A stretch of DNA of 64,000 nucleotides, taken from assembly GCA_973895155.1 (NCBI GenBank), contig OZ316896.1, positions 13,372,549-13,436,548 of the forward strand. Reading direction: 5' to 3'. The notes under the pieces were generated by a model. The model saw only the letters and a program-made list of their open reading frames with translations. It made no database searches and was not told the origin of the DNA. The position numbers and the translations under genes are program-made. This document shows positions 1 through 64,000 of this stretch, piece after piece. Position 1 is the stretch's first letter, and every line of letters starts with the position of its first letter. The DNA is from Marsupella aquatica (Eukaryota; Plantae; Marchantiophyta).

Positions 1-3000
1 CCCCTCGATCGGGTAAAAGTCGGCGGTTTCTACAAATTGAGGCTCCACGGACGACTTTGAAAATGTCCGCGCTGCAGCTGACGCTTTCACAGTGGCTGCC
101 GGACTGGTGCTCCCAGGACGAGCATACGTCTGAAACGCGAGCACAGCCACACCCGCAGCGAGAAGCAACGAAGCGAAAATTGCTGCAGTGGTCCTGAAAC
201 CCGGCGCCTGCCTTATGAGCTCGTCTTTGAACAACCAGCGAGGACCCGCTGGCTTTGTCGCGAGTGCCATTGATGAATCGACGTCATTTTCCTCCGGGCT
301 GGATAAAAGTGGAACAGTTTCTTCCCGGCTGTCTCCCTGCAAACTTTCTTGGAATGGAAGTGAACGAGCTTCTTGACTCAAACCCGGCTCGAGAAGCTGG
401 GGCTTGTCCTCCGTTACGCGAGCAGCTGGCTCAACCTCCTCTGATAAATCATGATACAATTGAATTCCCTCCACACCTTGAGACACAGGGGTCTGTTCCC
501 CTAAAGGTGACGACAAAGGTTCAACTTCTACAATTGCATCTGAGGCATTCTCAACTGCAATATCAACAACTTCGCTAGTGCTGCCAAGTTTGGTCACCAC
601 GTCACTACTCACGTCAATTGCTTGATCATCATTTTGGACCGATTTTACAGCATTCAGCTCTTGAAGAGTGATCTCCTGTTCACTTTGCTCAGAAAGGTTT
701 AAAGTGGGCTCAATGTCTTGAGAGGGTTTAGAGATTGGTATGTCTGCAACTCTGCCCCGAGCTGCTCGAAGGATAACATGCTCGTCAGCAGGCCTTGCGG
801 AGGACAGCGGGCACTGGCTTGCGTTCCTGCCTTCTATGGTGCTATCCAAGGGTCCTTCCACTATCTGCTTAGTAGAAGGATGTCCGAAATACAAGTTCAC
901 CAGCGATGTCCAAACGGATTTAACTTCCCATGAGTCCACCCTGGCCATGATATTCTCGTATGCCTCAACGGGGTCGAACATGTCATGAGGCACTACAAAA
1001 TCGTAGTCAGGAACCCAGTCCCACTCGTTCACCTCCTCCTGACCATTACGTGAGCGGTAAATATTCATTTCTCCCTCCAGTGATGTTTTGAGGTTGGCAT
1101 ATGATTCCTTCATGAATCGTCCGAACTTTGCGCTGTAATCCACACAGAATGACAAGACGACTTTGCCATTATCCACTACCTTGATGAGGTCTACATGGGA
1201 TTGTATGAGAGAATAGACATTCACCCAGCCAACCCGTACAACGTCAGGACAAGAAAGAGAAAAATCCCTCCCAAGGTGTGGTTTTTCGGCCCACAATCCC
1301 TCGGTAGTTTGAAGGAACTGACGAATCGGTTCGGTGACCTTGCTTGCCTTCCAGACACGAGAGATGTAGGTTTGATGAAGAGATGTGGGAAGAAGAGCCG
1401 GACTTCCAGAGGCGACGACGAGTAGTGCAACGAAAGCAAAAATAGAAACGATGCCACACGCATTGTAACCCCAGGTAGTCGAGCTATTATCGTCCCAATC
1501 TTCAGCGTCTTCTTCGTCAAGATGTTCCTCCGCTTCTCCCTTGCGATAATCGAATTTCGAGTCGGTGGAAAGAACATCCAAGCCAGAAGCAGTATCTGTC
1601 TCTGGAGCAGGTGTCATACTGGAAATTCTGCTCTGCTGCTGCTCGGGTTCTTCTCTATAACTTAATTGAACGATTTCACCATTTCCCTGTTCAGTATCAG
1701 TGTCCGACTTGAACAGCTCGTTAGAAGACATTTTGCAACGAGGTGATGGGCTTTCTAGAGACGACGATGATGATGTGAGAGAACGCACATCATGTTGAGA
1801 GACATCTTGAGATTCACTCTCGCCGAGCTCCTTCTCTTCCACATCTTTCTCAGATCCCATTCTCGACGAGTCCGCATCGGTTGCGGGCGATTCCAGGTCT
1901 AAATCGCCGAGCGTCCCTTCTGCACTTTTGCGAAGAAGCTCTAGTCGTCGCAGTGGTTTGTAGCGGAGAAATTGCGGTCTTGGCGAGAGGAAGTTGTTCT
2001 TGGGGTCGTACGTACTATTGGGTGTGGCGGTGGTCTTTTCTTGGATCAAACTGTCTGCTTCCCCACGAAGAGGAGATACGACGTTTCCCTCCATTGCCGA
2101 GCTCTTTCTGGCGCGAAGGGACTCAGGACGAGGAGAATAAGGTGCAACTACTCGCTGGAACGGAGCTTCGTCAACAAAACCTGTTAGACAACTCCCACTG
2201 TCCTCGCCGCATCCAGCAGCACTGAGAGTTCCAGATAGACTCCTCCGAAGACTTTCAATGCTTTGTCGCGGTGAGCACATCATCACTGGGGCCGAAAAGT
2301 CAGCAGGAGCATTACCAGACGTCCCGCCTTCATCTTGCAAGAACTTCTGTATCCTTCTCTGCAACTCTTCAATCGAGACGAGTGGGCTCTTGGGCGTTCC
2401 AGGGTTTTCTCCTGTAGTAGTAGTACTACGCTCGGGAGACAATGCCGACGACAGTCCATCCGACTCTACCCTACTTTGACTCCAGTCATTCATGCTCTGG
2501 GAAACGGCCGCGGAGATAGGTGGTTCCGCTCCGGCGATCACCTCTTTCCTGCGAGCGGGAGCAGCAGCGGTGGCAACAGCAACAGAGTGCGGCTTCATCT
2601 CCTCTTCTTTCATCCGCGTTGGGGGATAAGTGGTTGTACTGAATTCCCGGTTCTCAGCCAAAATCTTGCGCTTCACCACGGGCTTCGGAGGTGTTGTGAA
2701 GCGCATGGTAGCAGCAGTTCTCGTCGACTTTCCCGTTGGCGTAGAAGGATTTATTAGAGTCTTCCCGCTGTACTGGGCTTTGTCTGTGGGCACCTTCCAC
2801 GGCTCTTGCAGCTTTTCGCGGTTCTCCTTGCATTCTTTGCAGGCCTTCGTGGGGGTCGTATGCAAGGCCCCGCGACCTTCACAAGAACAGGTAGCCGGTT
2901 ATCGATCATTCCGTGGACTTGGACGTCTTTTCTCATTTCTCACACATTCAAGATCATCCGGAATTTTACAATTCACTCATTTTGAACCACAATTTCCAGT

Positions 3001-3551
3001 TGTGTTCCGAACTCTATACAATGGGCTACTAGTCAAGTTTGGCGTCAATGTTGAGAACATTCACGCCCCGTTTCATAGGAAGTGAAAATACAGTACCATG
3101 AAAGATTAGCAATTGAATGCCCAGGAGGCAATTTCTACGTTCAACCTTCGGTTCGATTCAACATTATGATTACTGGCTCATTAGCTCTTCTATGCACAGA
3201 CCCTAAACTTTGACAATCCAGATGTCCACAAGGAAAGGAAAATGGACAAACATCAATCAGTCGAGGAGAGGTTCATGATATGTTACCAATGTCCGAGGTG
3301 CGACTGTTGAAAAGCGGATTGGTATGGCTCCGTGCCATCTCCAAGTCTTGCCTCCCGGCGACACCAGGGAAAGTGCCCCTCACAGGTGACAATCCCCGTA
3401 CTGGAGACACCCCAGCTGAATAATTACCATTCCATCGTGCTCCGAGAGCTCCTCCACCACCCCCCACTCCTCCTCCTCCAGAAGCCGACGCGGAAGAGGG
3501 TGTAGAGGACTTGGTCTGTTTCTGATAACCGGGCCTATTCGGTAACGACAT
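1..3551 (-). CDS. Large plant transmembrane protein of the 'YDPxxNxLSPRPQFLxYxP' family (At2g16270/At1g16630-like, recalled from memory); 3' end lies beyond the window
   Basis: Exon 1 is 3551-3287 (ATG MSLPNRP...SDI G|GTAACA). Exon 2 is 2876-<1 (TGTGAAG|GT CGC GGG, phase-compatible) and reads open to position 1, giving >1040 aa. Contains KRKILAENRE, YDPKNNFLSPRPQFLRYKPLRR (about 2010-1945) and two hydrophobic segments: GIVSIFAFVALLVVASG (about 1455-1402) and AAIFASLLLAAGVAVLAF (about 186-133). It is absent from the ORF track, consistent with no stop inside the window. Confidence 0.85.
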
Positions 3552-4419
3552 CGATGACCGGTCACCTGATTCTGCTCTACCTCCTGCTCAATTGTGGCTA
3601 TCTCTTCAACCGCTCCACAAAACAATCAGTCACGTTGTACTCGAGAAAATAGTACTCCGTATCACCACAATGCCCTCCTTTTCTTGAGTGATACTCAGAA
3701 TCCCGATAAAAATAGATTGCGGACAGTCTCAGCGACATACACCCCGAGGGCGAAACGAAGAAACTAATCAAGCACGCCCCACCAGTCAGTCAAAGCCAGC
3801 CTGCTGTAGCACCACCAGAGCAGTCGAACTCTCACCACTAACTCGAACCGACGACAGCAAGGAAAGGAAATTTGGGAGCAGCAATGCTGCTAACCACAAA
3901 CAATTGACGTACACACAGAGGAAGAGACACAAAGCTAAATCACCAAACTCAGTCGCACTCTTCGCTTTCAAACTCGTAAGTTAGCGCATCCAAATCTACT
4001 GAAAGCCCACAGCGTCGAGAGCTCCAATTGCCATGCGGAAGCGGAAGGACTGCCATAAACAGCGGTAGACATCCAACCCCACAATTGTCGCGAGCGCCAG
4101 GCACTGTCAGTAATAATAATAATTCTGACGAGGGCCAAAAGTCCAGAACACGCTAGAAAAAGAGAATGCCGACGTACCCAACGGGAGGATTGGATCGTTC
4201 GCGCTGAGAAGAGAAAAACAGTGATACACGAACAGACTGTGAATCCTGTGAACGACGAAGGCGCAGCAGTGGGTGTGGAGTACAGTAGTAGACTAGTAGA
4301 GGACAGGAGGGTAGCCGTTACAGGCAGATTCAAAACTCCGGGAAGCGCGGGGATGGATCGACACTACAATCATCATATCATTATTATTATTACTAGCCCC
4401 ATGCCGACGTCTAGATGAA

Positions 4420-4830
4420 AAAATATGTTAATAAGAGTAAAAGATGTCAAGGTGAAGGAAAGAAATCAAGGTACGAAAAAGATATCAAGGAGAGAAAAGA
4501 ATCTATGCATTACACAAAAGATGTTGAGATGAGGAAATTAAAGACGTTGAGTTGAAAAAAGATGTTGATGAGAGAGAAAGATATGAAGGTGAGGAAAGAT
4601 GTCAAGGAGAGAGAAAAATGGCAAGGGTGAAGGAAAAATGTTGAGATATGATGAAGATATCAAGGTGAGAAAAAGATGGCGAGATGAGAAAAGATTTCGA
4701 CACTGAGAAAAAGATGGTGTGATGTGATAAAGATGTCAAAGTGAGAAAAGACCTTGAGTAAAGAAAAAGATGTTGAGTAGATAAAAGATGCTCAGGTGAG
4801 ATAAAGATGGCAATGTGAGAAAGAGATTTG
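4420..4830. repeat. Degenerate purine-rich minisatellite, about 17-18-bp unit (GAGAAAAGATGTYRAG-like)
   Basis: Recurrent AAAGATGT/AAAGATAT followed by (C/T)AAGG or TGAG throughout the interval. Confidence 0.7.
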
Positions 4831-5887
4831 CTTCCAAGTAAGACCTTAAGACTATATATGGAATATTTTGTAAGACATTCATGATTAAAAACTATAAAGA
4901 ATTTTGTCACATTGGGTGTGAAAATCTCATCATTTTGACACAATATATTTATAAATATTTAGGTATATTTTTTAAATGTTTGGAAAGTTTAAAAACACTA
5001 AATTAATTTTTTTCTCCCTTTATCATCTTTTCCCACATTCTAATATTTGTTCCTATCCTAACTTTTATCTTTAATTTCTTTTGTTTTTCTTTTATTTCCC
5101 CTCTCCCCCTTTTCTTGCTCCCTAGCAGTTTCTCTTTACTCTCCCCATCAATTGCATAACATTATATTTTTATGGGAGCATAATAATTGGTTGTACATTC
5201 TAGTACAACACACATTCATGGTACTTTCAAGTACAATAGTCTCATGTGCATGTACTGTGGGCATGTGTAAAGTGTCTTTTGTCCTATGTGCATGTACTTT
5301 TGGCAGGTGTACCTTAAACATGCTACTAAGCCTATTAGTGTTACTATACCTATTATTGTGAAACAAAAAAGATGATGATATGGGTTTGTGTGCATCTGAT
5401 GGTGGGAAATAAATAATCAATTCAATGGATGGTCATGATGGTTTCCCGCCATTTCTGATTTTCATAAAAGGACTAAGGACGAAAAGAGGCGGGGGATGCA
5501 GTATTATAGTTGTAGATGTTAATAGAATATTCTCTGATATATATTTTTTATAAAGTAAAATATGTTATTATATTGAAAATAAAGAATATTAGTGAAATAT
5601 TTTCTGTATAGAATATAGCTATATTAGGCTAGGATTGCATGTGGTACCCCAAAATATACATTTAGTTAACACCAAAATATACATTTAGTTAACCCCCTGA
5701 GGTGAGGATAAAAAAGATTATGCCAAGAACAATATTCCTTGCAATTTGTCATTCATCTTTGCCATGTGTGTTTGGGAGCACGAAAACTATTAATAGACTT
5801 CAGTATATAATAGTAAATGTGGCAGGTTTGTATTAACTTTTGAGTTTCTGAAATAGTCACTTATTAGAAGTGGTGATGGAGTTTTGA

Positions 5888-6315
5888 GGAGTTCTAAACT
5901 CAAAGCTTTAATTAAGTTACCTATCATATGGCAAATGGCGTTTGTTACGGACCCCCATTAGGGGTCTTTTTCAAATTTCCTGGTGTAAGAGAAATGTTGA
6001 CAGTTGTCAAATTTCCTGGACATGTCATGTCAACATAGACAATGACAAAGAGGACACAACTGTTTTGTGAACAGGAAACAGCTCCCAAATCCTGTTTGTG
6101 GCAAATGTTGTGTAATAACTAGGTCGCTATACCTTAAGTCCTAAAAATAAAAGTAAACCAAATACAAAAGAAAAGGGTAATTTTTTTAAAACATTAACCA
6201 TTTTAGCTATCTTTTGGTGCCAGGAAATTTTCAAGTGGCCCCTAATGGAGGTCAGTAATTAAAACAGTTGCCAAAATTTTGGCAACCTTAATCAACTCTG
6301 AAGTTTGAAACTCTC
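5888..6315. mobile_element. Degenerate foldback/MITE-like relic with about 110-bp imperfect inverted arms
   Basis: gacccccattaggggtctttttcaaatttcctgg (about 5950) is the imperfect reverse complement of ccaggaaattttcaagtggcccctaatggaggtc (about 6220). Similarity extends outward to gagttctaaactc / aagtttgaaactc. Confidence 0.55.
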
Positions 6316-9087
6316 ATTGACTTGGGAGGCCCATTTGCCGAGAAAAAAGAGGTGGAAGACACTTATTTGAATTTTGTGAAATTGCTTTGATTCCTTCTTT
6401 AAGTTCAGTTCATACGGAAGATGTTGAATTTCATTTTAAAACCATTCAAATGTGACTAAAATAATTTCCCATCCTCACATTGTTCTTCTGTTGGAACAGA
6501 TTTTGGGTTGAGTGCATGTACTATTTATGTTCATATCAGAAACTCATAGCATATTTAAGTTTGTGTTTGGATTTGGGACTGAAAATGCTATTAGGAGCCC
6601 TAATGTACTATACCTTTATCTGGTCTTCAATCTGGGGAAATTAACTCTTTTATACACCTTGGTATATGAAATTGTGGTTAGGACCCTATATACAAGTTTA
6701 ATAACATACTTTGCTGGTTGGAAGAGTTTCACTATAAGGTGACCTAGCTGTTATAGAGAAATCCTTACTCAACTAACATCTGTGCAAACCTTCCCTGGTT
6801 GTCACATTTTCTTCTTTGCAATGCAAGTCTGCTCCACAATTTCACAATAAAGATTTAACATCAAAGCTGGCGATACTAAGCTGGCGACCAGAGAATGGTA
6901 TGACCACCCAAAATTTAGATTTTGAGTCTGAACAAGATTGAACTCTTTTACAGAGTAATCTGCTGGTTTTCTGCTTAATTTGGGACAAACCAATTGTGAA
7001 ATGCATTGTACATCCTCCTCGGCTCTGCTGACAAGGACAAGGGTTGAATTGCTTTTGTGCTCAACAAACTGAGAGGCACTTTACATCTAGGCACAGGGGC
7101 AGTTTGAGCCAAAAATCAAAGACCTAATCAAGCATTCACTTTGGTTATGCATTAGACATTCTCCTTTGCAAGAACAGGGATTGAATCACCTCTGCGTCAC
7201 AAACTGGGAGAATTTTTTTACTTAAGCATTGAGGCAGAATGAGCCATAATTAAAGACTTACATTAACCAGATCAAAATCAGTGTAATTTTGCTTCAAGGA
7301 AAATCAATGTAATTTAGTGTGGCCATTTGAGTGGACAGAACTTTGGACTTCTTTTCGAGTTGGTCTAATCTTTGGCACAAAGCTTCCCAATTGTAAGCTC
7401 AAAGATGGGTCCTACCTTCTAGCTAGGATTGTGATAGGACTGTGATTCCTAGACCCTCATTTTCTGAAGAGAACTACTGTGCCATATTTGTAGTGGACAG
7501 ACTAGATTTTTTCAATAGCAAAACTCTCCACCTTGTTGCCTCCTCATAGAAGCTCACTAGTCGTGACAAAAAATTCGAGGCCAGTGGAGCTGTAACAATT
7601 GCATCAATGAAAGCTCATTCCAGGAGATCGAGCTATAACCTGTTGAACACCTGCTTATATGTTGTCATGGATAAAATCGTTAACCAACTACAGATTAATG
7701 CATCCCAGTGAATGCACATCAAAAGATGACAATATAAGTTTACTAGGTCACTTTACACCATGATTAGCCCAAATTATTCTGTTTACATCAGTGAATAAGT
7801 ACTTATCTCTTATATATGATTTCATGGTTAGCATAATTTTGAAATGCTCAAAAGCAAGGGTTATCACATTTCTGATGTGCAGTTAGTGGGATGCCAAATT
7901 AATGGCAGCTCAGGTGGCACGAGGGTCGACATTATTCTCTTCCAAAGTGCAGTGTATCAAATCTGTTGAACACCTACAGATTAATGGCAGCTCAAGGCAT
8001 ATGCGTGTTTACAGTATTCTCTTCCTAAGTGCAGACTCTTGGAATTGACGACCATCTACTTATTATACGAAAATTTCCAAGAGTCTACAACCCTGTCCCC
8101 TCATGCATGAGTGCCGCATATTTTTCATACGCACGAATAAGCGAAACTTGGATGAGCATAAAAAGTGGACTGTAACAACTAAAACTTGGAGCATTAATGC
8201 TCATACATCAGCTTAGATGCTTTGGGAGGACATTGGATTCACTACTAGCTTTGCTTTATTTGGTTGGAATCAACAAACCAAATTCTGCAACATGCAAAAT
8301 TATATCTTTCACGCAGTTGCTAGTTCTTTCCTACATTTCATTGCTCGAGATATCTGGTGCGCACCCTAAACTGACCCACCTAATGGGAAGAACGAACGAA
8401 TTATCCAGCCGGAGTTAGTCTACTGTCATGTCAACGACCTCGATAACGATCGACATGCTCAAATTTAGCTACAGCGGGTGACATCCCCAAACAGAGCACT
8501 GGTTTGTTTGCAGGCATTTGGACCGCACAGCAGAACTTCATGGTGGACTAAACTCGATGGAATCACGAAACCGAAGTATCCTTCATCAGTCGAATCCAGA
8601 TGAAGGAATCATCCACCGAAGGTAAAACGCGTTCAATGTAGAATGACTACTGAGAATGGTTGCAGAGCCATTCGGTTTACAAACCATTTCAATTAAGCAA
8701 GTGATAATTACTCATCCAAATCGAGACATTGCGAAAGATTAGAGGCCCAAAATTCAATTTATTTCAGCAACGAAATGTTGTCGATTGTTATCAATGAGTC
8801 AATACATGAGTGACTCCAGGACCCCAGCTAAAAGCCGAGAACGCCATGCGCGATCTAATTTACTACTATGTGAGGTACGAAAGACCCGAAAGGGTCCGTG
8901 GCAGCCACTAGACTCTACGCTAGTAGAATCCTCTGCAATTTTGACGATCGGAACACGTACATTCTCTAAACATGTCCGACAGAAAGGTCCGGGCAAATGG
9001 TACGACCCCAGGACCTGAATTATTTCTTCACAGCATCAAAACGGATTTCGCGCAATGTGTGCACTGGCCGTCTGCATGCCAGGCACA

Positions 9088-9731
9088 CTACTTCTCTGCG
9101 GACGAAGACTTGTCAGACTTCGATGCCTTCTCGGCCTTGGTCGCTGCCTCTTTCTCCAGCTTAGCCGCTGTCTTTTTAGGGAGCAGCAGAGCATGGATAT
9201 TAGGTAGCACACCACCATGAGCAATGGTCACGCTGGCGAGGAGCTTTCCCAACTCTTCGTCATTCCTGATGGCCAATTGAATGTGCCGCGGAATGATTCT
9301 GGTCTTATTGTTGTCACGGCAGGCATTCCCCGCCAACTCGAGCACCTGAATGTCATTCGGAAAACAGAAATAGGTCAGTAATCAAATTTACCGGTCCATC
9401 AGGGAAAACGCGCTACTGCGCCAGCTTCGGCCATGGAACTCAATCATCAGAACGACCGAAGAATCGAGCAACGTCACAAACCATTCACTCGAGCACAGGC
9501 AACATAGATATCCGCAATTTGCCTCAACGTCGAAGCTTAACCAGCACTCACCTCTGCAGCGAGGTACTCCAACACAGCGGCGAGGTAAACGGGGGCGCCA
9601 GCACCAACACGCTTCGCATATCTGCCATTCTTCAGGAACCGAGCCAACCTTCCGACGGGAAATTGAAGTCCAGCTCGCTGCGACTTCGACACAGCTTTCT
9701 TCTTGGTCTTAGCATGGCCTCTTCCTGACAT
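9088..9731 (-). CDS. H2A: Histone H2A variant, H2A.M/H2A.W-like, 145 aa
   Basis: Exon 1 is 9731-9552 (MSGRG...AGLQFPVGR...YLAAE|GTGAGT). Exon 2 is 9345-9088 (CAG|VLELAGNA...[16 protein letters not shown]...GGVLPNIH...LLPKK plus a K/S/E/A-rich tail). Canonical histone fold with a GT-AG intron. Confidence 0.97.
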
Positions 9732-9744
9732 CGCAAAGGACCTT

Positions 9745-10115
9745 CAAAGCCTCCCAAATTCGACAGCAAAATGAGCACCTCCGCGACTTGATCCGGATCG
9801 AAGGATCAAATCTCGAGCGAAGGTTCGACCAGGAGGAGGAGGAGGAGCACGCCGACGATGCGGACCGACAAAGCCCCCCAAATTCGACAGCTAAATAAAC
9901 CCCTCCGCACTAGATCCGGCACGAGAACTCAAATCTCGAGTGGCGTTCGAGCTACTGCTACAGAAGCCAGGAGTAGCAGGCAGACGATCGGGTCTCCAAA
10001 GCCTCCGAATTCGACAGCAAAATGAATCAAATCTCGAGCGGTGGTCGAGGAGCAGGCAGACGATCGAGCAGAGAGAACCCAAGTGCAGGAGTAGCAGGCA
10101 GACGATCGGGGACGA
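9745..10115. repeat. About three diverged ~125-bp tandem units immediately upstream of the H2A ATG (probable 5' UTR)
   Basis: caaagcc..aattcgacagc(a/t)aaat..aaatctcgag recurs at about 9745, 9870 and 9997; agcaggcagacgatcg occurs three times. Confidence 0.75.
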
Positions 10116-10292
10116 AGAGGAAGGCGATCAGCGCGAGTGAGAGAGGAGTCGAAGTGAAGTCCATCATACCGGAGCGGAGAGTATTTATCATGTTCGCCGA
10201 GACACGGAGGGAGGGAGGGAGAGGGAGAGAGAGGATCGAACGAAATTGATGGGCAGTCACGCCCCTTCCAGTCCAGTCCAGTCCAGTCCAGT

Positions 10293-10310
10293 CCAGCTCA
10301 TCGATCCGCA
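10293..10310 (+). promoter_or_regulatory. Degenerate plant histone-promoter type I element (hexamer plus octamer)
   Basis: CCAGCTCATCGATCCGCA versus the consensus CCACGTCANCGATCCGCG (3 mismatches). It lies about 110 bp upstream of a TATA-like ATAAATA (minus strand, about 10182-10188) of the H2A gene. Confidence 0.4.
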
Positions 10311-12124
10311 CCAAGCCACCAATTCTCCGATTCAAACCTTACATCCCGCCTCCGTCCTCCGTTTGTGCTTTTCGATTTGAATGGAGGCGCCAATGCCAAT
10401 TCGAATGTTCGACCGACCCACCCCCACAAAGCCCCATCCATCTCTTTCAAATTCAAATTTCCGCTGAAAAAGTACTCCGTATAATGTACAGTACACTACA
10501 TTGCAGTGTAGGGCAGTGCAGTGCAGTGCAGTCAGGTATAGTACAGTACAGCACCCGTAGTTTCGACCATCCCCTTTGTCTTTTCCTTCTTTTTTCTTTT
10601 TTCTTTTCCGTTGGTTGATGAAATTTCTTTTGAGATTTCTTTTTGAGATTTCTGGGAGGAAACCATTGGTTGACTGAACTAAGTGAAAATAATGTAACTA
10701 ATGATCGGCAATGGGAAGGTACACTCGGGGAGCATGGGTCTAGAGTGAAGCCGCTAGAGGATGACTCGGGTGCTGGCACGCTGTGGGGTGAGGCAACAGG
10801 TGGAGAAGGCAGCCGGGGATCCAAGGAAAGCTCTATGCTCAAACATTTAGGGTAGTAGTAGTGGTGGTGGGATCCCAAAACTTGCTAGTAGTGTCTTTGA
10901 GGGTTGGGTAGTTGGGGATAATACTACCATATTCCCAATTATATACAACAAAGTGGGGAATGGAAGAGTACAAAGTATACATAGCTCCGGGGAGGGGAGA
11001 GCAAAGGTCACAAACAATGGCAAATATTCATTGCCTTTAGTGACCAAGCGGGTTTTGGTCACAGACCTGATTATGATTTGAAACCGTGAAAACACTGAAA
11101 TGTGTTTGAATTATGGTTTTGGACGAGGAAGTAGTATTTATGATTGATATGGTCAAAGGGTGGACCACTACAGAAATTAGTGTCCAATCTACAGTAGCAA
11201 GGTAATATACATATTTATGATCGAGTGGCACACTACTATTGACCGAATGAAGTGAGGTCCACTTGGGATCTACAGATCATTCTCCAATTTGTATGTGGGG
11301 TAGGGTAGCTGTGGTAAGGTATTTTGGGAGGTAAAAGATATGGAGGCGGAATAGGGAGCTCGATGTTGACAGAAGAGGTACTTAGATTGTTCAATCATGA
11401 ATGTGACCAAAGTAACCTTCTTTTGGCACAGGCCATGTGGGATATCATTGTCGACCTACAATAGCAAGGTAGTGTGCATATATATACCGTAGAAGAATGG
11501 ACACACGTACTGCAGGAAATTAATGTCAACCTATGGTAGCAAGGAGGCTAACAACAACCAAGATTTCACAAAATGATTATAATTCTTTGAATGTCTCTAT
11601 GCATTTTGCAAGAGGGTTATATTTCTACAACACAGAGCAAACACCAGTTGTACGTCCAATCAGCTCTCTCGAGGCAATCAGACGCACCATAAACTCATGA
11701 CAAGATTGAATCAACTAATCCAACCACCATTGTAGCTGTGCAGACTGGCTACATCAAAATTGATCTTTAATGTTATTAATTGTGTGTATAAAAAAATTCA
11801 GATATGGTGCTTGAGTGATTCCAAATAAGCTTGGGTACATGGCAAACCATGATTGCCTCTGAGTGCATGTGATATATGACATATTTTGTGGTATTTGTTA
11901 GATCTTCTAGCATTTTGGTTACACTGTAAGTCTTGGGGTTATATGTCACTCTTTTATCCTCATTCATTTGGCAGATTAGAGATGTACATCTCAGTCTTCC
12001 ATCCTGACTGGTTGATGAAAGGTTTTAGTGTCACTCTTCCATATATTGGCTAACCATGAGAGGTAGATTACTTTACCATTCTAGTTAGTTTGGGAGAAAG
12101 GGTGGAACCAAGTGACAAGGGCTA

Positions 12125-13010
12125 ACATTATGCCTGATCTCAAATGGTATTTATCAGACCTAAGCTTGTACTCGCCCCTGGCTTGTGAGTCTTACATCCA
12201 AACATTATGCTTTTATAATCCCAAATGCTATGTAGTGTGATCTATTTAAACATTATGCACTAGTGATCACACATATTTATATATATAGTGAGATCTAAGC
12301 TTGCAGGGCCTTGTTAGTCTCTTATCCAAACAATATGCTATGTAGTGAGATCTAAGCTTGTAGCGTCTTGTTAGTCTCCCATCCAAACAATATGCCCAGG
12401 TTATCACATATGCTATGTAGTGAGATCTAAGCTTGTAGCATCTTGTTAGTCTCCCATCCAAACAATATGCCCTGGTTATCACATATGCTATGTAGTGAGA
12501 TCTAAGCTTGTAGCACCTTGTTAGTCTCTCATCCAAACAATATGCCCTGGTGATCACATATGCTATAAAGTAGTGAGAAATAAGCTTGTAGCGCCTTGTT
12601 AGTCTCTCATCCAAACAATATGCTCCCTAGTTATCACATATGCTATGTAGTGAAATCTAAGCTTGTAGCGTCTTGTTAGTATCTCATCCAAACAATATGC
12701 TCTAGTTATCGCATATGCTATGTATTGAGATCTAAGCTTGTAGGGCCTTGTTGGTCTCTCATCCAAACAATATGCCCTAGTTATCACATATGCTATGTAG
12801 TGAGATCTAAGCTTGTAGTGCCTTGTTAGTCTCTCATCCAACCAATTTGCCCTAGTTATCACAAATGCTATGTAGTGTGATCTAAGTGTGTAGTGCCTTG
12901 TTAGTCTTCCATCCAAACAATATGCCCTAGTTATCACATATGCTATGTCATGAGATCTAAGCTTGTAGCCCCTTGTTAGTCTCCCATCCAAATATCATGC
13001 CTAAGTATCA
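12125..13010. repeat. 75-bp tandem minisatellite, about 11 copies
   Basis: Unit tgttagtctctcatccaaacaatatgccctagttatcacatatgctatgtagtgagatctaagcttgtagcgcct (starts e.g. 12369, 12444). The minus-strand ORFs show the matching 25-aa periodicity. Confidence 0.95.
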
Positions 13011-13124
13011 CATATATGCCACATATCACCATAGCGCCCCTTGCTTCCTTGCTTCCTTCAATCACTTGATATTTGATCACGTATGTGTCCTTGTTGACAG
13101 ACACACATAGAAGGAAGGAACCAG

Positions 13125-13245
13125 TGCCCATAGATTCATGGATGTGTGGTAGCTCACTTGAGTAATGACTCATAGATCTTGGGTTCAAGTGTTGTGACTG
13201 ACTGTTCCCTTCTCTGGGGTTTCACAGATTGCCCTTTAATTTAGA
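13125..13245 (+). mobile_element. tRNA-derived SINE family A, copy 1
   Basis: A-box-like TGGTAGCTCACTTG, B-box-like GGGTTCAAGT, 3' GGGGTTTCACAGATT..CCTTTAA. Homologous to the copies at 14611 and 56883. Confidence 0.7.
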
Positions 13246-14610
13246 AAAGGAAAAAGGAACAACGGCTTATCTAGAGCCATGATCACTAACTCAAGAAATT
13301 TGTTAAAAGTTTTATTTTGCAATCACACCTTCAACTACAATCAAAATTATGCCAACTATGACATATCCATCTACAAACTAAGGCAAAATGAATTATTTCA
13401 TAAATACATTGGATACTCTTGTGCAATAATTTCTCAATGATAATCTTCACATACATTGTTATGAAGCATTCATTGCATACTTTGTGCGATCCACTGTGTA
13501 AACAAGATGACAACGTGGATTGTATGCCTTTAGAATCAATCAAAACCATGCTACAATCACACAAAGTCAACAATACAACCAAAAAGACCATATTTGCTCT
13601 GTACACTATGAACTCACAGATTTGGAATCTTCCTACTATTAGATTGATTTCTATGTAAAAATCACAGGTCCATGGATGTCAAAATTCAATATAAATGGAA
13701 TACAATCTATCAGTCAACAGAATATCTGTTAACTCAGCAGTCAAATTAAAATATATAGGTTGGGTATGGCAGGCCAACTAAGATGTACCTAATTCTAATT
13801 CCACCATAAAAATATATTGCGGTTTTGGATGAACGGTGAAAAGCACTTGTTCCCTACTAGAGTCTTTACTGGAGGAAGGATACAAAAACAATTCAATTCA
13901 AATTGACATATCTAATTTGAGAAAAGATACATGAAAGGAAATTCATTCTGCATTCAAACATATTTTCAACAGTAGAATCATTTTATGAAACAAGTTTCCT
14001 AAAAAATTGCCATACATGGCTGTTTGTTTTGTATCATGCCAACCAGGATTTTTGCCTTCAGCCTAGATACCTACCTTCACCAGAAGATACAACTTGTACT
14101 AACATTGACGCATCATGTTAGAACCAAAACCATCCAAGAAGAGAGCCTTTTCATCCTCCTCAGCCATTACTAAGACAAGATCATTGTGATATTCTATGAA
14201 TTGGAGCTAGAATTGTGATTTAAAGAGTGAAATTGAAGGGATGAGTTTCCACCCTCCCATAAATGTGGAAGAAGATTCCCAACTGTTGGAAAAAATATTC
14301 TCTCATTGTTCTGTCTAGAGTATCTATGCTGATTTCTGCCCTTTTGAAGGTGTGTAATTCTTTGACATTGCAATTTAAGGGAAGAAAATGATAGAATCTC
14401 TCCTTCTCTTCATCACAAAGTAGACTGTATATGCATATATTTGATATCCAAATAGTTAGTGTATGAAATGTATATCAAATTAACAAGAGTTTTGGATATT
14501 GACATGCATTTTGTGTTGTATATATACATATATTTAATGACAATGTGACTATATATCCAACATTCTAGGTGAGCATTATTCATTGGGTGTCATAGAAACG
14601 ACATCAAACA

Positions 14611-14742
14611 GCCTAGGAGGCATGACTGTGTGGTAGCTCACTTGAGATCAGAAGCGTAGGTCTAGTGGTTGAATGTTTGAATTCATGTTGTGACCGACTG
14701 TTCCCTTTTGCGGGGTTTCACAGATTTCTCCTTTAAAAAAAA
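14611..14742 (+). mobile_element. tRNA-derived SINE family A, copy 2
   Basis: catgactgtgtggtagctcacttgag...tgttgtgaccgactgttcccttttgcggggtttcacagattt..cctttaaaaaaaa, with an oligo(A) tail. Confidence 0.7.
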
Positions 14743-16593
14743 TGACAGATGTAGAAGTTTGCACTAATCTATTCTACATTAGATAATCACCAAAATGATC
14801 CAATAATTTTTGTGATGCTGTACTTGTCATGAATAAGTAAAGTAGTAATGGTGCATTCGATGTGTTGATGGAATCAGTCTTAGATTGTGATTGTTTGGTG
14901 TGCCAATGTGACAATGTATTTGCAGATGGAGCTTGCTATGGAGTAGGACATCCTTAGGGTGTGATGATATGGTTTAAACAATTATGCTTGAATGTGATTG
15001 GATAAGCAAAATTAGATGTGATAATGATGATTGCAGAAGACTCACAAGTGTGATGCAAATCTTGATGCAAAACTCATTGATGGGAGATTTAAATCTATAG
15101 AGTCAAAGGGGGGTACATCTTGTGTGTATCTGTTGTGGAAATTTGTGTCTTAGTTAAAGGTTTCCGAGTTTCTCTGGTGGCTGCATTAAATCTTCAAAAA
15201 CGTGCTATACACTAATTCACCCTCACCTGTCATGCATTAATTGAGTACAAAATGGACTGTTTAATTGGTGTCTCTTAACATCTCAAATCGTAACTCTTAA
15301 GTTTTCTAATATAAATTAAATCAAATATTTTTCTCTTTGCTTTGCTCTTCCCTTGTTGTTTTGGGTTTGGCGATGGACAACTGGCTAAACAATGTTGAAT
15401 CAATCTATTCAAACCATCTCATATTGCAGCTTTATCTTTATTGGATCTTACCCAGGCAAGTATCTGACGAGTACAATATGTCCTCCCAACAAATACAAAA
15501 TCCTCAGATACCCCCAAATGTTGATGAAGTTTGTAACATAAAATTGAGTAGGAGCTGCTAGAGCCATAACATAACTTAGAAGTACTTTTTCTAAGGGTAA
15601 CTATGCTCAAATTCATTTTGGAATCATTTTACATACTAGTAATCCCTTCAAATAGAATATAGTCCGAGTATAGTGTCAAGATTTATGATTCTCCAACATT
15701 TGTTTTGATCTCAATTCTTGTAATTGAACGGATTTTTTAGTCTATGTCATTCATCGTTTTTTGTTTGCCAATCATCTCAGTGAGAAGTCATCATGTTACC
15801 ATGTCCAGAAACTGTTTTGAGCACCACGTTTGTAAATGACATCAATTATAATTGTGTTTTTCTGAATTGTCTTGCCAGATCTCCTGATTTGTGTAGACTA
15901 CAAAACTTTGGAACATGTCCATTGAGCATAATGTATTGCAGTGGGACAAGTAGAGGAAGTTTGATACAACATTTGGAGTTAACCTATAGATGAGAAAACA
16001 GTTGAAACCAGTATAGTTGCAAAATATAGGCAGACAAAAAGTGTCTCCAGGTTAGTCTTGTCAAGGATCAGATATATTTCGGCCATTTATAAAACTTTGC
16101 CAAGGCCTAATCTATTTGATTAGATTGGAACTTTTGTCAAAGATAGGGTCAATTAGTCCTCTTTCAAATTTCTTGTTTATATATTCACTTCCATGTATAC
16201 CTAGCAGAAGTCCCAGGAATGCATACTTTAGCATAGAGATTCAAAAGTTGTTCCGCCATATAATCTGGGAAATGCCATGAGAACTCGATTTTTTGCAAAC
16301 ATATTTACAATCGAAAATACCACACATCCAATTGATGAACTCACCCATGTGCCCTGTTTCTAAACGACTCGGAGCCTGCTCTCTATGACTTCCGCATCTG
16401 GTCTCTTTCAGAAGCTTTTGATCCTACTCACAGCTGTCTTACTTGATTTCTCTAGAATGTGAGGTCTACTTGAAAGGCCAGTGCAAATTTCAGCAAGTGA
16501 AGTACATACCAGATTTGAAGTTCATTGCACGAAAAGAATAGCGACATTTACATTGGGACTATCTCTGACCAGAAGAGGATGTCATAAACGACC

Positions 16594-18922
16594 TCATGAT
16601 GAAGTGAATCCTGTAATGTCATAGTAGTCTTTCACAGGCAGTGACTTGGCTCCACCGTAGTAGTCCACCAGGAAAAGGTCTTCGATGTCAAGCCTGTAAA
16701 TTCTCCAATCATGGCCTTTAGGCCAGCCTGACATAAACAAAGTGATGCCTTAATTTCAATCACGAAATCCAAGAAGCACAGTGTACTCGAGAAAGCATTG
16801 ATCCGTCAGTGCAGTTATCCTGCCAGAAGGTTCAATTATCAAACTGGATAACAATCCATTATGCTAGTATCCTACAGGTAATAGATATTCTGATTTCAAC
16901 GGAAAAAGAACGCTGCAAAGGTTCATCATAATTTCAGAAGCGACAGCAAGGTAGAAGACCCAAAACAAGACATCAATGAAATCATTTCAGACCAAACCTT
17001 CCATTTCTGGATGCTTTGAGAATAAAGCTTGAGTTGCAAAGACTGCCTCCTCGTTGTCTTTAGTGATCTCTATAATCTGCACAGCAATTTCGTGGTCCAT
17101 TCACTGCAATACAAGTCCTTAACTGAAGATAAAGTGATGTCCAAGGAACGAACTGGCTTTGTACAAGTTACATACAGTGTGAAGAATAAGCTAAATTCTT
17201 CAGAACAACACTTCTTCAGTTCTCCTACTGGAACCCAGTTGTCCTGTATCTTCTCCAACGAATTCTCACCACTGTTCCATTTCTCTTAATGTATTTCTCT
17301 TGCGTAGAAGCTTTCGGAAAGCAAAACAGAAGTGATAAATAAAGAACGGCATTTTGTGTTGGATATGTGGGGTGAAGGGAGGTGCGGACATTGAAGATGC
17401 AATAGCAAGAAAATTCATTTGGATGTGCTAAAATGCTAGAGTAACAGCTGTGAATTATATAGCGGGAGTTCGTCAACGAATTAATTACGAAATATAGAAC
17501 AGAATGCATACGCGACGAGCACTCAGTAAGAGACCAGGTTGGAAGAGCACCTTTCCAGAGAGCGTAAGCCTCGCGCAAGTAGGATTCTCTGCATCTTTAT
17601 CTCCACATGTTCCCAGGGGGGACTCACTTAGTGTCAGAGAGCATCGCGAGTCACGCTCTAAATCAATTGGAGTAGGGTCCAGTGCAGATAAGTAGAAATA
17701 CGGTCTTCCAGTTCCAGCCCCAACTGGCCCATCGCTGAAAGATGCAATATTTCTGCGTGAAACACATTATTCACGTCATAATAAACTGTGCGAGTTCTGA
17801 TTCTATCTACTGAGTATGCTGTGACTAACATGAAGGGCAATCGACGTTGTTTTGCCTTTGCCGAGAGTAATTGCAGTAGTAATGTTATGTTCCTGTCATA
17901 TGCAACTAGCATACTGCACACTTCCAGCCTTTCAGGCTGTATTGAAATAGCAGCATCATGTAGTCATAAAAGTCAAAGATTCAATGACGTGGTTGGGTGA
18001 TCCTTACCCCCAAGGGATGCCTCCTAGATGAATCGAGATTGTGCTGCATCAAAGAGACTGCATCAATTAGCAAGGAACAAACGCGAACATTACACGAAAC
18101 CAAGCTGACCTTACCGATAGACGGTAGCATCGTCCTGTTGACAAGAGTGTGGTAAGAATTTCAAAGTCAAAAGCTTCAGAGTGAATCACCGACAGGATGC
18201 TACATCCTAGCTCTAACCTGCGAGTAGAATCTTTGATTCTGTCATAGATGATGCACATCATATTCTCTTCAAGCCATTATATACAAACACATATAACTTT
18301 GATTCGTTTACACAAATTTTTGCATCTATTGTTGTATACGTCCTCGCAAATAAACTCCAACTTATTTCACCAATATGTGTGCAGGGGGCAGAGCAGAGCT
18401 AGGTGAAGGTGTAATCCTAGTGTCGTGCAAGTTGTTGAACCCTATTTGACATCAAGCAATCTCTTCATTTCTGTCGTACGTTGTTGTTTTCGGTGGAACT
18501 GGCTCACTCAATCAATTTGTGCAAACCACCTCATTGTTCAACATTAGCTTCATCATTGGAAGTTATAGTGTATCTGCCGAGTACAAATTTCCTTCCCACA
18601 GATAACTAAAAACCCGGTTTTTTGTAAAGAAATTGAGCACGACTTGCCTGAGCCATAACATGACAACGAAACTCAGCTTAGCTATGTCTTTTCTTCTTAC
18701 GGTATTTAGAATGAGATAGTCCGTGAGAGTTGGATAGTATTGAATTGACATGGAGACACCATACCTTAGCACACCCCAGGAATTCGACGACACGAGCCAA
18801 CGAGCCATCGCGGGGGCATTACTCGGATCTGGCCGATTGTGAAGTCCCAAATCAGTACCTTGTACAGAATTTAAATATGCCATAATCAGCAGCATTGAGC
18901 CCATCGCAATCACTATCCTCAT
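16594..18922 (-). CDS. CREG1: CREG1-like secreted protein (pyridoxamine 5'-phosphate oxidase-like fold), 202 aa
   Basis: Exons 18922-18765, 18043-18008, 17752-17551, 17076-16998 and 16727-16594, all GT-AG and phase-compatible (609 nt). Signal peptide followed by RPDPSNAPAMARWLVSSNSWGVLSTISIHLGGIPWGN...PYFYLSALDPT...DAENPTCARLTLSGK...ALFSKHPEMEGWPKGHDW...FLVDYYGGAKSL. Confidence 0.93.
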
Positions 18923-19839
18923 CGTTACTTTTCCCGATCGCAATTCGGTAACACTACTCAGAATGAATGACGCAAACTGCACACAATGCTCGAGAGAAAG
19001 CACGCGGTCCGACTGCCACACAGATTTAAGAGTTCCCGAGGCTGATCAAAGTGAATCAATTCGTCACAGTCGACCCTAAATCCACAATTTCGTCCTTCTT
19101 CCGCCGCTGAAAGCCGTCTTCAGACTTGATCATCAAGTTCAAAGCGGATCAAACGAGATTTCAGACCCACGCTAGGGCAGAATTGGATTGAATTAAATCC
19201 GAGTGGCAAACACGAATGAAACGTGAACAGTGACCAAAGCAGAAGCAAACGGCCAGAATGATCAAGGATTGCAAGAATTTGAGTGAGAGAGATCCCGAAG
19301 GAATGAAAGGACCAAACACAATTCGAATGACAACCAAATTCCGAGGGAAGGCAATCCACAAGGAATAAAAGATAGAGACGGCCGGCAGATGGAGGAATCG
19401 ACTATACAGAACATAACAAAAACAGACGGAATTGGCGCAGCAAATCTCGCTACAGAAGACATGCAATGTAGTCTTCTTTGTAATCTACCGTCTAACAACG
19501 AATCAATCATGCACAGCATCCCTCGGTTTGTCCTTGGTAGGTGAGAGTTCTGTTAGTGCAAAGCCCTTCTGCCTCCATGGATACCTCCGAGGTGGGTCCT
19601 GTGCTCCAGCTCTGAACAACTTTCTCTTTTCCTTTTTTCGCTTTTCAGTATCTACAGCTCCTGTTTTCTGGCTTGGCTTATTAGAATCGAGAGGACATCG
19701 ATCATTCGTAGAACACAATTTCTACCTGTTTGCCATATCCAATTCCCTCCTTTGCTTCGCAAAATTTCTCGGCTTCACCAACGACTCGTCTTCCGCCATA
19801 CTTTTAGCTTCCCTGGAAACTCTTCCACTCTCACACGTT

Positions 19840-20620
19840 TCGTGTCATTTGGGTCCATTCAAACAGACTTTGTGTCATTTTGTCTGGTGAGATGTTGAAT
19901 CAGGTTTTAGTGTCATTTGGCTCCACTTTAACATGTTTCATGTCATTTGGCTCCATTTACAGACACTTTGTGTCATTTGACTTGTAAGATGTTCAAATAG
20001 GCTTAGTGTCATTTGGCTTCACTCTCACACATTTAGTGTGGTTTAGCTTCACTCTGAGTAACACATTTAGTGTCATTTGACTCCATTGCATGCACTTTGT
20101 GTGATTTGGCTGCTAGGATGCTGAAATAGGCTTAGTGTCATTTGGGTTCACCAACACATGTAGTGTCATTTGGCTCCATTTGCATGCACTTTGTGTCATT
20201 TGGCTGAGAAGATGTTGAAACAGGTTTAGTGTCATTTGGCTAGCTTGAACACTCTAATAAATGTTGTGTCATTTGGATCCATTTACATTCAGTTTGTGTC
20301 AATTGGCTGGTAAGATGTTGAAATAGGTTTAGTGTGATTTGGCTGGTATGATGTTGAAACATGTTTAGTGTTATTTGGCTCCATTCTCAGACACTTTGTG
20401 TGATTTGGCTGGTAAGATGTTGACACGTGTTTAGTCTCATTTGACTGGTACTCTGTTGAAACGCATTGAGTGTCACTTGGCTCCACTTGGACACCTTTTG
20501 TGTTATTTGGCTGGTAAGATATTGAATCAAGTTGAGTGTCATTTGGCTTCATTCTTGGCTTCATTCTTACTGATCACACTTTGTGTCGTTGGACGCGTAA
20601 GATGTTGAGACAATCATCTC
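19840..20620. repeat. Composite satellite built on a GTGTCATTTGGCT core with two alternating subunit types (about 27 and 33 bp)
   Basis: More than 20 core copies, followed either by ggtaagatgttgaaacaggtttag or by ccattt.cagacacttt. Confidence 0.9.
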
Positions 20621-20749
20621 ACGAACCTTTGTGTTTCGGGCATGGTGAGATTTTAACATATGTTCTTGTCATTCCCTTGTCATTCGGCTCCCCTTGCACA
20701 CCGTTCTAATCTCTGTTACATGGAAGAACAACAGGGGCTCGAAAGCTGG

Positions 20750-21979
20750 AAAAAGAAGAATATTGTATTGATCAGATAAACAAAAGAGTGACGTTAATGA
20801 TGGCAAAGCTCACCACATGGGCCTCCGCAAGGGTCATCAAGCTGATTCCAAAAAATCAGGATATGGTTGACCTCATCAACTAGAGACTGCTAACAATGCT
20901 CACAACTGAGAAATTGATTGCTAAATTGTTGGCAAATAGGGTGAAGAAGGTGGCTTCTAAGCTCGTTGATCCACAATAGACTGGATTTCTTGAAGGTAGA
21001 GATATCTTGGACAACTTGATGACTTTTAAGCTGGCCCAAGAGTACACACAGCTAACAAAACAACCTCTGCTCTTCCTCAAACTGGACTTCACCAAAGCAT
21101 ACTACATGGTTGCTCACTCTTTCTTGTGGGCTGTTTTGAGGGCAATGAATTTTGGGGAGAACATGAGTACTCTGATAAAAGGGATGGAACAGACCCAGTC
21201 CAAAGTTCACATTAACCATAGTTTCATGGAAAGCAATTGATTTGCAAAGAGGAGTGAGACAAGGTTGCCCCCTCCCTCACTCCTATGCACTCCTATGCAC
21301 TCTTACTACTCAACCTCTGATGGAGTTGTTGAGAACCAAACTTGAGCTAGGGGAACTCCAAGGAATGAAGATCACAGATGACAACCGACTGTGCCAACAG
21401 CAATACAAGAAAGTTTCTGTAGCCCTGCAGGAGAATGTGCAAAAATCAAAGATAATTCCGTTGCACTTGAAGGACGGGATTTACCCTAGTTGGCTTCAAA
21501 CCACTGGTTGCAAGGTTTCTCAGGAGGGGGAGGTTACTGAATATTTGGGATCATGCCCAATTGGATATAAAGTCAAGCCCTCACATGAGGCTTCCTTTCT
21601 CATTGAGAAGTTGAGGAAACAACTGTTTCATTGGACAAACAGGAGCCTGACTATGATTGGCAGGTTTATTTTACTTAAACATGTCCTGCCAGCCATCCCT
21701 ACCTACCACTTAATGACACTTGAGCTGTATCAACCCGACGACAATTTTTGTGGGGGCCCTCAAGAACTACTGGATGCAGAAAGCCCTTATTGCCTGGAAG
21801 GAGTATGTCAACGCCAAAGGAGACAGAGGTCTGGAAATTCAGCCATTTGAGGAGTAAGCCCAAGCACTGAAGATGCGGCACATTGCTAAACTCATGCAAG
21901 GCGCAAACAGAAAGTGAATTAAGATCACTTACAACATCATTACGAGGGGAATAAATTCTGGACCTAGGAAGAGAGAAAG
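20750..21979 (+). mobile_element. Degenerate L1/Tx1-type LINE ORF2 (reverse transcriptase), 5' part
   Basis: VIKLIPK...IAKLLANRVKKV..KLVDPQ*TGFLEGRDILDN...LFLKLDFTKAY...RGVRQGCPL...EYLG..PIG...GRFILLKHVLPAIPTY, with stops and frameshifts. Confidence 0.9.
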
Positions 21980-22575
21980 ATATATGTCAAAGAGTCGACA
22001 CCCATTCAAGGCCAAGTCAATACTTCACATTGACAAATCATATACACAGTCAAGGCAGCACAGGTCAGGACAAGGAGATAACAACACATGGATGTGCACA
22101 TGCACCAAGTCATTTGTAGATAGTGAGATTAAAAAAATAATAAATCATGATCATTGTGAGGAAGAAACAGGTCCACAAATTGTTGAGGTCAATAATTAAA
22201 CTGTACATATATCCCAACATGCGTAAAAGATCAGGGTGGTAGTATGCGCATAAGAATAGTATGTTAGTCTATAGCTATGACTTCTTTGCTTTTTAAGATA
22301 TGCAAGAGATAGTACTAGGGGAGGCAACGGCGGGAAGGAATGAGGTCATAAGTTTTGTTAGGGCAGCTGCCAGGGTGGTGGTTACGTTAGTAAAACCTAG
22401 CTAATTCATGGAAGAAGTGAGTTACATATTTTTTAACAAAGTATCTGTAGTATAAGCTAAGGTATTAGTATAGGGCAAGTTTTGTATTTTACTGGTTGTA
22501 TGTAGGATTTTTACCATTTATAATTATTTTTATTTTTATTTAATAGTGTAGGTCATATGCCACCATTTATCTAGT
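21980..22575 (+). mobile_element. (GA)n-bounded non-coding element, unit A (probable internal deletion derivative of C-type)
   Basis: The first ~290 bp are closely similar to 23969-24260. It ends TGCCACCATTTATCTAGT-GAGAGAG, like unit C (TGCCACCATTTATCCAC-AGAG). Confidence 0.7.
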
Positions 22576-22582
22576 GAGAGAG

Positions 22583-23948
22583 TTCTATAAATATATCAAT
22601 ACGGAGATCACATCCTGATAAACTCAGGTCCCATTGTTACTCACCGCTATAGCTCATAGAATCATAAACATAATATAATATAACATCACAGATACTAATA
22701 CTTATATGCATATTTACCTACGTAAATTAACTTACATATACACATACTCATACCTTATCACCCAGGGCCTTAGGGGATCATGTATTGGATGACCCATAAG
22801 TTGTTGATGAACACGTTCCATTCATTTTCATTCACTGGTTTTCCTTAGAGCATCGATGAGTCCATTTTTCTAGGCTATAATTGGGCAACCATATAATGTC
22901 CATAACAAATCATCAATCCAGAAATATATTCTTGATATACATACAACCATTCCTTTATAAACACATTAGTGGTGATCCCATAGCGCTAGTTGTACATCAA
23001 ACTATTCGCTGGGTAAACTATTTATCCCGGATGGCTATACGATAGTATGCTCATGTGCCTAGTCTCAGGGCACTGAGTATAGACCATAGTTTTTCCTCAG
23101 GGATTATTAGACCTAGATAATCCACATCCCTAGTGCCGTTGTTCAGCCCCCGCCACTAGGTTGAAAATGATTTATATTTAAATCTTTTCAGGTACCATGT
23201 TTCTGTAACTTGTCCGGACTGTCACGGGGAGACATGGCCCAAGGAAAAACGAGTCCCTGGTCCCTACCCAGTCTATGTGAATCAAATATATTTGGATACA
23301 TTCATAGTTACAATATTAAAGAAATTAGATGGAATAGATTTTGCTATTGTTGTGCACCTTTAGACTATTGGTGGCCATTGTGATCTTCAGTCAGCGGACC
23401 CACGAGCTGGGTCTAGAGCAGTGTATAGTGATTCCTTGTCTGGCTTGGAGTAGTGTACAGTGATTCCTTTTGGCAAACCCCACACACTATCAATCAGAGC
23501 ATTACTGTTGGTGCAGACTTCTCATAACACCATTGCTCTTACGGGAGTCGGCATAGCATATAGCATCATAAAAGCTTCACACAACATCTTTCATGGAAAT
23601 GAGCAGAGGATCGGTTATCTAAAAGCTTCCCACGGTGTTCTCACTGACATTCATTCTGCATTAGCATTTTCCTGGTCATGTGTGGTGACTCGTTTAGAAA
23701 CAGGGGTTTTGGTGGACATCGCAGTGGCGGACAACTTTGGTGCCACTTATTGGGGAATATTTTTAGGGCATGGGCCCCAGCCCATTGTGTATGGTAAAGT
23801 ATTTCACTAGTATTTATACCCAGTATACTTATGATCATACGTATAATTATGACCATTACATGGTGGCCAGTGTGACCGTGATAATATCCCAGTAGTAAGG
23901 TCAATGGGTAGTTTTGTATTCTATCCATGTACTTCATATTTTTCTTAC
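22583..23948 (+). mobile_element. (GA)n-bounded non-coding element, unit B
   Basis: Lies between GAGAGAG (22576-22582) and (GA)10 (23949-23968). Carries the conserved structured cassette at 23047-23237. Confidence 0.6.
23047..23237 (+). ncRNA. Putative structured RNA cassette, copy B (family unknown)
   Basis: Four hairpins plus the conserved linkers AGACCAT, TTCAGCCCCCG, TTTCT and GGGGAG, shared with copies C and D. Confidence 0.5.
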
Positions 23949-23968
23949 GAGAGAGAGAGAGAGAGAGA

Positions 23969-24944
23969 TATGTCAAAGAGTCGACACCCATTCAAGGCCA
24001 AGTCAATACTTCACATTGACAAATCAAAAACACAGTCAGGGCAGCATAAGTCATGACAGGGATGTAACAACACATGGATGTACACAAGTACCAAGTCCAT
24101 TGAAAATAAAGAGATTCGAAACAATATTAAATCAAGATCATTGTGAGAAAAAAACAGGTTAATGAGTAATTGAGATTAGTAATTGAACTGTACATATATC
24201 ACAGCCTGCTTAAAAGATCAAGGAGGTAGGATGCACACAAGACTAATATGTTATTCTACAGTACTCCTAGTCATAGTTGGAGCACAGTAGATCATGTAAT
24301 ACATCCGGTAGAATGTGATGGATATAGTAAACTGTATAAAATCTAACGCAAAGTCAGAGGAATATATAACATAAGGTCAATTAGCAGGAATCAAAAAGAG
24401 TATCAGAAAGTAGTCAGTACAATATTATATATAAGGCAATGGTTATGATTGAATATAAAAAAACCAGTGGCTATATATTGTAACAGGACAGATCTGTTAG
24501 ACTAGGTACCATTATCAAATGGCATGGGATACAAATAAGCGATAAATCATACCATAATAAGTTAAAATCAGGTCAGGTGTGAAATATTAGAGTGATAGCA
24601 ATCTCTTATATGTGTGAGAAAATCCAGAGTCACATCTCAAGTGCCACTAGATCAAGAGGACCCTTGATATTGAAGGGGGTTATTTTCTAAGCGGTGCCTC
24701 ATATAAGCTGGTCAAGCAAACAGAGGTAGACCATCAACTGAAAGTAAAGAGCAGTGGACACAGACTGCAATACATCCCTGAGGTCGTCATTCAGCCCCCG
24801 TCCCCAGGGTGAATCAAATTTTCAAAAAATTATTCTTGTTATACGTTTCTGCTACCATTGAACCACGGCGGTAATGGGGAGCGTATATGTTGATACATGA
24901 TATAGGTGTAGAGTAAGTCTGGTAGTCAAGTGCCACCATTTATC

Positions 24945-24947
<3 letters not shown>
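23969..24947 (+). mobile_element. (GA)n-bounded non-coding element, unit C
   Basis: Starts TATGTCAAAGAGTCGACACCCATTCAAGGCC and ends GTGCCACCATTTATCCAC before about (AG)30 (24948-25008). Cassette at 24695-24887. Confidence 0.7.
24695..24887 (+). ncRNA. Putative structured RNA cassette, copy C (family unknown)
   Basis: Stems TGCCTC/GAGGTA, GCAGT/ACTGC, GAAT..AATTTT/AAAATTATTC and TATACGTTTC/GGAGCGTATA; core GGTCGTCATTCAGCCCCCGTCC. Confidence 0.5.
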
Positions 24948-25008
<61 letters not shown>

Positions 25009-25010
<2 letters not shown>

Positions 25011-26395
25011 ATAAAGACAGACACCCAATCAAGGCCATTGTCAAGATACCACTGTGTTCATACAGCACACATGATCAAGTCATATAGTAGGGTCTAGGGG
25101 TAGTCTTTTCATATGTCATTCACCAAGTCAATCTTGCACGGAAATCTGCACACTGTCAATGGCACATGGTGGAGCCAAAACAAGAGCAAGCATGATACAG
25201 TATTTTATTGGACAACTTAGGCCTGAAAAGGCATGACATTAGTGCAGGTTATAACCAGGACAGGAAAAAATGACTATAGGGAACATAAAAAGCGAGGAGA
25301 GTAAACAACTCCTAGATTCTCATGCATATAAAGATTAGAGAAACCAATGGTAGGATTCGACCCAGGTGAGGATACACAATGAATTAAGCTTAGAAGAATA
25401 TGATACTATTTATTGCTAAGGAATACAGGGTATGATAGGATTAGCTCAGCCGCTGCATCAACATCACACTCATCCACATTAGCATAGTTAGTCCTTAGTT
25501 AATAAAAAAAGTTATTTTACAGCAAGCATTCTGTTCATGATAAAACAGTATGTTAGACTAGCGATGTTTCATATTGGTATGTCATCCAAATAGAAGTGGA
25601 CCATCAACCATAGCTGAAATATAGCAGACATAAGAGCTATATTGCTACCCACATGGTCGTCATTCAACCCCCGTCCATGGGGCAAGACTAGTCAACAAAT
25701 GCGAGAACAAGTGTACTAGTTTATGCAACACATTTCTATTACCATTTGCCCAGGCGGTAACGGGGAGACTTGTCTCAGTTGGGGGCTAGCCTAAAAACAT
25801 TTGGAGCAATATATAAGTGGTATAAAGAAAGTTTAGAAGAAAATTACCTACTGTGCTTGTTCCATGTGAGTCACGGGAATGTTGTTGAAGCAGCCAGAGT
25901 CTTGTTCAAAACAAGTGTGTTAAACAACAACCACCAGATGTACAGGACAACATGCTAGGGAGCATGAGTGTGCATAAAGGACCAAGAACAGTAAACCTTG
26001 CATGTAGATGCTTTGCAGGGTCAGGACTAGAAACTACAAGATGGAAGAGAATGTTTGTGGAAGGAAGATCCAGAGTAGAAGATTTTGTTTTATAATGTTG
26101 AGGTGATGTGAGATGCCTCATAAGAAGCTGCCGTAGCCAGAAGTACTGTTTTAGGTTATTGTTTATGAAAGTGTATGGGAATGCTAATGACTGTCAGATC
26201 TAGGTTAAAGAAAAAGGGTGGTGGATGGAAGTATTTTTATATTAGGGTATACGTGGAGTCTGTGAATACTAACATAGACATTTGATGTATACATGGTCAA
26301 TCATTATACATGGTACTTTCCAGTGTGAATATTTTAACATTTTACTGGAAGTTTTCAGATGTCTAGAAAATAGTTGTTGCGGATATATCTCCTAT

Positions 26396-26397
<2 letters not shown>
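25009..26397 (+). mobile_element. (GA)n-bounded non-coding element, unit D
   Basis: Starts ...GACACCCAATCAAGGCC (related to the A/C left end) and ends CTCCTATCC before about (AG)18 (26398-26434). Cassette at 25565-25770. Confidence 0.65.
25565..25770 (+). ncRNA. Putative structured RNA cassette, copy D (family unknown)
   Basis: Stems TATTGG/CCAAATA, AATATAGC/GCTATATT, GACTAGT/ACTAGTT and TTACC/GGTAA; core GGTCGTCATTCAACCCCCGTCC. Confidence 0.5.
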
Positions 26398-26434
<37 letters not shown>

Positions 26435-26436
<2 letters not shown>

Positions 26437-28015
26437 CATGGACAGGCAACAAAGCACTGTCTACTCCTAAGTGCCATGACATCACACTCAAAGGATCAGC
26501 TACTCTGAAAGGATTAGTCAAAGGTTGATACCAAAAATGCAAGCAACTGAAGTTGAACTTTGGGGAAGGCAAGCTCCCATGCAAGCTGTCCATTGAGCAG
26601 ACCATTCAACTGTACCTATGCAATAATAGTTTGTCCAATCCGGGAAATGCAAACCTATGGAGATTCATGGCCAATCAAAGGGTCAAGAAACTCTTGGATC
26701 GAAGGACAGAGCAAGGTGGGTGGATTTTGAAGAGGTCATCAACCAAACCACCAGGGTTGGGAGTGCGGATTTCTCCCAGTTCTACAACAAATTGAAATAG
26801 ACCACAGACCTCATAGAGTGCAGCCTGCACGAGTGTGAGGGCTGGCAATGGGGGGGGAGAAAGAGAGGCTGGAACTTCCCCAACAAGGTCTGGGTCAACT
26901 TCAACAAAAGTGTGTTGATTGATGTCACTAAGCTTAATAGAAGGTGGGGACAAATCAGCCAACAACAAGAGTGGCAACAAAACTGGCAGAAACTGTGCGG
27001 CAGATGGATTTTTCCTAAGGTGCACTTTTTCATTTGGCATCTATTGAAATATAGTTTTTTCACAAATGGGAGGGCTAGCCATTGAGAAGAGGAATTCTCC
27101 AGGGGCAAATTACAATTTGAGCACACTGAACACTTTTTATTCAGCTGCAACACTGTCATTTCTAGATGGCAAGAGATTCACAGACTTGTTCGATACTCTA
27201 CGGCTCTGCAGTCACTCAAGGAAGACTTTATGAAGCACTAAATGATGCTATCCCCGTGAGCAAGAGGAAACCAGGTCCAATTTTCCTACTGATGGAACTA
27301 TGCTCTAGCATTTGGAAAGAGCAAAATGCGGCTTCTTACTCTCAATTCCTGGGGAGACTTCTGGGATGGGTGGTCTTGCGCCAACTTGACACACATCTCA
27401 AAGCCATGATGAGAATGTGTCATTCTGTGGAGACAAGCAAACAAATTAATAGGAAACTTAAGTCATTGACCAACTCCGTGTTGTCCTCAAACCCTGGGAG
27501 ACTACTGAAAGCCCTATTGCTACAAACACACTAGATGAAGATGACTGAAGCGACCAACACCAAGAAAGGAAGAACTTATATGGCCAAGGACAGGTTGACG
27601 AAGATGAAGACTGAGTGCACTAGGATGACGCATTGTACTAACATGCCATGGAGTGGTGGCTACCAACATCAAACTAGACCTAGCTGGGGGTTTTGGGACA
27701 TGGGCTGGGGCAATTGTACTAGTAGATCACACTTTTAAGATAGTCCCAACAGGCAGCAAAACATGAGGTGGAATAGGATTCAGGATAATGTGAAACAGAA
27801 TACGAGGCAGAATAGAAGGAAGATGAATTTAGATGTTTTCGGGGCCATTCTTCAATGATTGTTCTGGATTGTGCGGCATGATTAGTGTTTTGGTCCCGTG
27901 TGCCCTTTGGCCCCCTGGTCTAGTGCCCTCTGTGACCTTTGCTTGGGTGATTTTTGCCCCCTTGTGTGTTATTGAGGCTTTGCAGCCCCCTTTTTCAAAA
28001 CAAATAAAATAGCAA
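26435..28015 (+). mobile_element. Degenerate LINE, 3' part (post-RT region, zf-RVT-like segment, 3' UTR and A-rich tail)
   Basis: The reading frame resumes ...GPRKRE|SWTGNKAL...GKLPCKLSIEQ. Later EHTEHFLFSC..RW and IWKEQN resemble the L1 C-terminal region. A-rich end caaaacaaataaaatagcaaa at about 27995-28017. Confidence 0.7.
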
Positions 28016-28736
28016 ATGGGACATCTTTCACACATGGATATAGAAAGCCAACCCTGGTAATGTCTGGGTAGAACTGAGAGTACTAGTCTTGGGAAAGACT
28101 CTCAGTATGGGTTGAATCTAGAGCTAACCCTCTCAAACCTTTCCTTTGTACTTTCTTGAATCTTGTGAACCATACAATCCCATGGACCAGAACATCCTTT
28201 GCACTGTCACACGCTCACATTCTCCATGCATTTAAAGCTTTGACCTTAAAACTTTGACCTTTGTGATATGTAATGGAATTGACTGTCTTTGAGTTAGTTT
28301 GAGAGGCTAGAAAAGATTCTTCCAGCAAGTTTAATGCACCAACTTTCATTAAGAATGGAGACTGAGATAAGCTTTTCCAATCTTGACTGTGCATTGGGTT
28401 GCGGTGTAGTATCACCAAGCACCATTGGTGATTCTCATCACGTGGTATACTGAAGATAGTTCCTTCTATGACTTCAATTTGAATTTGAAAACTGTCTGCC
28501 TAAAACTCCTCCTCCCTGTCACTGTCTCAAACACCCGTTTTGACACAAAAACCTCACTCAAGCTTGGTGACTTCATTCTTGTTTTTGCTCGTGCTCTAGC
28601 TGTTCCATCACCTTAGTTTTGGCTATGGCAACCTTAGTTGGAGGAAGAGTTAAAGGATGTTTGTGCCAAAGGAGGCAGATCATTTGTGCAAGGGAGGTAT
28701 AATTATAGGCATTGTTTAGCAGAATGATGTCTATCT

Positions 28737-28817
28737 CTTTCTCTCTCAAATCTTATCATCTCATATGCATTGATTGATAGATTGTGCATGTGAGATGATA
28801 ATATTTGAGAGAGAAAG
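28737..28817 (+). other. Near-perfect ~34-bp hairpin (pre-miRNA-like or palindromic relic)
   Basis: CTTTCTCTCTCAAATCTTATCATCTCATATGCAT pairs with GTGCATGTGAGATGATAATATTTGAGAGAGAAAG, with one mismatch and two G-U pairs on the + strand. Confidence 0.55.
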
Positions 28818-29859
28818 CGGGAGAGAAAGAGCTAGATAAGAGCTGAAAACTTAGTGTCATTTTTAGGGTTTGGGCGGATCGGGTTTTAGGATGTCATCTC
28901 TCCGGGCATCTCTCTTCATTTGATGAGGTTTAGGGGTATCATCCCTAAGCCTTTTACCTTGCATTCATAGTATCAATGATCCTTGTAATGGCACCTAGCA
29001 GGATTCCTAGATTAAAGTTTTTGCAAAGTTACTTTTAAATATTGGACCTGGTATTAGACTTGGAAAACTGTGAAGAAAGGATCCTCTTCTGTCAATTTTG
29101 ATATTAATGTTTGCCATACAAGATGTGGTACCCACATCCTATTACATTAACATGGTTTATCATATATGCAAAGCAGTTGGACCTAAGGTTGCAGCCGCTT
29201 TATTGTGAAGCCCGTCCCCCCCGCTCCCAATAAAAAATTAAAAAACATGTCTGATCACATGTGCTATATCACTATAGCACCCTTTGTTTCCCTGGATCCC
29301 CAGGTAGTTGTCCCTGCAGACAAGAGAAAGGAAGGAATGATTGATCTTGGTCTAGAGCCGGGTCTAGAGCCCTCACTGTGCGCCACAATAGCTCATGAAC
29401 ATTCAAAATTTGACCAGTAATAATAATTATTCTGGATGATTATTCTTCATACTTAGTTACATATTTTAGTAGCACAGTTTTTGCTTTATTTGATTGTTTA
29501 CCAAATGAATGAGATTTTCTTGCTGAGTGCAATCCATTATTTGGGGTATTATTAAAAATCTTTTAGAAATACCAACCTAGAAAATTTGAGCTATTAAAGT
29601 GTGTCTTAGATCGGAGAGAGGGCGCGGTAGCGTGGTTGGATGGGAGTGTGGATTAGGATTAAGTAATTAATCCTGCCTTGCCACTAGAGGAGGCAGCTTT
29701 GGAACCCAAATGTCCGTAGACATTGACAAATGGCTTCTTAATGGGCCAGGTTGGTGGGTGGTTCATAGAGTTATGGATAAAACTGAGTTAGAGATAGTGA
29801 GCTAGCTCTCTTCCACTTGAGGACTGGAGTTTGGAACATCCCTGAGATGTACTAGAAGA

Positions 29860-30410
29860 AGAGACTGACAAATCACTATAGGGTATAATTATAGTAGCTC
29901 CTATAATTATGGATGAATTACAGAGAGGTGATGGCCTTGCTACCCCACTTGAGGAGGGGTGTTTGGAACTGAAACAGACCAGCTACCCCACTTAAGGAGG
30001 GGTGTTTGCATTAAACATTCCTAAGTAACAAAAGACACTGACAAGTCTCTATAGGGTAGGGCGCGCTGGGCAGCTCGTGCAATTGTGGATAAATTAAAGG
30101 GAGGTAAGCAATAGCCTTGCCAACCCACTTGAGGTGGGGTGTTTGGAACCAGAACAGACTAGCGACCCCACTTAAGGAGGGGTGTTTGGGTCTAAACATC
30201 CCAAAGTAAGTAATAAAAGACACTGACAAGTCACTATAGGGTAGCTCCTACAATTGTGGATAAATTATATTGAAGAGAGGTAATAGCTAGCCTTGCCACC
30301 CCACTTGAGGAGGGCCGTTTGAAACCACAACAGACTAGCTAGCTACCCCACTTAAGGAGGGGTGTTTGGGTAAAAAAATCCCTAAATACCACAAGACACT
30401 GATAGGTGAC
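29860..30410. repeat. About three tandem ~175-180-bp units, each with two ACCCCACTT(G/A)AGGAGGGGT hairpin motifs
   Basis: gccttgc.accccacttgaggaggggtgtttggaac...gctaccccacttaaggaggggtgtttg at about 29935, 30114 and 30290. Confidence 0.85.
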
Positions 30411-30748
30411 TAAGCTAGAAACATAGGTGGAGAAGTTGTGACACCAGGCAACAATGCCTGGACTTGAATAGCAACAAGGAGAGATTCTAAGTATTTAAGG
30501 AGCAGATTCTCAATCTAAACCAAGTTAGGAATTCCTCCTCTCCTACCTTAAGCTGTGCTTGTTCTTTCAATTGGCATTTTCTACTCTACTCTCTATGTCT
30601 CTGGATTTAGAGGGAAATTAAGTGTGCTGGAGAGAATAGTTGGCACATCACAAGGCACAACTCTTGTCTCTTTATTTGGAGGGAAATTAAGTGGGTTGGA
30701 GAGACTGGTGAGCACATCACACACTGTGTCTGATCAAGAAAGAGAAGG

Positions 30749-31206
30749 ATGGGGAGACTAGTTTTGCAAGATCTTGAAGGTGACATAGACCGTTGCAAGC
30801 ACTGCCACATCCACTTGGCCAAACGTGGTGAATTGATCACCACTTTCAGTGGGACTTCCAGTGCCAGGCATGGGTTGGGCTGCCTATTCAATGAAGTGGT
30901 GAATTGATCACCACTTTCAGTGGGACTTCCAGTGCCAGGCATGGGTTGGGCTGCCTATTCAATGAAGTGGTGAATGTTTATTTTGGTCAGCCAGAAGAAC
31001 GCTTCATCAACAATATACATTACTCTGGGCCTGACGTTATTTGCAACTCTTGTGACCGAGTTTTGGGTTGGAAATGTGAAGTGGTCCATGTCGAGGCTGA
31101 GAAGTACAAAGAGGGGAAGTTCATTATTCTAAAGAATCAGATCGAACGTTTAATTATACCAACACCCCAACCAACACAGGAGGTAGGCCAGAACTCCACT
31201 AACTGA
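30749..31206 (+). pseudogene. Intronless yippee-like (YPEL/Mis18 zinc-binding family) copy disrupted by a 71-bp tandem duplication
   Basis: ATG at 30749: MGRLVLQDLEGDIDRCKHCHIHLA...HGLGCLFNEVVN, then VYFGQPEER...DVICNSCDRVLGWKCE...EKYKEGKFII. Both CxxC pairs and KYKEGKF are present. The duplication 30825-30895/30896-30966 introduces a TGA after VVN. Confidence 0.85.
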
Positions 31207-31599
31207 AGGAGCTGGATTGACGAGAACTTCATGCCTGGATGATGGGAGGTACAATCGACGGTGAAGTGATGACAGGTGACCTGAAGGTGGGAGCGAACGA
31301 ATCGATCTTCAATCGAGCTTAGCATAACTGAAGGCTTTGAGATATGGGCTTGAAGGAATTCAAGCATCTTCAGAAGCTAGGCACATGAGACTTTCAATTG
31401 TAGATGGCACGCCGTACGTCTTTGTATGTAGCTGACATGCGTATTAGCACTATGGATGTGCTGATAGAAAACTGAAGTCATTTGAAGTTTCATGCTCTTA
31501 CGCATTGAAACACGCTAATAATTGTTGAAACTGGAGCCATTTGAAGTTTGATGCTCCTGCGCATTGACACACGTTAATAATTGTCTTTTGTTTCAATAC

Positions 31600-31860
31600 T
31601 TTACATTTCATGCTTCTTTTGTTTACTTGGGTGAAGCACCTCAGGGAGGCCTTCACATTTCATATATGCTTCTTCTGTTTACTGGGTAAAGCACGGGGGC
31701 CTTCACATTTCATGCTTCTTCTCTTTACTGCGTGATGCACCTCACTCAGGGAGGCCTTCACATTTCATGCTTCTTGTTTACTGGGTGAAGCACCTCAGGG
31801 AGGCCTTCACATTTCATGCTTCTTTTGTTTACTGGGTAAAGCACCTCAGGGAGGCTTTCT
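31600..31860. repeat. About 50-bp tandem repeat, about 5 copies
   Basis: acatttcatgcttcttttgtttactgggtgaagcacctcagggaggccttc repeated. Confidence 0.85.
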
Positions 31861-34800
31861 TGCAGTTTGAGCCTGTATTCTTAACGTGAGTCGCTGAAGC
31901 TGGGTTCGAAAACGTTAACTCGCCCTGAATTCGAGTGAAAATGATGGTCAAGTCACTCGGGATTGACCACTTTACAGAAAGCTCTAATGGCCCCCAACTT
32001 ATTGTAAAGCCACACTCAGTGAGAGGCCTTCCAGCTCCCAAGGCCGCGCCCTCGCTCAAGCCCGCTGTTTCGAAAATTGGGAACACGAAAACAGTCTTTT
32101 ATCCTGTCACGGTGTTGTCATGGTGTTCAGTCCCCAAGCTTGATTTCTTCTCTTCCTGACGTTCTCAAGCGGCAGCCGCATGAGTAAATTCCGGATACAA
32201 ACACCTGCAATCGTTCTCCGTGCACGGTAACACTCCGATCCCGGTTGTACCGCCGTCAAACACCAATTATAAAGGATTTGATCCTAGTGATTATTTCAAG
32301 GATTGGTCAGTTCAAGTTACGTGACGCCACGGGTTACAGAACCGTCTGTCAAGGCTCCCTGAACGCTCGCGCTTTGGGAATCGGCATTTAGCAAGGAGTA
32401 CATCAGGTTAACGATTACGTTCGAAAATTTGCTCTCAGATTACAAAGGAAACCATGTCTACTATCGTGATCTCATGTTCACCGTGCCCCAAACGAAGGGG
32501 AGAAGTTTTCCATGGTGAAACCCAAATCCTCGATACTGTTTTGGAAAGTAGACACAGTCTGAGAACACCCACGTCAGTTGCATGTGTAATGTCGCTCACC
32601 GGACAACACAAAGCAGTTCTGATTGAGAATCGTGGGATTGTATCGAGTTGTTCACGAGGAAAATCAACCCCGAGCATCTTTAACTGTAAAAAATGTGTTT
32701 GAATGTAAGCTTAGGAAATTAAAGTAGAAACCAAGGTTGAACGACGATTTTTGGAACAAACCCAAAACAGGACCCAAAAAGTTATTTGCTTTGCTTTGGT
32801 TTTTTTCCCTCAAATTGATGGATTAGTGTTTCCTTTAATTGAACAGAACTAATAGTCAATTAAAGCATTAGATTTCGTCCACTGCCCACGGTTGAGACTC
32901 TGAGCTTTGCAATTGTCTGGGTTGAAAGGATTATATTAAGCTAATATATCACCAGGTGCTTTACCACTCATCCTCAGGCTTAGGATTCATCTGAACGTGC
33001 ATTTCACCATAATTGGCACCAAACAGTAGAGTTTTGTTTATCCACTTAACAGGCTTACCAGTTCCTCGCTATATGTTTTGTGTGATCCAAACGTTATTAA
33101 CTAAACCCAATCATATCTACACCGATGCCGTGGCAGGTTTCAACTGCCTGGTGTCCACGTTGGCCGGAGCGGCAAAGTCTAACGAATTTACAGCTTGGGT
33201 GAGACATATCCTCTCACTGTTTGGGGAATGCATTTCAGAAAGGTGCTTTTGCCCAATCCTAGAATGACGGCCAAAAGTAACTGAAGATTGATATCCTTCC
33301 ATCTCCTCAATGGCGTTGTCGAATTAATGTCATTTCGACTACGGCCCTGACCAACTCCCAACCAAGTTCTCAAGCAACCCAGTCATTCATCTACTTCCTT
33401 GACCGGCGCTCTTGTCTCGTCTTTTCTGTCTCTTTCGTTTAGCAAGCTCAATAATCAACCGATTCATCCCTTCACCTAGCATTATTTAATAAACAATCAG
33501 ACGTTTCATCCGACCACCGGTAACTGTATCTTGACGTGCAATTTACCGCCATTAGAGGAAGAAGAGGGTACCCTTAGCCCCTGCTTGACTTGACCTGCCT
33601 TGCCTTGCCTTGTGAAGATCAGGAGTAGTGTGTGATCGAACTTGATAGACAGGATTATTCTGGATTGCGTGAGTGTACTTCCGTGTAACCACTGCGATAC
33701 TTCAGAAGTGAAGTTGGGAAACCAGGAGACTCAAAATAGTAGATCTCTTGATCCGGACTTATGGCGGAGTGAGGAAGATGTTCAGTATAATTGTACCTAC
33801 AGTAGAAGACCTGATAAACTGAAAGTGCAAGCAATCTCAGCAGCATTAGCAATGGACTAGCTACGTGGTTGATTGTACATCAGAGGATTTGAACAAGCAA
33901 TATATTGTACGTGGATGTCTCCTCCCAGTTGGGCTATCGGCTATAATAAGGGAGACCTCAGTTGCCTATTGTGTTGCATAAGCAAGTTTGGAGAGAGTAG
34001 GCATCGATCCAGTACTCACCCCGAATGTACATCTGCAACTTACAGTACCGTTCCACACGTCTGCGGAGAGCTAGAGACTCTAGGAGAGTGACAGTGATAT
34101 CCAAGTTAAGGTATGAATCTCGAGGTAGAATGTCAGGAGCAGTGGTTGGCAAGTTGGATATACGACGGACCAAATTGTGTTCAAAGTTTCAAGTAAGAAA
34201 GAATGGAAGGGCTGGAACTGCTTTTGTAATAACTTGGAGATTGGCGAGTTGTAATTAGTACGACTGCCGACTTTAGTAAAGCTGCAAATTATGTCAGAGG
34301 ATCGAGAGATCGAAAACGATTTGGTAGATAATTTGGTGACTAGCACGTTGCAATTACAATGTACTCTAAGTATTACTGACGACATTGCAAATCTGCAAAG
34401 AAGAGGATCGAGGGTTCGACAAACATGTCGTCATAATTTTATTACATGTATTTGGACTGCTGCTTCGTCCCCAAAACAAATATTGCTCATTGGCGAGCAG
34501 CGATTGAGTATTCTAGATAGCCGTCTCCGGCCCACCAGGCAGGGTAACTTGCACGGCTTCAGCTACACATGGACATTCGATTCACAACTCCACGACGTTT
34601 GATTCTTAGTCAAGGTAATTCATTTGAAAGGCAGCAAATGATGTTTAGAGCTCTGTGATCGATCAGAAGATGTTAGATGCTGCAGTATTCAGTTGACCAT
34701 AATCCTAATCTTCTCGACATACTGATGTGATTGCACCTAGCTGCTGAATTCAAATCTTTCAGTGTCTAGGTGTCAGTATTTCAGAATGTCTATCATGTGA

Positions 34801-35599
34801 AAACTTCTAAGCAATTTTACGTAATTAGAAATGGTAGATTCCTTTCTAGCTATGTATCCAGATCTTACGAATACTCTTCTAAATTTCTTCTTTACTTGTA
34901 CAGAAGTCCAGAGGCCAGACACAAGTCTCGAAATATATCATCTACTCATTGACGGTTTATCACCATCGTTGTATATACTCTTCAGTCTACAAATGCAGCA
35001 TTAATTCGTAAACTAAATAATGTATGTATTCACTATCAGCTCCAATAACCCGCCTCACTCCTTCGATGGGACCGAACGTTCCACATTTTTCCTGTAGTAT
35101 TGACTGTGTCTTGTGAATGTCTCCGGACCAGTTAACTCGTTTAGTGGCTTCTAAATCCTTGCAATCGTATATAGTATTAGCGTTAGACGACCTTCTGATT
35201 TGCGCAACCCGCAGAGAGAGTCCTAACATCAGGTTGGGACATTAGATGGCAACCAAATGAATCCTGACTTCCAATTATGTGCAAATTTATAGGTGAGTGC
35301 TGCTTTGGTTTCCTCAGATTCGAGAAGAAATAGACTCAGGATTAAATGAATAAATTTGAGGTACTCGGCAAGTAGACCACTTGTGAGTAGAATTGAATGC
35401 CTTTCCGGAAAGCCTTGAGCAGAAAAAGCACGAGACAAACTGTCTAGAGAAAAGGTCTGGATTTATAATCTTGTAAGAGGTGCCCTATGAGCTGAACACG
35501 GGGCCGAGAAGCTGATTTCTAGTCTAATTGTGACAAAAATTTGTTGACAGATTGAATCGTGTGATCAACTACCTGTAAATAGTCTAGTAGACTCGGAAA

Positions 35600-38500
35600 A
35601 TGAATATGACCGGGAGGGCAAGAAATGAAGACCAATCTAGTATATCAATTAACGTCGACGCTGCAGTCGATCGTCCTCCAAAGCAGAAGATGAAACTGGA
35701 TGAGGACAGGTCTAAGAGTCCGACATCGAGCGACACTACAAAGCTAAGTTCGCCGCAGAGGTGGTCTCTGGGTATGGACAGGCCTGAAAGACTTTCGAGC
35801 GAGACTACGAGGCTGGAGACAGACAAGTCTGTGGGTTCTGGCATCCTGGATTTCTACCCGTCGTCCAGCATGAAAACGGTCAAGATTGGCGAATTCGAGG
35901 ACGAGACTGTAGCGTGTCACAGCCAGCTCCAGTTGGAGCAGTCATACGGACTAGACCCACTGGCGATTTTCAAAAAGGTGACCGAGGACGAAATTAAAAA
36001 GAGGGCGCCGGAGCAGAATATCACACTTTTCGCATTGAGACTGGCACTAATCGAGAAGTCGGCGAGCGGGATCGGTACGCTCTCTTTCATCTGGGCCAGC
36101 ACTATCCTTTTGGGTGGCTTTGCATCCAATCTGAACCCAGTGGATTTCATAGTGATCACGCTGATACTCGTCACGGAGGGAACCAGGATTTTCACCCGTA
36201 GCAGGGAGCTCGAATGGCAGCACCTGGCATCCAAATCCACGGAAAAATCACTCACTCACGAATCCGAGAGAAGCTTGAAGGTCCCCGAAAACTGTGGTGG
36301 TGGAGAATTTACGAAATTCGGAGGAGCCAGCTCAAAGCCCGAAGAGGAGCCCATTCCATCATCGGAACCACCAGGAATAAACTTAGAACGGGCTCCCAAA
36401 GCTTCGTACAAACACACCACGTTTGCAGTCTCAGATGAGGACCTCGAGAGCTGTCAGATTAGTAATGCAGGCTATAACATTCAGCACACCCCGCACCTGG
36501 TTCCAACAGGCAAGACTCCAGGTGAAAAGAAATCGACGAGCAATGACATTACAGACTTCGAACTCGAGAAGACGGTGCTCGGCACAGCCGATGCGAAGAA
36601 CATCAAACGAACGTGGAGCGGCAGATTAGTGCCCATATTGCCTGGCCGGTGCAGCTCTATCATCTCAACGAGGGGAGTCAGTGCCATCCTGTATTGGATC
36701 CAGATCACCTCAGCAGCAATATGTCTGGCTCTCTCAATCTGGAGACTGACGCAACAAGAATACAATCCGCCTGCAGTTCCCAAACAGGATACTCCAGTAA
36801 ATCTTTACACGTCGTTGAATATCTTCTACACCCTCGCGCTCACGGAAGCTCTTCTGTTCCTGCTGGAGCGAGTCTACTGGGAGTACAAGATGAATTACGA
36901 AAAGCTGGTGCTGCAAGTGAGCAAGAAAGCGGATTTGGGAGGAGGAAATCAGGAAATGATGAAGCAGTTCTTCTACGAGGTTTACAAGAAATGCATTGAT
37001 GGAAGCGTGTTCGACGGGCTATCTATGGACATTGTCGAGTACAGCTTGACGTTGCTCCAATCAGACAACTCGTTCGAACAGCTGAATGGCCTTAAAATGC
37101 TATGGAAGATCGTGGATCGATACGATGGCTTTTCTTTGGATGCGTTGAGACGGACGGGGACTGCACCCGGAGTGATCGAAAGGTTGGTGGAGATGTTGTC
37201 GTGGCGTGGAACCCTCGGTGGAACCGATCAGGACGAGATTCGCCTGGCAGTTGCGGCATTCATATGTCGGCTGGTGCGGTACAACAAGAACTGCTTTAGA
37301 GTCGCGGCAGTGCCCGGGGCCATGGAGGGGATTCTTTCTCTTCTCAGACCGCATGAGCAAGATCACATGATTCCTAGACTGGATATCCCGACAGATCTAC
37401 TCTCCTCAAAACGAGCAATGATCGCTCTTCGCTTAGATGGGTTGCGCATCCTCGTCGCTCTAGCAAGGGATCCGGTGAACTTGCTGAAGATTGGCGAGAC
37501 ACGGGGGCTCGTTCCCATCCTTGTGGCATTCATCGCAGTCAAAGACCTTCATGCATTCAGAGAAATGGGAGGCTCCGAACTGAAAACATTCAAAAAGGTC
37601 CTGCGACTACTAAAAATGTTGTCGGCGGCACGGAACGCGAGCGGGACTATACTCCGGCCCATGATTGTCAGGGTGGTATTTGCCATCGCCAGCATGAGGG
37701 ACATTCTCGAGTTTGGAGACTATCATCCACAACTTCAGTGGATGGCAATCGAGATCCTCAGTAACTTGACATTGGACGACAACATTAGGAGATCAATTGG
37801 GAGTACGGGTGGTGTCATCCGGAACTTATTCACGCTGTATGGCAGAAACCTGGACTTGTCAAAAACTCTTTTCCTCTCAGAAAAGGACAAGAGAGCAGAG
37901 AAGACAGTTTCGAAAAGAGCTGGGGATGCCCTTAACCTCCTGGCGACTATGTGCAGGAAGAATTGCTTGCGAATGATGGATCTCCAGGATGGAAACGGCA
38001 AAAAACTTTTCATTCCAACTCTATTGACAATGTTGAACGAGTACAGAGAGCACACCATCTGCGCTGCCAAAATCCTTCGAAGCCTAATGGAGTATGGCAA
38101 CTGTTCTCAGAAGCGAGCGATTGCAGTATGCGTTGTGAGAGTCGTGAGGCTTACCATGGGAAGCTCGAGCCCAAGAATGCAGGAGGCTGTACTCGGTCTT
38201 GCGTCCCGAGTGTTCACTATCCTCGAACAGCGAACCTACGACCAGGCTTTTGAGAACGTGGATCGGACTGAGCTCGTTCGGACTCTCCTCAAAAATCTGG
38301 AGTACAATCCCCTTGGATCCTACAGGTTGCCGAGGATTCGTCGTCACAGCATTGAGTCAATACTGGCTCTTGTCAATCGAGACCCCAGCTTCTTCGCAGA
38401 GTTCATGAGCGATGGCTTGCTGGAGAAAAAGCTAATGCAGATGTTGGACACCGTCTGTGAAGCCGAGGACTTCGTAATCTTCTCTGGAGCTGAGGGACTC

Positions 38501-38635
38501 AACAGACACTCCATCACGATGGAAGATCTCGTCCAACAATCTATCCACGAGGTCCGAATTCTTGATCGAGAACGAGAAGAGATTCCATCCAAACCCGTAG
38601 AACTTGGTATTAAACAAGTTCCTAAATTACATTAG
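35600..38635 (+). CDS. BLE2-like / ARM-repeat superfamily membrane protein, 1011 aa, single coding exon
   Basis: 3-kb open ORF. APEQNITLFALRLALIEKSASGIGTLSFIWASTILLGGFAS...EGTRIFTRSRELEWQH and LNIFYTLALTEALLFLLE are family motifs. TM segments are followed by helical ARM-like repeats (GVIERLVEMLSW, KIGETRGLVPILVAF, SIGSTGGVIRNL, PRIRRHSIE). Confidence 0.92.
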   Translation: MNMTGRARNEDQSSISINVDAAVDRPPKQKMKLDEDRSKSPTSSDTTKLSSPQRWSLGMDRPERLSSETTRLETDKSVGSGILDFYPSSSMKTVKIGEFEDETVACHSQLQLEQSYGLDPLAIFKKVTEDEIKKRAPEQNITLFALRLALIEKSASGIGTLSFIWASTILLGGFASNLNPVDFIVITLILVTEGTRIFTRSRELEWQHLASKSTEKSLTHESERSLKVPENCGGGEFTKFGGASSKPEEEPIPSSEPPGINLERAPKASYKHTTFAVSDEDLESCQISNAGYNIQHTPHLVPTGKTPGEKKSTSNDITDFELEKTVLGTADAKNIKRTWSGRLVPILPGRCSSIISTRGVSAILYWIQITSAAICLALSIWRLTQQEYNPPAVPKQDTPVNLYTSLNIFYTLALTEALLFLLERVYWEYKMNYEKLVLQVSKKADLGGGNQEMMKQFFYEVYKKCIDGSVFDGLSMDIVEYSLTLLQSDNSFEQLNGLKMLWKIVDRYDGFSLDALRRTGTAPGVIERLVEMLSWRGTLGGTDQDEIRLAVAAFICRLVRYNKNCFRVAAVPGAMEGILSLLRPHEQDHMIPRLDIPTDLLSSKRAMIALRLDGLRILVALARDPVNLLKIGETRGLVPILVAFIAVKDLHAFREMGGSELKTFKKVLRLLKMLSAARNASGTILRPMIVRVVFAIASMRDILEFGDYHPQLQWMAIEILSNLTLDDNIRRSIGSTGGVIRNLFTLYGRNLDLSKTLFLSEKDKRAEKTVSKRAGDALNLLATMCRKNCLRMMDLQDGNGKKLFIPTLLTMLNEYREHTICAAKILRSLMEYGNCSQKRAIAVCVVRVVRLTMGSSSPRMQEAVLGLASRVFTILEQRTYDQAFENVDRTELVRTLLKNLEYNPLGSYRLPRIRRHSIESILALVNRDPSFFAEFMSDGLLEKKLMQMLDTVCEAEDFVIFSGAEGLNRHSITMEDLVQQSIHEVRILDREREEIPSKPVELGIKQVPKLH

Positions 38636-39619
38636 CCAAATGTAAATTTCTTCCCCTCTAGTTCCGTGAGGGTTGTGTGATCTCTTTTGGTTGAAGAATG
38701 TAACATAGCGTCCTCTTAGTTGTAGCAGTCTGCTCTTATCCGCCCCCACAACAGATTAGGTCCTTTCAGCGCTTCGTATACTTCTGTATAATGTTAATTT
38801 CAAATTTAGAGCTAGATTTTAGGCTGTCCACGATATGGAGCAGACACAGTGAATTAGCTTCTCACAGTTTTTTTGTGGATAGTCACCCGGCGCCCCATAT
38901 TCATAAATTCCTATGCCATAAGCTTGAGCTTGGAATGATAAGGGGTATCAGCATAGTTCTTGCATCATTCAATATATAGGCTTTGGTGCTTTGCATACCA
39001 CTCTGTCTCCAGGAACTATCGATGATACATCCATCACTCAAGTTCAGAGTCATTCATACTAATTATTAACTTCAAATCTTCGTGCAGTGTCCTAGGCTTA
39101 TTTACTAACCCTAGTCATTGACGAGCTTGATAACCATTCTCAAATCGCATTCAGAAAGCCAATGAGGCTAGAGAGAAATACAGAACTCGAGTCACTAATG
39201 TTTAGTGCTGGTTCAGGGTCTTGTCCAGCAGACCGAGGGGTCCTTCTGGCCAAACGAGGAATTTTAGAACTGGACCTTGTATCTGTGAGTGCATCCATTT
39301 TGCAAAGGTGACAACATTATGCTTCCCGTGGATGTGACCTCTGATCAGAAGTGAACCCATGCATATATCTTGTGTGCAGTCTGTGTCATTTTCTTCTCGA
39401 AACCAATATTTGTTTGTCAATAAACATATGAAGAACATAAAGACTGGCACTTTTTTGAGTACATATGAGTTTCCCTTGAAATAATACACTCTTGGACACC
39501 GAACACAACGTCAATAAATACACTTTTTGAGTGCATGTGAATTTCCCTTGAAACGTGTGAAGGTTTTCCCTTGTGAAGTGTTCTCTTCTGTGTCTGGTCT
39601 CGATGTCTTCCCGACTGCA

Positions 39620-39835
39620 CTTTCTTCTCGTAGGGCTAGTTTTTAGCTCTTTACTCTTTACTGTAAAGTGCAGCGGGTGTAAGGCAGTCTGTTGCCCAAC
39701 ATGTGAAGGGCTTCCCTGACTGCACTTTCGTTCTTCTCGTAGGGCTAGTTTTTAGCTCTTTACTGTAAAGTGCAGCGGGTGTAAGGCAGTCTGTTGCCCA
39801 ACATGTGAAGGGTTTCCCTTGCACCGCTTTTCTTG
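39620..39835. repeat. About 106-bp tandem duplication (plus a 35-bp duplication at about 39935-40007)
   Basis: ttcttctcgtagggctagtttttagctctttactgtaaagtgcagcgggtgtaaggcagtctgttgcccaacatgtgaaggg occurs twice. Confidence 0.85.
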
Positions 39836-42202
39836 TCACTCTGGCTTCTTCTGGCAGCGCCTGTGTCCTTTCAAACTGGTTTTAAGGCAGCAGCACCTTG
39901 TCTTAAGCAGTATGTGTGTTGTGCTGGGGATAGAGCATTCAGTCTTTTGCAAATGAATCAATCAACGGATGCATTCAGTCTTTTGCAAATGAATCAATCA
40001 ACGGATGTGAGTGCAATGCTTGCACTCTTCCACAGATACTCTGTATGATTTACGAATGTGTCAAATCTTGTAACAGTGTCTCATATTTGTTCTCCAAGCT
40101 ATAGATCACAAAACCACACTGACTATAGGAATGAAAACTTGAAGACTGCTGCATTTGAAGTACATGTGAGTTTCCCTTGAAACAGTAGACTCTTTGACAG
40201 CATACACAACGTGTAGTTAACAATCAGGGTTGGCATGCTTTGAATGATGGCTTACGAATATTGTCACTGTATGATCTAATGTTGGACACAAAATCCATCT
40301 TCAGACTCTCTAGCTAGGATGTGACTGACAGCGGGTGATCATCCGCAAGTTTTGGGAATGGTATGTCTAATAAATGTCTGGCTCCAGTGGACGGACTTAT
40401 TGGACTTCAGATCTAGTTCAAGACCTCGTCCGCTCGAGGTTTAAGTGTCGGTGATAGATCGTCGGTTTCCGTATTTCCAGATTTTGGGACAGCCTTGTTG
40501 GACTTGGACCTAGTTCAAGCTCCCGTCCAGTCAAGGTTTCTTATTTGTGATATGGTCGATTTTCGCATCTCCAGGTTTTGGCACAGATTTGTTGGAGTTG
40601 GACAGCTCAAGCCCTCTTTCACTCAAGATGTCTTTACTTGTGGTCGGTTTTCGGATTCAGGTCTTGGGACGGCGAACAGAAATTACGTGGACTCTCGGAG
40701 TAGAGAATTGTATTTTGGAGACGTCCTGGTTAGAGTTCAATGAAAGCGGCCTCGCTCTCCCCAGAAAAAGGGAACTCGGATATTTTTAGTTGTATCTCTA
40801 CGAGTGTGCTTTGGCTGACTCCATGGTTTTCCAGATCCAATTTCGAGGCTGAGAGTGGCAAACACGAAACTCTAGAGCTATTTACTTTCCGTTTCGAGCC
40901 TGAGAGTAATTTCGAACAAAACCACTCTTGAGGTGCCCACCTTAATTGATACAACGTTTCGAGGTCTCATCAGTTTGAGTGCATTTCCTCGCACTACTAG
41001 TGACAATACTCATGAGCAGTTCAGTTTTCAGGTGCGAGAAACACGTTCAAAACGTTGAAACGATGTGCGCAAATTTGTGAAGATAATCCAACTCTGAGAA
41101 CGGACCACCAAAGAGACCAGACAAATGACAAATCGGTTACTCAGATTCCTTCCGGGCAAAATCTTTCTTCAAATAAGACTACAGTTGACAAGTAGAGGAT
41201 GGAGGCTTCTTATCAAGAATCCATTTCTCCCAATCCTATCAACGATATGCTCCACATCAAACATCCACAGGAAAAAGAACAATGAAGACGATAGATATAG
41301 CCTTTCAAAACTGATTTCAAGCCTACGCCCGGTACAGAGATGTCATGCTTTAGAATGCTAGGACCACTTCATTGGTGGAGCTGCATCTAAGAGCGGGAAA
41401 TTGAAGTAAACGTCCTATCAATTTGTTCACTCGTGAGCAAACTGACTAACTTTCTACTATCCTCGTGAGAAGGGCTTCAACTTGAAGAGACACCTGCCTC
41501 AGTATTTGGTATCCAGAGGTCAAGACTTAGTTCTGGACTGAATTGTGAGCTGCCACCAATACCAGGTCCAGATAACAGTAGAAGTCCTGGCAGCTCTATC
41601 GAAACTGGGGGACTCATACGGTTACAATTGTTCACCTTAAGTGCATTGCAAGTTATGGATACTGTACAAGGTTTACATGGGTGAGCCGGCGTCATGTGAT
41701 TTGATCTGCCGGACCGGTTAGTGGTACAGAAAACCCAGCCACCCTACCCTTCCTACTGCTGTCTCTTCGTTGGCAACCAAAGCTGGAAAGAGGTTCTACT
41801 CGTTATCACACTCGGGGTACGTATACTCCTCCAGTTCCAATCGTGAATTGGTAAGCCTGCGTACAGCTGTGCCTCTTGCACCCCCAAGGTCTGACATTCA
41901 ACCTCCTTGTTTGCCACTCCCTCCGCCATCTCGCCTCTCTGAAGGAATAATCATTTCAGATCCCTACGAGAATTCTTGGCTGCCGACAGTTCAGAGCACA
42001 GGATGTTCCTGTCTATTGCATTCCACTCAATATGCTGACCTGCTGGATTTCAACTTCGCTTGGTCAGCTCTACTAACAGCTCTAACCTGTTTACTTCTAC
42101 CTGTTTCCTTCATCCAAGCTAATTTTAACCCGCGAGCGAATCCCGCTACCCTTCTCCTGATGCATTCTACACATGGATCTAACTGGTTAAAGTAAGCTAG
42201 GT

Positions 42203-45150
42203 TTACCATGCTTCTACCCTCTCATTTGTTTGATCAATAGTGTTCACGAGCCTTCCACCTTTGGCCTTCCCTTTGCCTCGCTTCTTCGGAACTACTATAC
42301 AATATTCTTGATATTGTACTGGTGGAGTTTCTACGACAGGCTCACTCTCATGATGGCCATTTGGAATAGCTCCCGCGCAATCATTGTTGTGCCCGTCTGT
42401 ATCAGGTGCCTCTGGACCAGCAGAGGCAGGCCTTGAATCCAGTACAACATCTTCACGATCTCGTAGGGTCCTCAAGATTAAGGTTTTGAGGAAGTTCATA
42501 ACTTGCACCGCATGCATCAGTGCTGTAAGAGGATCGGCCATCTGCACGTCACCAACACTTACAATGTTAATTATGGATCACTGTCTATAAACGAAATATC
42601 TTCAATCGCACAGGTTATGGACCATATCACTGTCAATAAACGAAATTTCTTCAATCGTACAGGTTAAGGATATTCTAAAGACCCATTGACACCATGGCGA
42701 GCATACCTGAGTCATATTGGGAGCGAAAACCATGGCGATATTGCGGGCATTCATCTTATTGACCTGTTCCTCTTGAGCAACATCTGCCATCAAATTGACA
42801 GCCCAGTCCAAAAGGGCTGCCTGTGTAGGAGGGAGCAGTTTCACTAGCTCCACACATTGCTCCTCGGTGTGACATTGCATTACTTGCTCTGGTGAAAGAG
42901 AATCCAGCACTCCTCGTGGTAGCTCCCTGAACCAAGCCTGCCCAACCCACGAATCGTCCAGAACGTCATTTCATCTCTTTCGTGTTCAATATGCGAAGAG
43001 CCAAATGTTGACAAACAAAAATCCTACGCACTTAGGCAACTGCAGGGAGCAAGACCAAAAAGACAAGAGGCAAAGCGCATGGCCACAACGACCACCAATC
43101 CTATGTCAACACTGCTTCTCAAAAAGTTCCGTAATAGTGGTATCACGATGGTTCGAAGGGACTCCACGGCCCACGACGACTGGCTTGATCTGGCATGTCA
43201 TTATGCTCAGCAGATTGTGCAAAAAGTCACTTCAGGAGGACACCCGGTAAGCAATCACTACATCTCGTTGTAAAAAGGTTCTGCCACTTATCTGGACAAG
43301 ACACCCTGTCTGACACGTCTACAGGACCAACCCAAGCCCGGGACGACCGGCAACATGACATGATCTTCCTTAAACTATGAAAGAACAGTACGCCTCCGAC
43401 ACAACCAACATAATTGTGTCATGACGAGCACTGCGACAACTCGAACCTCCTATTAAACATAATACCCAACAGTACCCAACGGGCTCCTGTTGCTACCTAC
43501 CTCGCTGGAAACGCTGCAATCGAGGAAAATGAAAACGTCTCGACATCTACCAAGCAAGTACCAAAAGCTACAGACGACCTGCTATCCCAGCTTCTGGCCA
43601 TTAGCCGATTCCCTTTCTCAGCTTAAGTCGTAAGAAGATACATCAAGAACCCGTGCCAATCTCACGGAATAACGAGAAGACTGTCATCTTTTCGCTGTAG
43701 CACTTGGCCAAATTCCGACCGAGAGAAGACTGCTAAGGGCTAACATGGCTAATGAGAGACCTATCGACCACAGCATGCCCTCACGTACCTTGATGAGACC
43801 AGCAAGACAGTGAAGATCGATATCGTTCGGAACGATGCCTTTATTAAGCTGCTTCCTAGCGTGCTCTTCATGGATGCTTTCGGCGTTGATCCTAAAGATA
43901 CCTTCAACCTGCGGAATTCGAAGCACAGAAAAACAGAACGGTGTCAACAGAAGTGAGACAGTCATAATGCCGACACTCCCATGGCAAACTTAGCTCGCAC
44001 TCCTTAAAGGTGTCAACGAGATAATCACATCTTAACAGAGCCAACCTCGGCAAGTTCTGGCTTTCCGTTCCCCAAAATTCAAGAAAAGAAGGAAAACCCA
44101 CAACTCCCACAAGTAATCCAGTAGACACACATCGCGAGTAATCCTAATCAAAGGTTCCTAGCGGTCCAAGTTCCAGAGTGACTAGAGACAGACGAATGGA
44201 ATCCAATTGTGCCACAAACCTTCATGCCTCCTTGGATATAGAGTGCTTCTTGCATCAGAAGCAGAATGGTCGGAACGCTATTTCCCTTCGCATCGTAAGA
44301 ACATTGCATCGACTCCGCCGAAACACCAAACACGCTCGCACTGCGACAGAAAGAAAATAATTTAACTTCCCAAGCAGGGCAGGAGAATAGGGTGGCCCCC
44401 ATAATTCCAGCTTCGTCGATGAAAAACCCCTGCAGCAGAATTCTCTGAGCAGAGCTACGTCTCTCTAGCAACCTTCCGGGGGACCACAAACCAGACTACT
44501 TCGAATTCCAACGAGTAGATTGAATGGTTACTACGTATTCAGCTACAAACGCAAGAAGTGAAGGCATCAACTAACCTGGCGCTAGGAACCCTTCTAGGGA
44601 CTTCGACTTCAAACTCCACGGGCAAGCCGAGAAACCCATTGTAGCGGTCGAAGGTGACATGAGCAACATGCTGCACATTCGTCGGCCAGCCAATGTCCAT
44701 GTTGCATTCTTCGTCGGGGGCCCTGCACGTGAGCAGGGAGCGGCGAAAGGCAGCCAGCATGAGGGCCAGCATCGACAGCTGGCGTTGAGCCCTTTCGTGG
44801 TCGCTTTCTCTCCTTCGAGTGACCTCTCCGCCATTACCGCCCCCATGATGATTATGATGCCTGCTCACCACCATTTCACCTCCCCTTTCCATGATGTGCT
44901 CCTCATAATCTACAGTACTTAACCGGTTGCTCCCACCACTACGCACCTGATGGTGATGGTGGTGTTGGTGGTAGCGAGGCTGTTGTTGCTCTGATACACC
45001 CATGACCGTGTGAATGAGAGGAGATGATGGATTTCCAACGAAGTCGTCGGAGTCTGATTCGTCTGAAGTATACTGTCCATTGCAACTGTAGTCATCAGAA
45101 TCCGTGTTATCAGATGGGTACTGACGCCGAGAAGGAAGAGCTTCCGTCAT
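42203..45150 (-). CDS. ROPGAP: CRIB-domain Rho GTPase-activating protein (RopGAP), about 461 aa
   Basis: Exons 45150-44576, 44340-44220, 43908-43789, 42937-42707 and 42541-42203 (GT-AG, in phase, 1386 nt). CRIB motif MDIGWPTNVQHVAHVTFDRYNGFLGLP; GAP motifs EGIFRINAE, HCLAGLIKAWFRELP and NKMNARNIAMVFAPN; C-terminal ERVEAW. The start could lie further upstream (acceptor at 45252). Confidence 0.95.
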
Positions 45151-48100
45151 CTCTTTTTTCACTCTGAAACGGGGATGATCGTCGACTTCAATTCCTCTTC
45201 CTCCCAGTCCTTCTCTTGCAATGCCTTTCACCAGCAGAGGCCCTCGTTGTCCTGTCAAAGGAAGTAGTGCCGATTAATGAATGAAAACCTTTAGGATTAA
45301 TTCCTGGCTTTGACATGAATGTCAGCAGGCACGATCTGTTACAGTATCAGGGTAAGAAACCCTAAGAGCCTCGATCAAAACAACTAGTGGATGCTCGATC
45401 AAAACAACTAGTGGATGCTGTTGCTGTGAGGGTGACAGCACCAGCGCATCATGATCACTTTCTCCAAAACGTCGACGAGGCTCTGTTTGCGCGTGAATTG
45501 GTACAACCCAAAAGAGACAATGGATGGCAATCACAGTTCGACATCGTAGTAGGCTGAGAGTAACCCTGAAAGCGCGATCACAATTTTCCCAGTTCTAACA
45601 AGAACGACGCTGGACAGCACTGGAGCGTGGTGGATAAAGCGTCACCAAAAATGGGCGTGAGTGAAACAGAGGACAAACCTTCACGCCCAAGCGGAAAGTC
45701 CCCATTCCAAAACATCACATCCGCTCACCCCTTCACAAGACTAACATCACGTATGGGAGAGAAATTCGCGAAAAGAAACTGCCGAACCCTATGCATTACA
45801 GCCCCTCAAGTAGCCCATGCATCGGCCCAGCCCAAAGAGTAACACAATCTAACACCCTGTGAGCCTCAACCTCGTCAATTGACGAACCACTAAAGCCAAA
45901 TGGGCACGACAACTTTTAGTTGCTCGGTCGGACCTACGGCTTAAGCGATTGAGTCAGAAGTGATTTACAAAATAATCTCACCCCAGTGAACTTTCCAGAA
46001 CCGTGAACTAAATGTCATTTTCGTTTCGGAACGGTGTCGCTTATATGCCAACTAGAGGAGTAACGCTTAATGACTCTGTGGGACCCCACGAAATCACTAG
46101 CCTCACACGAGCATTCACTCTCGGCTCAGGATAGTTCGAACCAGTGAGCTGACGCCAAAATCGTCCTTAACAACCCCAGCTCGGTGGCGACAAATACAAG
46201 GGACCATGCTCAGGACTCTCGTCCGAGACGAGGAAATCATAAACAAAAAAGGGGAACTGATACGAAGCTCTCCCAAATGCTGCTAGCAGACTGAACCCAT
46301 AGTGACCCTCACCACCGCTCACGAAGAAATCTCCACAACGAGACCATGCAACTATACCCAAACACGCTACTAATAACGCATTAATCATTAACAGTACAAT
46401 AGACATCAATACCTCTGCCGTGGGAAGCATGTGCAAGTGCTCCTCCCAACCGTCAACAAGAATTCATGATTCCTGTTCGAAAGACTTTCTACATTATGAA
46501 ACCTGCTTGCAAGGAATAAGAAAAAAAATGGCGAAGGGGAGAGACCAAACCTGTGTTCGGCTTGGAAGGATTGGAACTCCGGTAATACATCGTGACGATG
46601 ATGAACAAGAAGGCGATGAAGAATGCCGAAATCACAGAGAAACAGAAACCCGCCGGATGAACAATGGCTTCTACGGAGGTATCGATGTCCAAGATATGAG
46701 GATGAGGAGCGACAGTGTTGGACGAGCCGTCGCGTCCAAAAAAAAGGCACGAGTCCGAGGATTGGAGGATACCTGGACAATACGAACACCGCCCTGCTCA
46801 GCCTATGAAAAGAAAAAGGAGATGAACAAGAACCGCGATAGAGGCCCCTGAGGTTGCTTCTGGCACAAGAACCGTCTACCTTGGACGCAGACCACCACGA
46901 TAAACAATCTCCACCTCCCTACACTCTAGAAATTGCTCCACCCGGAATATAGCAGCTACCCTCATCTAAACATCCACTAGCTCCTTCTGCTCTGCTCCAG
47001 CTGTTGCCCTATGGCAGACTTGTTTACAAAAAAGAATGGTTTGAGGTGTGAGACACCAAGTACAGAAAGACCTCCAGGTTCAAGACCCTCGACTCCAAGT
47101 TCATGTGGATGGAATGATAGCAAGTGGCCAAGAACGGCAAATTCCGAATTGGCATGAGAAAGCTGCTCGGTTTGACGAGCACTCGGACAGCGAGACCTCA
47201 ACGACCATAATATGGAAGCTATTTTGCTACAGTGGTGGGACACAGTCGCCGAGCGACTGCAGCGAGCAGTCGTTGTTACAATGATGGACTGACCTGCTCC
47301 GCCAACTTGAAAAAAATTCAAGAAGCCACGGTCAGAGTGAAAGCTTGCTTGCCAAAGCGACCAGCCGGTGACCGAATAACGCACGACCCACCAGCAAGAG
47401 AACTGCAGAACGAAGTTCAAAATGGATGATCCCAGATAGCTGGTAGGCTAGATGACTTGTCGAGGTAGCTCTACAAGTCAAAGGGATCCAGACTAAACGA
47501 GCAACGGGAACAGAGAAAGAAACGGAGACGGATGGTGAAGTACGAAGTCTGTTGACACTTTGAATCCTTTGAGACAAAGAACATTCCTCACTCTCCTCCC
47601 CTCCTCCTCACAAGCCAACTAGCAGTCACCTACGGGCAATCCTGCTGTCAAGACAAGACAGCCCCCGGGCATGCTGAGCATGGTTTTCTTGGCTGCCCAG
47701 CAGCACGCTGCCGAGCACCTTACCGAATAAACAAGAAAGGATGAGGAATTAAAGAACGCCAGAAGGGTGACTCTAGTCGACCCACAATCAGACAAAACGT
47801 ACTAAGTAGGACGTGATCCCATTCCTTTCCAGCACTCCAACCCCCCTTCACCTCACCCTCCTCAACAGCTCGATACACACTCGCTACGCAACAAGCTATG
47901 CTGCATCACTGGTCAAAAAGCTGTCAACGATTCTACGGACTCTGCCCACAAGCTTCTCTTCAAGCTGACCAAGTCCATGGGCCGCAAGCAAGAACCGCAT
48001 GAAGCAGCATCCGCGGAGCTCTAACATGCTCTACTCCTCCTTCCTCCTCATCATCATCACCCAGACCCACCCAATTAATCACTTCCTTCTCATCAATAAC

Positions 48101-48991
48101 CCCATCAAGTCATCAACCCAACCCCCGCCCCCCCCCCCCCCGCCTTCTCCTCCACCCTCAATCAACCGCTCAGCCGGGCAGCATCATCATCTACGCCGCG
48201 AGAAACTCGTTCGCGCACAGTAGGGAGGAGAGAGAAAGTCATCAACAGGAGCGATTGGGAACAAGAGAACGACCGATAAAGAACCGGTGACAGAAAGAAT
48301 CCAAGACCTTGACAAGCCCCCAACAACAACAACAACAGCAGCAGATTCCTCTGCGGTGCATGTGTAGTGTTGGCAGGCAGGCAGGCAGGCAGGCAGGCAC
48401 TCGGATCTCAACCGAATTCAATTCTGTTTCCGCCCTCATCGCCTTCGTCTCAACTCTCGACGCAACATCCCTTGTTACGGAGCAGTACACTACTACTGTT
48501 GTCAGTACCAAAAATTACACACGGCATGCGTCTCGAGCGAACCTCCGTCTCGAGGGGGCCTTTCTTTGCCTACGTCATTTAGCTGGGATTAACTTTAGCT
48601 GCTCCGCCAAAGTCTCCAGGCCAGCGAGGCCAGACGAGCCCAGCCAGCGAAGCCGAGCCAGCGAGTTCGGAGTTCCGAGTCCCGAGGCAGCGCATGCCGA
48701 TTGCCGAGGCAGGGAAGGCCGACCCGACAAAAGCGGCCTTACGCACGCCAAATTCCAGATTTTTCAAATTTTTTCCATTTTGGGGATCTTGCAGGTACCG
48801 GGGTTAAGGGTTTACCGGGGTTAATAAAGGTGACCGGGTGATCTACCCTGCTACTGTAGGTGAACCATGTCACGGCGGTAAGGAACAAAGCGATTTAGTG
48901 CTCTAGTCATGATACGTCCTGTCTGCCAGTGATCCATCCAAAACAGATATAATAGTATTGCGATCCAGATTTCAATTTATTCCTGTTTTGC

Positions 48992-49169
48992 GGATTGTGC
49001 TGGTACAGAGGTTATTAAGGCTTTACTGGGTTTTAAGTGGGCTTTACTTGGTTTATAGGCACCTGGACCTTTAGAGAACTGGATTGTGCTGGTACAGGGG
49101 TTATTAAGGCTTTATTGGGTTTTAAGTGGGCTTTACTTGGTTTATAGGCACCTGGACCTTTAGAGAACT
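48992..49169. repeat. 89-bp near-perfect tandem duplication
   Basis: ggattgtgctggtacag...cacctggacctttagagaact at 48992 and 49081. Confidence 0.9.
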
Positions 49170-52069
49170 CCAATTAGTTTGCACTATAGAGCTTTTAAGC
49201 ATATTGTCACTAAAGATGTTTGAATTTATAATACTATCATTATTTTTTATTTTTTTACAAAAATACCACTTTTCTGTATATAGTTCCTCTAATTATCTTG
49301 GTAAACTTGTTATCCATATACAAAACAATGATATTTTTATAAATACAAAAAAAACAGTGAGAGTATTATGAATTAGAACATTTTTAGTGGTAAAGTAATC
49401 AAAAATTGTTGCACTATATGCATGGTCATTGATGAATTTAGCAAGTTTGACAAAGGATTGCCTTTTGGGGAGCCCCACTGGGACGCACTGGGTTTAAACC
49501 TGCCCTCACAGCCTATCAGAAGTTGCTTCCCATGCGCCAAAACTACAATGCTTGGGCACCCCTGCAATTTGGGTTTTCACATTTTTGCCAAAATCAAGGG
49601 AGGGTGCCAATGCTGCATCTCAATCCTCGTGAACCACCTTGCTGCATCTCGGAATGGCAGCAGGCACCGTGCGCATTGCTTGCTCAAGCTTAGGTAGTGG
49701 CACAGGTGGGGCTCATCCAAGGGTGCCCTCCACCACCCTAAATGTGGCCACTATCTGAACAAGTCACCCACCCCTTTACCAGGTGAGAGTATGGTGAACG
49801 ATGGATATACTCTAACCCAGTTCTAGGGACAATGTTGCGACTGTAAAGAACAAGGTGATTGGGTGATCTAAACATAATATATCCTGCATGCCACTGATCC
49901 AAACAGCTATGTCTCCAACTCCTGGGAGGTATTTGCTTAATAGATCCCCAAATTTTATTTTATTTTAACTGTTATTTGCCTGGACTCTATTGAGGATATT
50001 GATATCAGGGATCACCTGTGGATCCATCAAATAATAATTTTCATTTTGGGGGTCTAGCAAGCACAAATTGTCAACTCCCAATAAAAAAATGTTAAACAGA
50101 GTGTTCTAAACAGGACGGCTCCCGTCTGGTGGTACTCCAAATAGGTAGGCAAGGGGGGCTTGGGGTTGGGTTTGTTAACGTTATTCATCGAACATCACTA
50201 CTTCCGATGTAAGAACCAGTCGTAAATTGTCCCCGGCACGTGTCAGGCAGGGTATGGAATATCGTTGACTGGGATTCAAGTTTAAATCTTGTTCAGTGTT
50301 GACGTCATCCTTCTTTAGGAGTACTATTTTTTAATTGTATTTTAGTGTCCGTTACATTGGTTCCCCAGTGTCTCACGGTCTCTCTTTCGCCTGGCTCCAC
50401 ATATATAAGGCAAAGATTCCCATGGATAAAATACTCGCATGTACCTACCAGTAGGTTTCTGGGGGTGTGCATTTTATTTCTTTTGATTTTGGTGTTTGCT
50501 CTCTCTTTGGCTTTTATTCTTTATACATTGCTTGCCCCCTTTCCTGTGGCTCCTTTTCTCCTCAAAACATCTACAGGACCACTAATGTCCAATAGTTTGG
50601 TTGGTCTTTAGATTTTGGTGTTTGTCCAACACTGGACCGCTTTTGCTTTTATTACTTTGTACATTATTTGGCAGTTTTTCCCTTACAAAAATGCAGTACT
50701 AATGTCTAATAGTTTGGTTCCCTTACTTCCATGAATTTTTCAATTATTTTTTACGACGGGAGAGAAAACTGCCCAAGAGTGAAATGTTTAATAGTTGTGT
50801 ACCTTGCTTTGATGAATTACAATTTAATGTTTTCTAATGTTGGAAGCTTTGTTAGTCACCAACAACTAATGCACCAGCAAGTGCAAGATGAAATTAAAAC
50901 AACACAAGAAAGTTAAGAAACTAGTAAAAGTCAACCCAAAAAATCAACACCCATCTTGTATGGCCAAAGAGACTCAAAAAAGCATAAGGAATAGAATACC
51001 TAGCAAAAGAATATGTTTATCTTTTGGGACAGAAAGTGAAAGCTCTCCCAAGAGGGTATGCAGTGCATTTGGCTTTGTTCCGTGTGGAAAAGTCCTTTCA
51101 ATTTGCATTGGAAAAGAGGATTAGAAACCAACTAACAACTATCCTACAGGTCTGTTCAAACGAGTAAGATAGGAAAGAAAGAAAAGAAAAGAAAAAAAAA
51201 GGAGAGCATGATAAAACCTTGCTTCAAGGAACACAAGAAGAAGGCCCTAGCCCCAATGACCAGTACGAGTTTAAGAGATAATTGACTGAGTGCATTTGGG
51301 AATTATTGACTCAACGGAGTAAAGTCAATTGTGGTAGGATTCTATCCGAAGGTAGGGTAGCCCAAAATATTGTAGATATTGTAATCAGATTCTTGGAAAT
51401 ACACAGCAAAAGTGTCCTGGGATGGTACAAATTATAACAGGAGCATGGGTGCAGCAGCTGACACTACAATCGAGGTGGAGGTAGATAGGAAGATCCTTGG
51501 TGGGACTAATGCGCTCTTTGGCCACTGGCCCAATATATATCTACTACATCCAAAAGCTACAATAAGGGTCTAGTACTAATAGGTGTAGAACTGAAAATGG
51601 ACACAAAGGTACTCATCAATCATCTACTGTAGTTACAAGCAAAGTTCAGGCTAGTAGATTAAAACATAACTGAAGCACTTCATCCAATGGAGGAAACTCT
51701 GTTCATTTTGGCGTGTGACGAAACAATAAAAAAAATCCTTGCACTAGCAAAATTTTATTCAAGTGAACCCTGTTTTTCTATATCCAACTGCCTCGCTAAC
51801 AACAAACCTGGTATGTAGCATCCATTACTCCTCTTTTGGCTAGCAATTTCAAGTATAAAAAACACTAAAAATCTATAAGGCAGGAAAAATCAAAAGAAAA
51901 CTATACCACTAGTGACTCCTAACAACAGGGTCCTCCCTATCAAAATTCATCTTTGCTCAGGATGTAATACCTCAGGATCTGGTATAATCTATCTACTCTA
52001 AATCCAATCTTGGGCTCACAAACTTTGTTGAAAATACTGCCTAGCTTTGCACCGCTATCGCAAAAGCAA

Positions 52070-52945
52070 CAAAGTCCATCCTTGGATGGACCACCACATT
52101 TGACCTAGGGACTGAAGGACCATGCAACCTTTTGACACCCAAAAATGTGAGCATTCATTCATTCAAAACAAAGTTACTAGCCTGACATAGGTTACAATAC
52201 AGCTAAAGTATTGGGATAATCTCTCAAGACAAATACAATCTTGGACACAATCATAAACTTTATTGAAAAAATGACGTTGCTGTGCATCACAATGTATGAA
52301 TTGTTCAAAGGCAACAAGGTTCCTGCTTGGATGGACCACCACATTTGACATAGGGACCCCAGGAACCAACAACCTTTTGACACCCAAAAATGTGAGCGTC
52401 CATTGAAAGGAAAGTCTTTGCCATGCTATAAATTTAGCTAAAGCACTAGAATGAAGGGTACTCTGATAGTCTCTCAAGACAAAATAAAATCTTGAACACA
52501 TAGACTTTGTTGAAAACATGACGTTGCTTTACATCACAAAGGGAACTAATTGTTAAGGCAGAAGAAACAAAGTTTATGTTTAGATGGACCACCACATTTG
52601 ACTTAGAGGGATTCAACCATGCAGCCTTTTGATAGGCAAAACTGTGAGCATTTTTACAAAGGAAAGTCACTGGCCTGGTATGGGTTAAAATACTGCTAAC
52701 GGGGTTCACTAAATGTAGGGTTAGGGAACTGGGATAATCGCTCAAGACAAAAAACAGTCTTGGACATAGAAACTTTGATGAAAATATGACGTTTCTTTAC
52801 ATCACCAAAAGAATAATTTGTTCAGTGGCAAATCCTTAAAAAGTTTATTCTTGGATGGACCACAACATTTGACCTAAGGATCCCGATTGAGACACGCAAC
52901 ATTTTCACACCAAAAATGTGAGCATTCATACAAAGGAAAGGTACT
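52070..52945. repeat. About 250-270-bp diverged tandem repeat, about 3.5 copies
   Basis: ttggatggaccaccacatttgac...ttttgacacccaaaaatgtgagc recurs at about 52081, 52327, 52581 and 52850. Confidence 0.85.
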
Positions 52946-55900
52946 ATCTGAATAAAAACTATTATATAATATTCTGAGATGGCCCTTTCCAGTTCTTTCT
53001 CAAATGTGGTCCATGGGTTCATCTATTTCCAAATTCTGCACCAAAGAAACCCAGGAGGTTATTGAGAAGTGTCATCATAACAAAACCTACTGTCTCCCCC
53101 AAAACGCAGTGGCATGGAGTTGTGATCAAAAATGAAAATTTTCAGGTACGGTGAAAAAATGTCATTTGACCTCAAATGCAACGTCTATTTAGCACAACAC
53201 CCGTGCATTGTGTTTGCGCTGAAAGCTATGTTCAAGTTCTGGCCCTAACCTGTTCTACTTTGAGCGACAATAGATACAAAAGTCATGAATCATATGATAA
53301 TCTCAATATTCAAGCACAACACCTGGGATTGTGTCCCGCCTATAACTCCTCTTGTAAACAAATGACTGAGGAGTTTAGGCAGGATTGTATATTGTAGTGC
53401 CTGGTTATAGGTCACACATGGCAGTTTCTGTTATGCACAGATTTTGCTGAGGCTCGGAGTTGGTTTCATGCTGGGCTATACCTTGTTGATTTCTTCTGCT
53501 TCCAAGTGGCTTATTTCCCTTTGGGGTTGACAGGTCTCTACTTAAGTTGCTGTTGTCAGTTTTTTGCTTTCAAGGTTAATTGTTGGAATGGTATGCCCTC
53601 TTTGGCTGTTGGCCTTGTGTTATAAAGCTTCTGGCCTTTTCCAACATTAAAGAGATTAATCAACAAACCCTCTCTTGCATGCGCAACCAGCCTCAAGATT
53701 GAATATATGGGGAAAACCCCAGGGAAAACCCTCCATATCTAGAAACAATGAGAGAAGTAAAAATTACCCAGAGGATAAAAGAAAACACAAACGTTTGCAT
53801 CCACACGGTCAGATAGGACCAAGGTACACAACCCTGAATGTGTTTGTCCAACGCAAGAAGATAAACAAACTAAGGCCTACTAAACTAAAGAACCATAAGA
53901 AAGAATTCACCCAATTTAAAATCGTTGATTTTCCTGTGAAGACCTGTACCCAAATGGCTAAGAGCAGCTCCAGCAGTATTTGCTTTTGAGCCTACAACTG
54001 CTACTTTTTGTAGTTTATGTACAGGTTCTCTCAAGCTACCAAGTTCCCCAATGGCTCCTACATCCAATAATTTGTGACAATCCAGAAAAAGGAACACTCA
54101 CTCGTCATCCTTGTGTGTAGGGAAAGAGCTTTCACTCCACCACAGATGCGGAGCTATGAACCTTCTGACTCTAAGGTTGTCAAAACTAACATAGAGAATT
54201 GAGCTTTTAAGGGATAACTCATTTCATCCAAAAGACATATTTCTCACAAGCATTCCTTTCTAACATACTCCTCTTTGTCGTGAAATGTGGTGACGTGACA
54301 TAAACACAATGTCAATATGCGGCCAAACCATCAAAACCATCAAATTCAGAAACCAAAAAATGTTGCAATTGTAGGAACAATAAAATGGCATGTACATAGT
54401 GGAGTTGAAATCTTTGTGTAAAAGTGCATCATAGAAATTAGTGTATTGAAGTAAAAGCATGAAATGAAAGTTACTGGAAGAATAAAAAAAACCAGCTGGA
54501 GCATCTGAGGAATCCATGTCTTAACTTAGTGTACCTAATGACGAGCTGTGTCTGAATTACTCTGACTGCCTTGACAAATATTCAAGAAAACTAAGTAATA
54601 AGAGGGAAAACCCTACCTAAGTAATTGGTAAAGCAAGAGGTGTCCCTAATAAATGTCCTTGCTTGAAGAGAATCCAACAAAAGCCCAACAAAAGCTCAGA
54701 GTCAAATATAGCCCTAACTAGGGCAAATGGAACACAAATCACAAGCTGACAAAAACACAATGGGCCCAAAGACCTGGCGGTCATGAAGGGATATGGCGAG
54801 TGGAACTAACGGCCATGTACCTATGCACTACATCTCTACTCTTTTCCCCTCCTATGCAATATGCTTATGTGCCTCTGCAAAGTTACTCAATAATGAAGGG
54901 TCTTTTTATTGGGGCACTCATTTCCGGGGATTTAGGCTAGAGATTTGAAGAAGAGCGCCCCAAATGATCAAGGAAAACCTAACATACGATACTTTCCAGG
55001 GATATTGAGGCCATCATTCTTTTCAAAGACATAAAAATTTAGTTCAGGCCTAAAAGAGAAAACCTTGGAAATTACCTGTTGAGTGCCCCAAATGATCAAC
55101 GGAAAACCTTACATGCCATCTAGGGGGCGAGTGCTACCAATGATCAAAGAAAACCTTACATAAAGTACCTTCTCGGTACATTGAGGGACTCCCACTCCGG
55201 ATCCATCACCAATGACTGGAACCAGGCATTTATTTGCTTATGTGGGGGTGATGTCAGCGGCATATATCGCATTTTAGGAGTTAGTATTCCTGACTTCGCA
55301 AAGAACGTATATGTACCTGCGTACCTTAACTAGTTTCGCACTGTTCTTTTTATTGTATGAGCATAAAGGATCAACTCAGGTTGCTGTTTTGTCCTTTAGG
55401 ACCAATGGATTTAAGGGATGTACGATACTTTGTATTCGATCCCCTCTTTAATTATTCCATTACCAATAAGCATTATTTACGAGGATGGATGATTGTATTG
55501 AAGTCGCATGCACAAAATCTGTCAATGTAGATGTACACAACTCATTATACAGCATGTGTACTGATACGTAAATATAACACTTACTTCAGTTAACTTACCA
55601 TAGCCAACGAGATTGACTGATTGAGGACATATTTAATGTAATATTTTTGGAACGCGCTTCTTCATTTAATTCACTCCACGTTTCAGTTCATACACGTGTA
55701 CAGAAGGTTATGCTTGTGTATAGGACTGTACTGTACATTGCGACATCACCTTGCAAGGTAATGATTATTATATTTGTTTGGTTTCTCGTTAGGGGTTTAA
55801 GGTTTTGACACTAGGACAAAGCCCATCAGTCCAGTACTACTATTACTTAGTGATTATTTACAGGACTCCTGGGAGTCACAGCCTAAGATTGCAAACAAGA

Positions 55901-56882
55901 TTCTGCAAAGTAAGCTGTGAAACAGACATAATTTTTATGAATACATAATTTGTTGTGATATATAATGTTTTTAGGAGAATGGGCATAAAATGGCAATGGA
56001 GCGACATAGGATAGAACGTCCTTCAGAAAGTGGCTTCTCCTCATAGATGAATGCTTGGCCTAGGAGTCTGGTTGATTTGTTTATGTTTGGAGAAATAGGA
56101 ACAAAGCTGCACTTATTAAATAACACATTTACATGCAAGGGAGTCTGGGTATGAAGAGGTGGGGGGGGGGGGGATGTTTGTCTCCAAGGAGTTTTGGTGC
56201 TGAACAGGAGCATTTCTTACCCTAGGCAGTGTATGACAAGTGAGATGTCTTGATCTACTTAGCTAAGAATGGGCTGGCCAGCTGCTCCCAAGTGTCTTCC
56301 ATCAAAAACTACAACTCACAAAACTTGGTTTCTATTTGAACACACTGTTCTCATATTAGAGAGCCCATGCCTTGTGTTTGAGTAAGGTGCCATGTTCCAA
56401 TAATGGCCAACTCCAAAACTCATGTTCCAATGAGAAAGGCTAGGCGTCTTATTTTAATACACTGTTCATTCCTTAAATAGAAAACCCCATCGTTTGCTCA
56501 AATAAAACGGGAAATAAAATTATTGCTAAAACTTAAACATGGGGTTCAAGGTACACCATTTGAATGGAGCATGGCAATAGTTGGACCTCAAGTCAGTTCA
56601 CTGCACTAACAAAAATAAATCAGCTGCATGGTGTGAGACATGTCCCAATTTAAGTGCCATGACATTACCAGGACAGAGACAAATGAACCAGAGCACCCCA
56701 GGGGAGAATGAAGCTTACCCTTGCAGGACTCTTGGCAGCATGGACAACAAGTGAGTGACCCCTCAAGGATGTACTCCTCCAGTTCCATGGTTATCCAAGC
56801 GCATTGAAATCAGAGGTGATCAACAGTGGAGATGGACATGGCTGGAAAATGTAGGCCCACTCATATAAAAAAGCACCACCAG

Positions 56883-57009
56883 TGCCCAGAGAGACATGAC
56901 TTTGTGGTAGTTCACTTAAGTAGCGACCAATAGGTTTTGGGTTCAACTATTGTGGCTGACTCTTCCCTTTCTGTGGGGTTTCACAGATTTCCCTTTAAAA
57001 AATAAAATT
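56883..57009 (+). mobile_element. tRNA-derived SINE family A, copy 3, with TSD
   Basis: Homologous to the 13125 and 14611 copies. Flanked by AAAAAAGCACCACCAG (56867-56882) and AAAAAATGCACCACCAG (57010-57026). Confidence 0.75.
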
Positions 57010-59098
57010 AAAAAATGCACCACCAGCAAGCTTATGCTATGGTGGGACTCTTCCTGGAAACATGATTCTCTCACCACTCTTGTGGACTAGCTCATCCCTC
57101 ACATTCATGCATGCAGTTCTTTCAATCTGTTGTTGTCTCTTTTGTTATTCTAAAAGTTCAACCTGAGCTGTGGTACATTTTGGAAGAAAGATGTTTTCAT
57201 TACTTGTAGAGAAAGCATCTATCTCACAAAGGCATCGTAAATATCAGGGTTGCTTCCAATCATGTAAGGTTGCACCCAAGAATAAGTTGCAGGCCCTCAA
57301 ATGTGCACTTTTCACATTTGACTTTCACGCTTGGCAGTGGGAGTCACTAAATTTTCAATCAAGACAAAAGTGTTTAAATGGATCGCCACAAGGGTTTGTA
57401 AGAAACATAGTGATACTCTGTTAGCATTTTTTAAGAGCAACAAGAAAAGTTGACTAAAGTGCTGCCCCCTCCCCTTGACCAAAAACCAACCCCAGAAAAT
57501 CAATCTTCTTCAAAATTATGTTGGCACGCATGAAACATAATGTCTCGGGGGCCTTGCTCCAAGGGGGGTTGCACATCATGCGCAAAGTTCTGGGGAAATA
57601 AACACACTAAAACTTAAGTAAATAAATGCTTTAAGTGATTTTATTACCCCTTACTTTTTGGAATATTCATATTTGGTTTAAAAAATACTATCATTATTAG
57701 AAGTCTCAAACTGGATTAAAACACCCCTAATGTTCTTCCACAGAAATTTAAAAGTCTTTTATTAAATCCAATAAATAGAAGGAATTCACTGAAGGTGTTG
57801 GCTGTTGGGAAATGATCATTTTCCCCTCTCACCTGGTTGTACATTAGAAGCTTTAGTCAATTGAAGCTGTATGCCAATAGAGATTCATTGTTTGGTGGGT
57901 TCTTCCAGAGAATTTTGTAGAAGTTTTACTTGGCAATCAAGTTTCTTTGCAGATTTAATGTTTTCTGTGATAACTTCAACTCAAGCAAGCACTACAAGTG
58001 ATGAAAGCGGAGCAGGAGCTTCAACACGTCAAGTTGGTGGTGTAGGAGCTGCTAGGAATGATAATGTGAACACTCACCTCCTCCTCATAGTGTAGCCGGT
58101 GAGGAAGAGTTTTAAACAAAAGCAGATTCCAATCTTGTGAAAATTGAATCATGGTCTTCCTCAGTTGAGTCTATCAATTCCCTTAAAATAGGTCTGGAGG
58201 TTCTGCAAAAATTTCCCCTCTCCCTGTAATCGTTCCCTATTTGTGTGCAGTTCCCCTCTCCCAACGTCCTCTTTCCGTGCCCTTTGTGTTCTGGTTCACC
58301 GTTAGCTGTTGGCCGTCCGCCGTTGCACTTGTTACTTCGGATGTGTCAGGTTAAGGTTCAGTTAGAACAAACTTCAAGTTCATCCTCAAATACACATGAG
58401 AGCCCTCTCAAAGGCTGATGGAACACTGCCCTTAGGTGAGGGAGAGATCGCCACCCCTGATGAAAGATGGTTCCATAAAGTTCGCCAGTCTCCTTATTAC
58501 ACCACTCTTGAATGATGGTTCCATAACTCTCGCAGGTCTCCTTATTACACACCTGTTGAAAGACGTTGCATCAGGTTAGCAAGTCCTCCTTTCATTACCG
58601 AAAAGAATGGACTGTAGTACCTTGGCCAATTCCTTAAAAAATCTGCTGAGAAGTCTTTTCCTCACGTGTGCAAGCGTCATGTAGAGCATGTCCATTTGTC
58701 TCCATTTGTCCTTTCCAGGTCTTATGTCTCGTCCATAGTCCATAAGTCCTCTCAATGCAAATAGTGATTACTGAGAGAGTTTGAGTTGCATCATGAAAGA
58801 GCATCTTATTAATTGAAAAACAAAATCATGAAAGAGGTGGTCCGTGCATAGGGCAAGTGATCTTGTTGACCTACTCTACTGCTGTCGTTTCCAATCACAA
58901 TAACAGAATGAAGGGGTCAGTAAAGATGAGGTGCTGTCGTTGAACACTTGTAAATTAATGGGTCCGAGTGGATGTTAATGGGCCCAATTACACTCATTAA
59001 TGTTTAGGCCTTTAAGAAAATCTGGGAAAACCTGAATGATGAGTTTTGATGCTACTGCTAGCTAGGCTTAGACTCACTCGTGACAAGACAATGTGGGG

Positions 59099-59191
59099 AC
59101 CCTTATATGTGCCCCCCAATGAGGGTGTAACCCGGGAATGGTGTATAAACCATGGGAAATGAGAGGATCTATGTGGGGCACATATAAGGGT
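59099..59191. mobile_element. Tiny MITE-like element with 17-bp perfect inverted repeats
   Basis: ACCCTTATATGTGCCCC (59099-59115) and GGGGCACATATAAGGGT (59175-59191). No clear TSD. Confidence 0.45.
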
Positions 59192-60229
59192 GTGTCAAAG
59201 CATTACCATTAAGTAAAATATTATGGCTGTGATTGTTTTGGAAGTCTGATACTTATGAGCACATAAGAAAGCCTGCAAGTTTTTGTCTCAACCAGAAAAT
59301 CTCTTATGTTCTTGACCTTACCCCACTTGCAGCCCTCTTTTGACACTCCCTATTGTCCCTACTTTCATTGTGCTGCCTTTCTCTATTCTCATCTTGAGAT
59401 CATTTTTCTTGTGGGGCCTTTGGGTCAGGAAAAACAAGTCCTGTAAAGGGAAAACTGCCTACGAGCGATATATCTGATCGTAATTCATTCTATCCAGAGA
59501 AAGGGTGGGAGTGGAGTGCAGAATTGATACCTGGCTAGCAATCAGCTTATGAACTAGAGGTTTTATGCATACTGTAATTATTACTCTGATGCGATACATA
59601 TCCAAGTTGACAAGGTACGTTCGTGTAGGATACTTACAATCCGAAGTAATAAATTAATGAAGCGAGAACAATTACTAATTGGTCTACTTCGTCATAAACC
59701 TCCTTCATAAATGGCAATTCTTCAATTTTGCCGGTGGTAATGAGTTAAAGCTTTGAAGAAAAAGGCTGGAATTAAAGTACTGGTGAATGGCACACCCAAG
59801 TACCCAACGTGTGATATTGTAATTTACATCCGGGTCATCTTTTGACGCATTACTGGAGACCTTTCCCGCGTTATTTTCGCCCCACAAACATGTTTTTATG
59901 TGCCTAGGTTTACACCTGCCATTACTCGATCGAGGTACACTCTAGTGCAGCAGGTCTCCCAAATTCAGGAGGCTCAACTTATACTGTTCGGACTTGATGC
60001 TTTTACTTGCTTTTACTTCAGGTTCCATACCTGTACACTTTGGCTACTGTCGATATTTGCAATGATTATAGCCTCATTTGTATCTTTCCTTCAATGATAT
60101 ATTTATATACATTTGTGTCGTTCCTCAATGATTCATTTCTCCAGTGAGCCTGTTGCAATCTGAGTGTAATTGCAGATTCTTAGATCCGCTATGATTGGAA
60201 ATTCAAGTATCATAGTCCTTTAAGTTTTG

Positions 60230-60523
60230 TCTTGAATGGAAATGGGGAGTAAATACAATTAGACTCTCCCCACCCCAATGTGACATTTTTTCTATAGGGA
60301 ACCTAGACCAGGGTGAGCCCCAATGGATCCAACAGGACATGCACCAGGAAAGAGAGAGGATTAAATCAAGTCCACAAAGTCGGCAACCAAGGGCCAAATA
60401 GATAATCAGAACTCCAATTCACTACCCACAAAACCCATCCCACCCACACACATATACAAGGGAGGATTGAACTTGGGATCTCCCAATCCCAGGTAAATCC
60501 CCTAGCCAATTGACCTAAGCCAC
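60230..60523 (-). mobile_element. tRNA-derived SINE family B, about 294 bp, with a 23-bp TSD
   Basis: Perfect direct repeat GTATCATAGTCCTTTAAGTTTTG at 60207-60229 and 60524-60546. The minus-strand head GTGGCTTAGGTCAATTGGCTAGGG...CCCAAGTTCAATCC has A- and B-box-like motifs. Confidence 0.8.
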
Positions 60524-61721
60524 GTATCATAGTCCTTTAAGTTTTGAGTCTACAATTTAACCAACTTCCATAAGATGTCTGCCATTTTTGACCTTCCAAG
60601 TCAGCCTTCAGAGAGAAACTTCACAAACAAGTGAAACATTTTTCACCTTCCAAAGTCTAGAGCCATTGAAACTCCCCGAGGCCAAATCCTTTTACACAAA
60701 CCCCACCCAAACTCAAAGCAGGGTTCAGAGAAAGCTCTTTGCACTTGGTAGAAAACTGGTAATCACTCAGCATTCACAGGGCAGACAATCTTAATGCCAT
60801 AAATGCATTTCAAGGGACTCACCTTGCTCAATTAACATAGACGTCAAGCTTTCCAGTCTGAGAACATTGCCAGTGAGGAATGTATCACTGTGGCATGCAA
60901 CTTCTTCTTCGGTTCTCCAGAATCTCCACTCTGTTCATTCCCCTATTAACATATTAGAAGCCCATGTGTATTGTGCACCAGCGATTTCGTACAGGGCTAG
61001 AATCCGTCATCACGTGCGTCGTTCACCGACTCACCGAGCTCCATGGTCCAATTTGATAAGGATCAAAGTGGGTACCAAGACGGTAGAGTGAATCATTCGG
61101 ACCTACAGTATGCTGCAGATGCCTCACAAGCCGGGGTGAGCATCTGGTTACCCCGATTCCATGGGGGATGGGAGATTGTCCCTTCACAGTTCACACAAAG
61201 ACTCATTCCTGGCTTAGAAATAAGAATGACTCGAGAAGCAAGGCAATCTCAGTTGGTGGGCCAAGTTTACCTTTGCGGGCATGACGGGAGAGGAAAGAGC
61301 TATGAGTGTGTCGAGGATAGACGATTCGGTTCAAGACAGGCCCCCACCCAATCCCAGTCCGATCCTCTTAGTTGGTAGCGGTGGTGAATCTGATGCATGC
61401 TCATGCCCATTGGAAGCTTGAATAGTGCTTGCAGATCTGTTTTGTGTCTCCCGAGGCATTAGTGCCACTGTGTATCCATAGCCACGAGTAATAAAAGGCC
61501 ATTCCACGAAAAGATTAGGCTCTACAGTAGCTTTTGTATTATTAAGGGTGCTATTTTATAAGAGTGCAGGTGGGAGTGCCAGCTTGAGTGTTTGTGGCTA
61601 AACATGGGAATCTAGAAGTCTAGAACCACAAAAAGTAAACAGTCTAGCCACATGGCCACGGTAAGGTATGGACCCATGGTAGTGTTAACGAACAGTCACG
61701 TGCGTTTCAAAGATTGGTTCA

Positions 61722-62005
61722 AATGGAACCACAACCTTGTTGATACAAATATATGATTGCTTTTCATATTCTCTGCCAAAAGAAGGGGCTTACATTAATG
61801 TTTCACAGTTATATCAAACATGGAACCAGAACCTTGTTGATACAAATATATGATTGCTTTTCATATTCTCTGCCAAAAGGAGGGGCTTAAATTAATGTTT
61901 CACAATATCAAATATGGAACCCGAACTTAGTTGACATAAATATATGATTTCTTTTCATCTTCTCTGCCAAAAGGAGGGGCGTACATTAATGTTTCACACT
62001 ATCAC
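61722..62005. repeat. About 97-bp tandem repeat, 3 copies
   Basis: atggaacc..aaccttgttgatacaaatatatgattgcttttcatattctctgccaaaag.aggggct..attaatgtttcaca occurs three times. Confidence 0.9.
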
Positions 62006-64000
62006 ATATGACCAATTGGCTACACGTCTACTAGAGGTGATTTACTTTCTTTTCTGCAAAGAAGAAGTCTTGCCACTATTCCAGACCCCAGCAGTAATTT
62101 TCCCTTTGGGAAGGGAAATTAAGCCTAAAGAAAACCAGACTGCTTGGGAGAGGGAAAACAATGAAAAACAAGTTAAGGGTTGGAACCAAAGTTATGGACC
62201 AGAAAATAAAATGGGAGTCATTGACTTGTCGCCCCAGCTGTGCATGCACCCAGCAAGGGCCGTGAAGGGTGGGGGGGGGGGAGGCACTCACTGAGAAACA
62301 ACAGAGTCAGGCTCTCGAGGCAAGAACAAAAACTATCCAGAGGACAAGGCTGAAACCCTCCAGCCTCAATGACATGCTCACAGAGGAGCTTGCCAGCAAC
62401 AGTTGAGTGAATAAAGAAACCCAGCCAACAGCATAAAGATAGCATAGAGGACTAACCCGATATGCTGAGAGGATCACTGAAGGGCTGAGAGGATCACTGA
62501 AGGGCTAAGAAGTAGGAGGCTGGCAGTTATGAGCCAAAGTGGCTATCATGGTTATATTATATGAGGGTTTTAATCCCCACATATATTTTGAAAGCCCAAA
62601 CAGAAGCAAACAAAATTCATTGTTTGAAGGCCCAAACAGAAGCAAACACTGCTTAATTGTTGGTGGATTGATGTCCATTTGAATGGACAAACTTCACCAA
62701 TTCTCATTAAAAAACACTCATGGTGGCTTTATAGAAACTCAGGGCCATGTAGGGTGTGGTGTCTATTCATCCTACATGCCCAGTATATGGCCAAGTAAAT
62801 GCTAGTGTGGAGTGCTTATTTTGTCAAAAAAAATTAGATCACCTCCAAAGTGATCCAAACACTGTCTCCTTTAATCAAGGGATTTGCATCTTTTGAACTT
62901 CATTTGAAAAGATTTTTGGTGAGGAATGGTATTTGCCACCTTTCCTCACTCTTGGTGGAGAAAAGTGAGCATTGCCAAGTCCTCTAAAAGCCACCCTCGC
63001 GAGTCATTTGGAATCCAGATTCTTGAACACACCACCCATCCAGTCGACCCGTACCCAAAGGAAAACCAGGGAATCAAGAGGCCTTGCCACCTTGAGCCAA
63101 TGAGCCGGCAAGCTAGTGCACAAGGGACAGGTTTCATGCGTAGTTGGGTAGCAAGGCTGCAAGGCCGTCCCCTCCTATCCCTATTGCATGCACTCCTTTT
63201 GCGATGTCCCAACTCCCAATACAGTTCCCGTGCAGCGAGAGTTGTTGGCGTCCACGAATGTTTCCTGGCCATGCTGGGCTGAGGCTTGCACAAAGGGATC
63301 AATGATTTTCAATGATCGATCTGGTGGTCCTTGAGAACAGTATAGGCGGATAAGAAAGGTCGGGACCGAGGACGGTCCTTGAGCTGCAACAACACTGTAT
63401 GCATGGTCTGATTCAGATTTGTCATGCAACATTGTCCACCTTCACAGAAGTACAGGAAACAGTGCAAGAACTCAACGAAAGCACATATCTCCGAAAAAAG
63501 GTTTAGTTAGCGCAGTAGTGCTGACGAACGCCGAAAGTGAAAACCCAAGCATGTCAGTAAAGTACTGTACTGTGTAGCGGACATTGCGCGTTCATTTTCT
63601 TTCCGAATGTTTGGAAATTACTTCGTCAGTGCCAACCATTACGTGTTCTATCAATTGGCAAAATTGATTGGAATCCAAACGCGTGTTCGTCCTAAATTCC
63701 TTTTGACTGTAGAAGAGCCGCACTAAACATGCATTCTACCAAGCGTGTCATGGACTTATCAGCTATGGACTGAACGTGTCTGTTCCAGTGAGTTCATGCT
63801 TAATATTCTTCGAGTTTCCGTCTTTTCTTGTAAGAAATATTAGGAAAGTAAACAGCCAAAGAGAATTTTTCTAGCGGCGAATTAGTTTTTTTTTGTTTGC
63901 CTCGAAAAAAACCAAGTGAATTCCATTCAAATAGTCAACATACAAAGAGAAGGGGGGCACCAAAAAGGGCCACACCCAAGAGGACCTAGGGTTGATGTGC

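Follow-up and report, generated by a model that had tools for sequence, protein, structure and literature searches.

A hammerhead-like motif in non-coding elements inserted at GA tracts within a liverwort LINE

In the leafy liverwort Marsupella aquatica, a decayed L1-type ORF2 is interrupted by four non-coding units, A to D, with GA tracts between them. A conserved internal structure is found in B, C and D. It is an addition to the first-pass annotation of this DNA, which offered no mechanism. Read on the minus strand, this structure resembles a hammerhead ribozyme, which suggests that the units are passengers of Penelope-like retroelements (PLEs). The explanation preferred here, with a probability of roughly 0.55, is that they are non-autonomous retroelements moved by a Penelope-like reverse transcriptase (RT) of the Chlamys/PLE-X type, that they target (TC)n/(GA)n, and that three of them carry a predicted hammerhead in the SGC block order. 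That the units are GA-targeting non-autonomous elements is very probable; that the partner is a PLE has somewhat better than even odds.

The interrupted LINE and its insert

The window, that is, the whole 64-kb stretch of DNA that was analysed, contains the following features.

20803 to 21980, plus strand: host L1-type LINE ORF2 (RT to post-RT), decayed, left part (tblastn with P0002 to P0017, junction test)
21981 to 22575, minus strand: unit A, with C-type ends, a different middle and no ribozyme motif (sequence comparison, end tests, covariance model)
22576 to 22582, no strand: spacer GAGAGAG (sequence)
22583 to 23948, minus strand: unit B, a multicopy family with its own ends (public runs, end tests)
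23128 to 23237, minus strand: motif of B, with U16.1 at 23232, C17 at 23231, G12 at 23203 and C3 at 23146
23949 to 23968, no strand: spacer (GA)10 (sequence)
23969 to 24947, minus strand: unit C (sequence comparison)
24776 to 24887, minus strand: motif of C, with C3 at 24794 and C17 at 24881; this copy lacks U16.1
24948 to 25008, no strand: spacer (AG)30.5 (sequence)
25009 to 26397, minus strand: unit D, with the left-end block and about 200 nt around the motif common to C (sequence comparison, end tests)
25649 to 25773, minus strand: motif of D, with U16.1 at 25768, C17 at 25767 and G12 at 25736; position 3 (25667) is U, not C
26398 to 26434, no strand: (AG)18.5 tract at the right junction, the LINE being taken to resume at 26433 (sequence)
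26433 to 27180, right end approximate, plus strand: host LINE ORF2 resumption (ESWTG...), decayed, toward the zf-RVT region (tblastn, junction test)

This layout of units and spacers agrees with the first-pass annotation, and the four spacers and tracts are the only GA/TC runs of more than 8 nt in the window. The reported interruption and resumption of a LINE is likewise borne out: in tblastn the relative P0002 matches both flanks, aligning up to 21980 (amino acid 431) and again from 26439 (amino acid 434), and the reading frame is in register across the insertion. The left LINE part ends in an imperfect GA-rich stretch, the target. The 8-bp target-site duplication (TSD) suggested earlier did not hold up. 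A junction 21980|26433 without duplication gives a higher score and fewer gaps in five of seven homologues and a tie in score in the other two. This junction is the better reading of the empty site, and it would place the start of unit A near 21981.

Shared ends had also been described, and these are confirmed, each match being reached by none of 500 shuffles. The left ends of A and C are alike at 83% over about 300 nt, their right ends have a 24-nt block in common, and the left-end block is present in D too. The ends of B are unlike those of the other units on both sides (p 0.18-0.76), and B is tied to them through the internal motif only, so that the idea of one family is not supported. The absence of terminal inverted repeats (TIRs), poly(A) tails and credible ORFs, on the other hand, was upheld. 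Tests over 40 and 150 nt detect no TIR in any of the units (p 0.19-1.0 in all eight tests), the longest A run in the units is 7, and 18 six-frame readings of A to D give no Pfam match. Among eight direct-repeat tests one reached p=0.03 (B, 150 nt); those at 40 nt, which are blind to repeats of 4-6 bp hidden in GA, gave no short terminal direct repeats (p 0.20-0.75). Within the units there is neither a pLTR nor a terminal direct repeat, no unit forms a partial tandem of itself, and the units have no common TG...CA ends. A search with Pol III box patterns gave no A box and a single internal B-box match (in D), with none at either end. Rfam has no match at E up to 5 between 21500 and 27000, and the 51 of the 71 window ORFs of at least 100 aa that were scanned include no RT, GIY-YIG, recombinase or transposase.

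A hammerhead-like motif in three units

The conserved structure is a motif of about 110 nt common to B, C, D and L001 (minus strand, 571-684), the one metagenome contig in which it was found. A covariance model of it finds nothing above noise in unit A, though the ends of A are intact. On the minus (TC) strand, the motif contains a hammerhead core whose parts follow one another as cleavage site, GAAA and CUGA..GA, together with a bridging stem, and in B the cut is predicted between 23231 and 23230. In the TC-strand reading, 650-910 nt separate the motif from the 3' end of the RNA. Each of the three window copies has a lesion in the core. That of B, G8 to A at 23140, is restored in the majority of the B family (1181 of 1510 depth in X2); position 10.1 (23138) is altered in a minority of B copies in the public runs. 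L001 has all core letters. The core departs from the usual one by two bases between CUGA and GA, that is, one extra base after A6, which L001 has as well. Stem II consists of about three weak opposed positions (C.A in all four sequences, one mostly G-C or G-U, one purine-purine) and sits under a four-way junction in which the linker from S to G is a hairpin.

The alignment comprises four related sequences (B, C, D and L001), and it was after seeing them that the structure and the descriptor were built; in it, the minus-strand model pairs 89.6% of 96 cells and shows changes in both partners at 10 of 24 pairs, which none of 500 shuffles reached, and slid controls pair 38-51%. In the bridging stem, with 8 pairs, 93.8% of the cells are paired and five pairs are changed on both sides. 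The majority letters of the B family in the public runs add compensatory double swaps at the pairs 23132/23157, in the bridging stem, and 23208/23222. When both strands of the 64 kb are searched with a descriptor of the core plus stems, with no other sequence specified, only B and D match, and L001 too, the null mean being 0.015 matches per insert. The letters that are invariant and unpaired belong to the hammerhead core, and they keep register with stems I and III. On the plus strand a nested fold does well too (84% paired, 9 of 25 pairs), and free-energy folding prefers neither strand.

Several other assignments were considered. Canonical hammerheads of types I-III and other Rfam ribozymes were rejected, the block order being the reverse cycle and Rfam giving no matches. 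Inspection by eye for consensus features led to the rejection of HDV-like, twister, pistol, hatchet and hairpin ribozymes, Fanzor omega-RNA, Helitron ends and solo LTRs. Chimerism at the cut site is not supported, since the outer stem III pairs inside each of the four sequences. As modelled, the motif is probably a permuted hammerhead, and the chances that an intact family version self-cleaves seem slightly better than even.

Comparison with type-SGC hammerheads

The closest likeness is to the type-SGC hammerheads (HRIMA-1 and variants), a non-circular permutation reported from metatranscriptome and environmental sequence only, on contigs presumed to represent circular RNAs, with none in genomes of known organisms (Eckert et al. 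2023, PMC10085705). In both, the blocks run S, G, C and stems I and III cross, a helix connects stems I and II at their free sides and so bridges the CUGA block, stem I is invariant with 5 bp, and the spacer from stem III to the bridging stem is similar. The published search pattern, with CUGAUGA(U)G, CGAAA and an S-G linker of up to 8 nt (PMC10085705), nevertheless fails on this motif. L001 has every letter of the SGC core (CUGAnGA, GAAA, UH) and the B majority has G8, but with the extra base after A6, and each window copy carries a lesion. Instead of an SGC stem II of 2-6 Watson-Crick pairs plus G-C, there are about three weak pairs, and the place of a 3-nt linker from S to G is taken by a hairpin, which makes a four-way junction with zero linker. 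The source is land-plant genomic DNA, and the ribozyme is a predicted one. Each deviation in the core and stem II has a published precedent: a natural hammerhead with an insertion after A6 and low activity, as well as a 1-bp stem II that works (PMC3088659), and the Chara PLE-X1 hammerhead, in which C and A flank stem II (PMC8557442).

The predicted novelty is an SGC-order hammerhead-like motif in multicopy genomic elements of a land plant, with a different top junction. If this is correct, the genomic land-plant version would represent a new fold variant open to direct testing. Its existence would, besides, account for the failure of descriptor and Rfam searches to detect ribozymes in the Penelope-like elements of the green lineage, in which lone core halves have been noted.

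Relation to known mobile elements and a possible mechanism

The units resemble Chlamys and PLE-X elements, with non-autonomous forms like MRC1 (PMC8557442), in features, not through a sequence link to a PLE. These occur in the green lineage, target microsatellites, including (CT)n in Chara, leave no recognisable TSD and have hammerheads in some families, one of them with C and A beside stem II. Chara Chlamys-5 combines a (CT)n preference with a hammerhead, and non-autonomous Chlamys elements show head-to-tail insertions and shared 3' ends (Craig et al. 2021, PMC8557442). The microsatellite bias, the lack of a discernible TSD and the head-to-tail copies are all found in the units, as judged from this locus and few others. 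In contrast, the units have no ORF and no pLTR, the target repeat lies between them and the predicted ribozyme is permuted. The Athena/Coprina EN-minus PLEs, which attach to G-rich repeats by complementary repeats plus hammerheads, are similar in having an RNA complementary to the repeat and a hammerhead, but the target here is internal (GA)n rather than a telomere. Retrozymes (plant LTR, animal non-LTR) are also non-coding mobile units bearing hammerheads; here, however, there are no LTRs and different families alternate with a microsatellite.

The motif reads on the TC strand and the units are bounded by GA tracts. The TC strand is probably the RNA; the shared "left end" would then be the 3' part of this RNA, adjoining (UC)n. 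A partner protein would nick or find the (GA)n strand of the DNA, the 3' end of which would anneal to the (UC)n of the RNA and prime reverse transcription. Such priming would fix the orientation, hide any TSD and add GA at each event. The target would thus be lengthened by each insertion, and later copies of any family would land beside earlier ones. The ribozyme is predicted to cut read-through transcripts of the tandems after GUC, and full-length copies with an intact internal ribozyme might derive from transcripts that escaped cutting, or else from ligated circles on which priming took place at internal (UC)n. In this way a ribozyme would be linked to the targeting and growth of GA microsatellites in a liverwort.

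A more far-reaching version is possible but doubtful: a liverwort retroelement superfamily with an active, non-circularly permuted hammerhead, its stems I and II locked by a perfect four-way junction. Mutual insertion into GA tails would create tandems that yield ribozyme-cut, ligated RNA circles, whose internal (UC)n would prime reverse transcription at (GA)n DNA. The elements would then depend on self-targeting to propagate, and the long GA microsatellites of the host would be of their making.

Alternative explanations

One unlikely competitor regards the units as TIR-less non-autonomous DNA transposons at GA repeats, moved by a CryptonV-like tyrosine recombinase or a Replitron-like HUH protein. 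The fold would in that case bind a protein or form in single-stranded DNA, and its likeness to a hammerhead would be accidental. Both unit ends are precise, unit A keeps its ends without the motif, and the nested plus-strand fold is good as well. Some CryptonV families insert in microsatellites, as does the pineapple Ac-mMITE, and Replitrons occur in liverworts and insert in fixed orientation. No hammerhead is reported for any of the three in the literature consulted, and the units lack both TIRs and short terminal direct repeats beyond the GA itself. The invariant unpaired letters coincide with a hammerhead core that keeps its register relative to stems I and III, and such a core is of no evident use to a DNA element. 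Unlikely, too, is that the same permuted ribozyme and GA targeting are served by a non-LTR LINE, of an L1/Tx1- or RTE-like microsatellite-targeting clade, with the units as SINE-like passengers. Microsatellite-targeting non-LTR lineages exist (PMC8869645), the host has multicopy L1-type LINEs (tblastn, public runs), and no pLTR is seen in the units. Against this, the units have neither a poly(A) tail nor Pol III boxes at either end and no similarity to the host LINE, and it is to PLEs and retrozymes that the literature consulted ties hammerheads.

Capture of viroid-like circular RNAs by a host RT at GA tracts is very improbable. It is true that such RNAs are the known carriers of SGC hammerheads, published from metatranscriptome contigs presumed circular, and that the units, at 0.6-1.4 kb, have a suitable size. 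The units, however, lack a rod-like fold (51-64% paired, 10-26 hairpins, z +1.1 to -2.5 with 8 shuffles each), Rfam and the descriptor give no second ribozyme on the opposite strand, and the many copies and their common termini agree with continuing spread in the genome. A TIR-less derivative of Mutator-type microsatellite-associated MITEs, or solo LTRs clustering in GA by chance, can hardly be credited and is largely excluded already by the absence of TIRs, of common TG...CA ends and of a TSD of 4-10 bp. Clusters of pineapple mMITEs do arise by adjacent insertion in a dinucleotide repeat, but it is (TA)n that they prefer.

Copies beyond the window

No autonomous partner was found among the window ORFs scanned, L001, and the viral and prokaryote contigs, and the motif and left-end patterns have no matches in viral contigs or prokaryote genomes. 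The longest near-ORF of L001 (minus strand, 134 codons, one stop) has no relatives found; the six frames of L001 give one weak Pfam match (E 0.17). Word searches in the published consensus set for a PLE with the same 3' end or ribozyme, a method blind to diverged matches, gave no convincing match.

Unit B is multicopy in the public runs. The read depth along B varies about 30-100-fold and paralogous contigs carry other flanks, which supports the view that the 4.4-kb block does not move as a single fixed whole. In a small sample of loci, GA tracts precede three or more further left ends of B type, and one has a non-GA flank. The earlier proposal of a microsatellite-targeting non-autonomous family thus stands as regards non-autonomy, multiple copies and GA association, and is not supported as regards a single family, the ends of B being unrelated. 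In the same runs, no copies ending at the cut site were seen and there is no footprint there; homology within the B family breaks at 23255, about 24 nt past the predicted cut. A loose end in X3, with GA after an A-type right end (22582), was left out of the count of new loci because it may be unit C itself.

Host LINE and Insertion Site

The four units, their spacers and their shared ends, lying in the ORF2 of a decayed L1-type LINE, are all as the first-pass annotation described them. Apart from the three long tracts, no GA/TC run in the 64 kb exceeds 8 nt. Most relatives of the host LINE (14 of 16) are Riccia proteins. Together with the identities of the ARM-repeat protein given below, this makes a leafy liverwort the most probable host. 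The alignment of one relative protein, P0002, to the LINE ORF2 reaches 21980 and restarts just after 26433. In the LINE homologues, seven residues separate the conserved (S)GP and W; the junction 21980/26433 gives these seven, while removal of the 8-bp target-site duplication (TSD) that had been proposed gives five. The junction without duplication scores higher, with fewer gaps, against five of seven homologues, with a tie in score for the other two, and the TSD is therefore not upheld. This seven-residue fit suggests that the original target was a short imperfect GA stretch and that the long tracts arose later. In the LINE reverse transcriptase region, a 10-nt duplication (21275-21302) is absent from paralogous contigs. 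Degenerate tandem arrays lie just left of the LINE fragment (about 102/36 nt, 19824-20555) and at 12124-13015 (75/57 nt).

A Shared Motif with Hammerhead Register

Pairwise alignment revealed a block of about 110 nt common to units B, C and D. A pattern derived from this motif matched a single metagenome contig, L001, and had no hits in the viral and prokaryote collections; Rfam gave no match to the motif region, and a covariance-model search of the window yielded no copy beyond these, nor any in unit A. The plus strand forms nested hairpins, in which 84% of 100 cells are paired. Read along the minus strand, the invariant letters lead from a stem III strand and GUC through UCCCC to a hairpin, then from GAAA and the stem III partner to a variable hairpin, and finally to GGGGG directly 5' of CUGA-AY-GA, inside the loop of an 8-bp stem. 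Stems I and III are in exact hammerhead register, with the core blocks in the order S (cleavage site), G (GAAA) and C (CUGA..GA). Judged by sequence, this is the order of the type-SGC permutation defined by Eckert et al. 2023 (PMC10085705), and the invariant 5-bp stem I and the bridging stem of that type are also present; the motif is a predicted ribozyme. Core register and wobble pairs, rather than energy, are the grounds for choosing the minus strand. A relaxed scan also gave a second, weak SGC-ordered match near the left end of D (25065-25142, minus strand), which disappears when the bridging stem is required.

The minus-strand model pairs 89.6% of 96 cells, and both sides have changed in 10 of its 24 pairs. 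This level was reached by none of 500 shuffles, in a test that ignores relatedness and uses a model drawn from the same four sequences; slid controls pair at 38-51%. A descriptor of core words and stem geometry, made post hoc, matches B and D alone on both strands of the window, and also L001. Unit C is not matched, owing to its missing U16.1. Of 200 shuffled inserts, 3 had one or more matches and none had two.

Partly independent support for the model comes from the family-majority letters in public run contigs (X1 to X4), taken per position, not per contig, among the rows listed (40 of 82). A bridging-stem pair of B is swapped (23132 A>G, 1441/1510 in X2, with 23157 T>C, 701/732), as is a linker-hairpin pair (23208 A>G with 23222 T>C, both already present in an earlier run comparison). 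Two further changes in the same rows are 23140 T>C, which restores G8, and 23153 C>T, which yields the letter of the other three sequences.

Deviations from Published Hammerheads

The published SGC search pattern would reject the motif. The spacer between CUGA and GA has two bases, and stem II is made up of three opposed positions. One is C.A in every one of the four sequences, one is G-C, G-C, G-U or A.C, and one is a purine pair that appears as G.A or as A.G. Stem I (7 bp), the linker hairpin, the three stem II positions and the bridging stem meet without unpaired linker in each of the four, an arrangement that in the alignment reads as a four-way junction and may be one in three dimensions. 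Every window copy has a damaged core (B at G8, C at U16.1, D at C3); among the four sequences, only L001 has a complete one.

Published precedents exist for these features. A natural insertion after A6 goes with low activity, a stem II of a single pair is functional with a I-II pseudoknot, and a 10.1/11.1 mismatch is tolerated (PMC3088659). In the Chara PLE-X1 hammerhead, a C and an A flank stem II (PMC8557442). The algal consensus listed before Chlamys-1_cAtm in the same paper reads, by eye, CUGA-AC-GA with GAAA close behind, near the 3' end; its two-base spacer is like that of the motif.

Proposed Mobilization and Alternatives

If the TC strand is taken as the RNA, the end common to A, C and D would be the 3' part, adjoining (UC)n. 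Reverse transcription could then be primed by (GA)n DNA on (UC)n RNA; each insertion event would lengthen the GA tract, and later copies would reuse it. The predicted ribozyme is internal to the motif-bearing units, at about 65-720 nt from the 5' end of the RNA and 650-910 nt from its 3' end, and no copies ending at the predicted cut site were seen in the run contigs; insertion would thus have to proceed from uncut RNA or ligated circles. Penelope-like elements (PLEs) of the green lineage are comparable: as described in Craig et al. 2021 (PMC8557442), they are biased to microsatellites, (CT)n being preferred by Chara Chlamys-5, have undetectable TSDs, include non-autonomous head-to-tail forms with 3' ends in common, and carry lone hammerhead core halves matching no descriptor; related proteins are known from mosses. 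Athena and Coprina PLEs use complementary repeats next to their hammerheads to attach to G-rich repeats. Hammerheads of PLEs and retrozymes are treated in PMC4209133, PMC6765202 and a 2026 preprint.

A less likely reading than PLE derivatives is that of end-recognizing DNA elements, CryptonV- or Replitron-like. Unit A keeps intact ends without the motif, which fits such elements; CryptonV targets microsatellites (PMC8869645) and Replitrons are present in liverworts (PMC10288648). The pLTR is absent from the units, their fold is not rod-like, and no partner protein was found among the window ORFs scanned or in a near-ORF of L001. The latter (733-1134, minus strand; 134 codons with one stop) lies a short way upstream of the motif on the strand taken as RNA, and no relatives of it were found; L001 has no GA tract within its 1156 nt. 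The mMITEs of pineapple cluster like the units, but differ in their TIRs and (TA)n preference (PMC8449440). The motif and the GA-separated units are a real feature. In the literature covered, which takes in few subscription papers and not Repbase, neither a permuted hammerhead in the genome of a plant nor a liverwort element that targets GA was found to be described.

Other Copies

Copies were compared in four public contig sets, which come from two studies; one set may be the window's own source. The fraction of words of 20700-23948 present ranges from 0.59 to 0.94. In X1 and X4, contigs without a mismatch span the LINE/A junction, and X1 also has such coverage of the A/B junction. Over the unique middle of B, contig depth in X2 sums to about 31, compared with 900-975 at the left end of the unit and 1100-1530 across the motif, and X4 has the same pattern; since depth is not copy number, it is read only as a modular family of tens of copies. 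Three different contigs (X1, X2, X4) depart from B at 23255, about 24 nt past the predicted cut site, and this is a module boundary.

Among the loose ends listed (24 of 59), six are at the A/B junction. In three of these, a GA tract or GA-rich sequence precedes a B-type left end:

X3, 22576: GA-flanked B-type left end
X2, 22576: GA-flanked B-type left end, two contigs
X2, 22591: GA-flanked B-type left end, two contigs, mixed consensus

The non-GA flanks at 22591 in X1 and X3 are one contig, and one A/B-junction row may be unit C itself. Three GA-flanked rows against one non-GA contig, a small sample, support the suggested GA bias of other copies, and the loose-end flanks refute the possibility, raised with it, that the 4.4-kb block is a fixed unit. 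At 23942 in X3, a contig matching the right end of B runs straight into a D-type left end with no visible GA between; possible readings are a further tandem, a junction like that of a circle, or a forced alignment.

Neighboring Features

Two genes and a near-palindrome lie to the right of the units:

28737-28817: near-palindrome of 81 nt, with TC-rich and GA-rich arms
35591-38635, plus strand: intronless ARM-repeat (BLE2-like) gene, 1014 aa
42605-45273, minus strand: exons with RhoGAP and PBD domains

The exons probably belong to a ROP GAP gene. Over residues 330-800, the ARM-repeat protein shares 82-83% identity with proteins of Calypogeia fissa; its identity to those of Marchantia and Riccia is 60-63%.

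Follow-up and report, generated by a model that had tools for sequence, protein, structure and literature searches.

Structured modules conserved within GA-associated, non-coding repeat elements of the liverwort Marsupella aquatica

An array of four elements inside a decayed LINE

We analysed a 64,000-nucleotide stretch of contig OZ316896.1 of Marsupella aquatica (assembly GCA_973895155.1; hereafter the window, to which all positions refer). A decayed L1-like LINE on the + strand is interrupted there by a 4.45-kb array of four elements, A, B, C and D. The left part of the LINE lies at 20845..21979, where a read-through frame matches RVT_1 (E 1.3e-9), and its reading frame resumes beyond the array in the right part at 26435..27500 (+ strand, end unmapped), which was placed by frame continuity and by a related LINE contig that lacks the array. 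In this contig, found in runs X1 and X4 among the contigs listed, 21981 is joined to 26476. Given that the related LINE copy has an unoccupied site and that the frame is continuous, we interpret the array as an insertion into the LINE.

The elements, all placed on the + strand, are A (21980..22577), B (22586..23948; 1363 nt, GA runs on both sides, left edge known to within a few nt), C (23969..24947; 979 nt) and D (25009..26397; 1389 nt). Each is followed on its 3' side by a GA run, of about 3.5, 10, 30 and 18 units, respectively, the longer three being (GA)10 after B (23949..23968), (AG)30 after C (24948..25008) and (AG)18 after D (26398..26434), again on the + strand. The first-pass annotation had described the elements as bounded by (GA)n, which holds for the run after each element but not for the left junction of the array, where there is only native LINE sequence with unexpanded GA and no long target duplication was found.

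None of the four elements has terminal inverted repeats (p 0.42–0.95), and a MITE or other TIR DNA transposon was rejected on this basis. No direct terminal repeats were found between the end 100-mers, a test that very short repeats would escape, and no pseudo-LTR was found in the elements. Folding of the ends is weak (−0.5 to −4.7 kcal/mol), and the left ends are more conserved among families than the right ends. In this one array, the combination of a one-sided microsatellite tail with ends that are not inverted is as in non-autonomous non-LTR retroelements. The elements contain no recognisable ORF, and no remnant resembling a reverse transcriptase was found in their frames; searches with an open frame after the B module found no relative, the single match (E 2e-4 over seven summed stretches) being a tandem-repeat translation. 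A tRNA-derived SINE begins with a tRNA-like 5' head carrying boxes A and B. This identity was also rejected, since box A is missing from the first 150 nt of all four elements and no tRNA was found; a single box-B-like word occurs, in D.

A and C share 83% identity over about 300 nt at their left ends and 20–31 nt at their right ends. A thus has C-type ends, and the module described below is absent from it (model R1 gives no match), so that either A was mobile without the module or the module was lost once A had inserted. C appears to be without most of a right arm present in related copies: depth falls to the single-contig level at 24882–24914 and rises again at the end motif, and the loose ends resemble the right arm of A. 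A contig from run X3 contains a second C-type end, after which come a short GA run and what resembles the start of an element. Related contigs, among those listed, tile element B with a depth peak at its module. Diverged and gene-free, B, C and D are multi-copy repeat elements inserted at GA sites.

Conservation and fold of the module

The three elements B, C and D, different as they are, each carry a module of 200–230 bases, at 23010..23240, 24660..24887 (with the many-copy shared part from about 24682 to 24881) and 25530..25774, respectively. It lies mid-element, 424–691 nt from the left end, and in B consists of a P0 hairpin, P1 with a bulge, P2, a central P3, P4 and P5. The conserved core (in B, the top of P3 with its 12-nt loop) occupies 23135..23152, 24783..24800 and 25656..25673. 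A core pattern matched exactly three times without mismatch, at 23135, 24783 and 25656, always on the + strand; the chance mean at up to three mismatches was 0.14, and three matches were reached in none of 100 shuffles. An ordered four-block pattern matched only at 23081, 24728 and 25598, so the architecture that had been proposed to be common to three barely alignable elements does recur, block for block, exactly three times. Among 34 contig rows, no substitution is listed at 24787–24803 in the core of C.

Module identity is 54–62%, as compared with 47% in shuffles (maximum 52%), and the 200-nt flanks are at the background level of 46–50%. CpG observed/expected is 0.56 in the modules and 0.30 in the flanks. 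In element C, contigs of its family from four public runs stack up over the module, and depth drops at its edges in all four, indicating a multi-copy family with the module as its conserved core. Across many copies, the module is better conserved than the remainder of the elements; the evidence on further copies consists of two contig mappings, in which summed depth is not copy number. A degenerate coding frame, which the first-pass annotation had named as a way in which the RNA interpretation could fail, was rejected because the block spacings differ modulo 3 and each of the 18 frames contains 1–9 stops.

Double-sided changes occur in 14 of the 44 pairs, against 5.6 ± 1.8 in shuffles, and this number was reached in none of 500 shuffles; the alignment comprises three full copies, from which the structure was also derived. 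The count likewise exceeds slid controls. The hairpin segments also do better than shuffled sequences (Fisher p 2e-8), with six control sets at 0.07–0.84. The first-pass observation that stem sequences differ while pairing is kept holds, and the stems listed at the outset were found in place. RNAalifold, run on a sequence-only alignment, recovered H2, H3, the H4 region and the central stem, and did not recover H1. The best-supported helix is the central stem, a covarying stem of 7–8 bp with a Y-Y mismatch and two C-G pairs that closes the 12-nt loop; the G(T/C)CGT block, previously read as a linker between hairpins, is thus itself a hairpin. All three modules have the additional hairpin P0 14–17 nt upstream, and a second register of H1 leaves a 5–7-nt URGAC bulge and contains one double change. 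A CCCC/GGGG pseudoknot is hinted at (about p 0.03): the candidate partner of the P5 loop of B lies at 23251..23256, 18 nt past the last block, with equal spacing in D, and the pairing was not seen in the C family.

The substitutions met most often in related contigs restore or preserve pairing (24722, 24831 and 24841), and differing H2 and H3 sequences still give a hairpin. Fifteen substitution rows of the C-family contigs fall at or beside paired positions; seven keep or repair a pair, and the other eight would break a + strand pair unless an unlisted partner changed too.

A neutral relic, or an artefact of inspection by eye, in which shared ancestry is combined with chance hairpins, is in our judgement a very improbable explanation of the fold. 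The alignment holds three sequences only, and single-sequence folding is strong for B alone (z −4.14), with C and D folding no better than shuffles (z −0.99 and −1.61, respectively). This explanation is opposed by the flanks, whose identity has fallen to background around a retained module, by double changes above both the shuffled and the slid controls, and by the depth steps at the module edges in 4/4 runs. A fold kept across families that have lost all flank likeness points to a function under selection.

The strand and identity of the putative RNA

The first-pass annotation had assigned the RNA to the + strand on the ground that non-Watson-Crick positions are mostly G-U. This argument proved weak: the 138 anchored pairs include 124 Watson-Crick, 8 G-U, 4 A-C and 2 other pairs, with 3 of the 8 G-U coming from a single invariant pair. 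The minus strand folds nearly as well, and neither wobble pairs nor energy distinguish the strands. The greater conservation of left ends than of right ends would fit a minus-strand RNA.

A search of the whole window with Rfam 15 gave no match at the gathering threshold, and module searches returned at most fragments with E 0.25–7.9, far below threshold, in agreement with the earlier by-eye statement that the cores of known RNA families are lacking. A hammerhead has a CUGANGA core, GAAA and a cleavage triplet in order; CUGANGA occurs in one of the six strand-copies and is not conserved, and with no Rfam match either, a hammerhead or retrozyme was rejected.

The module might be a self-cleaving ribozyme, belonging either to a new class or, when read on the minus strand, to a far-diverged HDV-like type, that would cut read-through or tandem transcripts into retroposition units, and we regard this as a possibility to be taken seriously, albeit an unlikely one. 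It is typical of catalytic RNAs that unpaired bases of loops and bulges are invariant and the stems among them variable, as in the module. HDV-like ribozymes have an L3 heptamer, then P1' and GG. On the minus strand, all three copies contain an L3-like heptamer (B and D match the motif, C with one change) with GG 8–9 nt later, which would account for an invariant CC in the loop of P5. A P1-like partner 18 nt away forms 5/5 pairs in B, a level reached at 3 of 711 positions, and 5/6 pairs in D (6 of 623 positions), with two double changes, and in R2 ribozymes, as described in PMC3774820, P4 may be missing and J1/2 may be long. Other features fit poorly. The flank of the C family does not accommodate the 18-nt partner, the P3 equivalent is complete in B only (B 3/3, D 2/3, C 0/3), and P1 would have 5–6 bp versus the approximately 7 bp given in PMC3774820. 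In addition, the equivalent of J4/2 exceeds the expected length by 3 nt, D has U where the catalytic C of HDV is expected, and the cut would fall mid-element. With E values of up to 10 admitted, no Rfam ribozyme model matched over the module, except for a Hovlinc fragment (E 4.2) that we consider noise, and the HDV-like reading explains little of the conserved module, leaving most of it over.

Another possibility, which we consider improbable, is that the module is the scaffold of a guide or bridge RNA and directs a trans-supplied nuclease or recombinase to GA repeats. Like HEARO, the omega RNA of IscB (RF02033), it is about 210 nt long, multi-hairpin, located in a mobile element and marked by GACCA after the first hairpin, and the two invariant blocks of P5, one rich in pyrimidines and the other in purines, have the composition that would be expected of guides to GA/TC targets. 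However, RF02033 gave no match, no profile match was obtained in either direction against 20 HEARO RNAs, and model R1 matched none of the HEARO RNAs in 25 HEARO loci, with one 9-bit match (E 0.89) elsewhere in them. The conserved words are not co-linear, the module is not at the left or any other end of the element, and no IscB or IsrB frame lies downstream; a HEARO/IscB omega RNA was therefore rejected. More generally, no IscB, TnpB or recombinase frame was found, and in a complementarity test the module parts matched the ends of their own element no better than those of other elements.

A captured host-type small RNA gene, or a promoter-plus-RNA cargo, that drives or protects element transcription has a slightly better but still small chance of being correct. 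By eye, an AT-rich TATA-like stretch lies 25–27 nt 5' of P1 in all three modules; this stretch, however, is the loop of hairpin P0, and the modules showed no upstream element in common. The core is similar to part of a tRNA matched by the core pattern (L045), namely its variable region and T arm, a likeness partly forced by the search pattern, and ARAGORN found no tRNA. Box B is absent from the module, and B and C contain internal T4–T5 runs.

Searches for outside relatives gave nothing that looked related. Pattern scans returned 13, 1, 0 and 96 viral loci (80 of the 96 were searched further), 5 metagenome loci, none with the last block, and 35 loci in prokaryote genomes, all unrelated-looking; flanking blocks were present in none of 13 viral loci, and GACCA lay upstream in 1 of 36 pattern loci. 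Model R1 matched at best a 16–22-nt seed in 71 loci, nothing in 80 more and none of 141 genomes of one bacterial phylum (run with no positive control). Blastn searches of C against plasmids and phages, and of B and D against plasmids, yielded nothing meaningful, and a search of the main texts of openly accessible literature, with neither Repbase nor Dfam included, turned up no account of such an element. The module may represent a new class of RNA, catalytic or guide, that is native to the nuclear mobile elements of land plants and processes the transcript or programs insertion at GA repeats; we give this a modest chance, and it would imply a still unknown class of transposon.

Mobility of the elements and what the module may do

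The explanation that we favour, tentatively, is that the module acts in cis as an RNA domain of non-autonomous, GA-targeting retroelements, binding the reverse transcriptase-endonuclease of a putative autonomous partner and so getting the elements copied. It is suggested by the lack of terminal repeats, the one-sided GA runs, the empty LINE site, the covariation and the retention of the fold. The whole element would be transcribed, and the module would fold into five to six helices, probably closed by the CCCC/GGGG pseudoknot, and load the partner protein. This protein would then nick a GA/TC site and reverse-transcribe from the nick, laying down the GA run as a 3' tail that could serve as the target for the next insertion, giving rise to arrays. 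Penelope-like elements or non-LTR elements with a restriction-like endonuclease would, by analogy, be candidate partners. Recognition signals of retroposons are usually at the 3' end, and the mid-element position of the module thus counts against this reading, as does element A, whose C-type ends occur without it. The first-pass proposal is supported as regards a conserved, covarying structure in non-coding elements; that they need it for mobility, and that it is catalytic or a guide, are conjectures.

Copy-and-paste DNA transposons, Replitron/HUH-like or mobilised by a recombinase, with the fold as a single-stranded DNA origin or a protein-binding site, offer an unlikely alternative. Both strands fold about equally, and ends that are defined but carry neither inverted repeats nor a clear target duplication suit Replitrons, which, as described in PMC10288648, occur in liverworts and have non-autonomous copies of about 1 kb, mostly without target duplication. 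According to the same source, however, their hairpins are single and terminal and they carry short direct terminal repeats, whereas the fold here is internal and multi-helical and no such repeats were found; one-sided GA runs are also unexpected for DNA transposons. The Ac-mMITE of pineapple is likewise a non-coding plant element clustered in dinucleotide repeats, partly GA, but is described as having terminal inverted repeats and Mutator-type duplications (PMC8449440), neither of which is present here.

For the retroelement reading, green plants provide precedents of microsatellite-biased, tandem, non-autonomous retroelements (PMC8557442). Among the closest parallels are the non-autonomous Penelope-like elements Chlamys and Naiad, reported with a microsatellite bias, head-to-tail insertions, obscured target duplications and non-coding dependants (PMC8557442), all features of the present array. 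In non-LTR retrozymes, an RNA fold forms the conserved core, as here (10.64898/2026.07.22.740005). Unlike in Penelope-like elements and retrozymes, there is no pseudo-LTR or hammerhead here, the target is GA rather than CA, C or TA, and the tandems join different families instead of copies of one element. CORE, Ceph, Deu and Meta SINEs and bipartite non-autonomous LINEs also combine a conserved middle domain with differing flanks (PMC5786205), and by comparison with SINE superfamilies and bipartite LINEs, element A looks like an ends-only derivative. The present elements differ from SINEs in their length (1.0–1.4 kb) and in a left end without a tRNA or 5S head, and from conserved-body SINEs in that what they share is preserved in structure rather more than in sequence. 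R2, R4 and Dong resemble them in target-specific insertion into repeats, Dong cleaving inside TAA repeats, and in a structured non-coding RNA (PMC3774820); the ribozyme of these systems, however, is at the 5' end of a coding element, whereas the fold here is internal and failed several HDV features.

Ornate, covarying RNAs of about 200 nt, such as HEARO and RAGATH-18, are well known from bacterial mobile elements, and several of them have since turned out to guide nucleases (PMC13565253). Here, a comparable fold sits in plant nuclear repeats. At 250 nt, the RNA is easy to assay for cleavage, and the module model provides a handle for finding the autonomous partner in liverwort genomes. Finally, GA-targeting elements may explain the origin and growth of GA microsatellites in these genomes.

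A gene-free array inside a decayed LINE

A decayed, L1-like LINE (RVT_1 match, E 1.3e-9) is broken up by an array at 21980–26434, with its reading frame running ...GPRKRE to the left of the break and SWTG... to the right. The array comprises four gene-free repeat elements, A (21980–22577), B (22586–23948), C (23969–24947) and D (25009–26397), followed by GA runs of about 3.5, 10, 30 and 18 units, respectively, and its left junction consists solely of the purine-rich codons of the LINE itself. We aligned contigs from four public sequencing runs, X1–X4 (two organism labels, two studies, none recorded as RNA), which contain 73–87% of the words of 21900–26500. In X1 and X4, a contig from a LINE relative (88–92% alike) joins 21981 to 26476 with the array absent, and is a paralogous empty site, not an allele. 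In X3, a short GA run and then what resembles the start of an element come after another C-type right end, indicating that the stacking occurs elsewhere too.

A and C have ~300 nt in common at the left (83%) and 20–31 nt at the right, and a similar short word was seen by eye ~10–25 nt inside the left end of all four elements, in none of which terminal inverted or direct repeats were found. An 11-nt word of the right end of C (24926–24936) recurs inside C, right upstream of the structured segment described below (24637–24647; ~0.1 expected by chance, by our own estimate).

Just left of the LINE, 19824–20659 is an array of 30–36-nt and 102-nt units sharing the word GTGTCATTTGG, which occurs once right of the LINE, near 28850; a 40-nt inverted repeat (88% complementary, TC-rich and GA-rich arms, 15-nt loop) lies at 28730–28824. 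Other tandem arrays are at 12179–13101 (period 75 nt), 31599–31868 (51 nt), 51984–52877 (about 250 nt) and 61714–62010 (94 nt). A repeat at least ~130 nt long, with a tRNA-like head, occurs three times on the plus strand (13137, 14621 and 56895) and probably represents a SINE family. An intronless ARM-repeat-type gene at 35591–38635 (+) encodes 1010 aa (ORF 35603–38632) and has its nearest relatives in the leafy liverwort Calypogeia fissa (69–70% identity), ahead of Marchantia and Riccia (52–54%), which makes a leafy liverwort the probable origin of this plant nuclear DNA. A CRIB/PBD match at 44539–45273 (−) looks like a RopGAP first exon.

A covarying fold in B, C and D

The first-pass annotation had proposed an unrecognised RNA of four hairpins (H1–H4) in B, C and D with a shared order of blocks. 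Both the sites and the order held: a pattern for the core (the top of helix P3 and its loop) has exact matches at just three places in the window (0.14 expected on average by chance with up to 3 mismatches; none of 100 shuffles reached three), and the ordered four-block pattern is found at these sites only. The structured segment, hereafter the module, spans 23010–23240 in B, 24660–24887 in C and 25530–25774 in D, and is 54–62% identical among copies against 47% in shuffles, the 200-nt flanks being at 46–50%. A neutral relic is scarcely credible as a reading of the module; the fold is kept while the flanks diverge.

From left to right, the revised helices are P0 to P5. P0, a hairpin with an AT-rich loop, lies 14–17 nt upstream of P1, which has two possible registers: the one first proposed, or one with a URGAC bulge, 7 nt long in B and 5 nt in C and D, and with a G-C to U-A change. 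In P3, absent from the first list, a covarying stem of 7–8 bp is followed by a Y-Y mismatch, two C-G pairs that are the same in all copies and a loop of 12 nt with CCCC as its last bases. P4 varies strongly among the copies; P5 combines a UUC/GAG stem that never changes with a GGG bulge. A putative CCCC/GGGG pseudoknot can form in all three copies and gives no evidence of covariation, because these bases never vary. In both B and D, a best-scoring partner for the P5 loop sits at the same spacing, 18 nt beyond, and two double changes accompany it; equal scores occur at 3 of 711 positions in B and 6 of 623 in D. Because the C-family flank does not fit, we take this as a hint. On the minus strand, the P5 loop of C (24864–24870) can form seven of seven pairs with a conserved right-end motif (24934–24940), a score reached at 1 of 58 positions; on the plus strand it can form only five of the seven.

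Folding z-scores of single sequences were −4.14 (B), −0.99 (C) and −1.61 (D). Fifteen pooled hairpin segments gave Fisher p 1.8e-8 (+) and 3.3e-6 (−) against their own shuffles, a generous test in that segments were picked around hairpins, compared with 0.07–0.84 for six control sets from the remainder of the array. From a sequence-only alignment, RNAalifold predicted 45 pairs, recovering P2, P3, P4 and the P5 region but not H1; a long-range helix of 10 pairs that it added is not trusted. On a second such alignment, 88.8% of 125 cells of the 44-pair named structure pair (shuffles 79.9 ± 1.9; slid controls 41–52%). The claim that stems differ while pairing is kept was borne out by 14 pairs altered on both sides among the three sequences (shuffles 5.6 ± 1.8, 0 of 500 reaching this; slid controls 0–2), although these figures are not probabilities, since the structure was derived from the same sequences.

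Other copies and the RNA strand

The summed depth of X1 contigs on C was 108 left of the module, 305–1063 at 24684–24859, 175–218 up to 24881 and 30 from 24882, with exact-match contigs at about 30. All four runs share this profile, and the modules of B and D also show peaks. Summed contig depth is not copy number; the module is plainly the part common to many copies. Loose ends show a longer, A-like right arm in most C-type copies, so that the module normally lies mid-element, as in B and D.

None of the 34 substitutions listed for C-family contigs falls in 24787–24803 or the last two blocks. Fifteen lie at or adjoin paired positions, seven keeping or repairing the pair and eight breaking it on the plus strand, assuming no unlisted change at the partner. 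The seven include the three most widely shared, 24722, 24831 and 24841; for 24841, the pairing partner is visible in loose ends. The pair-breaking ones are mostly in one or two contigs, except 24725 (four) and 24779 (three). Among the matches listed, contigs with altered P2 or P4 sequence still form a hairpin there by eye.

The G-U pairs first cited for a plus-strand RNA proved a weak argument: 138 anchored pairs comprise 124 Watson-Crick, 8 G-U (three of them one invariant pair), 4 A-C and 2 others. One-sided GA runs favour a plus-strand RNA with a 3′ tail, whereas the A-C mismatches atop P5 and the stronger conservation of the left ends favour the minus strand; we consider plus the probable one. 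The structure energies of the strands differ by no more than 3 kcal/mol. That the module is the ssDNA signal of a DNA transposon is improbable.

Identity and way of life of the elements

The fold is uncatalogued in Rfam 15: no family reached its gathering threshold, with noise only at E up to 10, and no tRNA was found. A captured small-RNA unit is a distinctly improbable source. At one outside locus (L045, around 2500), the core pattern matched the T arm of an apparent bacterial tRNA gene, and by eye the core resembles a tRNA variable region plus T loop with a stem that has lost its pairing. Coding was rejected, as block spacings differ modulo 3 and stops occur in all 18 frames. Over 216 codons, a frame through and past the module of B (23160–23810, +) contains just 2 stops (p 0.018 by shuffling, one of six segments tested), and no protein relative was found for it; among the matches listed, all four runs have related contigs in which one of these stops is absent, and another copy lacks a 33-nt duplication, in frame.

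A guide or bridge scaffold is highly unlikely. A suspected likeness to HEARO, the IscB omega RNA (RF02033), was tested and rejected: a module profile and a profile of 20 HEARO RNAs from cyanobacterial genomes gave no match in either direction, and the module search model R1 has no match on HEARO RNAs. A self-cleaving ribozyme, the main rival, appears rather doubtful, and a novel class of guide or catalytic RNA is unlikely. Read as HDV-like on the minus strand, the module has a candidate L3 heptamer and GG in B and D, with one change in C, and fails in P3 (whole in one of three copies), in P1 and J4/2 length and in the catalytic C, which D lacks. Some of these HDV-like features are described in PMC3774820. 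Relatives were not detected in the viral, metagenome, prokaryote, plasmid and phage collections searched, which are poor in plant DNA, so that this says nothing on other liverworts.

The life style resembles that of non-autonomous, microsatellite-biased, tandem Penelope-like elements (PMC8557442), retrozymes (10.64898/2026.07.22.740005), SINE bodies and bipartite LINE derivatives (PMC5786205), clustered microsatellite MITEs (PMC8449440) and Replitrons (PMC10288648), and the elements did not qualify as members of any of these. The literature searched held no description of such a fold or element; Repbase, Dfam or paper supplements may list these repeats.

The elements inserted into the LINE at a GA-containing site, exist in many copies, have no coding frame and no inverted ends and carry GA runs on one side. 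Our tentative preference is that the module serves GA-targeting, non-autonomous retroelements as an RNA domain acting in cis; what speaks most strongly against its being strictly needed there is element A, with C-type ends and no module. The module is a real feature, and the life style of the elements is of a kind already known. They would move through an RNA intermediate, acted on by a partner protein and primed at GA/TC, and the GA tail of one insertion may turn into the target of the next.
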